Shown here: positions 1 to 64,000 of the stretch, piece after piece | How the letters are laid out: each line of letters begins with the position of its first letter | Position numbering within the stretch: the first letter of the stretch is position 1 | From: Thermoanaerobaculia bacterium | GTDB lineage: Bacteria; Acidobacteriota; Thermoanaerobaculia; UBA5066; Gp7-AA6 | Direction: 5' to 3' | Length of the DNA stretch: 64,000 bases | Assembly: GCA_038229875.1 (NCBI GenBank) | Contig: JBBROA010000003.1 | Coordinates: 1,465-65,464, forward strand | Position numbers and translations under genes: made by a program | Notes under the pieces: model-generated | What the model was told of the DNA's origin: nothing | Database searches by the model: none | What the model saw: only the letters and a program-made list of their open reading frames with translations

Positions 1-746
1 TACCTGCGGTTGACCTCCACGTTGGTGGGAAACAGATCGGAGTTGATTGCGCGGATGGGGGCCTTGATCTCGCGCAGCGCCGGCAGCGGGTCGTAGGTCA
101 CGCTGGAGCGGGCGGAGGCCACGCCAATCTCCTGCGGCACCGACAGCGCCGTTTCCAGTACGCGCGCCTTGACGGGCTCGGGCGTGCTCGCCGAGAAAAG
201 GAGTTGCGACATGTAGGCGGTGAGGTTGGCCCGGTAGTTGGCCTGCAGCTCCGACAGGGACTTCTCCAACTCCTCAGCCGCGGGCCTCTTCTGCTCGAAG
301 TCCACCAGCGTGTCCACGAGCACCAGGCCCGCCACCCGGCCCGGCATACGGCGCGCGGCCTCCAGGACTACAGGCCCGCCAATGGAGTGGCCGATGAGCA
401 CCACGCGCTTCAAGCCCAGCGTCTCGACCACCGACACCACGTCCTGGCCGAAAGCGGGCATCGTCCAGTCCTTGCGCCCGACTCCGCTCTGGCCGTGGCC
501 GGCCAGGTCGAGCGCGACCACGCGGTGCTTCGCGGCGAAGTGGGCCACCTGCCCGTCCCAGAAGCCCCGCTCGCAACCCCCGCAGTGGACGAACACCAGG
601 GCCGGATCGCCCTTGCCGGCCGCGTGATAGCGGATGGGGATCCCGTCCGGCGACGTGGCGGTGCCGGAAACGGCCCCCTGGGAGCCGGCCCTGGCCGGCG
701 GCAACAGTGCCACGAGGGCGATGGCTAGGCCGAGTGTCATCTTCAT
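1..746 (-). CDS. secreted alpha/beta-fold hydrolase, 3' end beyond window start
   Basis: Own minus-strand translation: AAGGAGG then ATG at 746; MKMTLGLAIALVALLPPARA signal peptide; VFVHCGG, LDLAGHGQS and LIGHSIGG nucleophile-elbow motifs; absent from ORF track because no stop lies inside the window. Confidence 0.75.
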   Translation of the reverse strand, partial: MKMTLGLAIALVALLPPARAGSQGAVSGTATSPDGIPIRYHAAGKGDPALVFVHCGGCERGFWDGQVAHFAAKHRVVALDLAGHGQSGVGRKDWTMPAFGQDVVSVVETLGLKRVVLIGHSIGGPVVLEAARRMPGRVAGLVLVDTLVDFEQKRPAAEELEKSLSELQANYRANLTAYMSQLLFSASTPEPVKARVLETALSVPQEIGVASARSSVTYDPLPALREIKAPIRAINSDLFPTNVEVNRR

Positions 747-830
747 CGAATCCTCCTTCGCCTCAGCGTACAACCGCGCCGAAGACAGCACTCCCCGAAG
801 CTCGCGCACACCCCCATCCGCGTCTGGTCC

Positions 831-900
831 GCCTAACGTTCCAAAGCTCAGCGGCGGCAGCGGGGTAGCCGAGGGCGTCCGCTGCAGCGCGATGTTAGGC
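831..900 (-). repeat. attC site 1 (70 bp)
   Basis: GCCTAAC-N56-GTTAGGC imperfect palindrome with GCTCAG/CTGCAG L boxes; variant centre. Confidence 0.85.
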
Positions 901-1236
901 GGCATCACCGACCGCGGCTCTTCGGCCTCTTCCCAGTAGCCAACCGAAGCCGACTCCGGCGAGTACCGCTACCCCCCAGGGCAGTGCGACTGCGAACGGC
1001 CCTACGTCAATCCATGCGTGACGCAGCCCTTCGGGATTGCGTGACTCCACCATCGTGCGCAGGATCAAAGCGGAGACAGGTAGGCCTCCGAAAAACGCAA
1101 TATCCACGGTTACCCTGACCGCCAGATTCGAAAAGCGGAGGCGAAGCCACGCCAAAACGCAGGAGCATAACGACAGTAGAACCGTGTCGAGCGCGACAGC
1201 CCGCCAGAGCGACCCGCTGATGTCGAGAGGTGTCAC
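895..1236 (-). CDS. cassette ORF, small integral membrane protein (113 aa)
   Basis: ORF track; several hydrophobic helices; stop is the TAA of the attC R'' box; GTG start only 8 nt after upstream attC, so true start is uncertain. Confidence 0.55.
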   Translation of the reverse strand: MTPLDISGSLWRAVALDTVLLSLCSCVLAWLRLRFSNLAVRVTVDIAFFGGLPVSALILRTMVESRNPEGLRHAWIDVGPFAVALPWGVAVLAGVGFGWLLGRGRRAAVGDAA

Positions 1237-1244
1237 TTGGTGCC

Positions 1245-1314
1245 GCCTAACGTCTCAAAGCTCAGCCGCGGCGACGGCGAAGCCGGCGACGTCGGCTGCA
1301 GCGCGATGTTAGGC
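1245..1314 (-). repeat. attC site 2 (70 bp, consensus type)
   Basis: GCCTAACGTCTCAAAGCTCAGCCGCGGCGACGGCGAAGCCGGCGACGTCGGCTGCAGCGCGATGTTAGGC. Confidence 0.9.
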
Positions 1315-1674
1315 GTCAGGCGCATCCGTCGCATCTGCCGGAACCTCAGAAAGGACGGCCCGTGCATCGCCTTCTTCGTCCCGATCCACCTGAAGAAGTA
1401 TGGGACCGATCGTGATGTTGAACCCTGCCCCGACCCTCCCCGCGCCGAAAAGATCCTGCAGGCCGTCACCCTTAACCCAGTAATCAACTCCGGCTGAATC
1501 CAGCAGAGACTTTGCCATCTCCATCCGAATCGGATCTCCGGTCGCGAGGACCGTCACAATCTCGAGTGGCGGAGGCTCAGGCGGTGTGGGCGGCGGCTCG
1601 ACCAACGCCACATCGCAATCCGCGCAGCGGACGATTCCGGACTGGTACTCGTCACCGCAGCTTGGGCAGATCAT
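1309..1674 (-). CDS. cassette ORF, zinc-ribbon plus DUF2007-like protein (121 aa)
   Basis: CPSCGDEY..RCADCDV CxxC pairs, then IVTVLATGDPIRMEMAKSLLDSAGVDYWVKG resembling the DUF2007 fold; stop in attC R'' TAA. Confidence 0.65.
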   Translation of the reverse strand: MICPSCGDEYQSGIVRCADCDVALVEPPPTPPEPPPLEIVTVLATGDPIRMEMAKSLLDSAGVDYWVKGDGLQDLFGAGRVGAGFNITIGPILLQVDRDEEGDARAVLSEVPADATDAPDA

Positions 1675-1697
1675 TCCGGGCAGATAACCCTTCTGAC

Positions 1698-1767
1698 GCC
1701 TAACGTCCCAAAGCTCAGCCGCGGCGACGGCGAAGCCGGCGACGTCGGCTGCAGCGCGATGTTAGGC
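1698..1767 (-). repeat. attC site 3 (70 bp, consensus type)
   Basis: One mismatch to attC 2; GCCTAAC..GTTAGGC cores. Confidence 0.9.
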
Positions 1768-1776
1768 CGCTGCGCG

Positions 1777-2169
1777 TTACTCATTCCAATGGAACTCGGC
1801 CGTGTCGCCAGCAAAGACGATGAAGGAGTTCGTGTTGCTGATGAAAAGGTAGTGACAAAACGCATTCTCGGGCAAGCCGGCTGGCATCGCCAGCGTCGTA
1901 CTTGCGCGTGGGTCAGGGAAAGGGCCGTCCGAGGTGACCCAGAGCCCTAGTGGCAATTCCTGTTGATAGAGTTTACAGGGTGTTTCGGTTGCAAACGAGT
2001 GGAGGCCACGTACCTCCAAATTGCCGCGCTGAAACACCAAGTCGCTGCCCCTGACCCCGATAGGCACTGCCATGGCAAACCGGGCGCGCCGATTCGCGAA
2101 ATCGATCGCCACTGACTCGATCTGCGAGTGCCTCTGGATATCGATCGCCAAGAAGGGCATCGAGCTCAA
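1777..2169 (-). CDS. cassette ORF, hypothetical protein (130 aa)
   Basis: Only sizeable ORF filling cassette 1768-2199 in array orientation; no family recognised. Confidence 0.5.
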   Translation of the reverse strand: MSSMPFLAIDIQRHSQIESVAIDFANRRARFAMAVPIGVRGSDLVFQRGNLEVRGLHSFATETPCKLYQQELPLGLWVTSDGPFPDPRASTTLAMPAGLPENAFCHYLFISNTNSFIVFAGDTAEFHWNE

Positions 2170-2199
2170 GAGTTTTCGTGACGGCAGGCAACTTCAGCG

Positions 2200-2269
2200 G
2201 CCTAACGTCTCAAAGCTCAGCGGCGACGGCGGCGAAGCCGGCGACGTCCGCTGCAGCGCGATGTTAGGC
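2200..2269 (-). repeat. attC site 4 (70 bp)
   Basis: GCCTAAC..GTTAGGC; CAGCGG/CCGCTG stem variant shared with the other ORF-less cassettes. Confidence 0.9.
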
Positions 2270-2441
2270 GGTGCGCAGATTTGTAGGCCAGGACCAGACT
2301 CTCGCCACCTGGCCGCCCGAGGCGGCCCCTCTCCGACGCGTGGAGACTTCAGCCCTCTCCCGGCGGTATCCGCGATCACACCGCACCCTTGACCCTTGCG
2401 GCCGGCTGCCCAAGCCTCGATGCTGAAGACGACTCGCAACC
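2270..2441 (-). other. ORF-less 172-bp integron cassette, copy A of 4
   Basis: Aligns without indels to 8150-8321, 8392-8563 and 9018-9189; no conserved ORF; substitutions show no codon periodicity. Confidence 0.75.
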
Positions 2442-2511
2442 GCCTAACGGTCGGCGGCTCAGCGGCGACGGCGGCGAAGCCGACGGCGTCCGCTGCAGCC
2501 GCGGGTTAGGC
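2442..2511 (-). repeat. attC site 5 (70 bp, type 2)
   Basis: GCCTAACGGTCGGCGGCTCAGCGGCGACGGCGGCGAAGCCGACGGCGTCCGCTGCAGCCGCGGGTTAGGC. Confidence 0.9.
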
Positions 2512-2515
2512 CGCA

Positions 2516-3439
2516 TCAATATCCGTCCCAGGCGGCCCGTGTCCATCGTCCAAAACCGCGGTGGCTGTCTATCGCCGCAAGAGCGCGACCTGAGCTTGTA
2601 GACGGAAAGTGAAGACTTCTGGATACCGTTTGGTTGCCATCCACGTAGATGTCCTGCCGAACCCAACTGTTGCTTTCGTAGTGCAAATGAACCGCTGCGA
2701 ACTGTTCCGGGTAGCCGATACTCGGCCAGCGCACTGCAGGGGCGGTTATATAGTCCTCGACAGGAAAGCTGCTCGGTATTCCGTACCAGGGTCGTAAGTG
2801 AATTCCAGCGCCATAGAAACGGCCGCCGTTGATGGGCGGGTTGCTCCCCACGAACTCGTTTGCCACTACCCAGTCGCCGCCGCGGGCGGCATCCACGCTC
2901 AGAGATTGCAGCTGGCCGTCCGGGGAGTAGGTCGCCGCGAAAACGGCAACCCCTGGGTGGGCCCGCACGATCCTCACCAGGCTGACAGCGACCAGCTGGG
3001 CGGCCGATTCGGCCGGGACGGTCGCCGTCAGGGTCGGGAGGTCTGAGCTCACCAGCTTCGAATAGCTGTTGACTTCAAAACCGGTCGCCTGACCTCGGTA
3101 CCTGGAATCGTAGAAGTAGGTCGATTTCGCATAGACCGAACCGAATTCGCCACGAAGGAGCTCTTCGTTCTTACCTCGTTCAATCAAGCGGTATTGACGG
3201 TCCGTGAGGAAGGAGTTTCTGAGAGGGTACCTGCCACCCGTTTCCGCGCCGTATTCTGCGATCTGATGACCGGATAAAGCGAGATCGTCTCGGAATCCCT
3301 CTCGCAGTTGATTGCCAGAGGATTGAATCCGATCATGCATGACGAGGGTTGCTGTGGTCGAATCGATCGAAACGGAGCGGTACCACCCACCTGGACCGAC
3401 TCGACAGGCGAGAAGAACAACCGAGACCAAGAGACACAT
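2516..3439 (-). CDS. cassette ORF, putative lipoprotein or secreted protein (307 aa)
   Basis: Track ORF 2516..3577 trimmed to first in-cassette ATG (MCLLVSVVLLAC...); the frame stays open through upstream attC to ATG 3577. Confidence 0.6.
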   Translation of the reverse strand: MCLLVSVVLLACRVGPGGWYRSVSIDSTTATLVMHDRIQSSGNQLREGFRDDLALSGHQIAEYGAETGGRYPLRNSFLTDRQYRLIERGKNEELLRGEFGSVYAKSTYFYDSRYRGQATGFEVNSYSKLVSSDLPTLTATVPAESAAQLVAVSLVRIVRAHPGVAVFAATYSPDGQLQSLSVDAARGGDWVVANEFVGSNPPINGGRFYGAGIHLRPWYGIPSSFPVEDYITAPAVRWPSIGYPEQFAAVHLHYESNSWVRQDIYVDGNQTVSRSLHFPSTSSGRALAAIDSHRGFGRWTRAAWDGY

Positions 3440-3484
3440 CGCCGAGGGCGCGGGCAGGTGCCGGCTCTGTTGATTGTCCGTGCG

Positions 3485-3554
3485 GCCTAACGGCTGGCGG
3501 CTCAGCGGCGACGGCGGCGAAGCCGACGGCGTCCGCTGCAGCCGCGGGTTAGGC
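3485..3554 (-). repeat. attC site 6 (70 bp, type 2)
   Basis: Near-identical to attC 5. Confidence 0.9.
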
Positions 3555-3573
3555 CGCCTTGCCAACCCGAGGT

Positions 3574-3825
3574 TCATGGCTCTCCCCGAAAGCGACGCTG
3601 GGCGCTTCGAGCGCTTAGAAAAGCGCCAACCGCATAAAGCATGGCCCAGACTAAGTCGCCTCTGACGTTCTGCCGAGTGAGTGCCGGGCTAAAAAGCTTT
3701 CTGCTGTTCATCAGAAATGGTATCGCGTCGCACACCAGCAGAATTGCTGCAATCGCCAACACTACGGAGAGCGCCAGCATGCCGATCGCGACCAGCCGGC
3801 CGGAGAACTCGAGGTTTGGTTTCAT
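3574..3825 (-). CDS. cassette ORF, small 2-TM membrane protein (83 aa)
   Basis: ORF track; two hydrophobic helices (LVAIGMLALSVVLAIAAILLV; LVWAMLYAVGAFL). Confidence 0.55.
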   Translation of the reverse strand: MKPNLEFSGRLVAIGMLALSVVLAIAAILLVCDAIPFLMNSRKLFSPALTRQNVRGDLVWAMLYAVGAFLSARSAQRRFRGEP

Positions 3826-3848
3826 ACGGCGAGGGATCGCTCCTGGCG

Positions 3849-3918
3849 GCCTAACGTCCCAAAGCTCAGCCGCGGCGGCGGCGAAGCCGACGACGTCGGC
3901 TGCAGCGCGATGTTAGGC
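3849..3918 (-). repeat. attC site 7 (70 bp)
   Basis: GCCTAAC..GTTAGGC, consensus type with CGGCGGCGGCGAAGCCGACGACG centre. Confidence 0.9.
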
Positions 3919-3925
3919 GTCACGC

Positions 3926-4300
3926 TTACCATGTCCCGTCAGTTGAAATGATGACGTTGAGATCACCTGATTCAAGGAATTGGAAGCTCGCCGGTTGCGG
4001 CTCGAGAAAAGGATCGATCAGCTCCGCGACCTGAGCCAAACCCTCTCGATCCTGCACCCAGCGGAACTCATGGGTGCCGATCCGCCTTACCCCCGGCCGC
4101 CCTTCAACGTTTGTCATCATCAGCGCGCAACCATTCTTGCCGGTGACGCCGGGAAGTTCTCCGGCCAAGATTTCTTGATCGCGCTCAGCCGACAGACGAC
4201 TCGCCGCGTCACGAAGAGCTGCCACGCTCTGGGGTTCGAGGTCGCTAATCAGGATGGCAGGCGTATCCGCGCAGCGTTTCGAAATGAACTCAAGCGTCAT
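3926..4300 (-). CDS. cassette ORF, hypothetical cytoplasmic protein (124 aa)
   Basis: Fills cassette 3919-4314 in array orientation; no family recognised. Confidence 0.55.
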   Translation of the reverse strand: MTLEFISKRCADTPAILISDLEPQSVAALRDAASRLSAERDQEILAGELPGVTGKNGCALMMTNVEGRPGVRRIGTHEFRWVQDREGLAQVAELIDPFLEPQPASFQFLESGDLNVIISTDGTW

Positions 4301-4314
4301 GGGACCTTCGTGAC

Positions 4315-4384
4315 GCCTAACGTCACAAAGCTCAGCCGCGGCGACGGCGAAGCCGGCGACGTCGGCTGCAGCGCGATGTTAGGC
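4315..4384 (-). repeat. attC site 8 (70 bp)
   Basis: Consensus type. Confidence 0.9.
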
Positions 4385-4756
4385 CGCGGCAGTTTCACGT
4401 TGCTGTCTCCGATGTCGCTCGATCAGGTGACGGGTTCCAACGATCATCAAATAGAGGGCCACCGCCCAAATGACCAACTCGACAAAGGTTGCCAGCGCTA
4501 GGTACTTGCCGTTCGCTTCGTAGTGCGACAGATCGAAGCGAAATCCGAAGACTCGAAGAACGCGAGCCGCAAGCATGCTGGGACTCCAGCGCGAAAGACT
4601 CTGAACCCAACTGGGAGCTGGGCCCGCGAGGTACAGCGCGAATCGATGCTCGGGGTCGAGCCGTGCTGATGCAAGCAGCCAGAGGTAGTCCCATGCCGCG
4701 GCCGCGACCAAACAGGCTCCAGCCAGCCTCCATCCGGACGTCCTTCTAAAGCCCAT
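4379..4756 (-). CDS. cassette ORF, membrane protein (125 aa)
   Basis: ORF track; hydrophobic segments; stop in attC R'' TAA. Confidence 0.55.
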   Translation of the reverse strand: MGFRRTSGWRLAGACLVAAAAWDYLWLLASARLDPEHRFALYLAGPAPSWVQSLSRWSPSMLAARVLRVFGFRFDLSHYEANGKYLALATFVELVIWAVALYLMIVGTRHLIERHRRQQRETAAA

Positions 4757-4772
4757 CAGAAAACCTTCCGCG

Positions 4773-4842
4773 GCCTAACGTCCCAAAGCTCAGCCGCGGC
4801 GACGGCAACGCCGGCGACGTCGGCTGCAGCGCGATGTTAGGC
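4773..4842 (-). repeat. attC site 9 (70 bp)
   Basis: Consensus type. Confidence 0.9.
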
Positions 4843-5253
4843 CGGGGCATGAGTACTTCCTCTTTGGGGCTCGCCGGGTTCAACCGAAACCGAGACTCGT
4901 TGCGCCTCCAGGAACCCAGCAATGCCGTAGCACGGGTACAGGGTCACCCGAACTGCCTTTTCACTCACCTCGCATCCAAGACCAAAGATCGCGTTTTGAG
5001 TGCTGAAGTCGGCCAACTCTAGGTCCAAAACTCTCTCAAACGAGAACGTTACAACCGCGTGCCGATCAAGAACAAAACAGCCGGCCGCATTGATCTCCTC
5101 GGTCATGCGCCAAACATGAAGGCGCAGCCTTGATTGGCCTTCGCGACGCAGACTGAGTTCCAGCACTTCAGCATCATGGAAACTGGGCCAGCCGCCGAAC
5201 CACTCGACCAGCTGCTTCGCCCCGGGGATCGACGGCGCAAGAAGATCAGCCAT
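4837..5253 (-). CDS. cassette ORF, Imm50-like immunity protein (138 aa)
   Basis: LVEWFGGWPSFHDAEVLELSL... and ...VVTFSFERVLDLELADFSTQNAIFGL match my memory of the Imm50 (polymorphic-toxin immunity) signature; stop in attC R'' TAA. Confidence 0.6.
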   Translation of the reverse strand: MADLLAPSIPGAKQLVEWFGGWPSFHDAEVLELSLRREGQSRLRLHVWRMTEEINAAGCFVLDRHAVVTFSFERVLDLELADFSTQNAIFGLGCEVSEKAVRVTLYPCYGIAGFLEAQRVSVSVEPGEPQRGSTHAPA

Positions 5254-5263
5254 AACTTCCGCG

Positions 5264-5333
5264 GCCTAACGGCTTAGCGCTCAGCCGCGGCGGCGGCGGA
5301 GCCGACGACGTCGGCTGCAGCGCGATGTTAGGC
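5264..5333 (-). repeat. attC site 10 (70 bp)
   Basis: GCCTAACGGCTTAGCGCTCAGCCG...GTTAGGC. Confidence 0.9.
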
Positions 5334-5765
5334 ACCGGCCGTCTCCGCTGAATCTGCGTCGGAAATGATGTAGTGAGAAAGGTCAATGCCGATACCAAGG
5401 TTGCCTGCGAGGGCGAGAAGAGGCGCAGGGAGCTGGTCAGTCTGAGCGACGACATCTTCCCAGGCAAGCCCAAAGTCGAGGACCGACCCTTCGACCCCCG
5501 GGAAACTTACGATCCTCCGCAACTCAGCCGCGTGTTGCTCCAGAAATTGGACGGCATCTGTCACCGACCGGTCGAACTCGTGGAAATCTCGATCGGACAC
5601 GTCGAAATGAGCGCACGACACCTCGAAATGAGCGCCCTTCCTCTCGAAGATTCGCTGACGCCGCAGCTCGCCTCTTCGATCGACCCTGTACGGTTCGAGT
5701 GCTGTGAGCTTCGCGAGTTCGTCCACCGCTAGCTCGTGTCCCCACACTCTGAGAATGCAGGTCAT
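5328..5765 (-). CDS. cassette ORF, DUF4279-like protein (145 aa)
   Basis: N-terminal CILRVWGHELAVDELAKLTALEPYRVDRRGE pattern is typical of DUF4279; stop in attC R'' TAA. Confidence 0.5.
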   Translation of the reverse strand: MTCILRVWGHELAVDELAKLTALEPYRVDRRGELRRQRIFERKGAHFEVSCAHFDVSDRDFHEFDRSVTDAVQFLEQHAAELRRIVSFPGVEGSVLDFGLAWEDVVAQTDQLPAPLLALAGNLGIGIDLSHYIISDADSAETAGA

Positions 5766-5779
5766 AGGCTCCTTCCGGT

Positions 5780-5855
5780 GCCTAACGGCCTGCGCGTCAG
5801 CGGCGAGTGAGGAGGCGAAGCCGACGAACGAGTCCGCTGCACGCGCGTGTTAGGC
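5780..5855 (-). repeat. attC site 11 (76 bp, divergent centre)
   Basis: GCCTAACGGCCTGCGCGTCAGCGG...CCGCTGCACGCGCGTGTTAGGC. Confidence 0.8.
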
Positions 5856-5898
5856 CACGGCGCAACGTGGTCCGTGAGCGAGCAGGGCTTCCGGTCCG

Positions 5899-6198
5899 TC
5901 ATTCGCCTTCTACCACTGTTGCTACCCCGGTTGTCGTATTCACACGGACCAGCCAGTGATAGCCGGGTCGCGCGAACTTCTTCGTGCCCTGAATAAGAAA
6001 CTCCCAGTGAGCGGGGCTACCCGCTGCTTGCTTTACCGAGTACGTCTTCACGGTTTGCTTCGTGTACTTCAGAAATGCCTCCTCGGCAATTCGTCGGGCA
6101 TCTCTGGCGTCGGGAGGCCAGTGCGCCGCCGATGGTGTAGGTGTTGGCTGCGAGGCGATCGGCGTCGCGACCACTGGGGCGATCTGGAACAGCCCCAA
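5899..6198 (-). CDS. cassette ORF, small exported protein; start unresolved
   Basis: Track ORF 5899..6300 crosses attC 12; no in-cassette ATG, first alternative is TTG at 6198; hydrophobic IGAVVLLGLFQIAPVVA follows the attC-encoded stretch. Confidence 0.45.
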   Translation of the reverse strand: MGLFQIAPVVATPIASQPTPTPSAAHWPPDARDARRIAEEAFLKYTKQTVKTYSVKQAAGSPAHWEFLIQGTKKFARPGYHWLVRVNTTTGVATVVEGE

Positions 6199-6228
6199 GA
6201 GAACGACCGCACCTATACGACTTCCGTG

Positions 6229-6289
6229 GCCTAACGGCTTGCGGCTCAGCGGCGCCCGCGAGGGCGTCCGCTGCAGCCGCGGGTTAGGC
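6229..6289 (-). repeat. attC site 12 (61 bp, short type)
   Basis: GCCTAACGGCTTGCGGCTCAGCGGCGCCCGCGAGGGCGTCCGCTGCAGCCGCGGGTTAGGC. Confidence 0.85.
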
Positions 6290-6296
6290 GGCTGGC

Positions 6297-7019
6297 TCAC
6301 CGTCGCCCCGCCTTTCGGAAAGCGATCTGGAAGACTTCACTTACAAGCCAAGATCGTAGGTGCGTCCCGGCCAGCCTGTCCTTTTGGCCGAACCTGGTCG
6401 GTGCAAGCGACGCCAAGGCCCGGCCAATGTCGGGCTCATAGGTCTGATAAGTCGTGCCGGACCGGCTTACCTTCCAAGGAATCATGAAGGCCTGTTGAGC
6501 AGAGGACGAGAGACTCACCGTCGTTCCGTCGGCAAGGCCCACCACCGCGGACACGTGAGGGTAGTCATCAGTCCACCAGTGTCCTGGGGCGTAGTACTCA
6601 TCCAGAAGTCGGGAAATCAGTTCCACATCAGCTCGGGCGGCCTCGAATTCTTCCCGAACTCGCGGTGCCGCGTAAGTTGAATATAGCGCGTGGTGTACAC
6701 CACTATTCGCGATCCGAATATCCTGCGGCGTAGCCGTCTGAAGCCAGGAAACGAGGTCCGCGAGATCGCTTCCATGAAATTGCGGCTTCGGCGCTGTCTT
6801 CAAGCCTCGTAGCAATAGAGCCACAGCCTCCGAGCACTCCGCATGGTCACAGGCGACCGTGTATTCAGCGGGGTCGGGCGGAGTTGGGGTCGGACACGAG
6901 TCGTCTCCGCCCGCCGGCCGCGTTTCGATCACGCTAAGACCTTGCCAAGATGACGCGACGTGGATCCTGATCTGCTGGCTAGCAGATTGCGAGATCGCGT
7001 TGGCGGTTGACAAGGCCAT
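6297..7019 (-). CDS. cassette ORF, hypothetical exported protein (240 aa from ATG 7019)
   Basis: Track ORF 6297..7331 trimmed to first in-cassette ATG; the frame is open across attC 13 to ATG 7145. Confidence 0.55.
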   Translation of the reverse strand: MALSTANAISQSASQQIRIHVASSWQGLSVIETRPAGGDDSCPTPTPPDPAEYTVACDHAECSEAVALLLRGLKTAPKPQFHGSDLADLVSWLQTATPQDIRIANSGVHHALYSTYAAPRVREEFEAARADVELISRLLDEYYAPGHWWTDDYPHVSAVVGLADGTTVSLSSSAQQAFMIPWKVSRSGTTYQTYEPDIGRALASLAPTRFGQKDRLAGTHLRSWLVSEVFQIAFRKAGRR

Positions 7020-7061
7020 TGCAAGGCCCGTTGCGAGAGCAATCCCATGACTCGTGTGGCC

Positions 7062-7131
7062 GCCTAACGTCCCAAAGCTCAGCCGCGGCGACGGCGAAGC
7101 CGGCGACGTCGGCTGCAGCGCGATGTTAGGC
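7062..7131 (-). repeat. attC site 13 (70 bp)
   Basis: Consensus type. Confidence 0.9.
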
Positions 7132-7137
7132 CGAGCG

Positions 7138-7584
7138 CTACCCATGTGGCTCCCACATCCGAGCGATCGCCTTCGCCAACATCGGCGGCAAGCAATCACG
7201 GGCCGCGCAGAATTGTGGCTGGGTTGAGACCCATTCCACGCGAGCCCCATTTCGAAACCTGAGAAGGGCTCGAGCTGCCCGAGGTGGTTGTGCGACGCAG
7301 TCCACGCAGATGACGCAGGGCTCCGGTTCATATCGGATCACCACGTCCGCCTGGTCCGACGTGGGTGCCAGACTAGCTCCAGGCGACCATTTCAGAAGCC
7401 ACGGTCTGATCTGCTCAGCCGTATATGCGGCTGCCCAGCATTTCCCGTCCTCCACGAAGAACGATCGCGTTCGCGAGGAAGGAGGAAGAGGATGGGTTAG
7501 AGGAATTGGTCGATACGGTATGCAGCCGCTAAGGGCCGCCACGGCGGCCAGCCCGAAGACAAAGCAGTAAGGCGCCTTCGCTCG
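7138..7584 (-). CDS. cassette ORF, putative lipoprotein; start unresolved
   Basis: Track ORF 7138..7668 crosses attC 14; lipobox-like FGLAAVAALSGC just after the attC; no ATG inside the cassette. Confidence 0.5.
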   Translation of the reverse strand, partial: RAKAPYCFVFGLAAVAALSGCIPYRPIPLTHPLPPSSRTRSFFVEDGKCWAAAYTAEQIRPWLLKWSPGASLAPTSDQADVVIRYEPEPCVICVDCVAQPPRAARALLRFRNGARVEWVSTQPQFCAARDCLPPMLAKAIARMWEPHG

Positions 7585-7645
7585 GCCTAACGGATTTCGC
7601 TTCAGCGGCGAGCGCAAGCGAGTCCGCTGCAAGCGTGTGTTAGAC
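7585..7645 (-). repeat. attC site 14 (61 bp, short type, R' = GTTAGAC)
   Basis: GCCTAACGGATTTCGCTTCAGCGG...CCGCTGCAAGCGTGTGTTAGAC; stem changes are compensatory relative to the other attCs. Confidence 0.8.
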
Positions 7646-7657
7646 GGCGCCCGCCGT

Positions 7658-8062
7658 TCACGGGCCATACGTTGCCTGCGGCCAAACGAAGAGGAGAAAT
7701 AAGTAGCACGAGGCCGTCACCACCAAAGGGCCACGGAGGCTACGATGCGTCACCGTGGAGAGGGCCAGAGTAACTCCCGCGACGAGCAGAAAGAGGGCGG
7801 CATTTAAGGCGACCTCAACGGCGAGTATCGCGCCGAACGCCAGGACGGTCGTGCCTGTTAGCGCGACGAGGATCCCGCGTGAGTTCCAGAACAGGGCTTG
7901 CGCAAGGCGAGTGCCGAATCCGTGCCCGCCGAACAGGAAAGACTCTTCCGCTGGATGCAAGAGGAAAGTGCTGAGCGACACCAGAAGCGTTACAACTAGA
8001 AAGAAGCGGGCGGTTCTCGTGCCTGCTCGGCGAGCGCCGGAGGCAATTGTTTCAATGGTCAC
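7658..8062 (-). CDS. cassette ORF, multi-TM membrane protein (134 aa)
   Basis: ORF track; four hydrophobic helices. Confidence 0.55.
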   Translation of the reverse strand: MTIETIASGARRAGTRTARFFLVVTLLVSLSTFLLHPAEESFLFGGHGFGTRLAQALFWNSRGILVALTGTTVLAFGAILAVEVALNAALFLLVAGVTLALSTVTHRSLRGPLVVTASCYLFLLFVWPQATYGP

Positions 8063-8079
8063 GCCTGCGCCTTAGCGCC

Positions 8080-8149
8080 GCCTAACGTCTCAAAGCTCAG
8101 CGGCTCGCGCAGCGGAGCGGAGCGAGTCCGCTGCAGCGCGATGTTAGGC
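8080..8149 (-). repeat. attC site 15 (70 bp, private centre CTCGCGCAGCGGAGCGGAGCGAG)
   Basis: Same centre as attC 16 and 18, all of which belong to ORF-less cassettes. Confidence 0.9.
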
Positions 8150-8321
8150 GGTGCGCAGATTTGTAGGCCAGGACCGGACTCTCGCCGCCTGGCCACCCGA
8201 AGCGGCTCCTCTCCGACGCGTGGAAACTTGAGCCCTCTTCCGGCGGTATCGGTGATCACGCGGCACCTTCGAACCTTGCGGCCGGCTGGCCGAGCCTTGA
8301 GGCTGAAGATGACTCGCAGCC
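8150..8321 (-). other. ORF-less 172-bp integron cassette, copy B
   Basis: See copy A; indel-free alignment. Confidence 0.75.
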
Positions 8322-8391
8322 GCCTAACGTCCCAAAGCTCAGCGGCTCGCGCAGCGGAGCGGAGCGAGTCCGCTGCAGCGCGATGTTAGGC
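8322..8391 (-). repeat. attC site 16 (70 bp)
   Basis: Same private centre as attC 15 and 18. Confidence 0.9.
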
Positions 8392-8563
8392 GGTGCGCAG
8401 ATTTGCAGGACCGGACCAGACTCTCGCCGCTTGGCGGCCCGAAGTGGCTCCTCTCCGACGCGTGGAGACTTGAGCCCTCTCCCGCCGTCATCCGTGATCA
8501 TGCCGCACCTTTGACCCTTGCGGCCGGCTCCCCAAACCTTGATGCTGAAGACAAGTCGCAGCC
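8392..8563 (-). other. ORF-less 172-bp integron cassette, copy C
   Basis: See copy A. Confidence 0.75.
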
Positions 8564-8633
8564 GCCTAACGTCTCAAAGCTCAGCCGCGGCGGCGGCGAA
8601 GCCGACGACGTCGGCTGCAGCGCGATGTTAGGC
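8564..8633 (-). repeat. attC site 17 (70 bp)
   Basis: Consensus type. Confidence 0.9.
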
Positions 8634-8640
8634 CGCACGC

Positions 8641-8916
8641 CTACCATGCGAGCGCATGTCCCCGGATGAATCGCCAGAAGTAAACGGGCTCCGCAAAAGG
8701 ACCTAACAGAAAAATCGTCCAGAACCAGATCCGTTCCCTACCAGCTGGCACGCGGGAATTCTGCCGGATGTCCCAAAGATAAAAGAGCCATAAGCCAAAC
8801 TCGACAAGGACAAAACCAAACAGCGCCGCGCCGGGGATATCGACATCTGTGACGGCGAGAAGGAACGCGATCGGGATCTGCCCGAATGTCGCCAAGCCGA
8901 TCAGTGCCTTGCCCAT
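8641..8916 (-). CDS. cassette ORF, PLDc_N-like small membrane protein (91 aa)
   Basis: LFYLWDIRQNSRVPAGRERIWFWTIFLLGPFAEPVYFW resembles the PLD-nuclease N-terminal membrane domain. Confidence 0.55.
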   Translation of the reverse strand: MGKALIGLATFGQIPIAFLLAVTDVDIPGAALFGFVLVEFGLWLFYLWDIRQNSRVPAGRERIWFWTIFLLGPFAEPVYFWRFIRGHALAW

Positions 8917-8947
8917 ATCCCTATCGCCGACTGCGTCGCTTCGTGCG

Positions 8948-9017
8948 GCCTAACGTCCCAAAGCTCAGCGGCTCGCGCAGCGGAGCGGAGCGAGTCCGCT
9001 GCAGCGCGATGTTAGGC
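8948..9017 (-). repeat. attC site 18 (70 bp)
   Basis: Identical to attC 16. Confidence 0.9.
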
Positions 9018-9189
9018 GGTGCGCAGATTGGAAGCCTAGGACCGGACTCTCGCCGCACAGCCCCCCGAAGCGGCTCCTCTGCGACGCGTGGAGACTTGAG
9101 GCCTCTCCCGGCGGTATCCGTGATCACGCCTCACCCTTTAACCTTGCGGTCGGACGGCCAAGCCTCGACGCTGAAGGCAACTCGCAGCC
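9018..9189 (-). other. ORF-less 172-bp integron cassette, copy D
   Basis: See copy A. Confidence 0.75.
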
Positions 9190-9259
9190 GCCTAACGTCC
9201 CAAAGCTCAGCCGCGGCGGCGGCGAAGCCGACGACGTCGGCTGCAGCGCGATGTTAGGC
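9190..9259 (-). repeat. attC site 19 (70 bp)
   Basis: Consensus type. Confidence 0.9.
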
Positions 9260-9511
9260 GGCCGAGGCAAGCAGTGCTCCTAGCGCCATCCGGCCGAAGT
9301 TGGCCAACTGCGCCTCCGAAAACTCGAAGCGTCTTGCCTGGGCCGCATCCACATCGGCGAACGTGATGAAGACGTCGTGTTCCCATTTCCGTGCGGCCGA
9401 GTCCGCCAAGGTGACCATGTCGAGGGTGAGTTCGAGGGTTCCACCCATCGGTCTGACCGAAATGCACAGCCCTCGCCCACCCCGAATGCCGTCGTCCTTC
9501 GCACGTGCCAT
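9254..9511 (-). CDS. first cassette ORF, hypothetical protein (85 aa)
   Basis: Track ORF 9254..9556 trimmed to ATG 9511 behind AGGAGG (GTTAGGCGTCCAAAGATAGGAGGTCGCATG); stop in attC R'' TAA. Confidence 0.5.
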   Translation of the reverse strand: MARAKDDGIRGGRGLCISVRPMGGTLELTLDMVTLADSAARKWEHDVFITFADVDAAQARRFEFSEAQLANFGRMALGALLASAA

Positions 9512-9531
9512 GCGACCTCCTATCTTTGGAC

Positions 9532-9747
9532 GCCTAACATGTATTAGACCGCCCAATGCTGGCCGCCAACGCTGCGCAACGCGCTCCCCAATTCTTCCTC
9601 GCCGCTTCCTTCATTCGCACGAGATCTCTCTTCCTCTCACCATGTTGAGACTCCGGCAACCCTCTCGCGGTTCCCCCGTTAGCGAACCAAAACTGTCGCC
9701 TAACGTCCCTGCGAGCAGCAGCGGATTGGGAAATGGTGCTCATGGCC
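9532..9747 (-). other. intI-to-array junction containing candidate attI
   Basis: Minus strand has GTTAGGC cores at 9538-9532 and 9704-9698. GTTGCGC (9580-9574) and GTTGGCG (9570-9564) half-site-like repeats lie upstream of the 9538 core. Confidence 0.4.
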
Positions 9748-10755
9748 TCACAGGTTGTCCGCCGGGCTGCGGATGCCTCGGCCGCCGGTCCGATTCAAGA
9801 CGTGTGTGTAGATCATCGTTGTTTTGACGTCGGCGTGGCCCAGGAGCTCCTGGATGGTCCGGATATCGTAACCGTCTTCGAGCAGGTGGGTCGCGAAAGA
9901 GTGTCGCAGGGTGTGGCAGTGGACCGGTTTCTTGATGCCCGCGTCCCGTACGGCCTGGGCGAACGCCCTCTGCACGACGCTTTCATGCAAGTGATGGCGT
10001 CGCTCGACTTGTGTGCGCGGGTCGCGGCTTCGCTTTTCCGCCGGGAAGAGCCATTGCCATCCCCAATCGCGATCCGCGCCCGGGTACTTTCTCGCGAGCG
10101 CATCCGGAAGGTAGACGTCCCCGAAACCCTCCTCCAGGTCTTTCTCGTGCAGGCGCTTGACCGCCGACATCCAGGAGGCGAGCGGCGTCATCAGGGACTC
10201 GGGTAACGGCACCGGTCGGTCCCGGCCTCCTTTCGCTTCGCGCACCGTGATCCGGTGGAAGGCGTACTCCACGTCTTTGATCCGGAGCCGCAGGCACTCG
10301 AGCAGGCGCATTCCGCTTCCGTAGAGCAGCAGACAGATGACCCGCGGGTTTCCGGACAGGCGACCCACGATCGACCGGACCTCGGCGCGGGTGAGACCGG
10401 CCGGCTTCGTCCGGGGGCGTTGGGCGCGCACGACGTGGTCGAGAGGGCCGACCGGAGTCTCGAGCACGTGCCGGTATACGAACAGGATTGCGGCGAGCGC
10501 CTGGTTCTGCGTCGACGCGCTCACGCCGTGGGTCACCGCGAGGTCGAAGAGGAACGCGTTGATCTCCTGCTCCCCCATTTCCTTCGGATGCCGCTTGCCG
10601 TGGAAAAGGATATAGCGGCGGATCCAGCCGACGTAGGCCTCCTCGGTTCGGAGGCTGTAGTGGCGCGCCCGGATCGCGATCCGGACACGGTCGAGGAAGC
10701 GCGGCGGGCGCTGCGCGGAGTCGGGAGTCGGCCACGGCCCGGAGATCGTCGTCAT
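9748..10755 (-). CDS. intI: integron integrase (tyrosine recombinase)
   Basis: 335 aa; [36 protein letters not shown], IntI-specific insert [48 protein letters not shown] (R-H-R-Y). Confidence 0.95.
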
Positions 10756-10761
10756 CGCTTC

Positions 10762-11229
10762 TTACTTCTTGTCGCTGGCCAATCGGGAGGAGTGGCGCGG
10801 CGCAACCGTTCGCCCCGGACGATCCCCCTCACCTCCTCCCCGAGCGCGGGGAGAGGGAGAAAGTCCGCGGTCCGCCTCGACATAGCCCTCTCCGCGGGCG
10901 CGGGGAGAGGAGGAAGTTCCTGGAGCTTTGCGACGGGTCAGCGCGACGCCGGATAGGCCGGTTTTCTTTTCGAGCAGCCGCCGCTTCTGGACGGCATCGA
11001 GCATCTGCTGCGCGATGTAGAAGTCCGCGGACTTCTGCGTGCCGAGCGCTTCGATCGCTTTCAGCGTCGCTTCCGCGCGCGTCAGGTTTGGGTTTTCAGT
11101 CAGGAGATCGCGGATCACGTTCGAGAGCAGGGTTCGGTTCTGCCCGAACCCTCCCTGTCCGAGTGTCCGGACCGCTTCCAGCAGTTCTTTGAATGCGATG
11201 GCGAGAACCTGTCCTTCCCACCCGGTCAT
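10762..11229 (-). CDS. hypothetical protein orf155 between imuB and intI
   Basis: AAGGAG then ATG at 11229; helical-looking N-terminal 90 aa; C-terminal third is translation of two GC-rich palindromic repeats, so the true stop and function are uncertain. Confidence 0.45.
   Translation of the reverse strand: MTGWEGQVLAIAFKELLEAVRTLGQGGFGQNRTLLSNVIRDLLTENPNLTRAEATLKAIEALGTQKSADFYIAQQMLDAVQKRRLLEKKTGLSGVALTRRKAPGTSSSPRARGEGYVEADRGLSPSPRARGGGEGDRPGRTVAPRHSSRLASDKK
10836..10853. repeat. GC-rich palindromic REP-like element
   Basis: CTCCCCG-AGCG-CGGGGAG. Confidence 0.5.
10887..10910. repeat. GC-rich palindromic REP-like element
   Basis: CCTCTCCGCGGGCGCGGGGAGAGG. Confidence 0.5.
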
Positions 11230-11263
11230 GGCGAGACTCCTTATTGGGGTTAACACGTGTGAC

Positions 11264-12973
11264 TCAGTCATAGAGACCGTCCGCGAACCAGCTCTCGCCC
11301 CGCCGGTCGCGGAAGATTCGATACAGGCCGCCGTCGGACAGCTCGACGTCCCAGTAGTCGCGCTCCGCCGGAGAGTCCGACCACCAGCCTTCCTCGAGAG
11401 ACCACGGGCCGGCGGCGACGCGCACTGTCCCCTGGATGTCGAGAGAGGAGCCGGGCGCGGACTTGATCGACAGGAGACGCGGCGACCGCGTCTGAGAGAT
11501 CGGGACGACGACGGCGGCGGCGGCGGCGCGCCGGCCCTCTCCGTTCCCCGCCGCGGAAACCGCTGCAGCCTGGGCGGACGCGCGTCGGTTGCGGCTCTCG
11601 CCGGCGGCAACGGTGAGAGGCAACGGGGTCCGGACGGCGGCGGCGGGAGGAGTCGGCGTCTCGGCGGTTAAGACCTCGAGCGCGATCGGCGGCCGCAGCA
11701 CCCGCACCGCGAGAAGTCCGCGGCCGCGCCTGGGTGTGCGCGCGATCTCGGGCGGCGCCGGCGGCGCGTAGGAGGCGAGCGCGTACCGCTCCGGGCGGTG
11801 GCCGTCCACCGTGCGCGGAGATCCGACGCGGTCGGCGCCGAGCATCGAGGCGAGGCGCGCGATCGTCGTCGCGAGGCGGTCCGGCGACAGCGCGGCCGGT
11901 CCGAAGAGCGAGAGCTGCGCGCGCCGCGGCTTGTCCGGATGCGCGGAGAACGAGAACCCTGCGACCGCGGCGCCGGGCGGCCTCGCTTCGAGCTCGAGCC
12001 GCAGGAGCGTCAAGAGCGTCTTGACATCGCGGGTCGGCGCCGGCAGCGAGATCCCGCGCGCATCCACGCCCTCGGGATCGAGCTTCAGCGTCACCTCGAG
12101 CCGCGTGCACGCCAGCGCCTGCGATTCCAGCCGCGCGACGAGACGCTCGAGCGCTGCGTGCCCGACGAAGAGGAACGGCTCGAGAGTCACGAGCGGCCAC
12201 TCGAGGTCCATCCCCTCCGACAGCACGAGCGCGGGGACGCGCGGCTCGAGCGGACGCGGGTCGAACCCGCGCGCGGTCGCGTGGAGCTCGCGTCCGAGCT
12301 CGCCCAGGCGGCTGGCGACTTCTCCCTCCGGCAGGCGCGCGAGCTCGCCGATCGAGTCGATTCCCCACTGCGTCAGTCGTGCGCCGATCTCCATCGCGGG
12401 AGCGAGCCGGTCGAGCGGCAGGGGGGCCAGGAACTTCGCCTCGTCTCCCTCCGGCACGACCTTCGGCGAATCGGGAAGCGACGCCGCCACGCGGGCCGCG
12501 AGCTTCGAGCCCGCGATCCCGACGCGCGCCGGAAGACCGGAGGCTTCGACCGCGGCGATCAGGCGCTGGCCGAGGAGCGACTCGGCGCGTTCCGCGGACA
12601 CGCCGTCCTTCGGAGAGAGACCGGGCAGACCGTCGAGGTCGAGGTACACCGAGCCCTCCCCCGCGTCCTCGACGCGAGGCGAGAACGAGTCGGCGATCTC
12701 GAGAAGCGCCTCCTGAGCCGCGCGCTCGCTTTCCGCGTCGCGGCCGCGCGCGACCAGCTTCGGGACGATCGCGCGGGACTGCGGGAGCGTCATCCCCTGG
12801 CGGATCCCCGCGCGGCGCGCCGGACGGGACGCCGCGATCACGCGCGCCGCGTTCCCGTTGCCCTCGAAGATCGCGACCGGCTCCCCCTTCAGCTCCGGCT
12901 CGCTGCGCAGTCTCGCCGCGAGAGAGAAGAGAGGGACATCGAGGCAGGCGATGCGGGCGCGGGGACGCGTCAT
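11264..12973 (-). CDS. imuB: ImuB, Y-family polymerase-like mutagenesis protein
   Basis: Track ORF 11264..13909 trimmed to MTRPRARIACLDVPLFSLAARLR...; typical ImuB N-terminus and YWDVEL...YRIF C-terminus; ATGA overlap with the imuA stop. Confidence 0.85.
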   Translation of the reverse strand: MTRPRARIACLDVPLFSLAARLRSEPELKGEPVAIFEGNGNAARVIAASRPARRAGIRQGMTLPQSRAIVPKLVARGRDAESERAAQEALLEIADSFSPRVEDAGEGSVYLDLDGLPGLSPKDGVSAERAESLLGQRLIAAVEASGLPARVGIAGSKLAARVAASLPDSPKVVPEGDEAKFLAPLPLDRLAPAMEIGARLTQWGIDSIGELARLPEGEVASRLGELGRELHATARGFDPRPLEPRVPALVLSEGMDLEWPLVTLEPFLFVGHAALERLVARLESQALACTRLEVTLKLDPEGVDARGISLPAPTRDVKTLLTLLRLELEARPPGAAVAGFSFSAHPDKPRRAQLSLFGPAALSPDRLATTIARLASMLGADRVGSPRTVDGHRPERYALASYAPPAPPEIARTPRRGRGLLAVRVLRPPIALEVLTAETPTPPAAAVRTPLPLTVAAGESRNRRASAQAAAVSAAGNGEGRRAAAAAVVVPISQTRSPRLLSIKSAPGSSLDIQGTVRVAAGPWSLEEGWWSDSPAERDYWDVELSDGGLYRIFRDRRGESWFADGLYD

Positions 12974-13899
12974 GCCGAGTCGCGGATCGGGACGAGGAGG
13001 GCGGAGACGGCGCGCTCCGGGCTCCCTGCCGCCCTCTCCCCCGGCGCGCGGGGAGAGACGGGTGGCACGGGAGTGAGCGAAGACGCGGGCTCCGGGGCAG
13101 ACGTAAGGGAAAGCGAAAGCGAAAGCGCGCCGCGCGAATCCGGGGGCGGCGCCTGCCCGACGCGAAGCGAGAGCGGGACAGAAGTGCCGGGGGTCTCGCG
13201 CCCGAACTTGTCGAGCGAGACACGGGACGAGATCCCCTCGAGAAGACGCGGCGATTTTCCCGAGCCGAGCCACGCCGGGCGCGCGACGTTGGTTCCGAGA
13301 ACCGCTTCCGCCGCGATCCCCGTCATCCGCCACGGCGTCACGACGAGCAGGCACGCGCCCTGGGCCTGGGCGGCGCGGGCGAGGCGCACCCAGGCGGCAT
13401 CGGGCAGGTACCGCGCGCCACGAGGCGAGAGGCCGAGGTCGGCGACGACGAGCGGGAATCCCGCCGAGAGAAGCATCTCCGCGCAAGCGAGCGCGGACTT
13501 GAGCCGCGTCGGGCGGACCCACAGGAGCCGCGCGAGGTCGATCCCGGCGCGCCCGGCCGCTTCCGGATCCAGGTGATCGCCGAGGTCGACGAGCGCGGCC
13601 GGCTCTCCCGCGGAAGTTGCGGAGGCAAGCGCCGCGAGCGCGAGCGAGTGGCGACCGGAGGAGCGGCGGCCGACGAGCTCGACGAGCTTCCCTTTCGGAA
13701 GGCCTCCTAAGAGCCGCTCGATCGGGGCGTGCGCGTTGGCGGCGGACCCGGCAACCGGAGCGGCCGAACGCGCGGGAGGGGCGAGCTCCGAGGCGCGGGT
13801 CAGCCGGGCCGAGGTGCCGCTCAGGAGCGAGCCGCGCTTTGCCGTCGTCAGCGCGCCTGCCCGGAGGAGCTGCTCGAGGGCGATTCGCGAGGCGCTCAT
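12970..13899 (-). CDS. imuA: ImuA, RecA-fold SOS mutagenesis protein
   Basis: Track ORF 12970..14181 trimmed to MSASRIALEQLL...; GGLPKGKLVELVGRRSSGRHSLALAALA degenerate Walker-A typical of ImuA. Confidence 0.8.
   Translation of the reverse strand: MSASRIALEQLLRAGALTTAKRGSLLSGTSARLTRASELAPPARSAAPVAGSAANAHAPIERLLGGLPKGKLVELVGRRSSGRHSLALAALASATSAGEPAALVDLGDHLDPEAAGRAGIDLARLLWVRPTRLKSALACAEMLLSAGFPLVVADLGLSPRGARYLPDAAWVRLARAAQAQGACLLVVTPWRMTGIAAEAVLGTNVARPAWLGSGKSPRLLEGISSRVSLDKFGRETPGTSVPLSLRVGQAPPPDSRGALSLSLSLTSAPEPASSLTPVPPVSPRAPGERAAGSPERAVSALLVPIRDSA
13034..13057. repeat. GC-rich palindromic REP-like element inside imuA 3' tail
   Basis: CTCTCCCCCGGCGCGCGGGGAGAG. Confidence 0.5.
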
Positions 13900-13936
13900 G
13901 CCGCCACACCTTTCTCCGGCGGAGAGCCGGAAAAGG

Positions 13937-13965
13937 AAGATAGGCGTAAAAAAGGCGTAAATCAA
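13937..13965 (-). promoter_or_regulatory. candidate imuA promoter with direct repeat in spacer
   Basis: Minus strand TTGATT-N17-TATCTT about 40 nt upstream of the imuA ATG; spacer holds TTTACGCC twice, 11 bp apart. Confidence 0.3.
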
Positions 13966-14161
13966 GATGACAAGCCGTGTCCGATCCCAGGTGAGGACAG
14001 GCGAGGAAGTGTCAGTTAAATCATTGGTATTCCATGAGCTTACGGCCACGCGCTCGCGCCAGCCGCCGTCCCGGGATCGAGGCGGCGTAAACGCCTGTCC
14101 GGCTGTAAGATCCCGGCGCAGAAGCGTGCGGCCGGGCGGCGCGCGCGGCGGGGCGGCATCG

Positions 14162-15196
14162 ATGGCGCACGACGTTTTCATCAGTTACGCGACGAGCGAC
14201 AAGCCCGTCGCGGACGCCGTCTGCGCGGGTCTCGAGGCCCGCGGCCTCCGCTGCTGGATCGCTCCGCGCGACATTCTGCCCGGCCTCGACTGGGGCGCCG
14301 CCCTCATCGACGCGATCACCGAGTGCAAGGCGATGGTGCTCGTGTTCTCCGCCAGCGCGAACTCCTCGAAGCAGATCAAGCGCGAGGTCGAGCGCGCGGT
14401 CGCGAAGGGCGTCACGATCATCCCGCTGCGGATCGAGGACGTGCCGCTCGGGAAAACCCTCGAGTACTTCATCAGCACGCCGCACTGGATGGATGCGCTC
14501 TCGCGTCCCCTCGAGCCGCACATCGACCGCCTCGCGCAGACGATCCGCTCCCTTCTCGCACGGCCGAGCCGCTCGACCGGCGGCGTCGCCGTGCCGAATC
14601 CCGCGGAGGCTCCCGCGATCCCGCCGCCGCGGATCCCACCTCCGCCGCCGCCCGCCCGGCCCACTTCGCCGCCCGCAAGACCTTCCGGCGCCGCCGCGAC
14701 CCCGGCCGCTCCCGCGGGGAAACTCCGGCCCGCGCATCTGCTCGCCGGAGCCGCGGTCCTCCTCGGGCTGCTCGTCGTGTTCGGGCTGTTCCATTCGTCC
14801 GCGCCGCAGATCGTCTCGCTCCAGTTCCCGTCGCAGATCTTCGCGAACAACCAGCCCGCGCAGGGGGTGATCCTCTTCAAGACCAGCAAGGCGGATCTCG
14901 CCGCCGCCCGTTTCGACGTCGTCCAGGCCGCGAACTTTCCGCCGATCTCTTTTCCGTTGCGCTCCGTCGGCCAGAAGGAAGGGTCCGTCGGGTTCTTCCT
15001 TCAGACCTCGGTGCCTCAGCACGTGGTCCTGCAGGCGGTGCTGATCGATCGCGCCGGCCGCGAGAGCCGTCCCGTGAAATTCGCGTTCGACGTCGCACCG
15101 GCGCCCGTGAACGCACCGGCGGCCCGGCGCAAGTACGGCCCGCGCGGGATCGAGATCCAGGCGCCGAACGGATTTCGTTTTCGACTGCCCAGATAG
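14162..15196 (+). CDS. TIR-domain protein with Pro-rich linker, one TM helix and C-terminal extracytoplasmic domain
   Basis: Track ORF 13967..15196 trimmed to MAHDVFISYATSDKPVADAV...RCWIAPRDI...MVLVFSASANSSKQIKREVERA; TM LLAGAAVLLGLLVVFGLF. Confidence 0.8.
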   Translation: MAHDVFISYATSDKPVADAVCAGLEARGLRCWIAPRDILPGLDWGAALIDAITECKAMVLVFSASANSSKQIKREVERAVAKGVTIIPLRIEDVPLGKTLEYFISTPHWMDALSRPLEPHIDRLAQTIRSLLARPSRSTGGVAVPNPAEAPAIPPPRIPPPPPPARPTSPPARPSGAAATPAAPAGKLRPAHLLAGAAVLLGLLVVFGLFHSSAPQIVSLQFPSQIFANNQPAQGVILFKTSKADLAAARFDVVQAANFPPISFPLRSVGQKEGSVGFFLQTSVPQHVVLQAVLIDRAGRESRPVKFAFDVAPAPVNAPAARRKYGPRGIEIQAPNGFRFRLPR

Positions 15197-15222
15197 CGCG
15201 CACGACTCGAGAGGAGGCTCGC

Positions 15223-15507
15223 CTGGATTATCGGCCCGCTCCCCGGGACACCTCGTCGGTCTCGCTTCCCGCGGGGATCTCGGACTTGACCGAGCTTCTC
15301 GCGAAGAACACGCATGAGAACTGGGCCCGGCAGCGCATGAGCGACGGATGGAAGTACGGGCCGCGCCGCGACGACGCGAAGAAGGAGCACCCGAGCCTCG
15401 TGCCGTACGAGAAGCTGTCGGACTCCGAGAAGGAATACGACCGGCGCACCGCGATCGAGACGATCAAGACGATCCTCGCGCTCGGGTATCGGATCGAGAA
15501 GCCGTGA
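15223..15507 (+). CDS. RyR (ryanodine-receptor repeat) domain-only small protein; start uncertain (CTG 15223 after GAGGAGG, or TTG 15286)
   Basis: C-terminal part of track ORF 14323..15507: LAKNTHENWARQRMSDGWKYGPRRDDAKKEHPSLVPYEKLSDSEKEYDRRTAIETIKTILALGY. Confidence 0.65.
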   Translation: MDYRPAPRDTSSVSLPAGISDLTELLAKNTHENWARQRMSDGWKYGPRRDDAKKEHPSLVPYEKLSDSEKEYDRRTAIETIKTILALGYRIEKP

Positions 15508-16604
15508 GCCGTCCGCAGGACGAACTGCACGACGAGGAGACGGACCTCGCCGACCCCGGGCCGCTCGGGGAGTTCCTGCGGCTGTGCCGCGACCACCTGA
15601 CGAAACCGTTCCGCCACGCGGACCGCGAGGCGATCGAAAGCCAGCGATGGCACCGGCGCGTCACGGGGAGCGCGGCCGTGCTGGGCGGCTTCTCGCTGGT
15701 TCTCGCGGCCGTCAACATCGCGATGCCGTTGCTGTTCGGTCCGCCGGGAATCCTTGCGGAAGCGGTGCTCGCCGTTCTCGCGACGATCCTCGTGTTCACC
15801 GGAATTCTTCGAGGCTGGCACGGCGACTGGCTCCTGCGGCGCTTCCAGGCCGAGCAGCTGCGCCTTGCGAAGTTTCGATTTCTCGTCAACCCGGACTTCT
15901 GGTGCGAGGGCGCGGCCGCGGCGCCGGGACCCCGCGATCGCTTTCTCCGCGAGATCGAGCGCATCGAGGCCCTGCAGGAGGAGGATCTCGCGTCGGTCGC
16001 CGCAGACGAGAACGTTCCGACGCTTCCGTCCGGGGCCGCGTGCGGCAGCATCCCGGACGCGCTGAGACTCGAGATCCTCGCGTATTACCGCCGCCAGCGG
16101 CTGGCCGCGCAGATCGCGTATTTTTCGGCGACCGGGCGGCGCAAGCGGCGGTGGTATCAGAGCCCCGCGCTTCTGCCGGGCGTCTTCTTCGTCAGCGTCC
16201 TCTGCGTCGCGCTGCACGCGTGGGCCCACCGCGTCTCGCACTCGCACCGCGGGGAATCGGCGACGGTGACGGCGGCGACGGCTAAGACGAGCGAGAGCGC
16301 GGCGCCCGCAGAATCGCGCTTCCCGCAGGGCGTCGAGGGACTCGGCGCGCTGGCGCTCGCGCTTTCTCTCGGGCTGCCGGGCGGGTGGGCAGCGGTCCGG
16401 ACCTGGCGCACCGCAAACGAATTCGGCCGGAACCGGACGCGGTCCCTGGCGCGGTTTCATTCGCTGTCGAAAGTCGCGGACCGGCTTCGGGCGCAAGCGC
16501 CGGCGGAGGATGTGTTTTCGGACCTGGGGCTCTGCGAGCACATCCTCGCGGCGGACCAGGGGGAGTGGCTGCGTCTGATGCTGGAGGCGGAGTGGTATGG
16601 GTAG
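15504..16604 (+). CDS. tandem SLATT-like 4-TM membrane protein
   Basis: GTG 15504 overlaps the TGA of the RyR gene (GTGA); two repeats of helix + 2 TM + W..R..AE.LR helix (YYRRQRLAAQIAYF; ANEFGRNRTRSLARFHSL). Confidence 0.65.
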   Translation: MSRPQDELHDEETDLADPGPLGEFLRLCRDHLTKPFRHADREAIESQRWHRRVTGSAAVLGGFSLVLAAVNIAMPLLFGPPGILAEAVLAVLATILVFTGILRGWHGDWLLRRFQAEQLRLAKFRFLVNPDFWCEGAAAAPGPRDRFLREIERIEALQEEDLASVAADENVPTLPSGAACGSIPDALRLEILAYYRRQRLAAQIAYFSATGRRKRRWYQSPALLPGVFFVSVLCVALHAWAHRVSHSHRGESATVTAATAKTSESAAPAESRFPQGVEGLGALALALSLGLPGGWAAVRTWRTANEFGRNRTRSLARFHSLSKVADRLRAQAPAEDVFSDLGLCEHILAADQGEWLRLMLEAEWYG

Positions 16605-16711
16605 GCCGTCGCCTTCGCTCAATGCGGGAGCTGCCACCACCTCGAGCCAACATCCGTCGCGGGGAGAGGATCCGTTATGCCGACCCTGATTTGACGGGAT
16701 TCCTAACGAAT

Positions 16712-16743
16712 TTGACTCAAACGAACGTTCGTGCTTTTATAGT
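16712..16743 (+). promoter_or_regulatory. candidate TetR promoter and operator
   Basis: TTGACT-N17-TTTTAT with perfect 12-bp palindrome ACGAACGTTCGT (16721-16732) in the spacer; ATG at 16748 implies a very short or absent leader. Confidence 0.4.
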
Positions 16744-16747
16744 TGCC

Positions 16748-17350
16748 ATGAGGAAAGGCGATCGCACTCGCGAAACCATCCTGGACGTCGCGGTTCGGCT
16801 GGCGAGCGAAGTCGGCCTTTCCGGGCTCTCGATCGGCCGGCTGGCCACGGAACTCTCCATGTCCAAAAGCGGGCTTTTCGCGCACTTTCACTCCAAGGAA
16901 GCGCTACAGGCGCAGACGCTCGGGCACGCTTCCGAGCTCTTCATCGAGATCGTCGTTCGGCCGGCGCTCGCGGCACGGCGCGGCGAGCCGCGGCTTCGCG
17001 CTCTCTTCGACCGCTGGCTCGAGTGGACCCGGACCGCCGAGCTCCCCGGCGGCTGCCTGTTCGTGACCGCGGCGGTCGAGTTCGACGACCGGCCCGGTCC
17101 CGTGCGCGACGGCCTCGTCGCTCTTCAGAAGGAGTGGCTCGAAGTGATCGCCCGGGTGGCCCGCACCGGGATCGCGGAAGGTCACTTCGCGGAGGGACTC
17201 GACGCCGAGCAGCTCGCGCACGATCTCTACGCCGTGATGCTGGGTTATCACCACGCCTCGCGGCTCATTCGCGATCCGCGCGCGGCGGATCGCGCTCGTT
17301 CGGGATTCGAGACGCTCCTGGCCGCGGCGCGCGTCCGGCGGACCGCATGA
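16748..17350 (+). CDS. TetR/AcrR family transcriptional regulator
   Basis: TRETILDVAVRLASEVGLSGLSIGRLATELSMSKSGLFAHFHSKEALQ helix-turn-helix. Confidence 0.85.
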   Translation: MRKGDRTRETILDVAVRLASEVGLSGLSIGRLATELSMSKSGLFAHFHSKEALQAQTLGHASELFIEIVVRPALAARRGEPRLRALFDRWLEWTRTAELPGGCLFVTAAVEFDDRPGPVRDGLVALQKEWLEVIARVARTGIAEGHFAEGLDAEQLAHDLYAVMLGYHHASRLIRDPRAADRARSGFETLLAAARVRRTA

Positions 17351-18237
17351 CGGCTTCTCGCGTCCGCCGCGATCGCGCCGCCCCGCCCGCGGGGCGCCGG
17401 CTGAAACTGCTGCGCCTCGGGATGAGGACGCTCGGGGTCCTCGCGCCCCCTCTCGCCGCGCGGGCCGCCGAGGTTCTCTTTCGGCGTCCTCCCGGCCACG
17501 CGGCCTGGGACGGAGAGCACACGATTCTCGATCGAGGCCGGCCAGCCTCCTTCCGTGTCCGAGGCCGCGCCGTCGCCGCATGGACGTGGGGCGCCGGACC
17601 CGCGGTCCTGCTCGTCCACGGCTGGGGCAGCCGGGGTGCGCGGCTCGGATCCTTCGTTTCTCCCCTGATGGAAGCCGGATTCTCGGTCGTCACGTTCGAC
17701 GCGCCGGGGCACGGCGCGACGGGAGGGCGGCTATCCTCCCTGCCCGAATTCCTGTTCTCGATCGAGGCGGCTCACGCTGCCTACGGCCCGTTTGCCGGGA
17801 TCATCGGCCACTCGCTCGGCGGCGCCGCATCGACACTCGCTCTCGCGCGCGGAGTGGAGGCCGACAGAGTGGTGTTCCTTGCACCCGCCGCGGACCCGGC
17901 GGGCTTCGCGCGGAAATTCGCCGAGATCGCCGGCGTCGCTCCACGGGTGCGCGAGCGGATGGAAGCCCGACTCGTGCGGGAGTTCGGCATGACCTGGGCG
18001 GAGTTCGACGTGCTCGCCGCGGCGCGCCGGGTGACTTCTCCCCTCCTAGTTTTTCACGACGAGGACGACCGGGACGTGCCTTTCGGAGACGGAGCCGCGA
18101 TCGCTGCCGCCTGGAAAAACGGCGCGATCGTCCCGACCCGGGGACTCGGCCACCGCCGAATCGTCCACGACGCGTCGGTGGTCCGAGGAGCGGTCGAGTT
18201 CCTGACGTCCCGAGCGGCCGCCGCCCGCAGCGGCTGA
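17347..18237 (+). CDS. alpha/beta hydrolase
   Basis: ATGA overlap with the TetR stop; LLVHGWGSRG, GHSLGG nucleophile elbow, HRRIVHD. Confidence 0.8.
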   Translation: MTASRVRRDRAAPPAGRRLKLLRLGMRTLGVLAPPLAARAAEVLFRRPPGHAAWDGEHTILDRGRPASFRVRGRAVAAWTWGAGPAVLLVHGWGSRGARLGSFVSPLMEAGFSVVTFDAPGHGATGGRLSSLPEFLFSIEAAHAAYGPFAGIIGHSLGGAASTLALARGVEADRVVFLAPAADPAGFARKFAEIAGVAPRVRERMEARLVREFGMTWAEFDVLAAARRVTSPLLVFHDEDDRDVPFGDGAAIAAAWKNGAIVPTRGLGHRRIVHDASVVRGAVEFLTSRAAAARSG

Positions 18238-18286
18238 GCGGCTGACCGGCTGACCGCTGATCGGCTGATCGGCTGATCAGCTGACC
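18232..18286. repeat. tandem octamer array (GGCTGAYC x7) with embedded palindrome GCTGATCAGC
   Basis: Read directly: GGCTGAGC GGCTGACC GGCTGACC GCTGATC GGCTGATC GGCTGATC AGCTGACC, between convergent genes. Confidence 0.7.
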
Positions 18287-18300
18287 GGCCGAAAGAGGCC

Positions 18301-18896
18301 TCAAGCCTGCGGATCTTCGAGAACGGCGGCGGCCTTGCGCAGACTGGAGACGAGCGACGCGTCCACTCCGGCATTCAACGCCTCGCCCAGCGTGAACCAG
18401 GCGAGCCCGCTCACTTCCGTCGGCTCGGCCGCGCCCGCGTCTCCCTGGAAGATCACCAGATAGCGCACGTCGAAATGAAAGTGCGCGGGCTCGGAGCCGC
18501 GCGCCGGAATCGGATGGACGTCGACGTCGAGCGCGCGCCCGCCGTTGGCGGGGACCAGGTCTCGCGCGCCTGTTTCCTCGCGGACCTCGCGAAGGGCCGT
18601 CTCGAGAACATCGCGTCTTCCGGATCGGAGTGGCCACCGGGCTGCAGCCAGCGGTCGAGCTTGCGGTGATGGATCAGGAGGAACGCGGAGCCGTCCGGCC
18701 GTGCAACGATCGCGCTGCCGGTGACGTGACCCGCGGCGTTGTGGCGTGCGAAGGGATCGGCCGAGGTGGCGACGAACTCGCGGATTCGCTCGAGCGAGTC
18801 GGACTCCCGCGCGTCGCCGGGGATGTGGGAGCGCAGCTCATCGAGGAGTCGGTCGGCTCGGGGGGACGGATGATACGGACCATTCTGCCGAACCAT
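18301..18896 (-). pseudogene. Nudix hydrolase with apparent frameshift inside the Nudix box
   Basis: MVRQNGPYH...LQPGGHSDPED in one frame; DVLETALREVREETG...VLEDPQA* continues in another frame to TGA at 18301; 596 nt is not divisible by 3; shift near 18605-18620. Confidence 0.6.
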
Positions 18897-19033
18897 CGAA
18901 CAACCGTATCGCGCCTTCGGATGAATCACGGTTGCGGTTCGAACGCTCCGACTTCCCTGCGGCCCCTCACCCGACCCACTCCCGAGCGCGGGAGAAGCGA
19001 GCGGAGGGAGCGGAAGGGAGAGAGGGCGGCCTG

Positions 19034-19375
19034 CTATTTCTTCTTGCCGCGCGAGAACTTCCGGGTGGCCGTCTTCCTGCCGCTCGATGAGCTCTTCGCG
19101 GCCGCCGTCGATTTTTTCCGGCGGATCGGGGACTTGCGGCTCTTCGCCGTCGCCTTGCCGCCCTTGCGGCCGCCCTTTTTCGAGGAGCTCGTGTCGGTCT
19201 TCTTCCCGCGGCCCGAGCCGCTCTTCTTGCCGCCGCCGGTCTCTTTGTTCACGGTCGCCCAGGCCCGGCTCTCCGCCTCTTCCTTCGGCGTGCCCCGGTC
19301 CTCGTAGCCTTCCTCGATGTGCTCCACCTGACGCTTCTGCTTGTCCGTGTAGCTCGACTTGTCGCCTCTTGCCAC
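19034..19375 (-). CDS. small lysine-rich basic protein with conserved GDKSSYTDKQKRQ..HIEEGYE N-terminus
   Basis: ORF track 113 aa; the N-terminal 45 aa resembles a widespread small stress/plasmid-stabilisation-annotated family (from memory). Confidence 0.6.
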   Translation of the reverse strand: MARGDKSSYTDKQKRQVEHIEEGYEDRGTPKEEAESRAWATVNKETGGGKKSGSGRGKKTDTSSSKKGGRKGGKATAKSRKSPIRRKKSTAAAKSSSSGRKTATRKFSRGKKK

Positions 19376-19544
19376 GATTCACCTCCGGAACGACGGGGCT
19401 GCAACGGGTATGCCGGGCGGCGCGTTTTTGCGAGACGGAAGTCCTGTTTCGGCCGTAAAGAAGGGCGCCGGCCCGCGAACATTCGTCCGGGGGCTGCGTA
19501 TTTGACGATGCCCCCCGGCAAATTCAAACAAGTCAGAGGAAGTC

Positions 19545-20771
19545 ATGACCAGGAAGAAAAAGCGGTTTATGTGGGCCGGCGCCATCGCCGTTCTGCTCGC
19601 GGCGGCAGGCATCATCGCCGCCCGCGGGCGCGATAAGGCCGATCCCAAGGCTCAGAGCAGCCCGTTCCGGCTCGGGAAGGTCCAGGCGGAGGACCTCCAG
19701 GTGAGCGTCCGAGAGGTCGGCGTCGTCGATCCCGAGACGAAGGTGGACGTCAAATCGGCGGTGTCCGGACGCGTCATCTCCCTTCGCGTGCGCGACGGCG
19801 CGGTCGTCAAGGCCGGCGACATGCTCGCCGAGATCGAGCCCGACGTGAACCAGGCGCAATCGCTCTCCGATACGCAGGCCGGCCTGACCTCCGCGGAGCT
19901 CAAGCTGAAAGACGCCGACCGCCAGTTCGCGAGCCAGAAAGCGCTTTACGAGCAGGGTCTGCTCGGGAAGGACGGCTTCAAGGAAGTCTCCAACCTTCAT
20001 GAGCAGGCCGTCGAGACGCTGCGCGCCGCCCGGATGCGGTACCAGATCGTCGAAGACCGCGGGATTCCGATCTCCGGCAACGCCGCGTCGCAGAAGGCGC
20101 GCGTGACCGCGCCGATGAGCGGCGTGGTCATCAAGAAAGGCGTCGAGCTCGGCGAGACCGTGACGTCCGGCGTTTCCTCCTTCAACGCGGGCACGGTCCT
20201 CTTCACCGTGGCGGACCTGAAGTCCCTGCTCATCCGGGTGAACCTGAACGAGGTGGACATCGCCAAGGTGCACGTCGGACAGCCCGTCCGGATCACCCTC
20301 GACGCCTATCCGCAGAAAGTCTTCACGGGGAAGGTGCGGTTCGTCGCGCCCGCCGCCAAGCTCGTCGAGAAGATCAAGGTCTTCGAGGTCGAGGTCGCGC
20401 TCGACGAGCTCGGCGATTCCTTCAAAACCGGGATGAGCGCGAACGTCGAGATCCTCGGCGAGAAGCGCGACAAGGCCGTTTCGATCCCGCTCGAAGCGCT
20501 TCAGAAGAGAGACGGCAAGACGGTCGTCTATCGCCTGAAGCCCGCGCTGAAACCGCAGCAGCTCGCCGCCGCCAAAGATGCCCTGAGCGGCCGCAACAAG
20601 TTCATCTGGCTTTCGGATCACTGGAAAGAGTATTTCGATGCGGTCCCCGTCTCCGCCGGGATCGCGACACTGGAGCGCGTCGAAGTGCTGGCGGGCGTCA
20701 AGGCCGGCCAGCAGGTCGCGCTCGAAGACCCCTCGAAGAAGAAGGTGGAGAAGGACGACGATAACGACTGA
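19545..20771 (+). CDS. efflux transporter periplasmic adaptor (HlyD/MacA-like)
   Basis: Signal anchor, VSGRVISLRVRDGAVVKAGDMLAEIEPD lipoyl-like motif, coiled-coil region. Confidence 0.85.
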   Translation: MTRKKKRFMWAGAIAVLLAAAGIIAARGRDKADPKAQSSPFRLGKVQAEDLQVSVREVGVVDPETKVDVKSAVSGRVISLRVRDGAVVKAGDMLAEIEPDVNQAQSLSDTQAGLTSAELKLKDADRQFASQKALYEQGLLGKDGFKEVSNLHEQAVETLRAARMRYQIVEDRGIPISGNAASQKARVTAPMSGVVIKKGVELGETVTSGVSSFNAGTVLFTVADLKSLLIRVNLNEVDIAKVHVGQPVRITLDAYPQKVFTGKVRFVAPAAKLVEKIKVFEVEVALDELGDSFKTGMSANVEILGEKRDKAVSIPLEALQKRDGKTVVYRLKPALKPQQLAAAKDALSGRNKFIWLSDHWKEYFDAVPVSAGIATLERVEVLAGVKAGQQVALEDPSKKKVEKDDDND

Positions 20772-20881
20772 TTCGGCTGGCAGCTGGCCGCTGTCACTGT
20801 CAGTTCTCAGCTCTGAGTCCGCCCGCCGAGCCGGTCCGCGCCGGCGCGTCAGGTAAGTCCCGGAAGCGCGCGAGGAAACCC

Positions 20882-21568
20882 ATGCAGCCCATCATCCAGA
20901 CATCGAACCTGACCAAGACCTACGGCACCAATGGCGCCGCGGTCCATGCGCTCCGCGGCATCGACCTCGAGGTCGGCCGCGGCGAGTTCGTCGCGCTGAT
21001 CGGTCCCTCCGGGTCGGGCAAGTCGACGCTCATGGCGATTCTCGGCTGCCTGGACCTGCCGACCTCCGGAACGTACGCGCTCGACGGACGGCGCGTCGAG
21101 GGTCTCTCAGGAATCGAGCTCGCGCAGCTGCGCAACGAGAAGATCGGGTTCGTCTTCCAGCAGTACAACCTGCTGCCGAAGGCGTCCGTGCGCCGCAACG
21201 TCGAGCTGCCGATGCTCTACGCGGGTATTCCGCGCAAGGAGCGCCGGGAGCGGGCGATGCAGCTGCTCGAGAAGGTCGGGATCGGTGAGAAGTCCGAGCG
21301 GCTGCCTGCGGTGCTCTCCGGCGGACAGCGCCAGCGCGTTGCCGTTGCGCGGGCGCTCGCGAACCACCCCGCGCTTCTTCTCGCCGACGAGCCCACGGGC
21401 GCGCTCGATTCTAAGACGGGACACGAAGTCCTCGAGCTCTTTTCCGAGCTGCACGGGCAGGGGAACACGATCATCATCGTCACCCACGACCTCGCCATCG
21501 CGAAGATGGCCAGCCGGCAGGTCGAGATCCACGACGGCCTGATCGCCACGGCCGAGCAGGTCGCGTAG
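20882..21568 (+). CDS. ABC transporter ATP-binding protein (MacB/LolD type)
   Basis: GPSGSGKST Walker A, LSGGQRQRVAVARAL signature, LLLADEPTGALD Walker B. Confidence 0.95.
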   Translation: MQPIIQTSNLTKTYGTNGAAVHALRGIDLEVGRGEFVALIGPSGSGKSTLMAILGCLDLPTSGTYALDGRRVEGLSGIELAQLRNEKIGFVFQQYNLLPKASVRRNVELPMLYAGIPRKERRERAMQLLEKVGIGEKSERLPAVLSGGQRQRVAVARALANHPALLLADEPTGALDSKTGHEVLELFSELHGQGNTIIIVTHDLAIAKMASRQVEIHDGLIATAEQVA

Positions 21569-21575
21569 GAGCATC

Positions 21576-22823
21576 GTGGCCACCGGAAAACTCGTCGAGC
21601 GGGTCCGCAACGCCTGGGCGGAGATGCGCGAAAACCTCGGGCGCTCGACCCTGCAGTCGCTCGGCGTGATGCTCGGCGTCGCATCCGTGCTCGGCGGTTT
21701 TTCGATCACCGACAGCATGCGGCAGCGGTCGAAGCAGCTCTACATCCGCATGGGAGGGCTCGACAAGTTAAACGTCCAGCCGTCCGCCGTCATCAAGGAA
21801 GGCAGCCCGACCGCGCTCCAGATGGCGAACCTCGGGTTGCGCAACGCGGATGCGGACCAGGGGCGGGACCTCGACTCCAAAGCGGTCAGCGGCGTCGCCG
21901 TGCAGAAGTTCGCGCGCGCCCGGGTCCGCTCGGCGTACGCGGACCAGGAGCGGGACATTCGCGGGATCGGCGGGGACTTTCTCGCCACGGACGGGTACGA
22001 AGTCGGCCGCGGCCGCGATTTCACCGCGGAGGACTACGCGGCCGGCGCGCCGGTCGCCATCCTCGGCACAGAAGCCTTGAACGTGTTCTTTCCCAACGGA
22101 GACGCGATCGGGAAAACAATCCGCATCGGCGACGTTCCCGTCACGGTGGTCGGCGTACTCCGGGAGCGGGTCTTCCATTTTCGCAAGTCGAACCGCAACA
22201 TGTTCCGCCGGCGCAATCGGATCATCGCCGTGCCGACGAGCCTCGTGACGCGGCGTTTCGAAGGGGACCAGTACCGTCGCGCCGACCGTGTGACGTTCCG
22301 GATCCGCGACTTCGACGCGATGGCGATGTTCTCGAAGAGCCTCGGCTCGATGCTCAAGGCGAACCACCGGCAGCAGGACGATTTTCGCCTCGACGATGTC
22401 GCGGCGCGGGTGAAGAAGGAACAGAGCCAGAGCGACGCTTACAACATCATCTTCATGCTGTCGGGCGTGCTGTCGCTGATCGGCGGCGGCATGGTCAACG
22501 TGAACATCCAGATGGCGACGCTCAAGGAGCGCATCCGGGAGGTCGGCGTCAAGATGGCGATCGGCGCCTCGGGCCGCGAGGTGTTCAAGGGCTTCATGGT
22601 CGAGGCCCTGCTCTTGACCGGCGCCGGGTCGCTCGTCGGGCTCGTCATGGGAGTAGGGTTCTCGAAGATCATCACCTACTCGATCGGCGTGCCGCTCCAC
22701 ATGGATGCGAAGAGCTTCCTCGCCGCGTATGTCATGGCCGCCGTTTTCGGGTTCGTCTTCGCCCTGTTCCCGGCGCTCAAGGCGAGCCGCCTGTCTCCGA
22801 TGGAAGCTCTTCGCTATGAGTAG
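21576..22823 (+). CDS. ABC transporter permease (FtsX/MacB-like)
   Basis: GTG start; N-terminal TM, large periplasmic domain, C-terminal FtsX-type helices ending SRLSPMEALRYE. Confidence 0.85.
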   Translation: MATGKLVERVRNAWAEMRENLGRSTLQSLGVMLGVASVLGGFSITDSMRQRSKQLYIRMGGLDKLNVQPSAVIKEGSPTALQMANLGLRNADADQGRDLDSKAVSGVAVQKFARARVRSAYADQERDIRGIGGDFLATDGYEVGRGRDFTAEDYAAGAPVAILGTEALNVFFPNGDAIGKTIRIGDVPVTVVGVLRERVFHFRKSNRNMFRRRNRIIAVPTSLVTRRFEGDQYRRADRVTFRIRDFDAMAMFSKSLGSMLKANHRQQDDFRLDDVAARVKKEQSQSDAYNIIFMLSGVLSLIGGGMVNVNIQMATLKERIREVGVKMAIGASGREVFKGFMVEALLLTGAGSLVGLVMGVGFSKIITYSIGVPLHMDAKSFLAAYVMAAVFGFVFALFPALKASRLSPMEALRYE

Positions 22824-24126
22824 CGAGCGCGTCACGGCGGGGGCGGTGGCCATACCCGCGCCTCTCCAGGAGGCCGGCTCCCGGCGGCTGTCCATCTCCG
22901 CGCACCTGGCGCTCTACGGAGAGGTGATACGCGGAGGGCTGATCGAGCTGTGGGCGCACAAGCTCCGCTCGATCCTCACGCTGACCCTTCTCATGCTCGG
23001 CGTCTTCGCGCTCGTCGTCATGACGTCTGTGATGGACGGCATCATGGACAAGATCTCCACCGGATTCTCGGGCATGAGCTGGGACGGCACGTTGATGCTC
23101 GTCCCGAAGGCTCCCGAAACGACCGACGACCAGAAGCGGTTCGCCATGAGCCCGGGGTTCCGTTACGAAGACCTTCCGCGGCTGACCGCGCCCAATGACA
23201 AGGTGCTCGCGTTCATTCCCCGGGCCAGCAGGCGGTCCGCGACGCGCATCTCGGGCGGGACGGAGCGGATCTTCGTCAACGGCGTTCCATTCGATTACGG
23301 CAAGTGGATGAACCGTCCGATCGGGCTGGGCCGCGGGTTGACGGAGGACGACCAGCGGCGGCGCTCCACCGTCGCCGTGGTCGGCGCGACGCTCGCTTCG
23401 AAGCTTTTCGGCGGGTCCGATCCCGTCGGCCGGGACGTCCTGGTGGAAGGGATTCCCTTCCGCGTCGTCGGCGTGCAGGCGAAGGGGCAGATCTTCTCGG
23501 ACGAGAACTGGCAGGACGCGAACGGGATCTCGATTCCGCTCGAGACTTACATGGACCGGATGGATTCCGAGCACAAGCTCACACAGCTCTCCGTGAAACT
23601 GAAAAACAAGAAGGACCTGGGCGAGCTGTCGACGGTCATGGTCAGCCGCGCGCGGCAGGCGCACCACGGGATCGAGGACACCGAGGTGAAGGACCTCGAG
23701 GCGGAGCTCGCGCGTTCGTACCAGCAGTTCTTGAACCAGATCTTCGGCTGGAAGGTCGTCCTGATGAGCCTCGCCGCGACCGTGCTGCTCGTCGGCGGAG
23801 TCGGCGTGCTGTCGGTCATGATGATCTCGTTCTCGGACCGCCGGTTCGAGATCGGCCTGCGCAAGGCCATGGGCGCGTCGGACTCCGAGATCCTGATCCA
23901 GTTTCTGCTCGAAGCGTGCGTCCTCGCCGCCCTGGGCGCGACTCTCGGCACTTTCTCGGGCGCGGTCGTGTGCAAGGCCCTCTCGGCGAGCTTCCCTTAC
24001 GGCCTGGTGGTGAACCCCGTCGGCCTGATCGTCGCCTGGGCAATCGCGCTCGTGCTCGCCATGACTTTCGGCATGTATCCGGCAGTCCGCGCGGCGCGCC
24101 TCTCCCCGATGGAGGCGATGAGGTAG
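22816..24126 (+). CDS. second ABC transporter permease (FtsX/MacB-like)
   Basis: Track ORF 22705..24126 trimmed to MSSERV at 22816, overlapping the previous stop; ends ARLSPMEAMR. Confidence 0.8.
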   Translation: MSSERVTAGAVAIPAPLQEAGSRRLSISAHLALYGEVIRGGLIELWAHKLRSILTLTLLMLGVFALVVMTSVMDGIMDKISTGFSGMSWDGTLMLVPKAPETTDDQKRFAMSPGFRYEDLPRLTAPNDKVLAFIPRASRRSATRISGGTERIFVNGVPFDYGKWMNRPIGLGRGLTEDDQRRRSTVAVVGATLASKLFGGSDPVGRDVLVEGIPFRVVGVQAKGQIFSDENWQDANGISIPLETYMDRMDSEHKLTQLSVKLKNKKDLGELSTVMVSRARQAHHGIEDTEVKDLEAELARSYQQFLNQIFGWKVVLMSLAATVLLVGGVGVLSVMMISFSDRRFEIGLRKAMGASDSEILIQFLLEACVLAALGATLGTFSGAVVCKALSASFPYGLVVNPVGLIVAWAIALVLAMTFGMYPAVRAARLSPMEAMR

Positions 24127-24158
24127 GGCCGCCACCATCTCGACTGAAGCGCAGCCCC

Positions 24159-24183
24159 CCTCTCCCCGCGCGCCGGGGAGAGG
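24159..24183. repeat. GC-rich palindromic REP-like element
   Basis: CCTCTCCCCGCGCGCCGGGGAGAGG just after the permease stop. Confidence 0.55.
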
Positions 24184-24235
24184 AAGACGCCCGGCGAAAA
24201 AACTTCCTACGAACTAATTCGTAAGCACCCTAACC

Positions 24236-26524
24236 TTGGTCGTTTACCAGCGTCTAAGCACGGTAGTGGGAACCCGAACCGCGCGGCGGAATCTCGTGCT
24301 CTTGATTCTTCTCTACATCCTGGCTCTGTGGCTGGCTACCACGGCCCTCCACGCGCAGGAAGCGGAGACGATCCACATCACGCGCGCCGCCGGCCCGATC
24401 ACGGTCGACGCCGACCTCTCCGACCCCGGCTGGAAGAACGCGACCCGTCTGGAAACCTGGTACGAGACTAATCCCGGCGACAACGTCCCGCCGAAGGTCA
24501 AGAACGTCGGATATCTGACCTACGACGACCGCTTCTTCTACGCGGCGTTCGAATTTTCGGACCCGGACCCCTCGAAGATCCGAGCCCCTTACGCGGACCG
24601 GGATCAGATCGGGAGCGCTCTCGATTACGGCGGGGTCATCATCAACCCGCGCAACGACGGCCGGAGCGGCATCCTGTTTCTCGCGAACCCGCGCGGCGTC
24701 CAGTACGACGCGGTCAGCGACGATTTTTCCGGCGAGGACAACTCCCCCGACTTCTACTGGGACTCGGCGGCGAAGATCACGGCCGATGGATGGATCCTCG
24801 AGATGCGGATCCCATTCTCCTCCCTGCGCTATTCGAAGGGCGACCCGCAGACCTGGGCGATCATGTTGTACCGCAACTATCCGAGGCAGTTCCGTTATCA
24901 GCTCTTCACTTCGCGCCTTCCCCGCGGGTCGAGCTGCTTCCTCTGCCACTGCGCCCCTCTGACGGGTCTCTCCGGGCTTCCGTCGGGCGGCCACATCGTG
25001 GTGGCGCCGTACGCGACGTTCAAGGAAGAGGGCGTCCCCCGCGGTGAGTCCGGCTCGCCGCTTCTCAACAAACCGGGACGTGGGGACGGAGGCGTCGACG
25101 CGAAGTGGAACCCGAACGAGAACACGGCGATCGACGCGACGGTCAATCCGGATTTCTCGCAGGTGGAGTCGGATGTCGCGAAGATCGGCGCCAATGAGCG
25201 CTTCGCCCTGAATTTCCCGGAGAAGCGCCCGTTCTTTCTGGAAGGCATCGAGCTCTTCTCGACTCCGATACCCGCCGTGTACACCCGCAGCATCACGTCG
25301 CCGCGGTGGGGAGCGCGAGCGACCGGCAAGATGGGCGATACCGGGTACACGGTGCTCGTCGCCGAGGATCGCGGGGGCGGCAGCGTCATCCTCCCCGGCC
25401 CGAACGGCTCCGACTTCGCCGACCAGGATTTCCAGTCGTTCGTCGGAATCGGCCGGGTGCGACAGAACATCGGGAAGTCCTTCGTCAGCTTTCTCGCGAC
25501 GGACCGCGAGATTTCCGGCGGCGGATACAACCGCGTTTACGGGCCCGATTTTCAGTGGCGGCCGAACGACCACGAGACCGTCACGGGCCAGTTTCTCCTC
25601 AGCAACACGAAAACTCCCGATCGTCCGGATCTGACTCCGGATTGGACAGGTCGCCGGCTCGATTCGCACGCGGCGGACATCTGGTATCAGCACAACGACC
25701 CGCACTGGGACTGGTTCACCGAGTATCAGGACTTCGGCGACGCCTTTCGCGCGGAGGACGGATTCGTGCCGCAGGTCGGCTACCGGCACAACTACGCCGA
25801 AAGCGGTTACACCACACGGCCGAAAGGAATCTTCAGCCGGTTTCGCCGCTTCGTCCAGGCGGAATACTCCGCGGACACGGAGCACAACCTGATCTTCCGG
25901 GACGTCTCCGGCGGGATCGAGCTCGACGGCCGCTGGAATTCGATGTCGCGGTTTCGGCTCGCGTTCGATCGCGTCCGGAGCGGCACGAAGGACATCCCGC
26001 GGCGGCAGCTTCTCTTCAACATTCAGTTCGCGCCGTCCGGGGCCATCTCGGGAATCACGCTTTCTGGATTCGTCGGAGAGGAAGTCGACTTCGCGAACTC
26101 CCGCGGCGGACGCGGCGCAAACCTCGTCCTCGCGGCCACGGTCCGCCCGACGGACCACCTTGCGCTTGCCGCCAATGGGGCGCTCCGCTGGCTCGACGTG
26201 ACACCGGAAGCAGGCGGGTCGCGCGAGCGCCTGTTCACCGCGAAGATCGCCCGGCTGAAGGCGACCTACACCTTCAACTCGAAGGCGTTCTTCCGCGCCA
26301 TCGCGCAGTACGTCCGGACGAATCGTAACGTTTCCCTCTACCGATCCTCCGTCGACGCGAGCGATGGATCGCTCACGGGATCCGCCCTGTTCGCGTACAA
26401 GCTCAACTGGCAGTCGGTGTTGTTCATCGGCTACGGGGACAATCGCACGCTGTCGGAGACCAACACGTTCGAGAGGCGTGACCGGCAGTTCTTCCTGAAG
26501 GTCTCGTACGCCTTCCAGCGCTAA
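24236..26524 (+). CDS. CBM9-like/DUF5916 outer-membrane protein
   Basis: ITRAAGPITVDADLSDPGW...YLTYDDRFFYAAFEFSDPDP N-terminal domain, then beta-rich region ending KVSYAFQR (terminal aromatic-X motif); TTG start. Confidence 0.7.
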   Translation: MVVYQRLSTVVGTRTARRNLVLLILLYILALWLATTALHAQEAETIHITRAAGPITVDADLSDPGWKNATRLETWYETNPGDNVPPKVKNVGYLTYDDRFFYAAFEFSDPDPSKIRAPYADRDQIGSALDYGGVIINPRNDGRSGILFLANPRGVQYDAVSDDFSGEDNSPDFYWDSAAKITADGWILEMRIPFSSLRYSKGDPQTWAIMLYRNYPRQFRYQLFTSRLPRGSSCFLCHCAPLTGLSGLPSGGHIVVAPYATFKEEGVPRGESGSPLLNKPGRGDGGVDAKWNPNENTAIDATVNPDFSQVESDVAKIGANERFALNFPEKRPFFLEGIELFSTPIPAVYTRSITSPRWGARATGKMGDTGYTVLVAEDRGGGSVILPGPNGSDFADQDFQSFVGIGRVRQNIGKSFVSFLATDREISGGGYNRVYGPDFQWRPNDHETVTGQFLLSNTKTPDRPDLTPDWTGRRLDSHAADIWYQHNDPHWDWFTEYQDFGDAFRAEDGFVPQVGYRHNYAESGYTTRPKGIFSRFRRFVQAEYSADTEHNLIFRDVSGGIELDGRWNSMSRFRLAFDRVRSGTKDIPRRQLLFNIQFAPSGAISGITLSGFVGEEVDFANSRGGRGANLVLAATVRPTDHLALAANGALRWLDVTPEAGGSRERLFTAKIARLKATYTFNSKAFFRAIAQYVRTNRNVSLYRSSVDASDGSLTGSALFAYKLNWQSVLFIGYGDNRTLSETNTFERRDRQFFLKVSYAFQR

Positions 26525-26548
26525 CCCGCCGGCGGAGCCGGGAGGTTC

Positions 26549-28186
26549 CTATTTGCGGGAGCCGTGGTTGTTCGCGAAGACCTGCGTGATCTCGGCGCCG
26601 AAGAAGAGGATCAGGCCCGAGTAATACGTCCAGAGAAGCACGACGACGAGCGATCCCGCGCCCCCGTAGGGACCCGAGATCCGCCCGAGATAGAGGCCGA
26701 TCAGGAACTGACCGAGCACGAAGAGAATCGACGTGATCCCGGAACCGATCCACACGTCCCGCCACGCAATCTTCGCGTCCGGAAGGAACTTGAAGATCAG
26801 CGCGAACAGCAGACCGACGACCGCCCAGGAGAGGAGCGCGTGCAGCGCGCCGAAGAGAAACGTGACCTCCTCGCCCGCCTTCTTTCCGACGGCGGAAAGC
26901 GCCGCGGAGACGGCGAGTGAAACCAGGAGGAGAAATCCCGTCCCGAGCACCATCGCGAGCGAGAGGAATCGGGACCGGATCATGTTCCAGATCCCGCCCG
27001 TCTGCTTCTCCGGCACTCCCCAGATCTTGTTGAGCATCTGCTGGAGGTACCCGAACACCCCTCCGGCGCCCAGCAGCAGCGTCGCGACTCCGAGGATGGT
27101 TGCGATGATCCCGCTCGCAGGTTTGCTCGCCTGCTGCATGAGAGAGCCGACCGTCGCGGCCGCCTGGGGTCCGACGAGCTGCCCGATCTGACCCAGCATG
27201 CGCTGCCGAACTTCGTCTTTACCGAAGAGGAGCCCCGCGACCGCGACGATGATCAGCAGGAGCGGCGCGAGCGACAGCATCGTCGCGTAGGCGAGCGCCG
27301 CGCCGCGGGTCAGCGCTTCGTGCTTCTGGAAGTCCTTCGCCGCGTCCCGGAAAAGCCCCCATACGAACCCGAGACGTTCTTTCCACGTCGCGTGCTTCAA
27401 CGCCTTGAGGGTGCCCTTTGCCTTCTGCTCGCCGGCCTCGTCGGAAGCCGGCGGCGGCTTCTTCTCGCCGGCTGCTTTCTTATTCCCCTCGAGCTTCGCC
27501 TTCGTGGAGGACGAAGAGTCCTCGTCGTTTTTCGCCCCGGACTTCCTGTCATCTTTCAGCCCGGCCTTCTTCTCATCTGACCCGGGTCGCCCCCGGAGCG
27601 TTCGCCCGCCTTCCTCCGCGTTATTGAGATCGTCATCGTCGTCGCCGCGGGAGGCGTCTTCCGCCGCACGCCGGCCGCGGGCGAGAAGCCTCTCACCGCC
27701 TGCCGCGAGGGCCCGTCGCGCGATGGGAGACCGGAGGAGTGCGAACAGAAGGGTGATCGGGATTGGCCGCGGCCGATACTTCTTCACCTGACGGTCTGCC
27801 CGGCGGAACGAACGGCTCCATCGCGCGGCAACCGATTCCGTGCGGTTCCGCATGACCCGCCGAACCAGCGCAGAGACGACCAGGCCGGCGCCCGCCACCG
27901 CCGCCGTGAGGCCCGCGAACTTGAGCCAGACTCCGCCGCGCTTTGTGAACCTCTCGACGTGGGAGCGCACGTCGGTCAAGTCGGCCGCGATCTGCGCCCG
28001 CTCCTTCTCTCCATCCTTGTCGAGCCGGGAGATGCGCTTGGACGGATCGGCCATGGCGTCCCGGATTGCAAGTTCCAAGCCGCCCTCCGTGGAATTCGAC
28101 TCGAAAAAAGGTCGGACGGAAGTGTGTTCGCTCCCATCCGGATCATCTTCGGGCGAACGCATAAGATTCGGTGGGTCAAGTCTCAA
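26549..28186 (-). CDS. YihY/BrkB family membrane protein with about 267-aa N-terminal extension
   Basis: RGAALAYATMLSLAPLLLI...GVFGYLQQMLNKIWGV core; upstream in-frame K/D/E-rich low-complexity region plus one TM; start not certain. Confidence 0.7.
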   Translation of the reverse strand: MRLDPPNLMRSPEDDPDGSEHTSVRPFFESNSTEGGLELAIRDAMADPSKRISRLDKDGEKERAQIAADLTDVRSHVERFTKRGGVWLKFAGLTAAVAGAGLVVSALVRRVMRNRTESVAARWSRSFRRADRQVKKYRPRPIPITLLFALLRSPIARRALAAGGERLLARGRRAAEDASRGDDDDDLNNAEEGGRTLRGRPGSDEKKAGLKDDRKSGAKNDEDSSSSTKAKLEGNKKAAGEKKPPPASDEAGEQKAKGTLKALKHATWKERLGFVWGLFRDAAKDFQKHEALTRGAALAYATMLSLAPLLLIIVAVAGLLFGKDEVRQRMLGQIGQLVGPQAAATVGSLMQQASKPASGIIATILGVATLLLGAGGVFGYLQQMLNKIWGVPEKQTGGIWNMIRSRFLSLAMVLGTGFLLLVSLAVSAALSAVGKKAGEEVTFLFGALHALLSWAVVGLLFALIFKFLPDAKIAWRDVWIGSGITSILFVLGQFLIGLYLGRISGPYGGAGSLVVVLLWTYYSGLILFFGAEITQVFANNHGSRK

Positions 28187-28196
28187 GGAGGACGCG

Positions 28197-28727
28197 ATGA
28201 CGATTCGGAAAAGCGCCTCGTTCGCCCTTTGCCTTCTCTCTTCGCTGGTCGCGCTCGCGATCGACGGTTCGGCCCCCGGGGTTCGTTGGGCTGTGCCCCC
28301 CGGGTGGACCTCGCAAGCTCAGCGGCAGATGAGGGTCGCGACGTATTCGGTTCCCTCGAAGACGGAGCCGGGAGAGTGCGGAGTCTTTTATTTCGGGCAG
28401 GGAGGGGGAGGTTCGCTCGCCGAGAACATCGACCGCTGGGGAAAGCAGTTCGAGGGAGCGCCGCCTCCCACCACTTCCATCGAGACCGTCGATGGGATGC
28501 GGGTGCACCGCGTTCAGACTTCCGGCACGTACCTCTCCCCCGGCGGTCCGATGATGCAGTCGCAGGGAAAGAAGCCCGGCTACCGCCTCATGGGGGCGAT
28601 CGTCGAAGGACCCGAGGGGCTCGTCTTCTTCAAATGCACCGGCCCGGCGGCTGCGATCTCCGCCGCGCAACCGGGGTTCGACGGGCTCGTCCGGTCGATG
28701 AAGAAAAGCACGGTCACGAAGGTGTGA
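28197..28727 (+). CDS. secreted hypothetical protein (176 aa)
   Basis: AAGGAGGA then ATG 28197; MTIRKSASFALCLLSSLVALA signal peptide. Confidence 0.6.
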   Translation: MTIRKSASFALCLLSSLVALAIDGSAPGVRWAVPPGWTSQAQRQMRVATYSVPSKTEPGECGVFYFGQGGGGSLAENIDRWGKQFEGAPPPTTSIETVDGMRVHRVQTSGTYLSPGGPMMQSQGKKPGYRLMGAIVEGPEGLVFFKCTGPAAAISAAQPGFDGLVRSMKKSTVTKV

Positions 28728-29703
28728 TCGCCGCGAGCTCTTCCGCGAGCGCCCGGATCGTCGCCGGCGCGCAGCCTTCCGCTTTGTTGTTGACGAGCAC
28801 GTAAACGGGCCGGGCTCCCCCGGCGCGGATCAGGTCGAGTGTGTCGCGCCTCATCTCGGGATTCTCGTCCACGATGCGATTGAACGGAACGAACTCCTCA
28901 CGGCGTTCGCCGTATCCCGTGCCGGGACGGAGCAGCAGCCGGATCACGACGAACGGCGCCTCCACGGGCACCATCTCCGCCTGCAGGCCGGGCATCGGCA
29001 TTCCGGACGCCGCGTTGTACACGTGCGCAACGCCGTGGCGCAGGAGCACCTTGCGGTATTCGGCCGTCAGAAGCCACGGATCGCGCAGCTCGACGGCGTA
29101 GGACACGTCGCGCGGAAGCGCTTCGAGGAATCCATCGAGAGCGGAAGCGAACGCGTCGGGCGTGGACCGGGCTTCCCGCGGCGCGGGCGAAAACTGCAGC
29201 AGGAACGGACCGGTGTGCCCGGCAAACTCTTCCCGGAACGGCCCCAGCATCTCGTCCTCGAACCGGCGGGGGTTCAGGAAGTCCGGGTTCACCGTCCGAG
29301 CGCCGGGCAGTGCCGCGCCCGTCACGGCGGCGGGCGCCTTCGCGCAGCACAGGAATCCCTCCGGCAACTGCGAGGCGTAGACGCGAAGGTCCTCCCGCGG
29401 GATCGGCGCATAGAAACTTCGATCGATACCGACCGTGGTCAGAAGAGGATGGCGCGCGTATTCGACCAGGCCTTCGCGCGCGAGACGGGACGCCGTCGCG
29501 CGCCGCGGATACACGATCCCCTCCCAGCCCGGAAAGCTCCAGGAGCTCGTGCCAAAGCGGACGTTCTTCGGGAGCCTCTCCCTCACGACCCGCGCTTCCG
29601 CGCGCTCCCTTTCGAGCCGCTGTTCCAACGGATTCGGGGCCGCCGGGCCGGGCTCGACCGCGAACAGCGGGATCTGGCCGGGAGAGGGGCCGCGCGGATT
29701 CAT
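28714..29703 (-). CDS. DUF72 domain protein
   Basis: RFGTSSWSFPGWEGIVYP...YAVELRDPWL...VYVLVNNKAEGCAP pattern is typical of DUF72. Confidence 0.8.
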   Translation of the reverse strand: MNPRGPSPGQIPLFAVEPGPAAPNPLEQRLERERAEARVVRERLPKNVRFGTSSWSFPGWEGIVYPRRATASRLAREGLVEYARHPLLTTVGIDRSFYAPIPREDLRVYASQLPEGFLCCAKAPAAVTGAALPGARTVNPDFLNPRRFEDEMLGPFREEFAGHTGPFLLQFSPAPREARSTPDAFASALDGFLEALPRDVSYAVELRDPWLLTAEYRKVLLRHGVAHVYNAASGMPMPGLQAEMVPVEAPFVVIRLLLRPGTGYGERREEFVPFNRIVDENPEMRRDTLDLIRAGGARPVYVLVNNKAEGCAPATIRALAEELAAITPS

Positions 29704-29753
29704 GGCGGGTCCGGGATTCTGACACGTTAGAATTCGATCACCGGAGGAACAGG

Positions 29754-31853
29754 ATGTTCGGCTGTCGGAAGGCGTTCCGCATCGCCATCGCCGTAGCCGT
29801 GTTCCTCGTGACCCTGGGCTTGAAGGCGCAGAGCGGGGCGGCGCCTCTCGATCGAAAGGCGCCGATGGACTCTGCCGACAGGCTCGAAACGGAGCTCACC
29901 ACCCGGTACGGGGCGGGCGAACGGGACCGGATCCGGGGCGGTCTCCGGCAGGTCCGGGAGTTCTGGCGCTCCTCCGACGGCGACGGGGCCGCGATGGCGG
30001 ACTTCGTCCGGAAGAACTTCGCGGGAGACCCGGCTTCCCGGGAGGCGCTGTTCTCCCGGCTCGAGCTCGCGATGGAGTCGCTCGACGGGCACATGCTCGA
30101 GATCGGGCGCGATTTCCGAAAGCAGTCGGACCTCGACCTCGGCGAGATCTATCCCTTCGACGAGACGCTGGCGGGATACGACCCCTCCGCGCACGTCAGC
30201 GACGACCTGTTTGCGAACAAGCTCGCGTTCACGGTCCTCCTGAATTTCCCGCTCACCACGCTGCAGGAGCGCCTCGGTTCCGGGGAGACGTGGTCGCGCC
30301 GCCAGTGGGCGGAGGCGCGGCTGGCGCAGCGATTCGGAAAACGCGTTCCGGCGGAGGTCAACCTCGCGATCGCGCAGGCCGCTTCGGGCGCCGCCAGCTA
30401 CATCGCCGGCTACAACATCTGGATGCATCATCTGGTCGACGGAAGCGGGAAGCGGCTTTTCCCGGCGGGCATGCGGCTTCTTTCGCACTGGAACCTCCGC
30501 GACCAGCTCAAGTCGGACTATTCGAGCGGAAAAGAAGGGCTCGCGCGGCAGCGGACGATTCAGAAGGTGATGGAGCGAATCGTCACGCAGACGATCCCGG
30601 AGTCGGTCGTCGACAACCCCGGCGTCGACTGGAACCCGCTCACGAACGACGTGAAGCCGGCCACTGTGAAGGATTCCGACCGTCCTCTTCCGCCGGGCCG
30701 CGCGGCGACCTCCGCGGCCGAGCCCGATACCCGATACGCCCGGCTGCTCGCTCTTTTTCAGGCCGTGCGCCAGGCGGATCCCTACTCGCCGACCGCACCG
30801 ACCCTGATGGCGCGCCGCTTCGACGAGGACCGCGAGATCCCGGAGCCGCGATTCCGCGCGATGCTCGAGCGGGTTCTGTCGTCGCCGCTCGTCCCCCGCG
30901 TCGCGCGGCTGATCACGACGCGTCTGCAGCGGCCTCTCGAGCCGTTCGACATCTGGTACGCGGGGTTTCGCGCGAAGAGCCCGTACCCGGAAGCGGAGCT
31001 CGACGACATCGTCCGCACGAAATACCCGACCGCGGCCGCCTATCAGAAGGACATCCCGAATCTGCTCGAGCACCTGGGGTTTTCGAAGGAGAAGTCCCGG
31101 TGGCTCGCGACGCACATCGCCGTCGATGCGGCGCGGGGCTCCGGACACGCCATGGGGGCGGGGCGACGCGACGACTCCGCGCACCTGCGCACGCGGGTCG
31201 AGAAGAACGGCATGAATTACAAGGGGTTCAACATTGCCGTGCACGAGATGGGGCACACGGTCGAGCAGACTTTCTCTCTGAACTCGATCGACCACACGCT
31301 GCTCCAGGGCGTCCCCAACAACGCGTTCACGGAGGCGCTGGCGTTCGTTTTCCAGGCGCACGATCTCGAGCTGCTCGGCCTCGCCCGCCCCGACCCGGCC
31401 GCGCGCGCGTTGAAGACCCTGAACGATTTCTGGGGGACGTACGAGATCGCCGGGTCCGCGCTCGTCGACATGGACGTGTGGAACTGGATGTATGCACATC
31501 CGGACGCCACACCTGGGCAGCTGAAGGCCGCCACGCTCGACATCGCGCGAGCGGTGTGGAACCGCTTTTATGCGCCGGTCTTCGGACAACGCGACGCCGT
31601 GCTGCTCGGGATCTACTCGCACATGATCGACTCGATCCTGTACCTGCCCGACTATCCGCTCGGCCACATGATCGCGTTTCAGATCGAGCGGAAGATCGAA
31701 GCGTCCGGACACCTCGGCGAGGAATTCGAACGGATGGCGATTGCGGGCCGCGTCGCGCCCGATGTGTGGATGAAAAACGCGACGGGATTGCCGGTCGGCC
31801 CCGACGCGCTGCTCGCGGAGGCCGAGAAGGCGCTCGGCGAGATAGCGAAGTAG
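29754..31853 (+). CDS. secreted zinc metallopeptidase-like protein (HEMGH)
   Basis: Track ORF 29310..31853 trimmed to GGAGGA + ATG 29754; signal peptide MFGCRKAFRIAIAVAVFLVTLGLKA; NIAVHEMGHTVEQ. Confidence 0.7.
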   Translation: MFGCRKAFRIAIAVAVFLVTLGLKAQSGAAPLDRKAPMDSADRLETELTTRYGAGERDRIRGGLRQVREFWRSSDGDGAAMADFVRKNFAGDPASREALFSRLELAMESLDGHMLEIGRDFRKQSDLDLGEIYPFDETLAGYDPSAHVSDDLFANKLAFTVLLNFPLTTLQERLGSGETWSRRQWAEARLAQRFGKRVPAEVNLAIAQAASGAASYIAGYNIWMHHLVDGSGKRLFPAGMRLLSHWNLRDQLKSDYSSGKEGLARQRTIQKVMERIVTQTIPESVVDNPGVDWNPLTNDVKPATVKDSDRPLPPGRAATSAAEPDTRYARLLALFQAVRQADPYSPTAPTLMARRFDEDREIPEPRFRAMLERVLSSPLVPRVARLITTRLQRPLEPFDIWYAGFRAKSPYPEAELDDIVRTKYPTAAAYQKDIPNLLEHLGFSKEKSRWLATHIAVDAARGSGHAMGAGRRDDSAHLRTRVEKNGMNYKGFNIAVHEMGHTVEQTFSLNSIDHTLLQGVPNNAFTEALAFVFQAHDLELLGLARPDPAARALKTLNDFWGTYEIAGSALVDMDVWNWMYAHPDATPGQLKAATLDIARAVWNRFYAPVFGQRDAVLLGIYSHMIDSILYLPDYPLGHMIAFQIERKIEASGHLGEEFERMAIAGRVAPDVWMKNATGLPVGPDALLAEAEKALGEIAK

Positions 31854-31906
31854 CGAGGCGGGGGCCTCATCCCCCCCTCGGCCCTGAGCCCCTGACCCCG
31901 ACGTTC

Positions 31907-32818
31907 ATGAAAGCGCTCGTCTTTACCGCCGGTCGCGCGCTCGTTTCGGAGATCCCAACTCCCCGCCTCCGCCCGGGTTACGCCCGGATCCGGGTCGTCC
32001 TGTCCGGCATCTGCAATACGGACCTCGAGCTGCGCCGCGGGTACCACGGCTTCTCCGGGGTGCCGGGTCACGAGTTCGTCGGGATCGTCGAGGCGCCGCG
32101 GGACTCCCGGTGGCTCGATAAGCGCGTCGTTGGCGAGATCAACCTCGGGTGCGGCCGGTGCGCGCAATGCCGGAACGGGCTCGCTCGCCACTGCGCCAGG
32201 CGCCGCGTGCTCGGAATCCTCGGTCATCCCGGTGCGCACGCGGAATTCCTGACTCTGCCCGAAGAAAATCTTCGCGAAGTTCCTTCCGGGATCTCGGACG
32301 AGGCGGCCGTCTTCACCGAGCCGCTTGCGGCGGCGTGCGAGATCCTCGATCAGTTCGACGTCTCGGCGGGCTGCCGGGCGGCGGTGCTAGGACCCGGAAA
32401 GCTCGGCCGCCTGGTCGCCCGCGTGCTCGCGCATGCGGGTGCGATCGTGTCGTTGCTCGGCCGGCGATCCGGCGCGCGAAGCAGGTCCTTCGATCTGGTC
32501 GTCGAAGCGACGGGGTCGCCTGAGGGAATTACCCGCGCCATCGAGCTCGTCCGGCCGAGAGGCACGATCATCTGGAAATCGACACACCACGGCCCGACGA
32601 GTTTCGACGCCGCCCCGCTCGTCATCTCGGAGATCACCGTCATCGGCTCCCGCTGCGGCCGCTTCGAGCCAGCGCTCGACCTGCTGCGCGAACGGCGCAT
32701 CCGGGTCGACGACCTGTTGAGTTCCGAGTTTCCTCTCGCACAGGCCTCAAAGGCGCTGCGAGAAGCCGGGAAGCCTGGAGTCCTTAAGGTGCTGCTGCGG
32801 CCTGACTCACGAAAATAA
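31907..32818 (+). CDS. zinc-dependent alcohol dehydrogenase family (MDR) protein
   Basis: GICNTDLELRRGYHGFSGVPGHEFVG, GCGRCAQCRNGLARHC structural zinc site. Confidence 0.8.
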   Translation: MKALVFTAGRALVSEIPTPRLRPGYARIRVVLSGICNTDLELRRGYHGFSGVPGHEFVGIVEAPRDSRWLDKRVVGEINLGCGRCAQCRNGLARHCARRRVLGILGHPGAHAEFLTLPEENLREVPSGISDEAAVFTEPLAAACEILDQFDVSAGCRAAVLGPGKLGRLVARVLAHAGAIVSLLGRRSGARSRSFDLVVEATGSPEGITRAIELVRPRGTIIWKSTHHGPTSFDAAPLVISEITVIGSRCGRFEPALDLLRERRIRVDDLLSSEFPLAQASKALREAGKPGVLKVLLRPDSRK

Positions 32819-32864
32819 TCGCGAGCCAGCTGCCCGAGCGCGTCGCGTCCCTACGGGAAGCGGC

Positions 32865-33518
32865 CTAGATCGTCCCCGCCTTGATCGCCTGCAGAACCGC
32901 ACGTGTCCGGTCACGCACGCCGAGCTTCGAGAGGATGCTCGAGACGTGATTCTTGACCGTGCCCTCCGCGACGAAGAGCGCGCGGGCGATCTCGCGGTTG
33001 CTCTCGCCGCGCGCCATCAAACGGAGCACTTCGATTTCGCGCCCGGTGAGCGGAACCGGAGGATCCAGGCGAGGAAAATCCGTTGCGAGCGACTTCGCTC
33101 CGCGGGCCGTGTCGTTGTCGAGGACCGGCGCGACGACCGTGCCGCCTTCCATGACCGTGTGAATGGCTCGGACCAGGCCGTCGAGCGAAACGTCCTTCAG
33201 CAGAAACCCGCGCGCTCCCGCGCGAAACGCCTGCACGACCAGCTCCTCGTCGTCGAAGGTCGTCAGGACGATCGTCGGAGGAAGCGTCCCTCGCGCCGTA
33301 AGGACCTCCAGCACCTCGATCCCGGACAGTCCCGGCATCCGGAGATCGAGCAGCACCAGGTCGGGATGCGAGGCCTCGATCGCAGCCATCGCGGAAGCGC
33401 CGTCTCCCGCCTCCGCGACGACGACGATTCCGGGCGCGAGGCCGAGCAGGCTCCGGATGCCTTCGCGAACCAGCGTCTGATCGTCGACGAGGCAGACACG
33501 AATGGGCGCAGCGCTCAC
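32865..33518 (-). CDS. response regulator, NarL/LuxR family
   Basis: VCLVDDQTLVREG..DLVLLDLRMPGLSG receiver; REIEVLRLMARGESNREIA...TVKNHVSSILSKLGV HTH. Confidence 0.9.
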   Translation of the reverse strand: MSAAPIRVCLVDDQTLVREGIRSLLGLAPGIVVVAEAGDGASAMAAIEASHPDLVLLDLRMPGLSGIEVLEVLTARGTLPPTIVLTTFDDEELVVQAFRAGARGFLLKDVSLDGLVRAIHTVMEGGTVVAPVLDNDTARGAKSLATDFPRLDPPVPLTGREIEVLRLMARGESNREIARALFVAEGTVKNHVSSILSKLGVRDRTRAVLQAIKAGTI

Positions 33519-33521
33519 CGT

Positions 33522-34673
33522 TCAACCAGCAGGGAGAACGGCGACGACTTCGAACCCGGCGCCGGGCTCCGACCGCACCGAAAGCCGGCCGCCGCGCTCT
33601 TCGAGGCGCTCGCGCATCCCCATCAGGCCGACGCCCGGACCCGGGGCCGAGGAGCCCTGCCCGTCGTCTCGCGCCTGGATCTCGATCGCCCCGCCGTTCG
33701 ACACCACGTTCAGCCAGAGGTTCTCCGCGCGCGAGTGTTTGACGGCGTTCGTGATGATCTCCTGCGCGCAGCGGAGCAGGATCTGGGCGGAGCCTGGATC
33801 CGACACGGCGAGGTTCTCCGCGAATTCGACGTGGATGCGGGGGCTCGGGATGCCCTCGGCAAGCCGGCGGATCGCCGTGTCCAGGCGGATCTCGTCGCCG
33901 CCGGAGCGCAGGGCGCGCACGGCGTCGCGGATCTGGCCGAGGAGCTCGCGCGAGCGGTCTCGCGCGGCCTCGATCTGCGCGTGCGCCGGACCCGACACCT
34001 GGTGCCTCGCGACTTCGAGGTTCAGCGCGAGCGCCGTCAGGTGGTGGCCGAGAACGTCGTGGAGGTCGCGCGCAATGCGGAGGCGCTCGGACATCCGATG
34101 GCTTTCCGCGAGGAGGTCGCGAGTGGCGTGCAGCTCCGCATTGACCCGCGCGAGCCCCTGCCGCGCCGCCCCCTCGCGCGCGAGCAGGTGCGCCGTCCAG
34201 AACGCGAGCAGCTGGAAGGGGAAATAGGCGCCCGCGATCATGATCCCGGAGTGCACGCTCCAGTGAAGTGACATTCCGAGAAAAAAGAGCGCGCTCTGCG
34301 CGACGATCCAGGAGACCCCCGCGGCGGGTGAAAGCCGGCCGCCGAGCTGGATGGCGACCAGCACCATCAGCGCACCCTCGAGTCCGTAACAGGGCGGGAG
34401 GGCGACGAGCGCCAGCACGGCCGCCGACTGAGCGGCGAGCAGGAGGAGGGCTCCGCGGCGGTCCCGCTCGAATCGCCCTCCGCGCGAAGTGATCGAGTAG
34501 GCGACGGCAAAGAGAAGGAACGCGGCGACCCACGCGGCGAACCCGAGGGCGCTCGAACCGGAAGCCCGCGCCTGGCTGAAACTGGTCAGGACCGGGAATC
34601 CGACGAGGATCCACACGGCCCCTCCCGCCAGCCGGAGCAGGCGCGGGTACTCGGCCGGGAAGGTCCCGTTCAT
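33522..34673 (-). CDS. sensor histidine kinase (HisKA_3/NarX-DesK type)
   Basis: Trimmed to MNGTFPAEY; 5-6 TM helices, RIARDLHDVLGHHLTAL H-box, HATPase ending EVVAVLPAG. Confidence 0.85.
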   Translation of the reverse strand: MNGTFPAEYPRLLRLAGGAVWILVGFPVLTSFSQARASGSSALGFAAWVAAFLLFAVAYSITSRGGRFERDRRGALLLLAAQSAAVLALVALPPCYGLEGALMVLVAIQLGGRLSPAAGVSWIVAQSALFFLGMSLHWSVHSGIMIAGAYFPFQLLAFWTAHLLAREGAARQGLARVNAELHATRDLLAESHRMSERLRIARDLHDVLGHHLTALALNLEVARHQVSGPAHAQIEAARDRSRELLGQIRDAVRALRSGGDEIRLDTAIRRLAEGIPSPRIHVEFAENLAVSDPGSAQILLRCAQEIITNAVKHSRAENLWLNVVSNGGAIEIQARDDGQGSSAPGPGVGLMGMRERLEERGGRLSVRSEPGAGFEVVAVLPAG

Positions 34674-34809
34674 TGGAGTGTCGAAAGTATAGGGGCGGCG
34701 CACCGCCGGCACGTGCCGGAAGTCACGTTTGTCGGGGAGGGACTTCCGGCACATGCGCCGCATGCCCGCGGCGCAGACACTCAACACGCACCCCACAAAA
34801 GGACACCCC

Positions 34810-35187
34810 ATGCGAAAAAAGCTCGCCTTCGGCTCGATCGTCCTGCTGATCCTCGTCGCTCTCCAGGCCGCCCGCACCGCCGCGGAAGAACAGCCCCCGG
34901 AGGTCACGCTCGAGGGCACGGTCGTGGACCTGCACTGCTACGTCACACACGGGATCCACGACGCCGGCCACACCGCGTGCGCGAACGCGTGCATCGCTCG
35001 CGGAGTGCCCGCCGGCTTCCACTCGCAGGACGGAACTCTTTACGTTCTCTTCGAGGAAAAGCCGTTCTCGGTGAAGGAGCGGGTCGCCAATTTCGCCGAC
35101 GTTCCCGCCACGGTGCGCGGGAGGGTCTCGGTCCGCAACGGAGTGAAGGGCATCCAGATCAGCTCGATCGAACGGAAGAAGGCGTAG
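34810..35187 (+). CDS. small secreted Cys/His-rich protein (125 aa)
   Basis: MRKKLAFGSIVLLILVALQAARTAA signal; DLHCYVTHGIHDAGHTACANACIARG. Confidence 0.6.
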   Translation: MRKKLAFGSIVLLILVALQAARTAAEEQPPEVTLEGTVVDLHCYVTHGIHDAGHTACANACIARGVPAGFHSQDGTLYVLFEEKPFSVKERVANFADVPATVRGRVSVRNGVKGIQISSIERKKA

Positions 35188-35256
35188 CGACACCGTCTCC
35201 CCCCGCGCCGCACGAGACCCCCTCGACTGATAGGCAGGGAGGAACCTTTCGGGCCG

Positions 35257-35285
35257 TCTCTCCCCCCCGCGCGCGGGGATAGCGA
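35257..35285. repeat. GC-rich palindromic REP-like element
   Basis: TCTCTCCCCCCCGCGCGCGGGGATAGCGA. Confidence 0.5.
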
Positions 35286-35316
35286 GGTAGCGCGCGATCA
35301 CCACAGTGGTGGATGC

Positions 35317-35530
35317 GCTCGCCCCGAGAGGAGTCTCCCGACCAGAGGGAGGGAGGAGCCTCTCGGGGCGGGAGCGTGAGCGAACGCAGTGAGCGGAAGC
35401 GACGTGGGGGCGGGAGCCGAAGCGAACGGAGGGAGCAGGCCGGCGGTCGAGGCCGCATCCGGCCGAGCCGCCGGCCGGTGCCTTCGCCGCGCACGGCGAA
35501 GGCAGCTCCCGCAGTGAGCGAAGGCGACGG
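35317..35530 (+). repeat. dispersed two-hairpin intergenic repeat, copy 1 (214 bp, with internal 44-bp duplication)
   Basis: First 59 nt identical to 61150-61208; reverse-complement match to 45009-45183. Confidence 0.8.
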
Positions 35531-35588
35531 ACGCTTCGCTACAATTCAGCCTTCTTCGATTCCTTTCCTGATTCAAGGAGGCTGTTCG

Positions 35589-37061
35589 ATGACGACTCGA
35601 CGTCTCGTCCTTTCGCGTCTGCTCGCCGTTGGCTTCCTGGGGGCGGCGATCGCCGCCGGCGCCCGGGGGCAGGAGGGCTTCTCTCCCTTTACCTCGGACT
35701 ATCCGCCGGAGGAATTCGCCGCGAGGCGCGGCCGGGTCTTCGACGCGATCGGAAAGTCCGGGTTCGCCGTGATCGTCGGGGCGCCCACGCAGGTCGGGTA
35801 CATCCGGTTCCGGCAATCGAACGACTTCTACTACCTGTGCGGCGTCGAGATCCCGAACGCCTATCTGCTCCTGGACGGCACGAACCGGAAAACCACGCTG
35901 TATCTGCCGCACCGCAACGAGTCGCGCGAAAAAGGCGAAGGCAAGGTGCTGTCCTCCGAGGACGCCGAGGAGGTGCGAAAATTGTCCGGCGTCGACACGG
36001 TCTCCGCGCCCGATCTTCTCGCCGAGGCGTTCATGCGGCTGCTCCACCGCTCGAACGTGCGCGCCGCGTGGACGCCTCTCTCGCCGGCCGAGGGCTTCGC
36101 GGTCAGCCGCGACCTGGGGCTTCGCCGAATCGCCGACATCGCGTCCGACCCGTGGGACGGAAGCGCTTCCCGCGAAGGGCGGTTCGCGGCTCTTCTCCGG
36201 GAACGCTTCCCGCAGTTCGAACTGAAGGACCTCACCCCGACGCTCGATTCCCTGCGGCTCCTCAAAAGCCCGCGGGAAATTGCGATGGTCCGCCGCGCCA
36301 CCCGACTCTCCGGCCTCGCGCTGATGGAGGGCATGCGCTCCACGCGCCCGGGCCAATACGAGCGCGAGCTCGACGGCATGGCGAGGTTCATCTACTACCG
36401 CAATGGCGCGCAGGGTGAGGCGTACTACTCGCTCATCGCGAGCGGCCACAACGCCTGGTGGCCGCACTACAACGCCGGCCGCCGGAAGATGGAAGACGGG
36501 GACTTCCTCCTCATGGACTTCGCCCCGGACGTCGGCTACGCCATGAGCGACGTCACCCGCATGTGGCCGGTCAACGGCAGGTTTTCGGCATGGCAGCGCG
36601 AGCTTTACGAGTTTTACCTCGCCTGCTACGAAGCGATCCTGCACTCGATCCGGCCGAACGTCACCGCGGCCGCCTGCATGCAGGACGCGGCGAAGAAAAT
36701 GGACGGGATCCTCGCCTCGGCGAAATTCTCAAAGGACACATATAGCAAGGCAGCGAAGGCCTTCGTCGACGAATACCGGACGTCCGCGGGACGGCCGGAC
36801 GCGGCCCTGGGCCACTGGGTCGGCATGGCGACGCACGACGACGGGCCGCACGACGGGCCGCTGCGCCCCGGCATGGTCTTTACGATCGAGCCGGCGCTGC
36901 GCGTTCCGGAAGAGAAGATCTATGTGCGGCTCGAGGACGTCGTCGTGATCACCGAGAAGGGAACGGACATCCTGTCCGACTTCGTTCCACGCGACATCGC
37001 GCGCATCGAGAAGCTCATGACCGAGAACGGGCTTCTGAAGTCCTATCCGCGGGAGGAATGA
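35589..37061 (+). CDS. Xaa-Pro aminopeptidase (M24 family), secreted
   Basis: AAGGAGG + ATG 35589; signal peptide; [43 protein letters not shown] metal ligand blocks. Confidence 0.85.
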
Positions 37062-37123
37062 GAGGAACAGTTGTCTGCTGTCCGCCCGATGGAAGACCTG
37101 ATAACTTCACGCCGCATTTTCTA

Positions 37124-37627
37124 ATGACCAAAAAGGACAATCGAAGAATGAAAAACAGAGCGTCCCTGCTTCTTGCCGGCGCCGCGGCCCTGGCCTTCGC
37201 GGCTCTGCCGGTCTCCGGCTCCCAGAAGGACAACGCCGCGCCCTCGAAGGATGCGGAGAAAAAGAGCGAGAGCAAGATGACGAAGACGTCGAGCGGCCTC
37301 CAGTACGAGGACACCGTGCCCGGCACGGGCGAGTCGCCCAAGAGCGGACAGACCTGCGTGATGCATTACACGGGCTGGCTCTGGGAGAACGGCGCGAAGG
37401 GAAAGAAGTTCGACAGCTCGGTCGACCGCGGCAAGCCCTTCGAGTTCGTGATCGGCCAGGGGCAGGTCATCAAGGGATGGGATGAGGGCGTTTCGACGAT
37501 GAAGGTGGGCGGCAAGCGCACCCTCCTGATTCCGCCGACGCTCGGTTACGGCGCCCGCGGGGCCGGCGGTGTCATCCCGCCGAACGCGACGCTCGTCTTC
37601 GAAGTCGAGCTCCTCGGCGTCAAGTAA
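37124..37627 (+). CDS. FKBP-type peptidyl-prolyl cis-trans isomerase, exported
   Basis: [44 protein letters not shown]...[10 protein letters not shown]; alternative start 37148. Confidence 0.9.
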
Positions 37628-37639
37628 GACGGGTCAGGG

Positions 37640-37675
37640 GTCAGGGGTCAGGCCGTCCAACACCTGACCCCTGAC
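37640..37675. terminator. 13-bp stem hairpin between convergent genes (built on GGGTCAG x3 tandem)
   Basis: GTCAGGGGTCAGG-ccgtccaaca-CCTGACCCCTGAC; no U tract. Confidence 0.45.
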
Positions 37676-37690
37676 AACCCGCTAAACCCG

Positions 37691-38170
37691 CTAACAGTTC
37701 CTTCCGCCGGGGGTCTCCCGGCCGATCACGCGATGGAAATACTCCTCGTGCTCGACTTCAACCGCCGCCATTTCCCGAAGATCCGGCAGGAAGTCCTCGA
37801 GTCCCAGCTCGTGGGCCCAGCCGGCCGCCTTCTCGTACTCGCAGACATTCTTCGTCTCGAGCCTGCCGGCCAGAAACATCGGCAGGAACCGGCCCGTGAA
37901 TCCGCAGAGAAACGAGAGGATGTGGCCGACGGCGCTCGCCCGCGCCTCGCGGATTGGAAGCGGACGGGCGCCGAGCCGCTCGAGTAACTGGCCGACCTTT
38001 CGGCGATGGACCCACTCGTCATTTTCGATGCGGAGGATCATCGTCCGTTCCTCCGGGTTCGAAACGGAACGGGCGTGCCCCTGATACGCGAGCGCGGCCG
38101 CTTTCTCCCCGGAGTAGGCGAGCTGGAGAAGCCGGACGAGCTGCCGGCGGACTTCCGATGCGGCCGTCAT
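37691..38170 (-). CDS. ferritin-like domain protein
   Basis: EKAAALAYQGH...ENDEWVHR...EYEKAAGWA...VEVEHEEYF di-iron-type helices. Confidence 0.65.
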   Translation of the reverse strand: MTAASEVRRQLVRLLQLAYSGEKAAALAYQGHARSVSNPEERTMILRIENDEWVHRRKVGQLLERLGARPLPIREARASAVGHILSFLCGFTGRFLPMFLAGRLETKNVCEYEKAAGWAHELGLEDFLPDLREMAAVEVEHEEYFHRVIGRETPGGRNC

Positions 38171-38462
38171 GGCGCCTCAGTCTAGTCGCGGGGGGTCGCC
38201 TGAAGCAGAGTGGAGAGCTCGGGGCCAGGATCAGCGGTCGGCGTCAGGCGGAAACTGGTTCGACCCGCCGTCGGCTCCCGGGTTTTCCTCGGAAACCCCG
38301 GCTGGCCGATCCGGGGCGGGCCACGGTCCGGCCGGCGTCGCGAAAGCCCTTCGCGGCGGCCGGTCCTCCGAAACTGTCGAAAACGGGCTCGGCGAGGACC
38401 GGCGGGCTGCGACGATCCGGGGACGGGTGGAGTCGGCTAACATTCGACGCGTGGAAAGATCG

Positions 38463-40964
38463 GTGAACTCTGCCCCTCCTGCCCCTCCCGCCTCATCCGT
38501 AACCGCGCCGCCGCGCTCCTCGTTGCCCGAGCGCTTCGCCGCGTTCGTGGCGGAGAGGCATCCGTTCGCCCTGCCGCCGGCGACCGCCGCCTTTTCCCGC
38601 GCGTGCCCGAAGGATCCCGGCCGGGACGCGGCCGCGATCGACGCTCTCCGGCCGGCACTCGCCGACGCGCTTGCCCGGGAGCTCGCGGGAACAGCGCCGG
38701 AGGGCCTCCCCGAGTCCACTCCGGGAGTCAGCGTCGACGAGCGTCTCGGGTCCGCGAAAGAGGAGCTGCTCGAATCCTGCGACGGGTTCCTCCGCCGGGA
38801 GGCGATCGCCGCCTCGCTGACCCGCGACGAGCGCATCGAGATGCTGCGCGGGATGATTCTCACGCGCGCCACAGATAACCGTCTGAAGGCATTCTTCTCG
38901 GGCGGAGAAGTTCGGTATCGGGGGGTCTCCTTTCAGGGCAAAGGCTTCCGGTCTCTCGGGCAGGAGGCGATCTACGCCGCGCCCCTCCGATTGCGCCGCG
39001 GCTCCGGCTATCGCTCGCCCGAAGGCGCGTGGCGCGGAGACGTCGTCGCCCCGCTAATCCGCGACCTCGGCGCCGAGCTCGCGATGCGCCCGGACCCCGA
39101 GTCGGTGCGCCTCGTCCTCGCCGCGCAGATGGGGAAAGCGGGCTCGCCCATGCAGGGGAAGGACCTCCACGTCGGAGACTTTTCCTGGGGCGTCCTCCCC
39201 GCGTCCGCCCCCCTCGCGGTTTCTTCTCTCACGGTCGCGGGCCTGGCGATGGCTTTTTCCCGCGACGGCTCGGGCCGCGTGGCGGTGTCGTTCATCGGCG
39301 AGGGAGGGACTTCGCTCGGCGAATGGCACGAGGCGATCAATCTCTGCGCCGCGCGCCGGCTGCCCGCCATCTTCTGCGTCCAGAACAATCAGACGGCGCT
39401 CTCGACACCCGTGCCCGACCAGTCGGCCGTGCGCGTGTTCGCGGAAAAGGCCGCGGGTTACGGAATTCCGGGGATGACGATCGACGGCACCGACCCCGAG
39501 GCGATCGCGGCGGCGTTCACGTGGGCCGCCGAGCGCGCGCGGCAGGGCCTCGGCCCCGCGCTGATCGAGCTCGTCTGCATGCGCATGTGCGGGCACGCGC
39601 ACCACGACGACATGCTCTACCTCGGCAAAGAGCCGCCGATCTCTTGGGACTACCCGCGTCCTTCTGAAGGCGGCTACGCGAATCGCGAGCTGTACGAGTT
39701 CTGGTCGCGCCGCGAGCCGATCGCGGCGTACGCCGCCCGGCTCGAAGCGGAGGGGATCCTGGCGCCCGGAGACCTCGACCGGTTCCGGCGCGAGGCGGAC
39801 GCGCTCGTCGAGGAGCAGGCAAGCAAGGTCATCGAAGCGCCGTGGCCGGAGCCGGAGACCGCCGGGACCGGCGTCTTCGCGGGAGAGCCGGGGCGGCGGA
39901 GGGCGGAGCCGCTCGAACCGGGGTCCCGCCGCGGAACGACGGCGCCTCTGCCCGCGGTTGAGACCGGGCCTCCTTTTGATCCGAAGGGACGCACCCTCCT
40001 CGAAGCGGTCATGCTCGGGGTCGGAGACGCTCTCGAAGCTGATCCCCGGGTGTTCGTCTACGGCGAAGACGTCGGCGGAAAATACGGAAACGCTTTTCTC
40101 CTTCTGCGGCCGCTGCTTCAAAAGCACGGCGACCGGATCCTGAACTCGCCGCTCGCGGAAGGCGCCGTTCTCGGCGTCTGCGTCGGTTCCGCGCTCGCGG
40201 GACAGCGCCCGATCGGGGAGATGCAGTTCAACGACTTCGTCGCGACGGGCTTCAACCAGCTCGTCAACAACGCGGCGAAGATCCGCTACCGCTGGGGCGC
40301 TTCCGTTCCGATGGTGGTCCGCATGCCGTGGGGCGGCCTGCGGCACGCGGGCCCGTACCACAGCCAGAACACCGAGCCCTGGTTCTACCGGACGCCAGGA
40401 CTCAAAATCGTGGTGCCTTCAACGCCCGCGGACGCTCGCGCGCTGATGGCGGCTGCGGTCGCGGATCCGGACCCGGTCCTCTACTACGAGCACATCGCGC
40501 TCTACCGGGATCCCCGGATCAAACAGCTGCGTCCCGAGGAGGCGCCCGCTCCGCTGCCGATTGGCAAGGCGGCCCTGCGGCGCGCCGGAGGAGACCTCGC
40601 GATCATTTCGTACGGCGCGTACGTCCACGTCGCCCTCCGCGTGGCGGCAAAGCTCTCCGCCGGCGGAATCGAATCGTCCGTGCTCGACCTGCGAAGCCTC
40701 GTGCCGCTCGACCGCGAAGCGGTGCTTTCGGTAGCGCGGCACTGCCATCGCGTGCTGATCGTTCACGAGGACTCGAGGACCGGTGGTATCGGCGAGAGCG
40801 TCGCTTCCATCGTCCAGGAGGAAGCGTTCGAGCACCTGGACGCGCCGGTGCGGATCATCGGCGCACTCGACACTCCGGTCCCCTACTCTCCGCCGCTCGA
40901 AGATTTCTTTCTCCCGTCGGAAGACGAAATCGAGCGGGCCGCCCGTCTTCTCGTGTCGTACTAG
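38463..40964 (+). CDS. fused alpha/beta E1 component of a 2-oxoacid dehydrogenase (TPP-dependent)
   Basis: GQEAIYAAP, FIGEGGTSLGEWHEAINL (alpha); EMQFNDF, MPWGG..GPYHSQ, LDLRSLVPLD (beta); GTG 38463 chosen, start uncertain. Confidence 0.8.
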   Translation: MNSAPPAPPASSVTAPPRSSLPERFAAFVAERHPFALPPATAAFSRACPKDPGRDAAAIDALRPALADALARELAGTAPEGLPESTPGVSVDERLGSAKEELLESCDGFLRREAIAASLTRDERIEMLRGMILTRATDNRLKAFFSGGEVRYRGVSFQGKGFRSLGQEAIYAAPLRLRRGSGYRSPEGAWRGDVVAPLIRDLGAELAMRPDPESVRLVLAAQMGKAGSPMQGKDLHVGDFSWGVLPASAPLAVSSLTVAGLAMAFSRDGSGRVAVSFIGEGGTSLGEWHEAINLCAARRLPAIFCVQNNQTALSTPVPDQSAVRVFAEKAAGYGIPGMTIDGTDPEAIAAAFTWAAERARQGLGPALIELVCMRMCGHAHHDDMLYLGKEPPISWDYPRPSEGGYANRELYEFWSRREPIAAYAARLEAEGILAPGDLDRFRREADALVEEQASKVIEAPWPEPETAGTGVFAGEPGRRRAEPLEPGSRRGTTAPLPAVETGPPFDPKGRTLLEAVMLGVGDALEADPRVFVYGEDVGGKYGNAFLLLRPLLQKHGDRILNSPLAEGAVLGVCVGSALAGQRPIGEMQFNDFVATGFNQLVNNAAKIRYRWGASVPMVVRMPWGGLRHAGPYHSQNTEPWFYRTPGLKIVVPSTPADARALMAAAVADPDPVLYYEHIALYRDPRIKQLRPEEAPAPLPIGKAALRRAGGDLAIISYGAYVHVALRVAAKLSAGGIESSVLDLRSLVPLDREAVLSVARHCHRVLIVHEDSRTGGIGESVASIVQEEAFEHLDAPVRIIGALDTPVPYSPPLEDFFLPSEDEIERAARLLVSY

Positions 40965-40968
40965 CAAG

Positions 40969-43704
40969 TTGGCGCTCGGCCCCGGCAGCCGTCTCGGTCC
41001 TTACGAGATCTCGGGCCCTCTCGGGAAGGGCGGCATGGGAGAAGTCTTCCGCGCGCGCGACACCCGTCTCCAGAGGGACGTCGCGGTTAAGGCTTTGCCG
41101 CCGGGCTTCGAGGCGGACCCGGAACGGCTTGCCCGTTTTCAGCGCGAGGCGCGGGTGCTCGCGTCCCTGAATCACGCCAACGTCGGCTCGATTTACGGCT
41201 TCGAGGAATCGGCGGACGGGCACGCGTACTTGATCCTCGAATGCATCGAAGGAGAGACGCTTGCCTCCCGCCTGGCCGGCGGTTGGCCGCTTCCACTGGA
41301 CGAGTCGCTGCGGATCGCGGCGGAGGTCGCGGCCGGACTCGGAGCCGCGCATGACGCCGGAGTCATCCATCGCGACTTGAAGCCCGCAAACGTCATGCTC
41401 CGGCCCGACGGGGCCGTGAAGGTGCTGGACTTCGGCCTCGCGAAGACGGCCGAGCGCGGCTCCGCGTCCGGTGACCAGTCGCGATCGCCGACGATCAGCC
41501 TCGGCACCCAGACGGGATTCATTCTCGGGACCGCCGCGTACATGAGCCCCGAGCAGGCGCGGGGGCGCGCTCTCGACAAACGCACCGATATCTTCTCCTT
41601 CGGCTGCGTGCTGTACGAGTGTCTGACCGGCCGGCGGGCTTTTCCGGGCGAATCCGTTTCGGACACGCTTTCCGCGATCGTCGCGGACGAGCCCGACTGG
41701 GCCGCCCTCCCCCCTTCGACGCCCACCCGGGTTCGCGACCTTCTGCGCCGTTGCCTGCAGAAAGACCCGCGCCGCCGTCTTCACGACATTTCCGACGCGA
41801 GGCTCGAGCTCGAGGAAGTCATCGCCGCCCCGTCATCCGCGATCGAGACTGCGGTGACCGGCCCGCTCGAACCGGTCGAAATCCGTCGCAGACGCCCCTG
41901 GGGCTGGCTCGCGGGAGGCGCGCTGCTCGGAGCAGCCGCTGCCGCCGCGTTCTTCCTCGGGAGCCGTCGCCCGGCCGCGGTTGTCCCGACGGCGCCCCGA
42001 ATTCACGCGACGCTCCCCCTTCCGGACGGCGTCCAGATCGTCGCCGTCACGCGGCCCGCGCTCGCCATCTCTCCCGATGGCGCCACCGTCGTCTTCCGGG
42101 CGAAACAGGCCGGTGTTTCGCGCCTGTATCGGCGGCGTCTCGACGGAGCGGAGGCGGTCGCGCTCGCGGGAACGGAGGGCGGATCGGGCCCCTTCTTCTC
42201 TCCGGACGGGGAGTGGATCGGGTTTTTTACCGTGACCGAGATAAAGAAAATCCCGCTGGGAGGTGGCGCCGCGGTCCGGATCTCGGACGCTCCGCCGGTC
42301 GCGCGGGGGGCGACGTGGGCCGCCGACGGTTCAATCCTTCTTTCGCGCGTGCCGAACGGCGGGCTCTTCCGTGTCTCCGCGAACGGAGGAAAAACGGAGC
42401 CCTTCTCGACGCTGGCTTCAGGCGAGCACGCGCACATCTGGCCCCAGGCGCTTCCCGGCGGACGCGGGACGCTCGTCACGATCGTCTTCGGAACCGACTT
42501 TCAGGACATCGACAGCGCGCGGATCGCCGTTCTCGAGCCGGGCACTCTGCGGCGGAAGATCGTGCTCGAAGGCAGCGCCTACGCCCGCTATCTCGACTCC
42601 GGGCAGCTCGTCTTCCTGCGCGGGAAAAGCGTCTTCGCGGTTCCGTTTGATCTCGCAAGTCTTTCGACGGTGGGCACCCCCGTGGCTCTCCCCGAGGACC
42701 TGCTCGTCGACGAAGACGGAGGGATCGGACACTTTGCGGGCGCGGCCGGGACGCTCGTATCGCCGGGCGGGCCGCCCCTGCGGCGCGCCGTGAGCGCGGT
42801 CTGGACCGTCGGACGCGACGGAAAGGGTTTCGCTCTCCCTGTTCCTCCCGGCCAGTACTCCCACCCGCGACTTTCGCCGGACGGGCAGCGCATCGCGCTG
42901 ATGAAACTGGATCGCGAGTCGGGCAAGCTCACTCTCTTCGACCGATCGCGGCAGGTCCTGTCGCTTCTGACTAGCGAGCCCGGGCGCTTCTTCTGTCCCG
43001 TCTGGTCCCCCGACAACCAGCGGCTGGCGTTTACCTCGTTCAACGTGGGGGAGCCGCGGCTCGCGATCAAACCGGCAGACGCGAGCCGGAGCCTCGAGAC
43101 AATAACGGGCGACCCGGGCCGCGCCGAATTTGCCAACTCGTGGTCCCCGGACGGAAAGGTCATCCTCTATTCTGCTGAGGAGCGAAAAACCGAGTCCGAC
43201 GCAGTGCGTGCTCCGATGAGTCTGTGGTCGGTGACTCTCGACCGACCGCCGCAGTCTCGCATCTGGCTGGGCGGAGCGTTCCGTAATTACGGGGCGACCT
43301 TTTCGCCGGACGGGCGGTGGGTGGCTTACGTCTCGGACGAGAGCGGCCAGAGAGAAATCTACCTGCGGCCGTATCCGGGTCCCGGCAGCCGGATCAAAGT
43401 GTCGGGGAACGGAGGCGAAGAGCCTGCCTGGACCCGGGGAGGGCGCGAGCTCGTGTACCGCGCCGCGGACGGTTTCTATTCGGTCGAGCTCTCCGCCGGC
43501 GCGGAGCCGGTTCCTTCCACCCCGAAAATTCTTTTCGCCGCTCCGTTCGACCGTGGCCGGCGGGAAGACTCGCCGCGCGAGTACGACGTCTCGGCCGATG
43601 GAAACGAATTCATCGTGATCCAGTCCGAGCGGCCGCCGGAAGTGACGCGGCCGCTCGTCGTTCTGACCGGCTGGTTCCGGCCGGACGGGCGGGTCGAGCA
43701 TTGA
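40969..43704 (+). CDS. Ser/Thr protein kinase with C-terminal TolB-like beta-propeller
   Basis: TTG start; GKGGMGEVFRARD, VAVKAL, HRDLKPANVML, DFGLAK, APE-like YMSPEQ; C-terminal repeated SPDG..I.F propeller blades. Confidence 0.85.
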   Translation: MALGPGSRLGPYEISGPLGKGGMGEVFRARDTRLQRDVAVKALPPGFEADPERLARFQREARVLASLNHANVGSIYGFEESADGHAYLILECIEGETLASRLAGGWPLPLDESLRIAAEVAAGLGAAHDAGVIHRDLKPANVMLRPDGAVKVLDFGLAKTAERGSASGDQSRSPTISLGTQTGFILGTAAYMSPEQARGRALDKRTDIFSFGCVLYECLTGRRAFPGESVSDTLSAIVADEPDWAALPPSTPTRVRDLLRRCLQKDPRRRLHDISDARLELEEVIAAPSSAIETAVTGPLEPVEIRRRRPWGWLAGGALLGAAAAAAFFLGSRRPAAVVPTAPRIHATLPLPDGVQIVAVTRPALAISPDGATVVFRAKQAGVSRLYRRRLDGAEAVALAGTEGGSGPFFSPDGEWIGFFTVTEIKKIPLGGGAAVRISDAPPVARGATWAADGSILLSRVPNGGLFRVSANGGKTEPFSTLASGEHAHIWPQALPGGRGTLVTIVFGTDFQDIDSARIAVLEPGTLRRKIVLEGSAYARYLDSGQLVFLRGKSVFAVPFDLASLSTVGTPVALPEDLLVDEDGGIGHFAGAAGTLVSPGGPPLRRAVSAVWTVGRDGKGFALPVPPGQYSHPRLSPDGQRIALMKLDRESGKLTLFDRSRQVLSLLTSEPGRFFCPVWSPDNQRLAFTSFNVGEPRLAIKPADASRSLETITGDPGRAEFANSWSPDGKVILYSAEERKTESDAVRAPMSLWSVTLDRPPQSRIWLGGAFRNYGATFSPDGRWVAYVSDESGQREIYLRPYPGPGSRIKVSGNGGEEPAWTRGGRELVYRAADGFYSVELSAGAEPVPSTPKILFAAPFDRGRREDSPREYDVSADGNEFIVIQSERPPEVTRPLVVLTGWFRPDGRVEH

Positions 43705-44846
43705 CTTCCGCGGTCGAAGATTCCGCGGCGGCGCCCGCCCGGATCCGCCGGATCCTCCACGTCGACATGGATGCGTTCTACACGTCCGTCGAGCAGCGGG
43801 ACGATCCCGCGCTGCGCGGGCGGCCCGTGGCCGTCGGAGGCAGGCCGGAAAGCCGCGGCGTGGTTGCCGCCGCGAGCTACGAGGCCCGGGCCTACGGAGT
43901 CCGCTCTGCCCTTCCCATGTCGCGCGCGGTTCGGCTCTGCCCGGAGCTCGTCATCGTTCGCCCGGACTTCGCGAAGTACCGCGCCGTGTCCGAGCGCGTC
44001 TTCCAGATCTTTCGCGAGGCAACCCATCTCGTCGAGGGCCTCTCGCTCGACGAGGCGTATCTGGACGTCACGGAGAACGCGTGGGGGATCCCGCTCGGCG
44101 TGGACGTCGCGCGGAAGATCAAGGCCCGCATCTGCGAGGAAACCTTCCTCACCGCCTCCGCCGGCGTCGCGCCGAACAAGTTCCTGGCGAAGATCGCTTC
44201 GGGATGGAAGAAGCCGGACGGCCTGACGGTGATTGCCCCGGAGCGCGTCGAGGCGTTCCTCCAGAAGCTGCCGGTGGACGCGCTCTGGGGAGTCGGTCCC
44301 GTGACCGCCGGACGGCTCCGGGCGGCCGGGATCGAGCGTCTCGTGGACGTGCGCTCGGCATCGGAAGATGCGCTGCGAACGGCGGTCGGCAGCGTCGGGG
44401 ACTGGCTTCGGAAGCTGGCCCGCGGTGAAGACGACCGCGCGGTGGAGCCCCACCACGAACGAAAGTCGATCGGATCGGAAGAGACCTACGCGCGCGACCT
44501 GGTGGAAAAGGAAAAGATGCGGGAGGAGGTCGCACGCCTGGCGGACGCGTCTGCGCGGTTTCTCGAAAAGAAGGACCTCACCGCGCGGACGGTCGTGCTG
44601 AAGCTGCGCTACTCCAATTTCCAGACGGTGACCCGCAGTGAAACCCGCCGGCCCGCGACCCGATCGGCGGACGAGATCCGCGAGCGTGCGGTCGCGCTCC
44701 TCGAAAAGACCGAAGCCGGGTCGCGCCCGGTCCGGCTCCTCGGAGTCTCTCTGCACAACCTCGAGAGCGGCGCCGCGCCTTCAGACCCGGAGCAGCCGAC
44801 TCTGGAGCTCGCTGCAGATTCTCAGCCTCCGGACCGCGCTCTGTAG
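43701..44846 (+). CDS. dinB: DNA polymerase IV
   Basis: ILHVDMDAFYTSVEQRDDP, SLDEAYLDVT, ASAGVAPNKFLAKIAS; TTG start overlaps the kinase TGA (TTGA). Confidence 0.9.
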   Translation: MTSAVEDSAAAPARIRRILHVDMDAFYTSVEQRDDPALRGRPVAVGGRPESRGVVAAASYEARAYGVRSALPMSRAVRLCPELVIVRPDFAKYRAVSERVFQIFREATHLVEGLSLDEAYLDVTENAWGIPLGVDVARKIKARICEETFLTASAGVAPNKFLAKIASGWKKPDGLTVIAPERVEAFLQKLPVDALWGVGPVTAGRLRAAGIERLVDVRSASEDALRTAVGSVGDWLRKLARGEDDRAVEPHHERKSIGSEETYARDLVEKEKMREEVARLADASARFLEKKDLTARTVVLKLRYSNFQTVTRSETRRPATRSADEIRERAVALLEKTEAGSRPVRLLGVSLHNLESGAAPSDPEQPTLELAADSQPPDRAL

Positions 44847-45007
44847 GCGAGCCAGGCGAACAGGAGGATCAGCACGAAAAGCGCAATCCTCCCGATCCCC
44901 ATCATCCGGGTCCCCGCAACGTGCCGGGTCCCTTTGGGTTTCATTCCGGTGACCGCCGCGATCACCCCGACGATGACCGCGAGACCGAGCCACATCAGCC
45001 AACTCAT
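44822..45007 (-). CDS. small 2-TM membrane protein (61 aa)
   Basis: AAGGAGG 6 nt upstream of ATG 45007; two hydrophobic helices with a basic loop; overlaps the dinB 3' end by 25 nt. Confidence 0.5.
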   Translation of the reverse strand: MSWLMWLGLAVIVGVIAAVTGMKPKGTRHVAGTRMMGIGRIALFVLILLFAWLAYRARSGG

Positions 45008-45008
45008 C

Positions 45009-45183
45009 CGTCGCCTCCTTCGTCGCCTCCGCTCACTACGGGACGTGCCTTCGCTGCGGCGAAGGCACCGGCGAGCGGCTCGCCTGTCGGCTCGACCGCT
45101 CGCCTCATCCCTCCGTTCGCTGCGGCTCCCGCCCCGAGAGCCTCCTCCCTCCCTTCGGTCGGGAGACTTCTCTCGGGGCGAGC
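45009..45183 (-). repeat. dispersed two-hairpin intergenic repeat, copy 2 (inverted orientation; terminal CGTCGCCTCC duplicated)
   Basis: Reverse complement aligns to 61150-61319 and 35317-35530. Confidence 0.8.
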
Positions 45184-45227
45184 TTAACCACCTGCGTCGG
45201 CTAAAGCCATGTCCGTCCTTGGTGCCA

Positions 45228-46715
45228 TCAGCGGATCAGGACGTCGAAGACACCGGTTCGGACTTCTCGCCCGCTTCTTACCTGGACCCAGAGGCGGTAC
45301 GGGCCTGCTTTGGGGAATGCGTAGGGGAAGGAGACTTCGCCCTCGGGTTCTGAGCCATGCATCGACATGTGGGAGGCCGGTGAGGGGGAGGGGTTGCGGC
45401 TCGTGATCTGCTCCAGAGAGGCCATCGAGACTGTTCCCATCGGGTGGAGGTGGACGAAGACGGAGCCGTCGTCTCTCAGGACGGCCGCGTGGGCCATCAT
45501 TCCCATGTACGGCTCGAGGGGCGCGGGGTGGCCGGCGGAATCGCGCACGAGAAATCGCAGCGTGAGCTCTCGGCGCGCGAGGATCGGATCGGCGCCGGCG
45601 TCCCACGTCATCGAGACTCCGCCGCCGAGATCGGAAATCGCGGGCGCCCCGATGACCGGGGGCGCGGGCGCCGACATTCGCGCCGAGTCGTCCGGATCTC
45701 CCGGGAGGGTTTGCACCGCGATCGTGGCGGCGGCCGGAGGAACATCCGCTCGCGCAACCAGCGTCTGCGAGATCCCGGTCTCGTCAGTCACGTCCGCGAA
45801 AATCGAATATGCGCCAGGCGGAAGAGGCGGAAACGGGGACTCGAACGCGCGCTCCGTAACCGGTACGGGGTGCAGGTGCGCGAACGCGTCGAGGCCGGGT
45901 TCCCGCATCGCGAAAAGGTGCACGAGCTTGCCGTGATCGGGAACGAGCGGACGCCATCCCGGACCTCTCCAGGCCGGATCGTCGATGGAGAGCCTGAGGA
46001 CCCGGCCCGCTCCTTCCGGCCGGATGAGGGCCGACGCGCGGTACGGCCGGAAGACCTGGCGCTGCGACGACCTCCGCAGGCGAGAGGACCAGTTGCTCTC
46101 GCCGACCATAAGGAGAAGGAAGACGACTCCCGCCGCCATCGTCGTAAAGGCTGCAGCGCGCCGTTTCGCTACGTTCGGTCTCTCTCCCGGCGGAAGGGTG
46201 CTCTGACTCGCCGCCGCAAAGACGATCGCGAGACCTCCCGCGACCAGGAACACTGCGAGGGCAAGGACGAGAAAGAGCAGGCCCGGGCCCATCGGCAGGA
46301 CCCGGGTCGGAAGCGAAGCGACGGGCACCGATGTCCGCCCCGCGCCCGCGTCTCCTTCGACCGAGATCTCAATCGAGTACGCGCCTTCTTTCATCAGCCA
46401 CAGCGCTCCGGAGTAGAGGCCTGGCTGTCCCTGGACGGGTTTCGCGACGTCGGGGGCCGGCGCCCCGCTCGGTCCTGTGTCGAACGGAACGGGCCGGATC
46501 GTCACGCGCCGGACGCCGGTCGATGCCGTTTTGACGGTGATCTCGGCGAGACCGGGCACGACGCCCGGCGGCTGGATGGTCACGCGCACGGCGTAGGGTC
46601 CCGCCGCGCCCGCAAAAAAAGTATCGGGGCTTCCGACGTGCGCCCGCGCCGGCGTCGCGAGAAGCAGAGCGAGTACCGCGAGCGCCGCGGCGGCGGCTCT
46701 CTTAACGGCGCACAC
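45228..46715 (-). CDS. membrane-anchored His/Met-rich periplasmic protein
   Basis: Trimmed to GTG 46715 (signal AAAALAVLALLLATPARA); motifs FAHLHPVP, VHLHPMG, SHMSMHG; no family assigned. Confidence 0.6.
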   Translation of the reverse strand: MCAVKRAAAAALAVLALLLATPARAHVGSPDTFFAGAAGPYAVRVTIQPPGVVPGLAEITVKTASTGVRRVTIRPVPFDTGPSGAPAPDVAKPVQGQPGLYSGALWLMKEGAYSIEISVEGDAGAGRTSVPVASLPTRVLPMGPGLLFLVLALAVFLVAGGLAIVFAAASQSTLPPGERPNVAKRRAAAFTTMAAGVVFLLLMVGESNWSSRLRRSSQRQVFRPYRASALIRPEGAGRVLRLSIDDPAWRGPGWRPLVPDHGKLVHLFAMREPGLDAFAHLHPVPVTERAFESPFPPLPPGAYSIFADVTDETGISQTLVARADVPPAAATIAVQTLPGDPDDSARMSAPAPPVIGAPAISDLGGGVSMTWDAGADPILARRELTLRFLVRDSAGHPAPLEPYMGMMAHAAVLRDDGSVFVHLHPMGTVSMASLEQITSRNPSPSPASHMSMHGSEPEGEVSFPYAFPKAGPYRLWVQVRSGREVRTGVFDVLIR

Positions 46716-47862
46716 GAGACAGGCGTTCTCCCGCGAGAAGTCCCACCCCCGCGGAAAGGACCGACAGTGCCGCCGCGATTGATAATCCGGCAGCGCTCGC
46801 ATGGTTCGCGGCGCCCTCCGCGAATTCGTATCGCCACGCGGCGTCCGGATGAAAGTAGTACGACCAGTAGAGGTCGCCGAGGAAGAAACCGTTCCGCGCC
46901 GAGGGCGTCATCTGAAAAGACCCGAACGGCCACTGAACGGCCAGAAAAACCACGAAGAACGCTAGCCCGGCAAGAAGCGCGAGCGGGAGGGTGCGGCGGC
47001 GGTTCGCACGCGAGACGAGCAAGTCGATGGCCATCGCCGGAAACACGAGAAGCAAGGGAAAACAGAAGGGGACCATCCGGGTGATCGGGTTGTAGATCGG
47101 CGCGAGGCGTGGCTCTGCCGGAAAGAGCGGGAGGATCCAGTCCATTCCGGCGAAGAGGGCCATGTACACGGCCGCCGCGGCCGTCGCCGCCCACCGCGTC
47201 CGTCCGGCTCTTCCGATGGCGACGAGAAAGGCGGGGAAAACCAGACCCGTAACCGCGTAAAACAGCCAGCCGTGCTGATGCAGGGGGAACGTGTACTCCA
47301 CCAGGAACGTCGCGGCGAGCGTCACCAGGATCCCCGACGCGTAGAGGTAGAGCGCGGCGCTCCGGATCGCGGGTGCTTCCGCTCCGTTCTGGCGGGCGAG
47401 TGCCAGGAGCATCGCCCCGAGCGCGACCGTCACCATGCCGGCGGCGAGAACCGTGTGCGGCGGAGAGATCACCTTCACGTCGAGCCCGTACGCGTTGTGC
47501 CACCAGTCGTCGAACGGAGCGGAGGCGACCATCGCCGCCGAGCCCCACGCGAGCACCCAGGCGCCGAGAGGTCCGTAGAGCCGTCCGATCCGGACGCTCG
47601 CGGCGCGAGCGCGCGGATCGGCGAACGTGGCGTTCCAGACGAGTGCCGCCGCGGAGAGGCCGGCGAGAATGCCGCCTGTGTAGATCGCCAGGTGCGCGGG
47701 CGTCCAGAACGTGTCGCGCCCGATCGAGCGGTGCCAGGAGATGTCCCAGAGAATTCCGACGACGATGCTCGTCGACGCGAGCACCGCGGCCCAGACCGCC
47801 CCGATGAAGACCCGCGGCTCCGGTACGGCGCGCGCGTCGAGAACGGATGACGCGGTGGACAT
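46702..47862 (-). CDS. polytopic (about 10 TM) membrane protein
   Basis: Trimmed to MSTASSVLDAR at 47862; many hydrophobic helices; overlaps the downstream gene start by 14 nt. Confidence 0.65.
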   Translation of the reverse strand: MSTASSVLDARAVPEPRVFIGAVWAAVLASTSIVVGILWDISWHRSIGRDTFWTPAHLAIYTGGILAGLSAAALVWNATFADPRARAASVRIGRLYGPLGAWVLAWGSAAMVASAPFDDWWHNAYGLDVKVISPPHTVLAAGMVTVALGAMLLALARQNGAEAPAIRSAALYLYASGILVTLAATFLVEYTFPLHQHGWLFYAVTGLVFPAFLVAIGRAGRTRWAATAAAAVYMALFAGMDWILPLFPAEPRLAPIYNPITRMVPFCFPLLLVFPAMAIDLLVSRANRRRTLPLALLAGLAFFVVFLAVQWPFGSFQMTPSARNGFFLGDLYWSYYFHPDAAWRYEFAEGAANHASAAGLSIAAALSVLSAGVGLLAGERLSRVRR

Positions 47863-47879
47863 TCCGTTCGGCTCCGGGA

Positions 47880-48653
47880 TCAGCGCCCGAAGCTCTGATA
47901 AAGGAGCAGACCCGCGACGACGAAACCGATCACGATGACAGCCGTCCGCGCGCGGTCCTGTCCGATCTTCCGCGCGAAGCGCGCGCCCGCGTAGCCGCCG
48001 AGGATCGATCCCGCGATCATCACGAGCGCGGCGCGCCACTCGACGGCGCCACGCAGGATGAAGTACGCGGCGGCAATGCCGTTGATGCACATCGCGAAGA
48101 AATTCTTGAGGCCATTCGACGCATGGATGTCGGACAGGCCGAGGAAGCCAAGGACGGCGAGCATCAGGATGCCGATTCCGGCGCCGAAGTAGCCGCCGTA
48201 GACCGCCACCGCGAATTGAAACGGGATCGCGATCGCCAGCCGCCCGGGCGTCCGGCCGAGAGACGCGCTGGAGGTTCCGGCCCACCGCGCGACCGCGCCG
48301 CGGAGCATGAAGAGGACGGTCGCGAAGAGGATCAAGAACGGCGCCAGGTGCTGAAACGCACGGGCCGGCGTGACCAGCAGGAGCGCGGCGCCCGCGGCTC
48401 CTCCGAGCAGACTCGGCAGGAAAAGGGTCGTCAGCCAGCCCCGGTGCTCCAGCACCTCGCGCCGGTACCCGAACAGGCTCGAAGCCGCCCCCGGAAGAAG
48501 CGCGACGGTCGAGGTCGCATTCGCGATGATTGGAGACTCGCCGAGCCAGAGCAGGGTCGGGTAAGTCAGGATCGTGCCTCCGCCCGCCATGGCATTCATC
48601 ACGCCCGCGGCGGCGGACGAGGCGACGAGGGCGGCAATCTGGAGCGGGGTCAC
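47880..48653 (-). CDS. TauE/SafE family sulfite-exporter-like membrane protein
   Basis: GTG 48653; AGGGTILTYPTLL..., GGYFGAGIGILMLAVLG repeats. Confidence 0.75.
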   Translation of the reverse strand: MTPLQIAALVASSAAAGVMNAMAGGGTILTYPTLLWLGESPIIANATSTVALLPGAASSLFGYRREVLEHRGWLTTLFLPSLLGGAAGAALLLVTPARAFQHLAPFLILFATVLFMLRGAVARWAGTSSASLGRTPGRLAIAIPFQFAVAVYGGYFGAGIGILMLAVLGFLGLSDIHASNGLKNFFAMCINGIAAAYFILRGAVEWRAALVMIAGSILGGYAGARFARKIGQDRARTAVIVIGFVVAGLLLYQSFGR

Positions 48654-48690
48654 TTCGTCACGGCGCGCGGAATTGTAGACCCCGGAATCG

Positions 48691-48790
48691 CCCTTGTCCC
48701 GCGGGGCGCGGAAAAGGGACAGGGCTTGTCCCGCGCGGCGCGCGGAGCCGGGACCGGGCTTGTCCCGCGCGGGGCGCGAAGCAGGGACCG
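48691..48790. repeat. three copies of CTTGTCCCGCG(C)GG in divergent intergenic region
   Basis: Copies start near 48692, 48725 and 48758; the first is paired with GGGACAGGG as a hairpin. Confidence 0.45.
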
Positions 48791-48851
48791 CGCCGCGGAA
48801 AACATCGCGCCTGCTAACGTTCAGGAAGCCGACGAAGGGAGAACCGTGACC

Positions 48852-49517
48852 ATGCCCCGGAACGCCAGAGCCCTTCGGGCCGTCCTCTTCGACTGGGATG
48901 GAACGCTTCTCGATTCCGCGGACGCGAGCTTCCGTTGCTATCAGCGCCTGTTTACGCCGTTCGGGATCGACTTCACGCAGGAGGTCTTTGCCCGCACCTA
49001 TGCCCCGGACTGGTACCGGACTTACGAAGGCATCGGCCTGCCTCGCGAGCGCTGGCCCGAAGCCGACGCACGGTGGCTCGAGTTCTACGCGGAGGAATCG
49101 TGCGCTCTGCGCCCCGGAACCGTCGAGGCGCTTGCGCGGATCGGGTCGGCGGGCGTGCTCACCGGGCTCGTGACGAGCGGGAGCCGCGCGCGGGTCGAGA
49201 CTGAGCTCTCGAGGCTCGGCATCGCCGCCGCGTTTTCGACGGTTGTCTGCGGCGAGGACGCGAAGCAGAAGAAGCCGAACCCCGAAGCGCTCCGAACCGC
49301 GCTCACATGGCTGCGGATCTCCGCCGCTGAGGCGGCGTACATCGGCGACAGCCCCGAGGACATCGAGATGGCGCGCGCCGCGGGAGTCTTTGCGGTTGGT
49401 CTGGAGGGGGGATTTCCCAACGCCCAAGCGCTCAAGAGGTCGGAGCCGGACGCCATCGCCGGCGACCTGAAGGAGGCCGTGGACATCGTTCTGGCGCGAT
49501 CGGAGCAGAGGGGTTGA
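48852..49517 (+). CDS. HAD-family hydrolase (phosphoglycolate phosphatase-like)
   Basis: AVLFDWDGTLLDS motif I, LVTSGS motif II, KKPNPE, YIGDSPEDIEMA motif III. Confidence 0.85.
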   Translation: MPRNARALRAVLFDWDGTLLDSADASFRCYQRLFTPFGIDFTQEVFARTYAPDWYRTYEGIGLPRERWPEADARWLEFYAEESCALRPGTVEALARIGSAGVLTGLVTSGSRARVETELSRLGIAAAFSTVVCGEDAKQKKPNPEALRTALTWLRISAAEAAYIGDSPEDIEMARAAGVFAVGLEGGFPNAQALKRSEPDAIAGDLKEAVDIVLARSEQRG

Positions 49518-49611
49518 CCACGTGTAATGGGAGATCCGCTTCGCCCCCCGCCTTGCGCCTCCGGATCGCTTGCCAGCTGACGAGGACGGTAAGGGTCACT
49601 CCCGCCTCGTT

Positions 49612-49646
49612 CGATTGCCGATTCCCGATTTCCGATTCCCGAAATC
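49612..49646. repeat. tandem heptamer array CGATTNC x5
   Basis: CGATTGC CGATTCC CGATTTC CGATTCC CGAAATC. Confidence 0.6.
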
Positions 49647-49695
49647 AGTTGACCGCGGAATACCGCGGCCGTCTCGCTCCCCTTGGTCGCTCGGC
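49646..49695 (+). repeat. CCGCGG-hairpin REP-like element, copy 1
   Basis: CAGTTGACCGCGGAATACCGCGGCCGTCTCGCTCC..TTGGTCGCTCGGC abutting the gltA stop. Confidence 0.7.
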
Positions 49696-51036
49696 TCAGC
49701 GAGACTCGATCGGCAAGAAGTTTCGCTCCTGAGCTCCCGTGTAGATCTGGCGCGGGCGCGCGATCTTCTGCTCGGGATCTCCGAGCATCTCCTGCCACTG
49801 GGCGAGCCAGCCTGACACGCGGGGAATAGCGAACAGCACCGTGAACGCGGCCGTGGGAATCCCGATCGCTTCGTAGATCAGGCCCGAATAGAAATCGACG
49901 TTCGGGTACAACCGGCGTTTGATGAAGTACTCCTCCTGGAGGGCGATCTTTTCGAGCTCGAGCGCGACGTCGAGCAGTGGGTTCCTGCGTGTGACCTGGA
50001 ACACTTCGTCGGCCACCTTCTTGATGATCGTTGCTCTCGGGTCGAAGTTTTTGTAGACCCGATGGCCGAACCCCATCAGCCTCTTTTCCCCCTTGCCGGA
50101 CTTCACCTCTTCGATGAACGCCGGGATATTGGAGACGGAGCCGATCTCCTGGAGCATCTTCAGGACTTCTTCGTTCGCGCCGCCGTGCAGAGGACCGTAG
50201 AGCGCCGCGGCGGCGCCAGCGACCGCCGAATACGGGTCGGTGTGCGAGGAGCCGATTCCGCGCATGACGTGAGTTCCGCAGTTCTGCTCGTGGTCCGCAT
50301 GGAGGATGAAGAGGACGTCGAGCGCCCGCACCAGCACCGGGTCCGGCCTCCAGCTCGACGCCGGGATCCGGAACAGCATATTCAGGAAGTTCTCGGTGTA
50401 GGAGAAGTCGTTGTCCGGATAGACGTAAGGCATACCCATGCTGTGTCGGTAGGCGAACGCGGCGAGGGTCGGCATCTTCGCGATGAGCCGGTGGATCTGC
50501 TTCGTCCGGCCGCCGGCGCTGTGGATGTCCCGGGCGCCCGGGTAGAAGGTCGACATCGCGCCCACCGTCGCGATCAGCATTCCCATGGGATGCGCGTCGT
50601 GGTTGAACCCGTCCATGAACGTCTTCAGGCTCTCGTGGATCATCGTGTGGAACGTGATGTTGTGGACCCACTCGTCGTACTGCGCGCGGCCGGGCAGCTC
50701 GCCATGGAGTAGCAGGTACGCCACCTCGAGGTAGTTGGACCGCTCGGCCAGCTGCTCGATCGGGTACCCGCGATAGCGAAGAATGCCCCGGTCTCCGTCG
50801 ATGAACGTGATCTCGCTGCGGCAGCTCGCCGTGTTCAGGAACGCGGGGTCATAGGACATGAGACCGAAGTCGTCGGGTCCCGTCTTGATCTGCCGCAGGT
50901 CGATGGCGCGGACGGTGCCGTCGGTCACCGGAAGGTCGTACGACTTCCCGGTCCGGTGGTCCACGATCGTCACGGCGTCGCGGCGCTCTCCGCTGGCCTG
51001 CGTGTTTTTTTCTTCGACGGTCGGTGTGGTGGGCAT
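49696..51036 (-). CDS. gltA: citrate synthase
   Basis: AAGGAG + ATG 51036; ILRYRGYPIEQL, ILHADHEQN, GPLHGGANE, GFGHRVYK catalytic blocks. Confidence 0.95.
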   Translation of the reverse strand: MPTTPTVEEKNTQASGERRDAVTIVDHRTGKSYDLPVTDGTVRAIDLRQIKTGPDDFGLMSYDPAFLNTASCRSEITFIDGDRGILRYRGYPIEQLAERSNYLEVAYLLLHGELPGRAQYDEWVHNITFHTMIHESLKTFMDGFNHDAHPMGMLIATVGAMSTFYPGARDIHSAGGRTKQIHRLIAKMPTLAAFAYRHSMGMPYVYPDNDFSYTENFLNMLFRIPASSWRPDPVLVRALDVLFILHADHEQNCGTHVMRGIGSSHTDPYSAVAGAAAALYGPLHGGANEEVLKMLQEIGSVSNIPAFIEEVKSGKGEKRLMGFGHRVYKNFDPRATIIKKVADEVFQVTRRNPLLDVALELEKIALQEEYFIKRRLYPNVDFYSGLIYEAIGIPTAAFTVLFAIPRVSGWLAQWQEMLGDPEQKIARPRQIYTGAQERNFLPIESR

Positions 51037-51227
51037 CGGGAACTCCTTCGCTTCGACAGGGCTCTCGGGGGAGATCATTATATGGACCGCTCCCCTCGTT
51101 TTCCTGAGCGAGAATCGCGCCGATGCCGAGCGTCGGGCACATCGCGGCGGGCGCCACGGCAGGCCGGGCTCTGACCCGAGGCACGGGGGAAAGCCCGCTG
51201 ATACGCTCGAGCCGTGAACGCGATCGA

Positions 51228-51704
51228 ATGGCTCGAGAGCTTCTGATGCAAAGCCTGCAGGAGACCTGGGCCCCCGGGAATCGGTGTTTCGGCTGCGGGC
51301 CGGCGAACGACAAAGGTCTTCGGATCCGAAGCTTCGTCGAAGGCGACGAGGTGGTTTGCGACTGGAGGCCGGAGCCCCATCATCAGGCGTTCGAGGGCGT
51401 GTTGAACGGTGGCATCTGCGGAGCGCTGCTCGACTGCCACAGCAACTGGGCAGCGACGCATCATCTCCAGCAGAAATCCGGCTCGTTGACGCCGCCGTGC
51501 ACTGTCACCGCGGATTTTCATGTTGTGCTGAAGCGTCCCACACCGATGGACGGGCCGCTCCGGCTGCGCGCGCGGATCCTCGACTCGTCCACGGATCGGG
51601 CCACCGTCGAAGCGACCCTGGAGGCCAACGGCAAGATCACGGCGACGTGCCGCGGGACCTTCGTCGCCGTGGGTCAAGGACATCCGGCGTTCCATCGGTG
51701 GTAG
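51228..51704 (+). CDS. PaaI/hotdog-fold thioesterase
   Basis: NRCFGCGPANDKGL...FEGVLNGGICGALLDCH... typical PaaI-type pattern. Confidence 0.75.
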   Translation: MARELLMQSLQETWAPGNRCFGCGPANDKGLRIRSFVEGDEVVCDWRPEPHHQAFEGVLNGGICGALLDCHSNWAATHHLQQKSGSLTPPCTVTADFHVVLKRPTPMDGPLRLRARILDSSTDRATVEATLEANGKITATCRGTFVAVGQGHPAFHRW

Positions 51705-51707
51705 CGG

Positions 51708-51759
51708 GAGCCGAGCGACCAACGGGAGCGAGACCGCCACGGCACTCCGCGGTCAACTG
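51708..51759 (-). repeat. CCGCGG-hairpin REP-like element, copy 2 (degenerate, inverted)
   Basis: Reverse complement CAGTTGACCGCGGAGTGCCGTGGCGGTCTCGCTCCCGTTGGTCGCTCGGCTC. Confidence 0.65.
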
Positions 51760-51973
51760 ATCGAAAGGATTACGGAGCAGCGGCGGCCTACGTTTCGATT
51801 CCCGGCCGCCCGATCTCAGTTTCTCCGTTGCTCCCAACGCCCGAGCCTTTTGAGGCGTAAACCAGGCGTGCTGAAATTCCTGCGCCGGCTGACCCTCCTT
51901 CTCGTGGCACTCGCGCTTCTCGCGGCGCTCGGATAGTTCCGGACCCCGCCGGGGTCGTTACGCGATTTCCGAG

Positions 51974-52079
51974 CTGGTTGACCGCGGAGTACCGCGGCCG
52001 TCTCGCTCCCGACCAGTTGACCGCGGAATACCGCGGCCGTCTCGCTCCTGTTGGTCGCTCGGCTCGGTCGCTCGGCTCC
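51974..52079 (+). repeat. CCGCGG-hairpin REP-like elements, copies 3 and 4 in tandem
   Basis: CTGGTTGACCGCGGAGTACCGCGGCCGTCTCGCTCC then CAGTTGACCGCGGAATACCGCGGCCGTCTCGCTCC..TTGGTCGCTCGGCTC. Confidence 0.7.
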
Positions 52080-52108
52080 CGATTTACGACTACCGACTAC
52101 CCTCCTCT

Positions 52109-53878
52109 TTACCGCCTCCCCTGTCTCACGAGATCGATGTTCCCGTTCGAGTCGCTCACCGTCACTTCGCACCGACCGTCTCCGACCTTGCCCTGAAGAG
52201 AGTCCGAGCTGGCGCCGCCCGAGATCGTCAGCGGCAGCTCGCTGTTGATCTTCCCGAACGAGGTCCGCGCGTTGACCGTGTAGCCCTCGCCGTCGGAGAG
52301 CGCGATCCGGACCGGGGCGAACGAGGTCTTCACCGCGACCCGGCTGCAAGATTTCGCTCCGGCGTGAAGGTCGTGCACCTCGACCGAGCCATTCTGGTTG
52401 TCGACTTCGACGGCCCCCGTCACCGCCTCGAGGGTCACGGAGGAAAAGGAGGTTCGTACGTTGGCGAAGCCGCGCACGTCGTTGGCACGGACGGCGCCAT
52501 TCGAGTTTTCGACCGTCAGGTCCCCGGCGATTCTCACTGCCTCCACCAGACCGAAGCTGGTCTTGACGAACGTCGTCCCGCCGGCGTCGGAGACCGTCAC
52601 GCCGCCGTTGCCCGAGTTCACCCGGACTCCCTTCTTCGCGCGGGTGACCGACACCGCCCCGAACGAGTTCCGCGCCTCGACCGCCCCGTCGATGTTGGAA
52701 AGCGTCAGGGTCGCGTTGCCACTCACGACCGTCGTGTCGCCGCCGATCCCGGAGGCGTCCACTTCGCCGAAACGGTTCTTGATGACAGCCGCCCCTCGAA
52801 TTTCGCGAAGCCGGACCTTTCCGTTCGAGTTCTGCACGTCGACCGGCCCGGCGATCTCCGACAGCTCGATCGCCCCGAACGTGTTCTGAACGTTGACCGG
52901 GCCGCCGGCCTTGCGTCCGCTGACCCGCGCGTTCGTTCCGTTGCATCGGACGCCGCGCTTCACGTCCAAAAAGGTGATGGCGGCAAAGGTCGCGGCAAGC
53001 TCCGCCTCGCCCGCGATCCCGCTCGCCGTGACCGCCCCATTGGTGTTCTGGACCGAAAGGTCCCCCGCCACGTTCGTCACGTCGACCGCACCGAACGAGG
53101 TGGTCAGCGAGGCGGGACCGGAGCCGGCGAGCGAAACATCGGCGTTCGTTCCCGAGAACACGACCTTTTTCACCCGCACGATCGTCACCCGACCGAAGCG
53201 GTTCTTGACCGAGAGCGGGCCGTCGATGTCGGAGATCGTGACGGTGCCGTTCGCGTTCGTCACGTCCGTTTCGCCGGCGTTTCCGGCGAGCTCCAGGGCG
53301 CCGAAGGAGTTTTCGAGCTGCGCCATCCCGCGCCCGGCGCGAAAGACCAGACGGCCGTTCGCGTTGTGGATCTCGGTCCCGCCTTTGAGCCCTTCGGCCA
53401 CGACGTCGCCGAAGCGGTTCCGGACCGAAACGCCGGCGCTCTCCGGCACCGCGATGTCGTAGTCGACCGCGAAGGAGACCCGGCTCGAGCCGGAGAAGAG
53501 TCCGCGGTGCTCCTCGGGATAGCGGGTCCGCACGGAAACGCCCGTCGCCGAAGGCTCGATGTCGACGGCGACGGCGTCGGCGAAACGCTTTGCCTCGACC
53601 ATGTCCGATGAAGAGACCCGGATCCGGGCGTCGACGCGGACCGCGGGAAGAGCCTGCGTGTGGATGTGGACGTTCCCGTTGCGGTGATCGACGTCGAGCC
53701 TCTGTCCGGGCTTCAACGGAAGAGATTTGTGCACCTCGCGGGAGACCTCTTCTCGGGAGGACTCTCCCCGCGCGGACGCGGTCATCGCCACCGCGAAAAG
53801 CGCCAGGAGCGCCGCGACAGCGGCAGGGCGGCGGCGGGATCGTGTCCAGGAAGCCGCGGATTCAAAGCGTTCGGTCAT
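52109..53878 (-). CDS. DUF4097-like beta-repeat protein (putative adhesin or envelope stress protein)
   Basis: Trimmed to MTERFESAAS; many repeats of NxNGxVxV/NxFGxV; ATGA overlap with the anti-sigma stop. Confidence 0.75.
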   Translation of the reverse strand: MTERFESAASWTRSRRRPAAVAALLALFAVAMTASARGESSREEVSREVHKSLPLKPGQRLDVDHRNGNVHIHTQALPAVRVDARIRVSSSDMVEAKRFADAVAVDIEPSATGVSVRTRYPEEHRGLFSGSSRVSFAVDYDIAVPESAGVSVRNRFGDVVAEGLKGGTEIHNANGRLVFRAGRGMAQLENSFGALELAGNAGETDVTNANGTVTISDIDGPLSVKNRFGRVTIVRVKKVVFSGTNADVSLAGSGPASLTTSFGAVDVTNVAGDLSVQNTNGAVTASGIAGEAELAATFAAITFLDVKRGVRCNGTNARVSGRKAGGPVNVQNTFGAIELSEIAGPVDVQNSNGKVRLREIRGAAVIKNRFGEVDASGIGGDTTVVSGNATLTLSNIDGAVEARNSFGAVSVTRAKKGVRVNSGNGGVTVSDAGGTTFVKTSFGLVEAVRIAGDLTVENSNGAVRANDVRGFANVRTSFSSVTLEAVTGAVEVDNQNGSVEVHDLHAGAKSCSRVAVKTSFAPVRIALSDGEGYTVNARTSFGKINSELPLTISGGASSDSLQGKVGDGRCEVTVSDSNGNIDLVRQGRR

Positions 53879-54546
53879 GAGGTGGCCTCTTTCATGAGTT
53901 CCTGCAGCGTCCGCTGCTTCTCCTGGTACATGGCCAGAAGCTCGCGGCGCAGGTGAGAGTTGAACCGGTTCGAGTCGATCTGGGCGCGGATCTCGACGAT
54001 CGCGGAATCGAGAAGCTGAAGTTTTTCCCGGTAGTTGACGAAGATCGGAGTGGTCGGATTTTCGATCCGTGGACGCGCGAGCGCCGACAACCGCTCGATC
54101 GACCGGACGTAATTCGCTTCCGCGATCTCGACGTCTTCCAGCGACCGGTCCGTCAGCAGGGGATTGCTGGTGCTCGCCGCATTGACGAGCGGCTCGCGGC
54201 CCCCGCTGTTGCGGAACACCTGCAGACCGACCATCGAGACGAGGAAGAGGGCAGCCGCGGCGGTCAGGGGGATCCACTGAAAGCCCTTCGCCGGCGCGGC
54301 GGCGCGTGGAGGCGGCGCGGACTCCTGAGACGCTTTCTCCTTCTCGATCGCGGCCGCGATCTTTCCAGGGAGCGCCGAGCTCTCCCACTCCCGGCGCAGA
54401 GACGGAGCGGTGCGCGAGACCTCGTCCCACAGCGCGAGCGGGCCGGCACACTCCTCGCAGCGCGCCGCGTGAACTCGCAGCCGCTCGATCGCGGAAGGAT
54501 CGTTCCTCTTGAGAGCTTCGCGCGCGCGCGCGCAGCCTGCGGTCAT
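53875..54546 (-). CDS. anti-sigma factor (zf-HC2 type) with one TM
   Basis: HAARCEECAGPLALW zinc-finger-like motif; TM LTAAAALFLVSMVGLQVF; ATGA overlap with the sigma factor stop. Confidence 0.75.
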   Translation of the reverse strand: MTAGCARAREALKRNDPSAIERLRVHAARCEECAGPLALWDEVSRTAPSLRREWESSALPGKIAAAIEKEKASQESAPPPRAAAPAKGFQWIPLTAAAALFLVSMVGLQVFRNSGGREPLVNAASTSNPLLTDRSLEDVEIAEANYVRSIERLSALARPRIENPTTPIFVNYREKLQLLDSAIVEIRAQIDSNRFNSHLRRELLAMYQEKQRTLQELMKEATS

Positions 54547-55253
54547 GCGCTCGCCCTCCCGCGCAGCCCGGAGGTCCAGAGCAGATCCTGGAGCTTCCGC
54601 CTGGCCTCGAAAAGAAGCGTCCGGGACGCGCCTTCCGAGACGTCGAGGACTCCCGCGATCTCCCGATGTGAAAAGCCCTCGACCGCGGACAGCAGAAACA
54701 CCGTTCTCTGCCGGGGCGCGAGACGTGAGAGCGATTGCTCGATCGCCAGGCGCAGCGGCTGATCCGCGGTCGGGGCGGGAGGAAGCCTCGCGTCGCGCTC
54801 ATGCTCATGCTCATGCTCATGACTGCCCGCCGGGGTCCCGAGAGGATCCTCCGGGTGCCGCTTGCGCTTGCGCAGCTGGTCGTAGCACGTGTTGACGAGA
54901 ATCCTGTAAATCCACGTCGAAAGAGTCGCCGAGCCCCGGAAAGACGCGGCGCCCCGATAAATCTTCAGAAATGCCTCCTGGACCGCGTCCTCCGCTTCGC
55001 TTTCCTGTCCGAGCAGGTTGCGCGCGATGCTTTTCATGCGGGCGCCATGGAGCTCGTAAATCCGCTCGAAAGCGGCGACCTCGCCCGCCCGGCATCCCTC
55101 GAGAAGGTCCTCCCCGGCCGAGCGGCGCGCCGGGAAACCGTCCTTCTCTTCGGGACCGTCCAGGAGCGCCTCCTTTGGAGTATCGGGGGGGCGGGAAACA
55201 TTCTCCAACACAACCACAAGCACAAGCACAATGGGCAGCGCGCGTCCTTTCAA
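54543..55253 (-). CDS. ECF-type RNA polymerase sigma-70 factor; start uncertain
   Basis: FERIYELHGARMKSIA..EDAVQEAFLKIY region 2; RTVFLLSAVEGFSHREIAGVLDVSEGASRTLLFEARRKL region 4. Confidence 0.8.
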   Translation of the reverse strand: MKGRALPIVLVLVVVLENVSRPPDTPKEALLDGPEEKDGFPARRSAGEDLLEGCRAGEVAAFERIYELHGARMKSIARNLLGQESEAEDAVQEAFLKIYRGAASFRGSATLSTWIYRILVNTCYDQLRKRKRHPEDPLGTPAGSHEHEHEHERDARLPPAPTADQPLRLAIEQSLSRLAPRQRTVFLLSAVEGFSHREIAGVLDVSEGASRTLLFEARRKLQDLLWTSGLRGRASA

Positions 55254-55446
55254 CCCTTAGACGCCGGGCCGAGGCGCAACGTTGGGGGGGGTTGAAAGGT
55301 CAGGGCGTCAGGGCGCGCGGCACGGCGAACACGTCGGAGCTCTCACGCTCCGGTCCGCCGTCAACGCTCAACCCTCACCCCTGACGGCCGGGAGGGACTG
55401 GCTTTCTTCTTGCTCCCGACGCGAAGAAGGCGAAGAAGGAGGACCC

Positions 55447-55860
55447 ATGAGCGACACCAGCGTCACGAAAGTCGATTCGGCCCATTCCCCGAAGGGAGAG
55501 ATGGGGCAGACCTATCTCGCGTCGGGCGTGTCGCTCGCGATGCGGCTCTGGGAAAAAGAGCCTTCGACGGAGGAGAAACCGGAGACCGTGCGGGAGTACG
55601 AGACGGTGGGTTATGTCCTGTCGGGCCGCGCGGAGTTGCGCGTCGAAGGCCAGACGGTCCGCCTCGAAAAGGGCGACTCGTGGGTGGTCCCGAAAGGCTC
55701 CCGCCACACCTACAAGGTCCTCGAGCACTTCCGCGCGATCGAGGCCACGCATCCTCCCGCGCACTCCCACGGGCGCGACGAGGGACGGGGATCGGCCGGG
55801 TCCTCGGGCGGGCGGGGTCAGGGCGGCGGTTCCTCCGATCCCGTGATCCAGGGGGTCTGA
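55447..55860 (+). CDS. cupin domain protein
   Basis: GAAGGAGG + ATG 55447; GYVLSGRAELRVEGQTVRLEKGDSWVVPKGSRHTY. Confidence 0.7.
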   Translation: MSDTSVTKVDSAHSPKGEMGQTYLASGVSLAMRLWEKEPSTEEKPETVREYETVGYVLSGRAELRVEGQTVRLEKGDSWVVPKGSRHTYKVLEHFRAIEATHPPAHSHGRDEGRGSAGSSGGRGQGGGSSDPVIQGV

Positions 55861-55947
55861 GCGCCTTACCGAATCGCACCGGAGCGGGGTGTCTCCGCCC
55901 GGGTCGCTGCGGCCTCCCGCGTTTAGACTCCTGCTCCGGGAGGCTCC

Positions 55948-56712
55948 ATGAGAAAACGCCCCGAGATCCTCTTCAGCGTTGCCCTGCTCTCGAGCGTCTT
56001 TGCGCTCGCGGAAAAGGCGCTCGCGGAAAAAACGGAAGTCAGGCGCGAAACCGTCCGGTCCGGCGGCCGCGACCGGACCTACTGGATCTTCGTGCCGGAC
56101 GGCGGCGCACCGGACGCCCCCCGGCCGCTTCTCGTTCTCCTTCACGGCTCCGGCCGAAACGGCGAGACGCTCGCGCGCCCGTGGAAGGACTTCGCGACGA
56201 AAGAGGGTCTTGTCCTGGCCGCTCCGGATTCGCTCGACTCCGTGCACTGGTCCTCGCCGAGCGACGGGCCCGAGTTTCTCCGAGACGTCGTCGAGGCGGT
56301 CAGGGCGCGAACATCCGTCGACCCGCGGCGCATCTTTCTCTTCGGGCATTCCGCGGGCGCGTGCTTCGCGCTCGAGATGGGGGCGCTCGAGTCCAACTAT
56401 TTCGCGGCGGTCGCGATCCACGCGGGCGCAACGCCGCCCGGTGACTTCGCCACGTTCGACTGGGCGAGGCGGAAGGTCCCGTACGGAATATGGATAGGAA
56501 CGGAAGACGCGTTCTTCCCGCTCGAAGCGGTGCGCGCCACCCGCGACGCCTTGAAGTCGCGCGGGTTCCCGGTCGAGTACCAGGAGATGGGGGGCCACAC
56601 CCACGACTATTACGGGAGCGCGCGGGACATCAACCGAATGGCGTGGGACTTCTTCAAGTCCCGGCCGCTGACCGCCGACGCGCAGTACACGCCGTACGGA
56701 GAGAGCCGATGA
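55948..56712 (+). CDS. secreted alpha/beta hydrolase (esterase/PHB-depolymerase-like)
   Basis: Signal peptide; LLVLLHGSG, FLFGHSAGA nucleophile elbow, GGHTHDY. Confidence 0.75.
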   Translation: MRKRPEILFSVALLSSVFALAEKALAEKTEVRRETVRSGGRDRTYWIFVPDGGAPDAPRPLLVLLHGSGRNGETLARPWKDFATKEGLVLAAPDSLDSVHWSSPSDGPEFLRDVVEAVRARTSVDPRRIFLFGHSAGACFALEMGALESNYFAAVAIHAGATPPGDFATFDWARRKVPYGIWIGTEDAFFPLEAVRATRDALKSRGFPVEYQEMGGHTHDYYGSARDINRMAWDFFKSRPLTADAQYTPYGESR

Positions 56713-57296
56713 GGCGCGGGCAGCGGGTCCCGCTAGCGGCGGCCCTGCTCACGTTCGCCTGTCTGCTGGCGTCGGCGTCGTCGGCGCGCGGGGCGGTCTT
56801 CGTCGTCCGGCACGCGGAGAAGCAATCCGACTCGAACGAGAAGGACGTTCCGCTTTCGGAGGCCGGCCGCGCCAGAGCCACGAGGCTCGCCGCGGCGTTA
56901 AAGGACGCGGGAATCGTCGCGATCTATTCGACGGACACGGTGCGGACCCTGGCGACCGCCGAGCCTCTCGCCGCCGCGTCGAAGATCGCCCCTCAGATCT
57001 ATGAGTCGTCGGGGCCCGACTCGGCAGGCAGGCTCGCGGCGCGGATCTCGAAGGAGCATCCCGCCGCGAATATCCTGGTGGTCGGGCACAGTAATACGGT
57101 CGGGCCGCTCATCACCGCGCTCGGGTGCGCGGAAATCGTGGCCGTCGCGCCGCAGGAGTACGACGGCCTGTGGATCGTCATCCCTCCGCAGGCGGGTCCT
57201 CAGCCGGGGGACGGGGGTACGAGGCCGGGCGACTCCCCTTTGCCTCCGCGCTCTTCCGGGAGCGGGACCTCCACTCTGCTCCGCCTGCGGCTCTGA
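56709..57296 (+). CDS. histidine phosphatase family protein, exported
   Basis: ATGA overlap; VFVVRHAEK (RHG motif), VVGHSNTV. Confidence 0.75.
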   Translation: MRRGQRVPLAAALLTFACLLASASSARGAVFVVRHAEKQSDSNEKDVPLSEAGRARATRLAAALKDAGIVAIYSTDTVRTLATAEPLAAASKIAPQIYESSGPDSAGRLAARISKEHPAANILVVGHSNTVGPLITALGCAEIVAVAPQEYDGLWIVIPPQAGPQPGDGGTRPGDSPLPPRSSGSGTSTLLRLRL

Positions 57297-58276
57297 TGTT
57301 GTTTTCCGCTCCGCGGCATCGGGGCCCGATCTCCGATCACTTCGACGGGCGGCAATTCCGGAATTTCTCGGGAGTGCCGCGTGGCTTCGGTGGCGTCCTC
57401 CGGTGGGCCGCCACACGCAAGTCCTCCCCGTGGCCCCGCTGGACGGAGGCACCGCCCGGGCCCGCGCCTCCGAGACGAGTCACCGACCTGCGCGTCACCT
57501 TCGTGAATCACGCGACGCTTCTCGTGCAGACCGGCGGGCGCAACATCCTGACGGACCCGGTTTGGAGCGACCGCGTCAGCCCGCTCGCGTGGATCGGCCC
57601 ACGGCGCGTTCGGCCGCCGGGGATCCGTTTCGAGGATCTCCCGCAAATCGACGCCGTTCTGATCAGCCACAATCATTACGACCACCTGGACCTCCCGACC
57701 CTGGCGCGGCTCGACTCGCGGGACCATCCCTGGATCGTCAGCGGCCTCGGCGTCCGGCAGCTCCTCGCGAGCCACGGGCTGACGAACGGGGTCGATCTCG
57801 ATTGGTGGCAGAGCACCGAGGTGGGAAAGGGACTTTCGGTGACCTCGGTCCCCGTGCAGCACTTTTCGGGCCGCGGCCTTTCTGATCGCAACGCGACACT
57901 CTGGACTGGCTACGTGATCTCGAGCCCGGCCGGCGACGTCTTCTTCGCCGGCGACACCGGCTACGGGCCGCACTTCCGTCTCATTCGCGAGCGGTTCCCC
58001 CGGATTCGCCTGGCGATCCTCCCGATCGGCGCCTACCGCCCCGAGTGGTTCATGGGACCCGTCCACGAGGATCCGGCCGAGGCACTTCAGGCGTTCGGGG
58101 ATCTCGGCGCGGGAACGGGTGTCGGCATGCATTTCGGCACGTTCCGGCTGACCGACGAGGGGCCCGAAGAGCCCGTTCAGGAAATCGCTGTGCTCCTCGC
58201 GAGCGCGCCGGAGCCAAAGCCCCGCTTCTGGGTGCTCGGGTTCGGGGAGGGAAGAGACGTGCCGGCGCTGCTGTGA
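57296..58276 (+). CDS. MBL-fold metallo-hydrolase
   Basis: TGATG overlap; VLISHNHYDHLD, FFAGDTGY, GMHFGTF. Confidence 0.8.
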   Translation: MLFSAPRHRGPISDHFDGRQFRNFSGVPRGFGGVLRWAATRKSSPWPRWTEAPPGPAPPRRVTDLRVTFVNHATLLVQTGGRNILTDPVWSDRVSPLAWIGPRRVRPPGIRFEDLPQIDAVLISHNHYDHLDLPTLARLDSRDHPWIVSGLGVRQLLASHGLTNGVDLDWWQSTEVGKGLSVTSVPVQHFSGRGLSDRNATLWTGYVISSPAGDVFFAGDTGYGPHFRLIRERFPRIRLAILPIGAYRPEWFMGPVHEDPAEALQAFGDLGAGTGVGMHFGTFRLTDEGPEEPVQEIAVLLASAPEPKPRFWVLGFGEGRDVPALL

Positions 58277-58292
58277 CGCGGCGGCCGGCCCC

Positions 58293-59528
58293 TCAGGCCT
58301 TCGATTCCGCCTTCTTCTGGATCGGGGAGGAGCCCGTAAGATTCGAATGCTCCTCGCCTTTCAGCACCTTTTCAACCGCGCGGTCGCTCCCCGTTTCCGC
58401 CGCGTGTTCGAGCGCTTTGTGGTCGGTCAGGACCTCGTCGCTCAGATAGTCGTGCAGCCAGATCCTCTCGATGATCGGATACGCGGCAACGAACGGCAAG
58501 ATCAGGATCGCCCCGAGAATTCCGTAGAGCTGGCCTCCGATCACGATCGCGATCAGGACGGCGATGGTTGAGAGGCGCAGGCGCTTGCCGTAGACGCGGG
58601 GCACGATGACCGTGTTCTCGAGCACGTGGTACAGCAGGTAGAGCACGAGGACGGCGCCTGCGGCGAACGGGGAAACGGTCAGCGCGAGGAGGACGGCCGG
58701 CACGATTGACGCGATCACGCCGATGACGGGCAGGACGTCGCAGATCGCCGCCAGAAAAGCGAGAGGGATGGCCGCGGGCACTCGAAACGCGCTCAGGACG
58801 ATCAGGGCGAACACCCCGTAAAGCAGCGACGTCAGGGCCTGTCCCTGGACGTAGCTGATGATGACGTCGGACACCTCTGGAATCGTTCTCGCCATCTTGC
58901 GGCGATGCCGGCGCGGAACGTACGCGAGCAGCCAGGCGTACGTTCTCTTCCCGTCGGCGACGAGGTAGAGCGTCAGCGTAAGGACGAGGATGGATATGGT
59001 CACCCCCGCGATGGCCGCTTCGCCCCAGGCGAGTGGCTTTTTGATCGACTTCGCGATCTCGGGAGACGTCGGCAGCGCGAGGATCTGGTCGAGAACCTGG
59101 CTGACCAAAGGGTGCTGCGGACCGACGCGCGTCTCGACGCGTTTCCGGTACTCGGGGAACTTCTCGAACAACGTGACGAGCTGGGACGCCAGGGGCGGAC
59201 CGATCAAAAAGAGAAACGTGAAGATGATCCCGACCGTCAGCAGAGCCACCACGGCGACCGACCAGCTGCGCGACAGCCCCCGGCGCTCCAGGCGCGCCAC
59301 GACCGGGGAAATGCTGATCGCCATGACGAGAGCGAGGAGAAAGAAGAGAAAGTCGGGCAGCAGCTTGAGCGCCGCCCAGACGATGAGCGCCGTGATCAGG
59401 ACCTTGATGATCGTCGCGACGGGGACGTGGAGCTCGAGGATCGAGCGAGGCTGAGTGTCGTCGTCTTCCGGCGTGTTGCTCTCCGGGGGCGTCCCGGGCG
59501 CCCGCCTAGCGATGTGCCGCCCCGTCAT
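58293..59528 (-). CDS. AI-2E (PerM) family transporter
   Basis: 8-TM pattern; ISYVQGQALTSLLYGV, LAFLAAICDVLPVIG. Confidence 0.8.
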   Translation of the reverse strand: MTGRHIARRAPGTPPESNTPEDDDTQPRSILELHVPVATIIKVLITALIVWAALKLLPDFLFFLLALVMAISISPVVARLERRGLSRSWSVAVVALLTVGIIFTFLFLIGPPLASQLVTLFEKFPEYRKRVETRVGPQHPLVSQVLDQILALPTSPEIAKSIKKPLAWGEAAIAGVTISILVLTLTLYLVADGKRTYAWLLAYVPRRHRRKMARTIPEVSDVIISYVQGQALTSLLYGVFALIVLSAFRVPAAIPLAFLAAICDVLPVIGVIASIVPAVLLALTVSPFAAGAVLVLYLLYHVLENTVIVPRVYGKRLRLSTIAVLIAIVIGGQLYGILGAILILPFVAAYPIIERIWLHDYLSDEVLTDHKALEHAAETGSDRAVEKVLKGEEHSNLTGSSPIQKKAESKA

Positions 59529-60981
59529 TGACCTGGATGCTTCCCATCATCCGCTCGTAAAGGGGCGTAAGAGCCTGCGCGTCCCGGCCCGGCACGATGC
59601 TGAGCGCATAGAGGGCGTGGCCGTCGGGAAGCTCGCGCGTCAGGACGTTCACGCGCTCGTCGATCCCGGTGACCGGAGACGTGCCCGCGAGCACCAGGGA
59701 AATCGCGCGGGCGCCGCCGGCCGTTAGCCTCTTCGCCGAGTTCGGAACGAGCCGGAGGTACGGATTCGATTTCGAGAGCTGCCCGACGAGATCGTTCGTC
59801 GCGTCGTCGAGGTTCGTCCCTCGGGAAAAGGGCCCGCGGACCCCGGTCCTTCCGTTGACGGAGCCCTCGAACGGATCGTAGTGGTTGACGACGACGCCGT
59901 ATACGACCGACTGCTGGCCGTCAGAGGTCTGCACGACGCCGCCCGCCGGGACGATCGTGACCCCGTACCCGTTCGGCGCCTCATGCGCCTGCCAGTTCTG
60001 CGGGTAGTCGATCTTGAAGAACCCGTTGCGCTGCTGGAACGTGCGGAAGCCCGCCGACGGCGCCTCGATCCGGATGTCGCCGCGCGAAGGGGCGCGTCCG
60101 GCCGGAGCGGTTCCTCCGGTCGTGCCCTGCGCGAGCTGCTTCATCGAAACCGGAGGAGATTGCACGCGCAGGGACGTCTTGACCGCGACAATGTCTCCGA
60201 CCGGATGGGCGGGGCCCGGACGTCCCAGCCGCGCCGCCTCTTGACGCACGCGCGCCTCTCGATCCGCCGGGGCCGGGTGGTCGCTCAAAAACCGCTCGAG
60301 CCTCCCGGGATCGCGACCCGCCTGCTTTCGCAGGAGCTCGAACATGCTCGCCATCTCGTTCGCGTCGTAGCCCGCGCGGGCCATCGTCTGCGCGCCCACG
60401 ATGTCGGCCTGGCTCTCCGCGGTGCGGCTGAACTTCAGGAAGAGCGCGTTCAATCCGATGCCGCCGACCGCGGACATGATCGGTCCTGGCGCGCCGCCGG
60501 TGAGAACCCCGCCGAGGATCCCGACTCCGGCTCTCGCGAGATAAGCCTTGGATACCTGGTTCGTCTGGTGCCGGAGCGCGACGTGCGCCATCTCGTGCGC
60601 CATCACGCCGGCGAGCTGGCCCTCAGTCGGGACGAGCTCGATCAACCCGCGGTTGACGTACATGAATCCGCCGGGTAGCGCGAATGCGTTGACGTCCGAC
60701 AGATTCGTCACCTTGAACTGGTAGGGAAATTTCGGCCCGGGCGCGGCGGCGGCCAGGCGCGCACCGATCGCCGAGACGTAGCGGTCAACCGCCGGATCGT
60801 GGATGAGAGGGATCTGCTTCTCCACCTGCACGGTGGACTGGCGCCCGAGCTCGATATCCTGCTGTGTGGAGAACAGGTTGAAGCCGGGACGCACGATCGT
60901 GGGCGCAGGTGCGGCGACCGCCGGCAACGCGCCAACCGCCCACACCAACCAGAGCGCCAGGACCTGCGGAACCCGTTTCAT
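59506..60981 (-). CDS. M48 family metallopeptidase, secreted
   Basis: Signal peptide; NAFALPGGFMYVNRGL, GVMAHEMAHVALRH. Confidence 0.85.
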   Translation of the reverse strand: MKRVPQVLALWLVWAVGALPAVAAPAPTIVRPGFNLFSTQQDIELGRQSTVQVEKQIPLIHDPAVDRYVSAIGARLAAAAPGPKFPYQFKVTNLSDVNAFALPGGFMYVNRGLIELVPTEGQLAGVMAHEMAHVALRHQTNQVSKAYLARAGVGILGGVLTGGAPGPIMSAVGGIGLNALFLKFSRTAESQADIVGAQTMARAGYDANEMASMFELLRKQAGRDPGRLERFLSDHPAPADREARVRQEAARLGRPGPAHPVGDIVAVKTSLRVQSPPVSMKQLAQGTTGGTAPAGRAPSRGDIRIEAPSAGFRTFQQRNGFFKIDYPQNWQAHEAPNGYGVTIVPAGGVVQTSDGQQSVVYGVVVNHYDPFEGSVNGRTGVRGPFSRGTNLDDATNDLVGQLSKSNPYLRLVPNSAKRLTAGGARAISLVLAGTSPVTGIDERVNVLTRELPDGHALYALSIVPGRDAQALTPLYERMMGSIQVNDGAAHR

Positions 60982-61090
60982 GGAGCCTCCGGCGCGCTCA
61001 ACGCAAACGCAATGCCAGAAGGTAAAGCCGGCTCGTCGGCTCCTAAACTTCCACAGGCTCGGCTAGATCGGTGCTGCGCCCGTCACCCGA

Positions 61091-61118
61091 CCCTCTCCCC
61101 GCGCGCGTGGCGAGGGAG
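61091..61118. repeat. GC-rich palindromic REP-like element
   Basis: CCCTCTCCCCGCGCGCGTGGCGAGGGAG. Confidence 0.5.
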
Positions 61119-61149
61119 CAGAGCTGCGCTTTGTCCCCATGGTGACTAA

Positions 61150-61319
61150 GCTCGCCCCGAGAGGAGTCTCCCGACCAGAGGGAGGGAGGAGCCTCTCGGG
61201 GCGGGAGCCGCAGCGAACGGAGGGACGAGGACAGCGGTCGAGCCCAAAGGGCGAGCCGCTGTCCGGTGCCTTCGACCCCGCGCGGCGAAGGCACGTCCCG
61301 CAGTGAGCGGAGGCGACGG
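61150..61319 (+). repeat. dispersed two-hairpin intergenic repeat, copy 3 (170 bp)
   Basis: See copy 1; ends 1 nt before the M2 peptidase stop codon. Confidence 0.8.
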
Positions 61320-61320
61320 T

Positions 61321-63195
61321 TCACCAGCCTGTCGGCTTACCCCGGTTCTGCTCGTCCAGCCACTTCTGAAGCGGCGCGAAGTAGTCGCGCATCGCCGTCG
61401 CGTCCATCTGCCGCTGTCCCGTGAGCTCTTCGAGGGCGTCCGGCCATGGGCGGCTCTGCCCCATCGCGAGCATCTTCGCGAGCCGCTCTCCAGCCGGGCG
61501 GCTGCCGTAGATCGAACAGCGATTGAGCGGTCCGTCGCACCCGGCGATCTTCGCGAGCGCGCGATGGAACTGGAACTGCAGAATGTCTGCGAGGAAATAT
61601 CTCGTGTACGGCACGTTCGCCGCGACGTGGTACTTCGCGCCGGGGTCGAAGTCGGCCTCGGTGCGGCCGCCTGGCGGCGCCACGCCCTGGTACTTCAGGC
61701 GCAGCTCCCACCAGACCCGATTGTAATTTTCCGACGTCACTTCCCCGGAAAAGACCTTCCAGCGCCACTGGTCGATCAGCAGCCCGAATGGAAGAAACGA
61801 CAGCTTGTCGAGCGCGCGAGAGAGCAGCAGTCCGATGTCCTTGGATTCGTCGGGCGCCTTTTCAAGGAACTTGAGCTTCACGAGGTACTCGGGAGTGATG
61901 GACAGGGCGATCGTGTCGCCGATCGCTTCGTGGAAGCCGTCGTTGGCGCTGTCGCGGAAAAGATACGGCTGCGTGTTGTAGGCACGCTGGTAGAAGTTGT
62001 GGCCGAGCTCATGGTGGATGGTCGAGAAGTCTTCGGCCGTGATGTCGATGCACATCTTGATGCGGAGGTCGTTGACGTTGTCGACGTCCCAGGCGCTCGC
62101 GTGGCAGACGACTTCGCGGTCACGCGGCTTCGTGAAGAGAGACCGCTCCCAGAACGTCTTCGGGAGGGGATCGAATCCGAGCGACGTGAAAAAGCCTTCT
62201 CCGTACCGGACCATCTGCCGGGCGTCGGTCTTCCGCTGCTTCAGGATCGCCGTGAGGTCGTAGCCGGGATCGGCGTTTCCGGGCGCGACCAGGGAATAGA
62301 CGTTCGACCAGTCCTGCGCCCACATGTTGCCGAGCAGATGCGCCGGAATGGGGCCGCTCGCGGGAACCGCGTCGCCATATTTTTCCCGCAGCTTCCAACG
62401 CACGTACGCGTGAAGCGACACGTAAAGGGGCCGTACCTGGTCCCACAGACGGTCGAGCTCGCGCGCGAACTCCGCAGGAGGCATGTCGTACTTCGAGCGC
62501 CACATCGCGCCGGTGTCTTCGAAGCCGAGCTCCCGCGCGCCCTTGTTGGCGAGCTCGACATAACGCGCGAAGTCCTTCCGCATCGGGACGGAGACAGTGT
62601 GCCAGCCGCGCCAGACGTCCTCGATCTGCTTTGGATCCCGGCTGGTCGCGAGGATCCGGGTGATGTCCTCGAGGTCGAGGCATTTGTCCGTTCCGTTCGG
62701 GCAGTACTTGCCCTTCCCGTATGCGCCCTCGAGCGAGGCCACGATCCGCGTCAGCTCCTCGCTCTCCTTCGGATCGGACGGTGCGGCGAGAGTCAGCGAA
62801 TTCTTGAGCAGCCGGATCTTGCGGGCGACGTCCTGCGGAAGGCGAGCGCCGTCGTAACGAGCCGCTTTCTTCGCATACACGGCGGACGCCGTGATCACGC
62901 GCTCGCTGGCACGCGCGGCCAGGATTTCCGTGTCGTCCGTGATGTACGTCGACTGGACCCAGCTCGCCCGCGACGCTTCGTTCGCAAGAACCAGGAGCGT
63001 GGTTTCGGCCTCTGCGATGAAGGCCCGGGCTTCCGCGGCGGTCGCCGGGCCTCGCTTTCCGGCGGCGGGCCTGGCGGCTCGCGCCGCGGGTTTCTCAGGC
63101 GGCATCGCGGGCTCCGCGGCCGACGCGAACACCGCTGCGGTCGCGGTCGTCACCAGCAGCGTGCACAGGGAAAATCCTCGAAGGCGTCGTTTCAT
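61321..63195 (-). CDS. M2 family (ACE-like) peptidyl-dipeptidase, secreted
   Basis: Signal peptide; HHELGHNFYQRAY...FHEAIGD (HEXXH + E). Confidence 0.9.
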   Translation of the reverse strand: MKRRLRGFSLCTLLVTTATAAVFASAAEPAMPPEKPAARAARPAAGKRGPATAAEARAFIAEAETTLLVLANEASRASWVQSTYITDDTEILAARASERVITASAVYAKKAARYDGARLPQDVARKIRLLKNSLTLAAPSDPKESEELTRIVASLEGAYGKGKYCPNGTDKCLDLEDITRILATSRDPKQIEDVWRGWHTVSVPMRKDFARYVELANKGARELGFEDTGAMWRSKYDMPPAEFARELDRLWDQVRPLYVSLHAYVRWKLREKYGDAVPASGPIPAHLLGNMWAQDWSNVYSLVAPGNADPGYDLTAILKQRKTDARQMVRYGEGFFTSLGFDPLPKTFWERSLFTKPRDREVVCHASAWDVDNVNDLRIKMCIDITAEDFSTIHHELGHNFYQRAYNTQPYLFRDSANDGFHEAIGDTIALSITPEYLVKLKFLEKAPDESKDIGLLLSRALDKLSFLPFGLLIDQWRWKVFSGEVTSENYNRVWWELRLKYQGVAPPGGRTEADFDPGAKYHVAANVPYTRYFLADILQFQFHRALAKIAGCDGPLNRCSIYGSRPAGERLAKMLAMGQSRPWPDALEELTGQRQMDATAMRDYFAPLQKWLDEQNRGKPTGW

Positions 63196-63275
63196 TTTTC
63201 ACTCCGTCTCTCCAGCGAGACGAGATTGTACGGGTCGCGCCGCCAGCGCGCGGGCAGCGCTTCTCCGGCGCCCGC

Positions 63276-64000
63276 CTACTTCCGCCGCGCCTTCGAGGCG
63301 AGAATCCACGCATCCATCCGCTGATCGAGGATGTCGAGAGGGAGCGCCCCGGCGCCCAGGACCTCGTCGTGAAACGCCCGGATGTCGAACGCGACGCCAA
63401 GCCCCTTCTTCGCGCGATCGCGGAGCTCTAAGATCTTCAGCTGACCGATCTTGTACGCAAGCGCCTGGCCCGGCCACGCGATGTACCGGTCCGTTTCGCT
63501 CTGCACCTCGACCTCGTCGACGGCGGAATGGTCGTGAAAGAACTGCACGACCTGGTCGCGCGTCCACTTCTTGTAGTGAAACCCCGTGTCGACCACGAGC
63601 CGGATCGCCCGCAGCATTTCGTCCTGAAGCCGTCCGTAGTCGCTGTACGGATCCTTGTAGAACCCGACGTCTTTCCCGAGGCGTTCGGAATAGAGCGCCC
63701 ACCCCTCGACGAAGGCCGTGTAGCCGCTCTGCTGCCGGACCGGGGGCAGCTCGTCCTGCTCCTGAGCTATCGAGAGCTGCAGGTGATGGCCGGGGACGCC
63801 CTCGTGGTACGCGGTCGACTCCGTCGAGATCGTCTTGCGCGACTCGGGCTGCGACGTGTTGACCATCACGCGCCCCGCGCGCGAGCCGTCCTTCGCGCCC
63901 GTGTTGTACTGCGCGCCGGATGCCTCCTTCTCGCGGAACGCTTCCACCGCGGCCACCTCCACCTGCGCCTTCGGCAGCCGTCCGAAGAGCTTCGGAAGCT
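63276..64000 (-). CDS. DUF885 family protein, 5' end beyond window end
   Basis: EGVPGHHLQ...VEGWALYSE... typical DUF885 block; the frame stays open upstream of the listed GTG to position 64000 (LPKLFGRLPKAQVEV). Confidence 0.8.
   Translation of the reverse strand, partial: LPKLFGRLPKAQVEVAAVEAFREKEASGAQYNTGAKDGSRAGRVMVNTSQPESRKTISTESTAYHEGVPGHHLQLSIAQEQDELPPVRQQSGYTAFVEGWALYSERLGKDVGFYKDPYSDYGRLQDEMLRAIRLVVDTGFHYKKWTRDQVVQFFHDHSAVDEVEVQSETDRYIAWPGQALAYKIGQLKILELRDRAKKGLGVAFDIRAFHDEVLGAGALPLDILDQRMDAWILASKARRK

What the first reader, a model, noticed from the sequence alone, without database searches (positions are those of the whole stretch)
8080..9259. A 172-bp ORF-less cassette is the most abundant cassette (3 copies here, 1 at 2270) and evolves without indels
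Copies B (8150-8321), C (8392-8563), D (9018-9189) and A (2270-2441) are each exactly 172 bp and align with no indel. They differ at 48 columns, roughly 85-90 percent pairwise identity. The variable columns fall 15/16/17 over the three codon phases, and no frame has a conserved start or stop, so protein coding is unlikely. Zero indels at this divergence argues for constraint. Conserved short inverted repeats include GCCGC-N13-GCGGC (cols 35-57). TCTCC-N7-GGAGA-N9-TCTCC (cols 61-91) offers two mutually exclusive pairings, which is switch-like. CCTTGCGG reads on the minus strand as CCGCAAGG, a GNRA-type loop. The attCs attached on the left of B, C and D share a private centre, CTCGCGCAGCGGAGCGGAGCGAG. 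This shows the cassette plus attC propagates as a unit. The element could be a structured sRNA, a regulatory or promoter cassette, or a protein-binding decoy.
Basis: seen in the sequence. Interest (0 to 1): 0.65.

Follow-up and report, generated by a model that had tools for sequence, protein, structure and literature searches.

The report
Abundant gene-less integron cassette family
The four 172-bp repeats are copies of a small non-coding integron cassette that is common in soil Acidobacteriota integrons; it shows no sign of encoding a protein or a structured RNA, and its role (expression element or selfish passenger) is still open.

Summary
Four 172-bp copies align without gaps, with 48 variable columns spread 16/15/17 over codon phases and 81-88% identity. 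They are the only repeated cassette in an 18-attC array beside an intI gene that points the same way as the cassettes. Cassettes read on the minus strand, so each unit is 242 bp: core plus the attC on its left. Relatives occur in Acidobacteriota-type integrons from MAGs and, as fragments, in many soil, sediment and permafrost metagenomes. There the element reaches roughly 5-25% of the depth of this attC type. It is the first cassette after attI in two related integrons. In one contig it is fused as a leader to two ORFs.

No Rfam hit was found. Folding is no more stable than shuffled sequence. Covariation is absent on both strands. The TCTCC/GGAGA hairpin is destroyed in two relatives. No frame looks coding. 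Across 11 lineages there are about 161 substitutions against two 1-nt indels. The interior drifts almost uniformly.

My best guess (0.35) is a cis-acting promoter or leader cassette. A selfish minimal cassette (0.3) and a weakly structured sRNA (0.2) remain open.

The parts
8086..8327 (-). Cassette B. Core 8150-8321 plus its own attC 8080-8149 with the private centre. The crossover G lies at 8086.
8328..8569 (-). Cassette C. Core 8392-8563 plus its own attC 8322-8391 with the private centre. It lies in tandem with B.
8954..9195 (-). Cassette D. Core 9018-9189 plus its own attC 8948-9017 with the private centre. It is the second cassette after attI.
2206..2447 (-). Cassette A. Core 2270-2441 plus attC 2200-2269 with the array-typical centre. 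It lies far from attI in the array.
9538..9747 (-). attI region between the intI stop codon and the first crossover box GTTAGGC (9538-9532). It is nearly identical to the attI of L002, L098 and L099.
9748..10755 (-). intI, an integron-type tyrosine recombinase of 335 aa. It is transcribed toward the array, on the same strand as the cassette ORFs.
831..9259 (-). Cassette array with 18 exact attC matches (GCCTAAC...GTTAGGC, 61-76 bp). The ORF cassettes start with an SD and ATG 10-20 nt after GTTAGGC.

Best explanation
The element is a gene-less integron cassette: a 172-bp non-coding core plus a 70-bp attC. IntI mobilises it as a 242-bp unit in chromosomal integrons of soil Acidobacteriota (Thermoanaerobaculia-like).

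I think it most likely acts in cis on expression of the array. It would serve as a promoter and/or 5' leader cassette that supplies or modulates transcription for the promoterless ORF cassettes downstream. In these integrons intI points into the array, so there is no classical divergent Pc/Pint region.

Shown:
- it is a bona fide, repeatedly captured cassette
- it is non-coding
- it sits preferentially at the attI end
- it can be fused as a leader to ORFs

Inferred:
- that it initiates or tunes transcription
- that the invariant AT-rich patch CAAATCT, 8 nt from its 3' end, is a candidate -10-like element
For: Cassette status:
- It is bounded by attC sites in an array next to intI and attI.
- It is found in at least six other contexts: L002, L005/L007, L001/L008, L098 and L099.

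Position and context:
- It is the first cassette after attI in L002 (IntI 88.6% identical to the window's) and in L099 (IntI 94%). It is third in L098. It is 2nd, 4th, 5th and about 17th in the window.
- In L008 an IS end cuts the upstream attC. There the element runs directly, with no attC, into a 96-nt spacer and two ORFs before the next attC, so it forms a 5' leader.
- Ordinary cassettes here carry only an SD and ATG right after GTTAGGC. They therefore need transcription from upstream.

Conservation:
- The only AT-rich patch is invariant and lies at a fixed distance from the 3' junction. The 3' 14-mer and one internal 12-mer are the only significantly conserved blocks.

Precedent:
- Most gene-less cassettes tested in Vibrio had sense-strand promoter activity that software did not predict (PMC11014356).
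- ORF-less cassettes of Treponema integrons also act as promoters (PMC6557892).
Against: - A consensus scan found no sigma-70-like promoter on either strand. A relaxed scan found only weak matches that use the attC's TAACAT.
- The candidate -35 (GCGAGA) is changed to GCGCCA in L098/L099.
- The core is 65-68% GC.
- Most of the interior evolves almost uniformly (negative-binomial alpha about 3-4). That is more than a promoter needs and fits unconstrained filler equally well.
- True soil metatranscriptomes contain this integron's attC sequences but not the element.
- The bias toward attI is also what high mobility alone would produce.
Confidence: 0.35

Rival explanations
1. Selfish minimal cassette. 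The core is functionless filler and the unit persists because it is an unusually mobile, very small cassette. IntI excises it as a 242-nt circle and re-inserts it at attI, and it spreads between genomes. Only the recombination-related ends and a minimum length are constrained.
For: - It is the smallest core in the array (172 bp against 294 bp or more) and the only multi-copy one.
- Copies within one array differ by 12-19%, and their nearest relatives lie in other genomes: A and L005 99.4%, B and X2c 92.7%. This suggests repeated capture from a pool.
- Its depth is about 5-25% of the depth of this attC type in several soil metagenomes.
- It is enriched next to attI, where new cassettes enter.
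- It has a private attC centre in B, C, D, L005, L098, L099 and upstream in L008.
- Substitutions are nearly uniform, with no coding or structure signal.
- Its GC content is close to the host's and above that of the other cassettes.
- Its conserved termini extend the attC stem in the circular form, as do the ends of every other cassette here.
Against: - Length is held at 172 +/- 1 bp through about 161 substitutions. A mere minimum-size limit would not exclude small insertions.
- The internal 12-mer CCGGCCGCAAGG and the patch CAAATC are conserved without a recombination rationale.
- Selfish amplification of cassettes is not an established category.
- The L008 fusion shows the core retained without its attC.
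Confidence: 0.3
2. Small regulatory RNA. The cassette is transcribed from the platform or from read-through and acts in trans or antisense through short conserved seed regions. The attC hairpin would serve as its 3' structure.
For: - The pattern of short invariant blocks in a variable body resembles seed-type conservation.
- A position next to attI would give expression.
- Multiple diverged copies resemble sibling sRNAs.
- Two GC-rich helices (cols 5-12/42-50 and 122-128/138-144) can form in nearly all copies.
- There is precedent for a cassette-borne sRNA, sRNA-Xcc1 in Xanthomonas (bioRxiv 10.1101/2025.06.18.660453).
- One contig each in two ambiguously labelled 'RNA-Seq' soil runs covers the element.
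Against: - No Rfam match, even at E<=10.
- MFE z-scores from -0.3 to +2.0 on both strands.
- Positive covariation term, with 4 compensatory pairs against many broken cells.
- The shuffle control is not significant.
- No terminator was found.
- The element is absent from six true soil metatranscriptomes that do hold this integron's attC.
- Power is low, with only 11 lineages.
Confidence: 0.2
3. Translated leader or micro-ORF. A GTG/ATG at column 69, preceded by AAGG(G/T)G, opens a frame that runs through the attC. Translation as such, not the peptide, would melt the attC hairpin and help expression of the next cassette.
For: - The frame from column 69 is open in all copies except the frameshifted L002. 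The one change in the start codon is GTG to ATG, in copy C.
- Small ORFs that help translation across attC are mentioned in the literature (PMC11511950).
Against: - A simulation shows the open frame is not surprising (P=0.2).
- The SD-like stretch is among the most variable parts.
- L002 has a 1-nt deletion inside the frame.
- There is no third-position excess: parsimony changes per phase are 50/41/42.
- Peptide identity (about 70%) is below nucleotide identity (about 80%) between the consensus and L098.
- Protein searches found no family.
Confidence: 0.07

Closest known systems
Gene-less (ORF-less) integron cassettes with promoter activity (Vibrio superintegrons, Blanco et al. 2024, PMC11014356; Treponema oral integrons, Tansirichaiya et al. 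2019, PMC6557892)
   Same: It is a short cassette bounded by attC with no credible ORF. It sits among promoterless ORF cassettes and can occupy the first position. In those studies promoters were not predictable in silico.
   Different: The host is a GC-rich Acidobacteriota rather than an AT-rich Vibrio or Treponema. There is no sequence similarity. No promoter motif is recognisable and no activity has been measured. This family is multi-copy and very abundant in environmental pools.
sRNA-Xcc1, the cassette-borne sRNA of Xanthomonas integrons
   Same: Both are non-coding elements carried in integron cassettes and spread horizontally among arrays.
   Different: No Rfam family matched the element, even at E<=10. 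sRNA-Xcc1 sits with symE and is oriented against Pc. Here the cassette holds nothing else and its transcription is unproven.
MITE-like non-autonomous mobile elements
   Same: It is small, non-coding and multi-copy. It depends on an enzyme encoded elsewhere (IntI) and has short complementary termini.
   Different: Mobility is by attC x attI/attC site-specific recombination, not transposition. There are no target-site duplications. The terminal complementarity is the cassette-specific extension of the attC stem, and all cassettes here share it.

Membership tests
Integron gene cassette | Bounded by attC sites with inverse core (RYYYAAC) and core (GTTRRRY) boxes | tested here: met
   GCCTAAC...GTTAGGC sites of 70 bp flank every copy. 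There are 18 in the array against 0 expected by chance.
Integron gene cassette | Lies in an array adjacent to an intI gene and attI | tested here: met
   The ORF at 9748-10755 has Phage_integrase and SAM_4 domains. Its relatives are integron integrases with arrays downstream. attI is conserved with L002, L098 and L099.
Integron gene cassette | The same unit is found in different arrays or positions, which shows mobility | tested here: met
   Four positions in the window, plus L002, L005/L007, L001/L008, L098 and L099, all with different neighbours.
Gene-less cassette | No conserved ORF with start and stop, and no coding substitution pattern | tested here: met
   Variable columns split 16/15/17 over phases and parsimony changes 50/41/42. 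One-nt indels occur in L002 and L099. The ORF-maintenance simulation is not significant (P=0.2). Protein searches found no homologues.
Promoter-bearing gene-less cassette | Measured promoter activity or a mapped transcription start | not testable with these tools
   Only contig-level metatranscriptome data could be consulted. The element is absent from six true RNA runs.
Promoter-bearing gene-less cassette | Recognisable sigma-70 -35/-10 pair conserved among copies | tested here: not met
   The scan gave 0 sites. Only weak 7/12 matches appeared, and they use the attC's TAACAT. The literature says such scans are unreliable.
Known RNA family (Rfam 15, including cassette-borne sRNAs, riboswitches and ribozymes) | Covariance-model match | tested here: not met
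   No hit at gathering score in the whole window. At E<=10 in 1-11000 there was only a weak xerDC-motif hit, and it lies on an attC.
Structured non-coding RNA (novel) | Excess folding stability and compensatory base changes | tested here: inconclusive
   z-scores run from -0.3 to +2.0. The covariation term is +1.3 to +1.6. In the shuffle control, 29-38 of 500 shuffles reach the observed values. Only 11 lineages are available, so power is low.
MITE | Terminal inverted repeats with target-site duplication, inserted outside attC context | tested here: not met
   Seven of the eight copies with both flanks read lie exactly between attC or attI boxes. The eighth (L008) keeps the upstream box but runs into ORFs instead of its own attC. 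There is no TSD. No copy was found elsewhere in the 64-kb window or in 90 loci.

The most novel reading that the evidence does not exclude
The element is a previously undescribed class of integron component specific to soil Acidobacteriota. One version is a dedicated 'array-driver' cassette, a promoter or leader that the integron keeps at its attI end because intI is co-oriented and no classical Pc exists. The other version is a true cassette parasite, which would be the first documented selfish non-coding cassette exploiting IntI. Either way it makes up a sizeable share of the environmental cassette pool.
Probability: 0.25. Interest if true: 0.6.

Novelty: new member of a known kind. Interest (0 to 1): 0.4.

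Why it matters
Gene-less cassettes are the least understood part of integrons. Experiments in Vibrio and Treponema suggest they control expression of otherwise silent arrays. This family is small, easy to synthesise, widespread in soils, and sits at the entry point of integrons whose integrase faces the array. That makes it a convenient handle on two questions. The first is how cassette arrays are expressed in non-proteobacterial, GC-rich hosts. The second is whether cassettes can behave as selfish elements. If it turns out to be plain filler, it is still a useful neutral marker for cassette flux in soil.

Tried and rejected
- **Rfam.** Gathering threshold on the whole window and E<=10 on 1-11000 gave nothing relevant.
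- **Protein route to collect homologues.** I translated two open frames and searched 5.8 billion proteins. Only the Burkholderiales-MAG ORF came back.
- **JGI metagenome contigs.** An exact pattern and a back-translated profile gave no true homologue. L009 and L010 are false positives.
- **IntI-neighbour arrays.** Eighty loci hold no further copy.
- **Coding hypotheses.** I checked all six frames, phase counts and an ORF-maintenance simulation, and rejected coding.
- **Conserved helices.** An exhaustive search for helices kept in all sequences found nothing longer than 5-6 bp and no helix of 5 bp or more with a double-sided change.
Rejected because it is lost in L098/L099.
- **Other motifs.** I considered by eye sigma-54, ECF, ops/RfaH-like, LexA-box and CsrA-sponge (GGA count) readings. 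I dropped them for lack of conserved spacing or enrichment.
- **Palindromic hexamers.** They are not enriched over expectation (own estimate).
- **Metatranscriptome evidence.** Only attC-containing transcripts were found, not the element.
- **Pfam on neighbouring cassette ORFs and the L008 ORFs.** No families matched.

Full report
**What is there**

Window 1-9700 is an integron cassette array. Eighteen attC sites of the form GCCTAAC...GTTAGGC (61-76 bp) occur between 831 and 9259, against none expected by chance. The cassette ORFs lie on the minus strand. They start with an SD and ATG 10-20 nt after GTTAGGC.

A 335-aa tyrosine recombinase with Phage_integrase and SAM_4 domains lies at 9748-10755, also on the minus strand. 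Its 3' end therefore faces the array. The best relatives of this IntI in GTDB genomes are uncultured Acidobacteriota MAGs (64-67% identity), and their arrays also lie downstream on the same strand. Two closer relatives turned up later. L099, from a Thermoanaerobaculia MAG, has an IntI 94% identical to the window's. L002, from 'Acidobacteria bacterium MAG7', has one 88.6% identical. Both have near-identical attI regions. The host is therefore an Acidobacteriota, probably Thermoanaerobaculia-like. The integron is of the co-oriented ('inverted') type.

**Checking the observation**

I count 48 variable columns, distributed 16/15/17 over the three phases. Pairwise identity is 80.8-87.8%. A self-comparison of the array shows this is the only cassette core present more than once.

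Because cassettes read on the minus strand, the attC to the left of each copy is that copy's own attC. The mobile unit is 242 bp: A 2447..2206, B 8327..8086, C 8569..8328, D 9195..8954.

B, C and D carry attCs that are identical but for one base and share a private centre. A carries the centre that is common in this array. A copy in another MAG (L005/L007) has a core 99.4% identical to A yet carries the private centre. The core-attC linkage is therefore usual but not absolute.

**Relatives elsewhere**

Pattern scans of 185,579 species-representative genomes found six further copies:
- L005/L007, a contig binned as Burkholderiales
- L001/L008, binned as Gemmatales
- L002, Acidobacteria MAG7
- L098 and L099, a Thermoanaerobaculia MAG

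. All carry the same attC type. The non-Acidobacteriota labels are more likely binning errors than proof of cross-phylum spread, but I could not test that.

JGI metagenome contigs gave nothing. The protein-database route also failed.

Logan contigs of soil, sediment and permafrost metagenomes hold many fragments at 80-95% identity, mostly with 0-2 gaps. In those runs the element's contig depth is roughly 5-25% of the depth of the shared attC. It is therefore a major member of the environmental pool of cassettes with this attC type. This is a rough figure, because contig depth is flat.

From single-contig runs I rebuilt three more sequences: X12c, X10c and X2c. That gives 11 distinct lineages.

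**Position and context**

The element is the first cassette after attI in L002 and L099. It is the third in L098. In the window it is the 2nd, 4th, 5th and about the 17th. In X2 the assembly closes on itself through about 60 bases, which indicates tandem copies like B-C.

In L008 an IS3-like end interrupts the upstream attC. There the element is followed directly by a 96-nt spacer and two ORFs before the next attC, with no attC of its own. In that contig it forms the 5' leader of a two-gene cassette.

**Not a protein**

- No frame has a conserved start and stop.
- Parsimony changes fall 50/41/42 over the phases.
- L002 has a 1-nt deletion and L099 a 1-nt insertion.
- One frame on the cassette strand is open in almost all copies, and a GTG/ATG at column 69 follows an AAGG-like stretch. 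A simulation with the observed number and spectrum of substitutions leaves that frame open as often as observed (P=0.2).
- Peptide identity is below nucleotide identity.

**No evidence for a structured RNA**

- Rfam gives nothing.
- Minimum free energies are no lower than those of dinucleotide shuffles on either strand (z from -0.3 to +2.0).
- RNAalifold on 7 and then 9 sequences gives an unfavourable covariation term on both strands.
- For the best consensus structure, 29-38 of 500 column shuffles reach the observed values. That is within the range seen for unconstrained alignments.
- An exhaustive search found no helix longer than 5-6 bp that all sequences can form.
GCCGC-N13-GCGGC has an uncompensated mismatch on whichever strand is chosen. 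B's two changes in the TCTCC/GGAGA set are not in partner positions. In L098/L099 the hairpin becomes TTGCC...GCACA.

With 11 lineages the power is low. A loosely structured or seed-type sRNA is not excluded.

**What is constrained**

Across the 11 lineages I infer about 161 substitution events but only two single-base indels, plus one compensated pair in X10c.

Among-site rate variation is weak, with variance/mean about 1.3-1.4 and negative-binomial alpha about 3-4. Only two blocks stand out. These are CCGGCCGCAAGG (cassette-strand columns 43-54) and the 3' end CAAATCTGCGCACC (columns 165-178). The permutation test gives P=0.004 for two 12-column windows with at most one change. The second genome scan required the 3' block, so L098 and L099 are biased for it.

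Part of the terminal conservation has a simple explanation. In this array every cassette's own 5' start is complementary to its own 3' end for 4-6 bp beyond the R boxes (own mean 3.7 bp against 0.8 for mismatched pairs). This would lengthen the attC stem in the excised circle. The element's GGCGG(C)TGCG / CGCA-CCGCC ends fit that rule.

The core is 65-68% GC, above the other cassettes (57-62%) and close to the host genome.

**Transcription**

Six true soil metatranscriptomes contain contigs with this integron's attC (the 2442-2511 type) flanked by other cassettes. Such arrays are therefore transcribed in soil. None of those runs contains the element. Two runs labelled 'RNA-Seq' but with genomic or metagenomic source hold one contig each over the element. 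I do not count these as evidence. Contigs carry no strand information, and absence from them is weak evidence.

**Interpretation**

The element is a gene-less integron cassette, which is a known kind. In Vibrio superintegrons most gene-less cassettes had sense-strand promoter activity that prediction software missed (PMC11014356). ORF-less cassettes from Treponema integrons also act as promoters (PMC6557892).

Several findings make a cis-acting promoter or leader role my preferred explanation, at about 0.35. The ORF cassettes are promoterless. intI is co-oriented. The element sits at the array's entry. L008 shows a leader-like fusion. The 3' AT-rich patch is invariant. Against it, no promoter motif is recognisable, the candidate -35 is not conserved, and the interior drifts.

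A selfish minimal cassette is nearly as likely, at about 0.3. It explains the abundance, the diverged multi-copy state, the attI-proximal bias, the private attC, the uniform drift and the host-like GC. It does not easily explain the sharp length conservation or the internal conserved 12-mer.

A seed-type sRNA (about 0.2) and a translated leader (about 0.07) remain possible.

**Novelty**

This is a new member of a known kind. What is new is the host group, the abundance and the attI-proximal habit. No new mechanism has been demonstrated.

Noticed in passing
window 9748-10755 (-) and array 831-9538; also L011-L017, L002, L098, L099: intI is transcribed toward the cassette array, on the same strand as the cassette ORFs. 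The same holds in all related Acidobacteriota integrons fetched. There is therefore no classical divergent Pint/Pc arrangement.
   Followed up: partly
window array, all cassettes between 831 and 9259: Each cassette's own 5' start (after GTTAGGC) is complementary to its own 3' end (before GCCTAAC) for 4-6 bp. The own-cassette mean is 3.7 bp against 0.8 bp for mismatched pairs. This would extend the attC stem only in the excised circular form.
   Followed up: yes
L014 8119-8335 and 11006-11217: A second, unrelated pair of small cassettes (217 and 212 bp, 78% identical over 143 bp, with indels) has stops in all six frames. It lies in another Acidobacteriota integron. Multi-copy gene-less cassettes may be recurrent in this group.
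   Followed up: partly
L008 1-146 and 324-1557: An IS3-family transposase 3' end and terminal repeat interrupt an attC that carries the private centre. Downstream the element lacks its own attC and is fused to ORFs 421-795 and 839-1462, neither of which has a Pfam match.
   Followed up: partly
window 9660-9705 (-); L002 2365-2400; L098 about 1085-1125: The attI region holds a conserved GTTAGGC-N13-GCCTAAC box pair just after the intI stop codon. It looks like an empty mini-cassette junction or a degenerate attC.
   Followed up: no
window 11264-13909 (-): A long ORF with an impB/mucB/samB (Y-family polymerase, ImuB-like) domain lies about 500 bp from the 5' end of intI. It may belong to an SOS mutagenesis gene set placed next to the integron.
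   Followed up: no
window 2442-2511 (attC): Contigs in six true soil metatranscriptomes carry this attC variant flanked by unrelated cassettes. Arrays of this integron type are therefore transcribed in soil.
   Followed up: partly
L005/L007 (binned Burkholderiales), L001/L008 (binned Gemmatales): Short contigs carrying the same attC type and the element are assigned to non-Acidobacteriota MAGs. This points to probable mis-binning of repeat-rich integron contigs, or less likely to cross-phylum cassette transfer.
   Followed up: no
L002 1331-1414: The IntI gene of Acidobacteria MAG7 aligns to the window IntI in two frames that join near residue 29-30. This indicates a frameshift, from either an assembly error or an inactivated integrase.
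   Followed up: no
L098 272-453 (-) and 514-943 (-): In the Thermoanaerobaculia MAG the element is preceded by a 182-bp cassette with no obvious sense ORF. Before that lies a first cassette encoding a small protein that I guess, from reading its translation, to be glyoxalase/VOC-like (no family search was run on it). The same MAG carries two integron platforms, one with a truncated intI.
   Followed up: no

Follow-up and report, generated by a model that had tools for sequence, protein, structure and literature searches.

An integron integrase gene at the end of an imuA-imuB gene string in Thermoanaerobaculia, probably coupled to an SOS-type promoter

In one clade of Thermoanaerobaculia, soil-dwelling Acidobacteriota, an integron stands at the 3' end of an imuA-imuB gene string and is probably co-induced with these genes from the SOS-type promoter of imuA, a reading to which we assign a probability of about 60% from gene order and comparative sequence analysis. 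The window (the whole 64 kb stretch of DNA that was analyzed) carries on its minus strand, in one orientation throughout, this promoter, imuA, imuB, a small gene denoted orf155, the integrase gene intI, the attI site, and at least 19 cassettes (Table 1).

Table 1. Features of the imuA-imuB-intI locus, read on the minus strand of the window
Feature	Coordinates	Strand	Details
SOS-type promoter with embedded putative operator	13937..13965	-	Upstream of imuA; conserved across loci
imuA	12970..13899	-	ATG at 13899, TGA at 12970
imuB	11264..12973	-	569 aa; ATG at 12973, TGA at 11266-11264
orf155	10762..11229	-	ATG at 11229, TAA at 10764-10762
intI	9748..10755	-	335 aa, intact; ATG at 10755, TGA at 9748; transcribed into the array ('inverted' orientation)
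attI region	9532..9747	-	About 215 nt conserved 3' of the intI stop, ending in the simple site
Cassette array	1..9537	-	19 attC sites between 9259 and 831; runs off the window end

Gene content of the locus

Re-reading of the letters on the minus strand bore out the coordinates that the sequence-only reading had given for imuA, imuB, orf155, and intI, and its placement of the cassette array downstream on the same strand agrees with the 19 attC sites and the minus-strand cassette ORFs. From imuA to intI the genes are packed with operon-like spacing. The stop codon of imuA and the start codon of imuB share ATGA, orf155 is preceded by AAGGAG (11242-11237) at 7 nt from its ATG, and the orf155 TAA is separated from the intI ATG by six bases, GAAGCG.

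The imuA product has a RecA fold (53 bits to the Pfam RecA domain) and scored 39 bits against NCBIfam NF033429 (ImuA_translesion), the cutoff of which is 150. It is 45-95% identical to ImuA of related loci; the assignment is backed by 45-60% identity to ImuA of canonical imuA-imuB-dnaE2 loci and by the precomputed RecA_N and MT3502_N matches of the orthologue in locus L357. The IMS domain of the imuB product was detected with 84 bits, and the protein stays under all curated DinB or UmuC cutoffs. Alignment to DinB places G-E-G-S at the position of S101-L-D103-E104, so that D103 and E104 are replaced by G and S, and the protein is predicted to be a catalytically dead homolog of Y-family polymerases. 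It has a long C-terminal extension (569 aa vs 351 aa in DinB) and a clamp-type motif, QLSLF (in RRAQLSLFGP), which was picked out by eye in the translation, not by a model. As to dnaE2, none was found after imuB: all ORFs of the window are too short for it, and those examined among the longest have either unrelated Pfam domains or none.

IntI matched the integron integrase model TIGR02249 over model positions 1-315 with 455.9 bits (cutoff 265) and aligned end to end with VchIntIA (2a3v; 304 bits), including the integron-specific insert between patches II and III. The catalytic set of R, K, HxxR, H, and Tyr is present; the aligned segments include RRHHLHE, GMRLLE, KGG, HTLRHSF, GH, and IYTHV, the last of which holds the Tyr. 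The exact sequence of this IntI is not on record, as judged by exact look-up. The simple site of attI, GGTCTAA-TACAT-G/TTAGGC, lies at 9550-9532, with an extra GTTAGGC at 9704-9698, and its core GTCTAA...GTTAGGC is invariant in the alignment with five related loci. The attC sites, counted with the regular expression RYYYAAC..GTTRRRY over the window, have the form GCCTAAC...GTTAGGC, are about 61-76 nt long, belong to the repeat family D1/D3/D5, and are homogeneous within the array. Cassette ORFs begin 10-20 nt past one attC and end inside the next one; 242-bp cassettes are duplicated at three places, and the GC content of the array is 60-64% compared to about 67% in the remaining window. We read the locus as a complete 'inverted' integron, chromosomal and sedentary, with intI, attI, and cassettes on one strand. 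Recombination activity is predicted for it, with the intact intI and the duplicated cassettes as indirect evidence.

A conserved promoter upstream of imuA

Comparative genomics located a promoter and operator of the damage type upstream of imuA, where the sequence-only reading would have LexA act. In the window, the promoter consists of a -35 element TTGATT (13965-13960) and a -10 element TATCTT (13942-13937) with a 17-nt spacer, within which lies a direct repeat, TTACGCC (13960-13954), TTTT, TTACGCC (13949-13943). This repeat is most likely the operator of LexA. The consensus across the class is TTGAC-TTACGCC-N4-TTACGCC-TAnnnT, and the promoter is kept 5' of imuA in nearly all of the about 80 ImuB loci that were fetched; exact matches number 119 or more, all of them in Acidobacteriota.

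Within the 64 kb, the promoter is single-copy and precedes imuA only. Neither the window nor any linked locus has an operator copy with up to 2 mismatches between imuB and intI, which is in line with the earlier claim that intI has no LexA operator of its own. The minus strand was scanned from 9400 to 14161 for sigma-70-like sites, and the imuA promoter alone reached 8/12 or better. The default promoter scan of the window reported no promoter at all and missed that of imuA because only 8/12 positions match. Terminator-like sites in the window scan did not exceed the shuffle expectation, and the Rfam gathering scan of the window gave no match.

Conservation of the linkage and relocation of dnaE2

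The order imuA-imuB-(0-4 small co-oriented genes)-intI-array was found at 31 of the 61 informative ImuB loci of Thermoanaerobaculia, which rules out that the adjacency is unique to the window, and at 17 of the 61 imuB is followed by dnaE2 instead of intI. In each of the seven closest IntI relatives, intI is preceded by co-oriented imuA-imuB. In the neighbor-joining tree of ImuB, the intI-linked loci all fall in one clade and the dnaE2-linked loci all outside it; the sister lineages have the canonical imuA-imuB-dnaE2, so that intI indeed occupies the usual position of dnaE2, as had been proposed. The distances of ImuB and IntI are correlated (Mantel r=0.67, reached in 0/2000 permutations), which indicates that the two are inherited together. 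The linked arrangement arose once, in an ancestor of one Thermoanaerobaculia clade, and its gene order has persisted while the proteins diverged by roughly 40%.

The dnaE2 gene, which the sequence-only reading expected elsewhere in the genome, was located in related linked genomes, 44-110 kb downstream and with a promoter of its own. Five contigs hold both an intI-linked locus and dnaE2, the latter in the same orientation at about 93, 61, 44, 109, and 55 kb, and in the intI-linked genomes the separated dnaE2 is preceded by a promoter copy about 200 nt upstream; imuA-imuB-dnaE2 loci have a single copy, before imuA. The identity of dnaE2 was confirmed in L128 by the PHP, pol III alpha, finger, HHH_6, and OB domains. 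Immediately upstream of the displaced dnaE2 are conserved STAS-like and GNAT core genes, with no attC sites or cassettes. Since conserved core genes rather than cassettes abut dnaE2, a clean insertion of the integron at an imuB-dnaE2 junction oversimplifies what happened, and the case for this model is weakened.

The region between imuB and intI

The conserved part of orf155 comprises codons 1-95 (11229-10945), which encode a four-helix core with coding-like GC content at codon positions 1/2/3 (0.66/0.40/0.77) and a third-position substitution bias. The last ~60 codons (10944-10762; GC 0.73/0.73/0.63) have no coding signature, vary in the alignment, are unconserved and of low complexity, and cross GC-rich hairpin repeats up to 6 nt before intI. 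This tail is a noncoding-like variable spacer that chances to remain in frame, so the 6-nt gap between orf155 and intI is real but reflects no conserved constraint. Homologs of orf155 number only 10, all hypothetical and none with a Pfam domain, and the AlphaFold model is weak, with four helices, a mean pLDDT of 59.5, and a tail below 50. The spacer of ~185 nt with its GC-rich hairpins could attenuate transcription or conceal a non-consensus promoter; its folding energy equals that of shuffled sequences (z = 0.08), so that no structured attenuator is evident.

Among relatives, imuB and intI are 9 nt to 5.6 kb apart and the gap holds 0-4 small genes, among them toxin-antitoxin, MarC, or GNAT genes that take up as much as 2.6 kb. 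These do not appear to be cassettes, as attC sites were sought between imuB and intI and none were found. In most cases, 10-95 nt separate intI from the gene before it, and in L357 and L358 the homolog of orf155 is joined to intI by an ATGA overlap. The start of intI is accompanied, irrespective of the gene upstream, by a conserved element of ~25 nt, TCGCGACAA-N10-13-ATG, which might itself have a regulatory role. Thus, with regard to the statement that the layout leaves no room for an intI promoter, the 6-nt gap stands but 'no room' is an overstatement, given the variable spacer before intI and the gap genes in relatives. For the same reasons, and because of the element at the intI start, 'hard-wired' is too strong a description of the linkage.

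These observations bear on the alternative that the synteny reflects descent alone, that is, a single landing of the integron next to imuB, with intI transcribed from its own, an unrecognized, or a toxin-antitoxin promoter and without SOS coupling. Toxin-antitoxin pairs usually bring their own promoters, and in L101 genes on the opposite strand lie between imuB and intI; strict co-transcription driven by the imuA promoter has thus not been kept in every relative. The variable gap, the spacer-like orf155 tail, and the element that travels with intI are all expected under descent alone, as is the finding that eight loci inside the intI-linked clade have lost the integron, which makes the link dispensable. 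Furthermore, some upstream neighbors of imuA are likewise conserved within subclades, as in ordinary synteny. Nevertheless, the gap genes are nearly all co-oriented with the string (49 '+' vs 6 '-') and tightly packed, up to ATGA overlaps with intI, and the window lacks a sigma-70-like site before intI. Moreover, the separated dnaE2 has retained or acquired an SOS promoter, whereas intI has not. Independent associations of intI with imu genes exist elsewhere, in L009 (imuB-dnaE2-intI-array) and L036 (intI-imuB-dnaE2), and these looser cases hint that the association may recur. Finally, in an Acidobacteriota integron that is unlinked to imu genes (L014), a 17/18 match to the operator lies directly before intI, at a distance of about 45 nt; a weaker one was detected in L020, likewise unlinked. 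Taken together, we consider descent without SOS coupling unlikely, although it deserves serious weight.

Genes behind the promoter and the identity of the signal

The promoter sites that were classified (117) include 43 before imuA-imuB, 34 before a gene for an XRE-family HTH protein, 16 before dnaE2, 11 before lexA, and 1 before a radical-SAM gene. The family of the radical-SAM gene is unconfirmed. The lexA genes are bona fide and full-length, encoding the LexA_DNA_bind and Peptidase_S24 domains; queries with E. coli recA and lexA had given no match in the fetched Thermoanaerobaculia loci, and lexA was located later, behind the promoter, by the genome-wide promoter scan. Since it also precedes lexA, the promoter contains a candidate SOS box of Thermoanaerobaculia.

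The repeat could instead be the operator of the 155-170 aa XRE-family protein or a determinant of an alternative sigma factor, in which case the locus would respond to a signal other than RecA/LexA. The XRE-type regulator is encoded behind the same promoter and may be the protein that binds it: its gene follows 34 of the 117 sites compared to 11 for lexA, recA has no match among the sampled sites, and the motif is a direct repeat, whereas LexA usually binds palindromes. However, LexA of Alphaproteobacteria and of Acidobacterium capsulatum reportedly binds a direct repeat, GTTC-N7-GTTC, with the same 11-bp period. Autoregulation of lexA is a hallmark of an SOS box, and here full-length lexA genes carry the promoter. 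The other genes behind it, imuA-imuB, dnaE2, and the radical-SAM gene, are mostly of the SOS type (PMC8565304, PMC3323433). The XRE gene is monocistronic and adjoins no gene for an IrrE-type protease, and a DdrO/IrrE-type system was rejected on this ground. Control by a regulator other than LexA therefore seems to us improbable, and LexA control of the promoter remains the preferred reading.

A chimeric assembly or binning of an integron contig with an imuAB contig, which the metagenomic type of the window and the absence of this exact IntI from other records might have suggested, is refuted for all practical purposes because over 30 independent MAGs, obtained in different studies, share the junction, some of them on long-read contigs of 2-4 Mb. 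The same imuB-orf-intI junction in the independent MAGs L083, L084, L357, and L358 speaks against an assembly join between 10756 and 11263, and in close relatives the proteins on either side of it are 87-94% identical.

Discussion

Under the SOS-coupled reading, the integron would have come to stand behind imuB, in place of dnaE2, in the ancestor of the clade. DNA damage would activate RecA, whereupon LexA would cleave itself and the imuA promoter would be derepressed. One polycistronic transcript would then cover imuA, imuB, orf155, and intI, with possible read-through into attI and the first cassettes, and because of this proposed single transcript the factors of error-prone synthesis and cassette recombination would be induced jointly. 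That LexA binds the repeat, that transcription reads through to intI, and that the integrase is active are predictions from sequence. It is probable that point mutagenesis and gene shuffling share a single stress-controlled promoter. More tentatively, and at slightly less than even odds, two evolvability systems may have been fused in one LexA-controlled unit with a previously undescribed SOS box, TTACGCC-N4-TTACGCC, and dnaE2 given a duplicate promoter.

The locus combines traits of several known systems. The integrase genes of class 1 and Vibrio chromosomal integrons are divergent from their cassettes and have a LexA box overlapping their own promoter (Guerin et al. 2009; Cambray et al. 2011, PMC3108266). 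As in those integrons, the integrase would here be placed under the DNA-damage response, with cassette recombination raised under stress; unlike in them, intI follows imuA-imuB and is directed towards the array, and the only operator within 3 kb of intI is that at the imuA promoter. The imuA-imuB-dnaE2 cassette, where present, is reported to be persistently LexA-regulated (PMC3323433). The locus resembles this cassette (Abella 2004; Erill 2006; PMC3323433) in the overlapping imuA and imuB and in a damage-type promoter shared with lexA, and differs from it in that small genes and intI follow imuB, whereas dnaE2 lies 44-110 kb downstream with a duplicated promoter.

The co-directionality of intI with the cassettes and the location of attI past the 3' end of intI are shared with 'inverted' integrons, for instance in Treponema denticola (PMC3607928; Cury et al. 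2016, PMC4889954). This likeness rests on layout, not on IntI phylogeny, and the Treponema integron differs in belonging to another phylum and in lacking the fixed place behind SOS genes. Like the sedentary integrons of Vibrio and Xanthomonas (bioRxiv 10.1101/2025.06.18.660453), the one described here is chromosomal, vertically inherited, and lineage-wide, with co-diverging ImuB and IntI and homogeneous attC sites; unlike theirs, its fixed neighbor is an evolvability module of the same stress regulon. In the literature searched on imuA, imuB, dnaE2, or the mutasome with integrons, on inverted integrons, and on SOS control of integrons, no description of the linkage was found, and we regard it as a new variant of SOS-coupled integron control.

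The SOS induction of integron integrases underpins the view of integrons as a means of 'adaptation on demand'. To our knowledge, such induction has so far been known only from Proteobacteria and from mobile integrons, where a LexA box lies at the integrase promoter. The present results offer a candidate SOS regulon of Thermoanaerobaculia along with a natural case in which a promoter was duplicated following the split of an operon. If the coupling is true, gene order, rather than a LexA box at the integrase promoter, would tie integrase expression to error-prone DNA synthesis, and the SOS-integron principle would extend, by a different genetic route, to a poorly studied and abundant soil phylum.

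Gene content of the imuA-imuB-intI region

The coordinates proposed for imuA, imuB, orf155 and intI in the sequence-only reading were all borne out by reading the minus strand (see table). In profile searches, the intI product matches the integron integrase family TIGR02249 with 456 bits (cutoff 265), and the structure of VchIntIA (2a3v) aligns with it end to end, including the integron-specific insert and catalytic residues. ImuB, a member of the Y family with an IMS domain, scores under all DinB and UmuC cutoffs; the DinB catalytic residues D103 and E104 are replaced by G and S, a QLSLF clamp-type motif is present, and the C-terminus is extended by 200 aa. The fold of ImuA is that of RecA, and its match to the curated ImuA model is weak (39 bits, cutoff 150).

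As expected, the cassette array follows intI on the same strand: 19 attC sites with the pattern GCCTAAC...GTTAGGC are present, the minus-strand cassette ORFs start a few bases past one attC and stop inside the next, and the array continues beyond the window edge. The ~215 nt past the intI stop are kept in related loci and end in an attI-type simple site. Because attI and the array lie past its 3' end, intI is transcribed towards attI and the cassettes, as in the 'inverted' integrons of Treponema (PMC3607928, PMC4889954). A cassette of ~242 bp lacking a convincing ORF recurs in tandem sets, with attC starts exactly 242 nt apart, and could be a duplicated ORF-less regulatory or promoter cassette.

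Between a TetR gene and the imuA promoter lie two genes, one for a TIR_2-domain protein and the other for a 2TM protein that matches SLATT_1 weakly. Since TetR is directly divergent from imuA in the syntenic relative L357, this pair resembles a defence-type module of two genes that was inserted here.

Features of the window and of loci fetched from other genomes
Sequence	Feature	Position	Strand	Remarks
window	2TM protein	15348-16604	plus	pair with TIR_2 gene, 14162-16604
window	TIR_2-domain protein	14162-15196	plus
window	imuA promoter	13965-13937	minus	TTGATTTACGCCTTTTTTACGCCTATCTT
window	imuA	13899-12970	minus	TGA overlaps imuB ATG
window	imuB	12973-11264	minus	ATG at 12973
window	orf155	11229-10762	minus	AAGGAG 7 nt before ATG; TAA 10764-10762
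window	intI-start element	10753-10779	minus	CAGCGACAAGAAGTAAGAAGCGATG
window	intI	10755-9748	minus	GAAGCG between orf155 TAA and ATG
window	attI-type simple site	9550-9532	minus	GGTCTAA-TACAT-GTTAGGC
window	attC sites	9259 to 831		19 sites
window	~242-bp cassette copies	2182-2518, 8062-8640, 8930-9266
L009	imuB-dnaE2, intI, attC array	1-16975		single strand
L036	intI, imuB-dnaE2	8001-13720		same strand
L027	LexA N-terminal-like ORF	7076-7357
L099	intI fragment	7601-7762
L148	intI fragment	7795-8055

Conservation of the imuB-intI linkage

Among GTDB species representatives, the seven nearest relatives of IntI (64-67% identity) belong to Acidobacteriota/Thermoanaerobaculia MAGs, and in each of them imuA-imuB precedes intI on the same strand. 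The proposed survey for imuB-intI adjacency was performed with an ImuB-based search, in which 80 loci and the window were classified by the gene 3' of imuB. On the same strand, intI follows imuB in 31 loci, mostly within 2.7 kb, and dnaE2 does so in 17, in agreement with the earlier view that intI sits where dnaE2 normally follows imuB; 13 loci have neither gene, and 20 are on contigs too short to classify. DnaE2 of L128 was identified by its PHP, pol III alpha, finger, HHH_6 and OB domains.

In a neighbour-joining tree of ImuB, the intI-linked loci form one clade, with every dnaE2-linked locus outside. The in-clade loci with neither gene (seven in the tree and L159, placed by ImuB identity at clade level) contain no attC sites and therefore look like secondary losses of the integron. 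ImuB and IntI distances are correlated (Mantel r = 0.67, reached in 0/2000 permutations). The imuB-intI link has a single origin and has been passed on as a unit. An assembly join between the two genes is excluded by the recurrence of the linkage across related MAGs.

In two loci, L099 and L148, intI fragments alone remain directly 3' of imuB (residues 5-57 and 63-150), which suggests that the integrase is decaying in some lineages.

Location of dnaE2

Many of these MAGs also encode dnaE2, as found in a DnaE2 search. On five contigs with both loci, dnaE2 lies downstream of imuAB-intI in the same orientation, about 93 kb (CAWCPN01 c2), 61 kb (CAWERV01 c10), 44 kb (CAWJYL01 c2), 109 kb (CAVXRK01 c8) and 55 kb (CAVUAN01 c6) past intI; the dnaE2 that was to be sought away from imuB was thus located in relatives. 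A plain insertion of the integron between imuB and dnaE2 does not account for this layout: conserved STAS-like and GNAT genes lie in the 4 kb immediately before the separated dnaE2, and this stretch contains no attC. The regional order imuAB-intI-array...dnaE2 is conserved nonetheless. No ORF in the window is long enough for dnaE2, the longest ones checked having unrelated Pfam domains or none, which fits a dnaE2 beyond the array.

SOS-type promoter

The imuA promoter consists of a -35 element, a 17-nt spacer formed by the direct repeat TTACGCC-N4-TTACGCC, and a -10 element. This sequence precedes imuA in nearly all fetched ImuB loci, and dnaE2 wherever it stands apart from imuB. When 185,579 species genomes were scanned for exact matches to TTGACTTACGCCNNNNTTACGCC, at least 119 sites emerged, all in Acidobacteriota. 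Among the 117 classified by downstream gene, 43 precede imuA-imuB, 34 an XRE-type HTH gene, 16 dnaE2, 11 lexA, one a radical-SAM gene, one a DNA methylase, and 11 an unidentified or truncated gene. The lexA products are full LexA proteins (LexA_DNA_bind and Peptidase_S24 domains, VAAG cleavage site, catalytic Ser and Lys).

An autoregulated lexA together with imuAB and dnaE2 makes up an SOS-type regulon (PMC3323433, PMC8565304). Because lexA, imuAB and dnaE2 have this promoter in common, the repeat is read as a candidate SOS box of the class. LexA proteins of Alphaproteobacteria and Acidobacterium capsulatum reportedly bind a direct repeat with an 11-bp period (Mazon et al. 2006), the same period as here. 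The alternative is that the XRE protein, instead of LexA, binds the repeat.

The XRE protein (MRTPILNGLGQALRWLRDRQGKKQYQVA...; HTH_3/XRE, 155-170 aa) is encoded monocistronically by the commonest single gene behind the exact promoter (L269, L270, L286, L305, L310 and about 29 other loci) and may act as a further regulator of this class's damage response. In Thermoanaerobaculia lexA genes, a conserved GC-rich leader (caggccgatggg...ccgcggtggtccctcggcctaat), ~100 nt long and about 20-120 nt past the promoter (L256, L262, L294, L319, L327), separates the SOS promoter from the ribosome-binding site; it may be a structured RNA element.

orf155 and the start of intI

orf155 is a gene only in part. 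Its codons 1-95 are conserved in 10 homologues, all hypothetical and none with a Pfam domain; their substitutions are biased towards third positions, their GC by codon position resembles that of coding sequence, and they were modelled with modest confidence as four helices. The final ~60 codons, which run through GC-rich hairpin repeats, are unconserved and noncoding-like in composition. In the close relatives L357 and L358, the TGA of a 128-aa homologue overlaps the intI ATG, and in L083 and L084 the two genes are ~100-160 nt apart. The 6-nt gap is therefore real but does not represent a conserved constraint, and the claim that it leaves no room for a promoter was too strong.

Irrespective of the upstream gene, the start of intI has a conserved element of ~25 nt, TCGCGACAA-N10-13-ATG (L092, L096, L097, L100, L102, L112, L114, L117, L118, L153, L154). 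For a standard promoter it is too short and too near the start codon.

Transcription of intI

One damage-induced transcript from the imuA promoter would reach intI, and we give a probability of roughly 0.6 to such a transcript covering imuAB and intI. The window has exactly one operator copy, before imuA, and in none of the linked loci does one lie between imuB and intI, in line with the proposal that intI lacks a LexA operator of its own; dnaE2, once separated, gained one. On the minus strand at 9400-14161, a sigma-70 scan with relaxed criteria matched the imuA promoter only, and terminator-like sites show no excess over chance. The genes in the imuB-intI gap of relatives (orf155 homologues, MarC, RHH-PIN and BrnT-BrnA pairs, GNAT) are co-oriented in 49 cases and opposed in six, and are closely packed, the last spacing ahead of intI being mostly 10-95 nt. 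In L014, where the integron is unlinked, a 17/18 operator match lies about 45 nt before intI (the match in L020 is weaker). Also in favor, two further lineages, L009 and L036, join intI and imu genes differently. Against a single transcript, toxin-antitoxin genes usually carry their own promoters, one locus, L101, has opposite-strand genes inside the gap, and the ~25-nt element accompanies intI.

L009, an Acidobacteriota MAG locus with imuB-dnaE2 followed after 2.9 kb by intI and the array, represents another arrangement that links an integron with the mutagenesis cassette. In L036, whose MAG is labelled delta proteobacterium, imuB-dnaE2 lies 92 nt downstream of intI, and imuA was not detected within the locus; the intergenic region holds a direct-repeat promoter of imuB (TTGACC and AAGGCGA-N4-AAGGCGA), identical in architecture to the SOS-type promoter described above but different in repeat. 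In the Nitrospinota MAG locus L027, intI is preceded at a distance of about 650 nt by an ORF similar to the N-terminal DNA-binding domain of LexA.

Relation to known systems

It is established that integrases can be under SOS control through a LexA box at their promoter (Guerin 2009; PMC3108266), and the LexA-regulated imuA-imuB-dnaE2 cassette is established as well (PMC3323433). Here, by contrast, intI has no box of its own and, taking the position of dnaE2, stands last in the imuAB gene string, and, unlike in the established SOS-controlled integrons compared, it points into its own array. Full-text literature searches found no description of the imuAB-intI linkage. The structural and comparative claims are solid, and at least 31 species-level genomes share the conserved arrangement. 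An integrase placed after imuAB without a LexA box of its own would be a novel variation on SOS-coupled integron control.

Follow-up and report, generated by a model that had tools for sequence, protein, structure and literature searches.

A three-gene operon of Thermoanaerobaculia encoding a membrane-anchored TIR protein, a stand-alone RyR-domain protein, and a SLATT-like membrane protein: a candidate Thoeris-like signaling system

The window, which is the whole 64,000-nucleotide stretch of Thermoanaerobaculia DNA that was analyzed, contains three consecutive open reading frames on the plus strand, encoding a TIR protein (gene 1), a RyR-domain protein (gene 2), and a SLATT-like protein (gene 3). 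As an earlier note on this DNA had described, they are codirectional and are separated by a short gap and then by a GTGA stop/start overlap. The features of the locus are as follows.

813-9266: at least 16 attC-like repeats
9751-10755, minus strand: integron integrase (TIGR02249, 456 bits)
11267-13899, minus strand: imuB and imuA
13900-14161: divergent intergenic region between imuA (minus strand) and gene 1, the presumed location of the operon promoter
14162-15196, plus strand: gene 1, membrane-anchored TIR protein, 344 amino acids (aa) (TIR_2, E = 1.5e-21)
14162-14566, plus strand: TIR domain of gene 1 (aa 1-135), a predicted cytoplasmic NAD+ glycohydrolase/cyclase making the signal
Gene 1, aa 136-195: Pro-rich linker
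Gene 1, aa 196-218 (approximate): single transmembrane (TM) segment, one hydrophobic stretch with K/R just before it
14822-15193, plus strand: C-terminal Ig-like domain of gene 1 (about aa 221-344, ~125 aa), candidate sensor, predicted to be extracytoplasmic
15197-15222: intergenic gap between genes 1 and 2 (26 nt)
15209-15217, plus strand: ribosome-binding site of gene 2, GAGAGGAGG, read from the sequence
15223-15507, plus strand: gene 2, stand-alone RyR-domain protein, 94 aa, CTG start (Pfam RyR PF02026, E = 6e-36)
15504-15507: GTGA overlap of the gene 2 stop and gene 3 start (4 nt)
15504-16604, plus strand: gene 3, predicted 4-TM SLATT-like membrane effector, 366 aa, GTG start (NCBIfam SLATT_1, 44.1 bits)

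This arrangement predicts that the three genes are cotranscribed as one operon, whose promoter presumably lies between imuA and gene 1. About 120 nt at the start and about 60 nt at the end of that intergenic region are conserved in two related loci (L004 and L005), and the conserved 3' portion contains CTGTAAGAT about 55 nt before the ATG of gene 1; a consensus scan of positions 13900 to 14161 returned no sigma-70 site, and the region holds no clear LexA-type palindrome. The earlier note gave the length of gene 2 as 73 to 94 aa, and the lengths and shared start position of its relatives settle on 94 and discard 73: the 120 relatives listed are nearly all 93 to 98 aa long (most are 94, and a few are 104 to 118), and the RyR gene begins at the same position, with GTG or TTG, in 19 of 19 related loci checked. 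A GGAGG-type site precedes the start by 5 to 8 nt in 19 related loci. The CTG start in the window may lead to weak expression of gene 2 in this strain.

The TIR assignment of gene 1 is secure, with residues 5 to 112 matching Pfam PF13676 (TIR_2) at 77.6 bits (cutoff, 28); the match to Pfam ThsB_TIR, at 16.7 bits, falls below its cutoff of 21.2. The earlier note placed the Glu of REVERA at the catalytic position, and this agrees with a pairwise alignment to the solved TIR-STING chain 6wt6, in which E75 (the first Glu of KREVERA, within SSKQIKRE) pairs with the Glu of SEWSKFE, the S-x-W-x-x-x-E motif. By this catalytic-Glu criterion, gene 1 is predicted to be a TIR of the enzymatic type, with E75 as the candidate catalytic residue. 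The receptor-like layout that had been proposed for gene 1 is likewise present in full, from the TIR domain through the linker and single TM segment to the C-terminal domain. Because the topology is N-in, this last domain would lie outside the cytoplasm. Homologues of the C-terminal module occur in 205 representative proteins, often repeated beside PKD, BACON, beta-helix, CARDB, and WD40 modules in secreted or surface-type architectures. An orthologue of gene 1 is conserved in 13 related loci, and its two ends evolve at different rates: the TIR domain is 75 to 79% identical in relatives whose ImuA and ImuB are at about 60%, and the C-terminal domain is only 38 to 53% identical where the TIR domain is 75 to 88% identical. 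All partner TIRs examined (gene 1, group B, L087, L033, L042, L028, and L059) are membrane-anchored with outward domains.

Gene 2 consists of a RyR repeat and nothing else, as had been claimed, and matches PF02026 over profile positions 1 to 91 of 91 at 123 bits (cutoff, 27.4). It also matches the Bacteroides thetaiotaomicron protein 3nrt and all four repeats of human RyR2 (26 to 76 bits), the best being repeat 1 at 75.6 bits, with which about half of the aligned positions are identical (counted by eye in the alignment). Its putative ligand residues, H31, W34, R49, H56, and D73, correspond to residues of the phage proteins RyDEP and RyR Tad whose roles in binding or cleaving cyclic ADP-ribose (cADPR) isomers have been described (PMC13232231; 10.64898/2026.06.04.730250). 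Gene 2 fits every element of the ligand-residue criterion (His-x-x-Trp, Lys/Arg at +18, His at +25, and Asp at +42), and the pattern H-W-R-H-x-D is invariant in 120 of 120 related clusters. The bacterial RyR clade linked to TIR and SLATT genes is 57 to 98% identical across phyla; phage RyR proteins are only 28 to 48% identical to gene 2 over part of its length, the exception being an unannotated contig of a fecal bacteriophage, at 59%. That gene 2 is itself a phage anti-Thoeris gene was considered and rejected, as its operon is chromosomal, has imuA on one side and a TetR gene on the other, and is syntenic in at least nine species genomes.

The SLATT call for gene 3 is probably correct: the score against NCBIfam SLATT_1 exceeds the cutoff of 41, although that against Pfam SLATT_1 (19.8 bits) is below its cutoff of 26.3. 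Of 28 family members, 16 match DUF4231, 7 match SLATT_3, and 5 match SLATT_1 at E <= 0.01. A confident, all-helical AlphaFold2 model (pLDDT, 90.3; pTM, 0.84) has four long membrane helices at residues 33 to 73, 75 to 103, 223 to 259, and 277 to 305, forming two hairpins. The first hairpin is followed by a helix at 105 to 127 carrying an invariant W109..R113..AE..RL.KF, which is the SLATT layout; the further invariant motifs R299..ANEFGRN..RS and EWLRLM.EAEW are, like the first, predicted to face the cytoplasm. No structural relative of the model was found in the PDB. Of the earlier proposal that gene 3 comprises two tandem SLATT copies, the repeated helix-TM-TM-helix architecture stands, and homology of the second copy is weak: the N-terminal half matches SLATT_1 at E = 4e-8 and the C-terminal half at E = 0.019 (14.9 bits), and hhalign detected no homology between the halves (probability, 0.1%).

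The trio is conserved as neighbors elsewhere, a point that the earlier note had asked to be checked. The order TIR-RyR-SLATT occurs in at least 10 Thermoanaerobaculia/Acidobacteriota species genomes (the window plus L001 to L011, L014, and L021), and RyR-SLATT-TIR occurs in at least 9 more (L012, L013, L015, L016, L019, L020, and L022 to L024); the 4-nt RyR/SLATT overlap is retained in group B. In a survey starting from SLATT, 59 of the 70 metagenome loci that could be evaluated have a RyR repeat adjacent, fused, or nearby (directly upstream in 44, fused in 4, and elsewhere in 11), and 11 have none. Among the 27 loci with enough flanking sequence, 23 have RyR and 19 have TIR, so RyR is the steadier partner of the SLATT effector.

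The same RyR clade is attached to other output modules as well. Natural RyR-SLATT fusions, with one RyR at the N terminus of SLATT, account for at least 27 protein clusters. RyR and SLATT also share one chain in Prosthecobacter fluviatilis (L059), and L087 is a two-gene [RyR-SLATT][TIR] operon. RyR-TPR-S-cyclase proteins appear at 31 of 80 genome loci, 20 of these with TIR, and a Priestia plasmid carries the same pair, cyclase and RyR, as separate genes. The clade is also fused to a K+ channel in K+ channel-TrkA_N-RyRx2 proteins. A TIR_2 gene lies within 8 kb of a close RyR relative at 48 of the 80 loci. RyR joined to or neighboring SLATT, cyclase, or K+ channel modules, beside membrane TIR genes, recurs in Acidobacteriota, Cyanobacteria, Planctomycetota, Verrucomicrobiota, Armatimonadota, and Bacillota, a pattern that suggests a sizeable, unnamed branch of TIR signaling.

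The surroundings of the operon bear on how it is inherited. The earlier note pointed to a nearby integron and SOS mutagenesis genes, and the integrase, the attC-like repeats, and imuA/imuB are all there; its explanation of the site as an accessory hot spot fails, however, since the operon stays flanked by imuA/imuB in relatives, in at least nine species-level genomes whose ImuB is only about 61% identical, and a paralogous version of it occupies a different conserved housekeeping neighborhood. Synteny in relatives likewise rules out cargo of an integron cassette or island. In Thermoanaerobaculia both versions of the operon are vertically inherited, in housekeeping neighborhoods rather than defense islands. 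These two fixed positions favor a resident physiological pathway, not directed at phage, in which an extracytoplasmic cue (envelope stress or a neighbor-derived or environmental ligand) acts through TIR, a cADPR-type messenger, and RyR on membrane conductance, with dormancy, ion flux, or programmed death in a community as the outcome. The lack of plasmid or phage matches, the outward domains of the partner TIRs, the stronger conservation of the TIR and RyR domains than of the adjoining repair genes, and the related RyR-cyclase fusions, which feed ordinary cyclic nucleotide (cNMP) signaling, fit such a pathway too. Even so, we consider it unlikely: type VII Thoeris, to which the closest characterized systems belong, acts against phage, SLATT effectors are modules that kill cells, some fusion-type relatives adjoin toxin-antitoxin (AbiEii and HepT/MNT) and AAA_15 genes, the operon shows presence/absence and decay between near-identical loci (L170 versus L171), and the sensor domain and SLATT evolve fast, as in an arms race.

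Among known systems, Pfam, PADLOC, and NCBIfam searches find only TIR, RyR, and SLATT in the operon; they return no cyclase there, as had been stated, and the missing CD-NTase rules out CBASS. A known PADLOC system is also ruled out, as no system-specific models match all components: gene 1 draws only generic TIR-module matches, no model matches gene 2, and gene 3 has one insignificant match. Together with vertical inheritance at housekeeping sites, the missing models for genes 2 and 3 count against a role in defense. The matches to gene 1, which are TIR modules of SAVED-TIR and Ago-TIR proteins, along with the many bacterial TIR proteins that are NADase effectors, would suit a TIR that is itself the NAD+-depleting effector, as in TIR-pAgo and CBASS TIR, with RyR and SLATT acting upstream as sensors or being unrelated neighbors. 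That reading strikes us as very improbable, given that the operon has no upstream signal generator (CD-NTase, pAgo, or STAND NTPase), that SLATT is a recognized effector module, that the TIR of gene 1 has its own putative sensor domain, and that three-way linkage across phyla speaks against chance neighbors.

The closest precedent is type VII Thoeris, the name given in December 2025 to TIR+SLATT (ThsB plus ThsH), in which canonical cADPR activates a SLATT effector and protects against phage, and whose two-gene systems function without RyR (10.64898/2025.12.03.692087). Such TIR-SLATT neighborhoods had already been noted by comparative genomics (PMC9503650). The present operon shares with it a TIR gene and a SLATT-family effector in one operon and, in its proposed logic, an ADPR-derived messenger made by TIR and directed at a membrane-disrupting effector; with Thoeris in general it shares a TIR gene adjoining, and kept beside, its effector gene. 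It differs in having three genes rather than two, with RyR translationally coupled to SLATT, in a TIR that is TIR_2-type and predicted to be membrane-anchored with an extracytoplasmic domain, and in a SLATT of a 4-TM, 366-aa subfamily. Three type VII TIR domains (Table S1), compared by phmmer with the window and all loci, matched nothing at E <= 0.01, and this dissimilarity from the ThsB examples counts against the Thoeris-like reading. No RyR component is mentioned in the main text of the type VII paper or in part of its tables (10.64898/2025.12.03.692087), and we found no description of a host-encoded RyR gene inside TIR-SLATT operons in the type VII and phage RyR preprints or in other searchable literature. 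The claim that no named system has this composition must accordingly be narrowed: TIR+SLATT is already known, and the undescribed parts are the RyR gene, a TIR that is of the TIR_2 type and membrane-anchored, and the SLATT subfamily with four TM helices.

For gene 2, the nearest comparisons are RyDEP (PMC13232231) and RyR Tad (10.64898/2026.06.04.730250), phage PF02026-domain proteins that bind 2'cADPR, 3'cADPR, and canonical cADPR with nanomolar to micromolar affinity or hydrolyze them. With the ligand-contact residues matching, gene 2 is expected by analogy to bind the same ligand class and should likewise be a homodimer. The phage proteins inhibit host immunity, whereas gene 2 is host-encoded within a TIR-effector operon and is probably a receptor rather than an antagonist. 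SLOG, SAVED, and Macro sensor-effector fusions of CBASS and Thoeris types I and II (PMC9503650; PMC7159879) similarly couple a small-molecule sensor to a membrane effector, but here the sensor candidate is a RyR repeat, mostly in a separate gene, and the literature searched lists no RyR repeat among the sensor domains of those systems. Sequence homology to Repeat12 (R12) of the animal ryanodine receptor is clear, and the ligand-pocket residues are conserved. Both would be nucleotide-binding modules (a prediction for gene 2) attached to a membrane conductance, although R12 is a tandem pair within a Ca2+ channel of ~5,000 aa and gene 2 is a single free repeat of 94 aa beside a small pore-type effector. 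To our knowledge, direct binding of cADPR to animal R12 is not established.

These comparisons leave the proposal that a TIR product acts through RyR on SLATT much better founded than when it was first made, as phage RyR proteins bind cADPR isomers and TIR+SLATT systems use cADPR. We put at about an even chance that the operon is a Thoeris-like second-messenger system running from membrane TIR to RyR sensor to SLATT effector. Gene 1 would be a type-II-oriented membrane protein, with its TIR toward the cytoplasm and its fast-evolving Ig-like domain outward, and would most likely be clustered by an envelope cue such as phage attack or envelope damage. Its TIR domain, through E75, would turn NAD+ into a cADPR-type messenger; type VII Thoeris suggests that this is most likely canonical cADPR or one of its isomers. 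A homodimer of gene 2 would bind this messenger in the pocket of H31, W34, R49, H56, and D73 and, once bound, would serve as a detachable cytoplasmic sensor subunit of gene 3, which would oligomerize or open, permeabilize the inner membrane, and cause growth arrest or death (abortive infection). The anti-phage outcome is an inference.

The activating role of RyR is debatable. RyR linkage to SLATT, adjacent in most loci and fused in at least 27 clusters, adds to the grounds for the proposed circuit, yet gene 2 may instead buffer or hydrolyze the signal. It could then be a negative regulator, a host sponge or glycosidase that clears basal messenger while SLATT senses the messenger itself, setting an activation threshold or resetting the system in the manner of the ring nucleases of type III CRISPR, and RyDEP and RyR Tad would be copies that phages captured from host regulators of this kind. 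Every characterized RyR-domain protein inactivates the signal by sequestering or hydrolyzing cADPR isomers, and the catalytic dyad of RyDEP, H75/D117 (PMC13232231), is present in gene 2 as H31/D73. Because type VII SLATT effectors work without RyR (10.64898/2025.12.03.692087), SLATT may detect the ligand on its own. Stand-alone RyR genes are also neighbors of an effector with RyR repeats of its own (L028), one with a putative N-terminal sensor domain (L032), and an unrelated Metallophos effector (L071), which fits poorly with a dedicated adaptor. The RyR sequence hardly changes as its partners diverge (77 to 80% identity between groups A and B, where SLATT falls to about 30%), giving no sign in these sequences of coevolving interfaces, and the order of regulator then toxic gene with overlapping stop and start resembles antitoxin-toxin pairs. 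An AlphaFold2 model of a natural RyR-SLATT fusion has a low-confidence linker and a lower pTM, 0.73, and thus gives no support for fixed docking.

Against a negative regulator, the link of RyR with the effector is closer than its link with TIR, RyR+SLATT lacking TIR outnumbering TIR+SLATT lacking RyR by 5 to 1 among well-flanked loci. Its N-terminal placement in the SLATT and cyclase fusions is where sensor domains usually lie, a cis-sponge present at 1:1 would buffer little, and RyR is a built-in regulatory module in the K+ channel-TrkA-RyRx2 proteins and in animal RyR channels. We favor RyR as the sensor subunit of SLATT, a reading we hold at roughly even confidence, over a signal buffer or hydrolase, which is possible but doubtful.

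Until now the RyR domain has been known from two sources only, the calcium channels of animals and the anti-immune proteins of phages; here it looks like a built-in host part. A broader reading, which we offer tentatively and at somewhat less than an even chance, is that the RyR repeat is a native bacterial receptor for TIR-made cADPR-type messengers, coupling them to SLATT pores, K+ channels, and nucleotide cyclases; that transmembrane TIRs sense outside cues, topologically like Toll-like receptors; that the operon is a present-day relative of what gave rise to the animal axis from cADPR to the ryanodine receptor; and that RyDEP and RyR Tad are stolen copies of host receptors. Should gene 2 instead be a host-encoded sponge or hydrolase, a Thoeris-type system would for the first time be described with an off-switch of its own. 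If RyR is the receiver, Thoeris-type immunity would gain a sensor domain new to it and a layout in three components (a TIR receptor in the membrane, a soluble sensor, and a pore), and the origin of the phage anti-Thoeris RyR proteins would be explained. Gene 2, at its small size and with its close match to human RyR2 repeat 1, would then also provide a simple bacterial model for the old question of a direct action of cyclic ADP-ribose on the ryanodine receptor.

Three genes make up the operon, encoding a membrane TIR protein, a stand-alone RyR protein and a SLATT-like protein with four transmembrane (TM) segments. G+C content near the locus is ~66-72%, in a window that is itself high in G+C.

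14162-15196, + strand: gene 1, a TIR protein of 344 aa
14822-15193, + strand: C-terminal domain of gene 1, a beta-rich module of ~100 aa
15223-15507, + strand: gene 2, a complete RyR domain of 94 aa
15504-16604, + strand: gene 3, 366 aa, with a GTG start overlapping the stop codon of gene 2 (GTGA)

The TIR domain that an earlier note had read from motifs in gene 1 was recovered by profile search at residues 5-112 (Pfam TIR_2, 77.6 bits, E = 1.5e-21), and its motif glutamate, E75, aligns with that of a solved TIR-STING chain. The domain is followed by a proline-rich linker, a hydrophobic helix (residues ~196-218) preceded by lysine and arginine, and a C-terminal domain of ~125 aa. Because there is no signal peptide and the N-terminal flank of the helix is positively charged, the TIR domain is predicted to be cytoplasmic and the C-terminal domain to lie outside the cell. 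The C-terminal module has no Pfam model. A total of 205 representative proteins contain it, 83 of them with matches at E <= 1e-10, in up to 6 copies each and alongside PKD, BACON, beta-helix/NosD, CARDB, Laminin_G and WD40 domains, and it is a candidate for a new extracytoplasmic Ig-like domain family. All of the partner TIRs examined are membrane-anchored, by one TM helix with an outward domain (Ig-like, WD40 or other) or by 3-4 TM helices. This anchoring, together with the domains that accompany the gene 1 module, suggests that the trigger of the system is probably sensed at the envelope.

Gene 2 matches the Pfam RyR profile along its full length (123 bits, positions 1-91 of 91) and is, as had been proposed, nothing but a RyR domain. 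Its length was originally placed at 73 to 94 aa, of which the longer form is borne out and the shorter is not. The start codon is CTG (15223-15225), 5 nt past GAGAGGAGG, and 19 related loci start at the same position (GTG in 16, TTG in 3), each with an equivalent ribosome-binding site, which identifies the 94-aa form as the real gene. The CTG is unusual, and is probably a weak start or else an assembly variant; through translational coupling, a weak start would lower expression of SLATT too.

Phage RyR-domain proteins that defeat Thoeris were described in preprints of May-June 2026 (PMC13232231; 10.64898/2026.06.04.730250). One of them, RyR Tad, binds 3'cADPR at 43 nM and both 2'cADPR and canonical cADPR below 1 uM, with ligand contacts at H129/W132, K147/H154 and K170/D171 (10.64898/2026.06.04.730250), and homologues of another, RyDEP, have nM affinity for the ligands of RyDEP (PMC13232231). 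In gene 2, residues H31, W34, R49, H56 and D73 occur at exactly the spacings of the RyDEP/RyR Tad ligand residues, and this pattern is invariant in all 120 related RyR clusters and in 25 of 29 RyR-SLATT fusions. Gene 2 is not one of these phage proteins: it lies on the chromosome in conserved synteny, and it shares only 28-48% identity over partial length with most of its phage homologues.

Gene 3 exceeds the NCBIfam SLATT_1 cut-off (44.1 against 41) and falls below that of Pfam SLATT_1 (19.8 against 26.3); its relatives match DUF4231, SLATT_3 and SLATT_1. An AlphaFold2 model built with 28 relatives is confident (pLDDT 90.3, pTM 0.84) and consists entirely of helices, with a pair of long TM hairpins, and a fold search of this model against the PDB returned no meaningful match, the best hits (E = 0.045, TM < 0.23) being only long-helix ABC transporters. 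Alignment reveals three invariant sets of residues (W109, R113, A116-E117, R120-L121 and K123-F124; R299, A304-N305-E306, R309-N310 and R313; E354-W355-L356-R357-L358-M359 and E361-A362-E363-W364), all on the predicted cytoplasmic side, and the outer loops are variable, indel-rich stretches. The description of gene 3 as a tandem SLATT holds for its repeated architecture; in sequence, the second half has marginal homology to SLATT, and profile comparison of the two halves detected no homology between them.

The trio is strongly conserved, as revealed by the neighborhood search that the earlier note had proposed for RyR-only genes flanked by TIR and SLATT genes. Among 5.8 billion proteins, only 30 clusters share sequence words with gene 3, each of them from metagenomes of Acidobacteriota/Thermoanaerobaculia type, and three distant members (37-44% identity) reside in the same TIR-RyR-SLATT operon. 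A scan with gene 2, limited to one genome per species, yielded 80 loci that were sorted by local profile searches; neighbors in high-G+C loci were called from stop-to-stop segments and profiles of the window's own proteins.

Contexts of gene 2 relatives in 80 genome loci (TIR counts are lower bounds)
Separate gene-3-type SLATT gene: 25 of 80 loci, TIR_2 gene in 21
RyR-TPR-S-cyclase fusion: 31 of 80 loci, TIR_2 gene in 20
K+ channel-TrkA_N-RyRx2 protein: 6 of 80 loci (2 also in the SLATT row), TIR_2 gene in 2
RyR-SLATT fusion (L059): 1 of 80 loci, TIR_2 gene in 1
Other RyR contexts: 19 of 80 loci, TIR_2 gene in 5

A TIR_2 gene lies within 8 kb in at least 48 of the 80 loci; bacterial genomes seldom carry TIR genes, which puts this count far above any background. 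Gene order in the loci with a SLATT gene is TIR-RyR-SLATT in 10, RyR-SLATT-TIR in 9 and RyR-SLATT only in 2. The association also holds from the side of the effector: an alignment-based scan of metagenomes with gene 3 gave 80 loci, and among the 70 that were evaluable, RyR was directly upstream as a stand-alone gene in 44, fused in 4, elsewhere in the locus in 11 and missing from 11. Long-flank SLATT loci (n = 27) contained RyR in 23 cases and TIR in 19, and searches with 8 reference TIR domains found no ThsB-type TIRs in loci lacking a TIR call. Two near-identical loci with identical RyR proteins (L170 and L171, 7001-9311) differ in that one holds an intact RyR-SLATT-TIR operon and the other has a SLATT gene cut to 292 aa and no TIR, evidence of recent decay or loss.

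The most parsimonious circuit would have the TIR protein produce a cADPR-type messenger that enters the RyR pocket and thereby engages the SLATT membrane effector. The reading we prefer, at about even odds, has RyR serve as the sensor subunit of SLATT. At SLATT-side loci, RyR is linked more tightly to the effector than to the TIR gene, and the overlap of the two genes suggests that RyR and SLATT are co-translated. RyR occupies the N terminus of SLATT in fusions from many lineages. A 510-aa protein of the cultured Prosthecobacter fluviatilis KACC 12649 (L059) has RyR at residues 6-95 (121.7 bits) followed by a gene-3-type SLATT ending in the family signature EWCRLQMEAEWFV; a search with this protein recovered at least 27 RyR-SLATT fusion clusters (461-518 aa, three with Pfam SLATT_1/SLATT_3 matches) and ~18 further clusters of related SLATT-only proteins, two of which had no RyR or TIR adjacent. 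At another locus (L087), a fusion and a TIR gene form a two-gene operon. The same RyR clade is fused to a cyclase in cyanobacteria and Pyrinomonadaceae and split from the cyclase on a Priestia plasmid. In K+ channel-TrkA proteins, RyR makes up the tail on the cytoplasmic side, mirroring the animal ryanodine receptor channel.

A role for RyR as a signal buffer or off-switch is the less likely reading, though several observations point that way: all characterized RyR-domain proteins take away signal, the SLATT of type VII Thoeris works without RyR, and stand-alone RyR genes also adjoin effectors with RyR repeats of their own or with unrelated chemistry (Metallophos). Moreover, RyR remains ~80% identical where SLATT and TIR fall to ~30%, and thus gives no sign of a co-evolving interface. 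The AlphaFold2 model of a natural RyR-SLATT fusion shows no fixed docking, and with its low-confidence linker (pTM 0.73) is uninformative on this point.

RyR-cyclase proteins (~750-790 aa; loci including L033, L036, L038-L040, L042, L060 and L062, in Pyrinomonadaceae and cyanobacteria) combine an N-terminal RyR with TPR-S, MAP3K_TRAF_bd and a class III adenylate/guanylate cyclase; the TIR_2 genes examined there encode TIR-TM-(WD40 or other) proteins, and the arrangement looks like a TIR-to-RyR-to-cNMP relay. A cultured strain, Priestia aryabhattai XT37, carries on plasmid NZ_CP128553.1 (57615-67893; L173) consecutive genes for a "Pycsar system effector family protein," two hypothetical proteins, an adenylate/guanylate cyclase and a protein with a RyR domain, with a convergent gene for a 743-aa TIR protein nearby, and offers a tractable relative for experiments. 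At L028 (8408-10216), a K+ channel (TTIGYGD filter, Ion_trans_2) is joined to TrkA_N and two C-terminal RyR repeats; its gene immediately follows a stand-alone RyR gene, and a TIR-TM-WD40 protein is encoded nearby. This type of protein, in effect a putative bacterial "ryanodine-receptor-like" channel, occurs at L025, L026, L029, L049 and L057; type X Thoeris pairs a TIR with an ion channel. Single loci contain TIR (299 aa)-RyR-calcineurin-like phosphoesterase (L071, 7028-9569), a ~920-aa protein that combines a bpMoxR-type AAA domain with a C-terminal RyR (L026, 4914-7667), and, in a Bacteroidia genome, a RyR gene ahead of one for a TIR-TM-Sel1 repeat protein (L081, 5999-9986). Proteins of 621 aa (L032, 8296-10161; L029, 11176-13074, - strand) carry, fused to the N terminus of a gene-3-type 4-TM SLATT, a "GVTGHR..." domain that by eye resembles SLOG and that lacks a Pfam match; at L032, the protein follows a TIR gene and a stand-alone RyR gene.

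The operon lies, as first noted, beside an integron and SOS mutagenesis genes. The integron is large and chromosomal (813-10755), with an integrase gene on the - strand (9751-10755; TIGR02249, 456 bits) and at least 16 attC-like repeats (GCCTAAC...GTTAGGC, ~95 nt) in 813-9266, spaced 242-1800 nt apart; neither of its two largest cassette ORFs (2519-3577, 6300-7331) matches Pfam or NCBIfam. Between integrase and operon are imuB (IMS family) and imuA (RecA-like; ImuA_translesion match under cut-off) at 11267-13899, - strand, with no dnaE2 after imuB in the window or in relatives L001-L003. The operon did not originate as an integron cassette, being separated from the attC array by intI, imuB and imuA and syntenic in relatives with no integrase nearby; carriage by mobile elements was likewise rejected, gene 3 relatives being absent from plasmid and phage collections. 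In the intergenic region shared with imuA, neither a LexA-like palindrome nor any promoter or terminator was called, and relatives have other genes between imuA and the operon; SOS control through this region was set aside. Downstream are a TetR-family regulator (TetR_N + TetR_C_13) and an alpha/beta hydrolase (16730-18237), then HlyD-type and ABC transporter genes (19545-21568); this slot in relatives holds LysE, MatE, Y1 transposase and NUDIX genes.

The likeness to Thoeris and the lethality of SLATT effectors point to a role in conflict, which would also fit the toxin-antitoxin and AAA_15 genes adjoining some fusions (AbiEii and HepT/MNT at L088), the decayed member of the L170/L171 pair, and the rapid divergence of the outer sensor domain (38-50% identity) and SLATT (37-44%) compared with the TIR and RyR domains (75-84%). 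Other features point instead to a resident pathway: the operon adjoins imuA/imuB in at least nine species-level genomes, with ImuB identity down to ~61%, its RyR-SLATT-TIR version occupies another conserved housekeeping neighborhood, no copies were found in plasmid or phage collections, and the PADLOC run that the earlier note had called for produced no matching system.

TIR-SLATT neighborhoods were already known from comparative genomics (PMC9503650, PMC7159879). Type VII Thoeris, a two-gene TIR+SLATT operon, was validated in December 2025; its TIRs make canonical cADPR upon infection, and cells carrying it are poisoned by added cADPR (10.64898/2025.12.03.692087). This is the closest system; all functions of the present operon are inferred, and it would work like Thoeris. 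Two features of type VII compared here, the two-gene composition and the ThsB-type TIR, are absent from it. In the literature searched, which did not take in the SLATT paper of Burroughs et al. 2015, only three preprints of 2025-2026 emerged for RyR in connection with SLATT, Thoeris or TIR, and none of them describes host RyR genes in TIR operons, TIR-SLATT ones included; in the Thoeris survey tables examined, "RyR" occurs solely as letters within protein sequences (10.64898/2025.12.03.692087). Neither the host RyR component nor the broader group of RyR-linked TIR loci is described in that literature.
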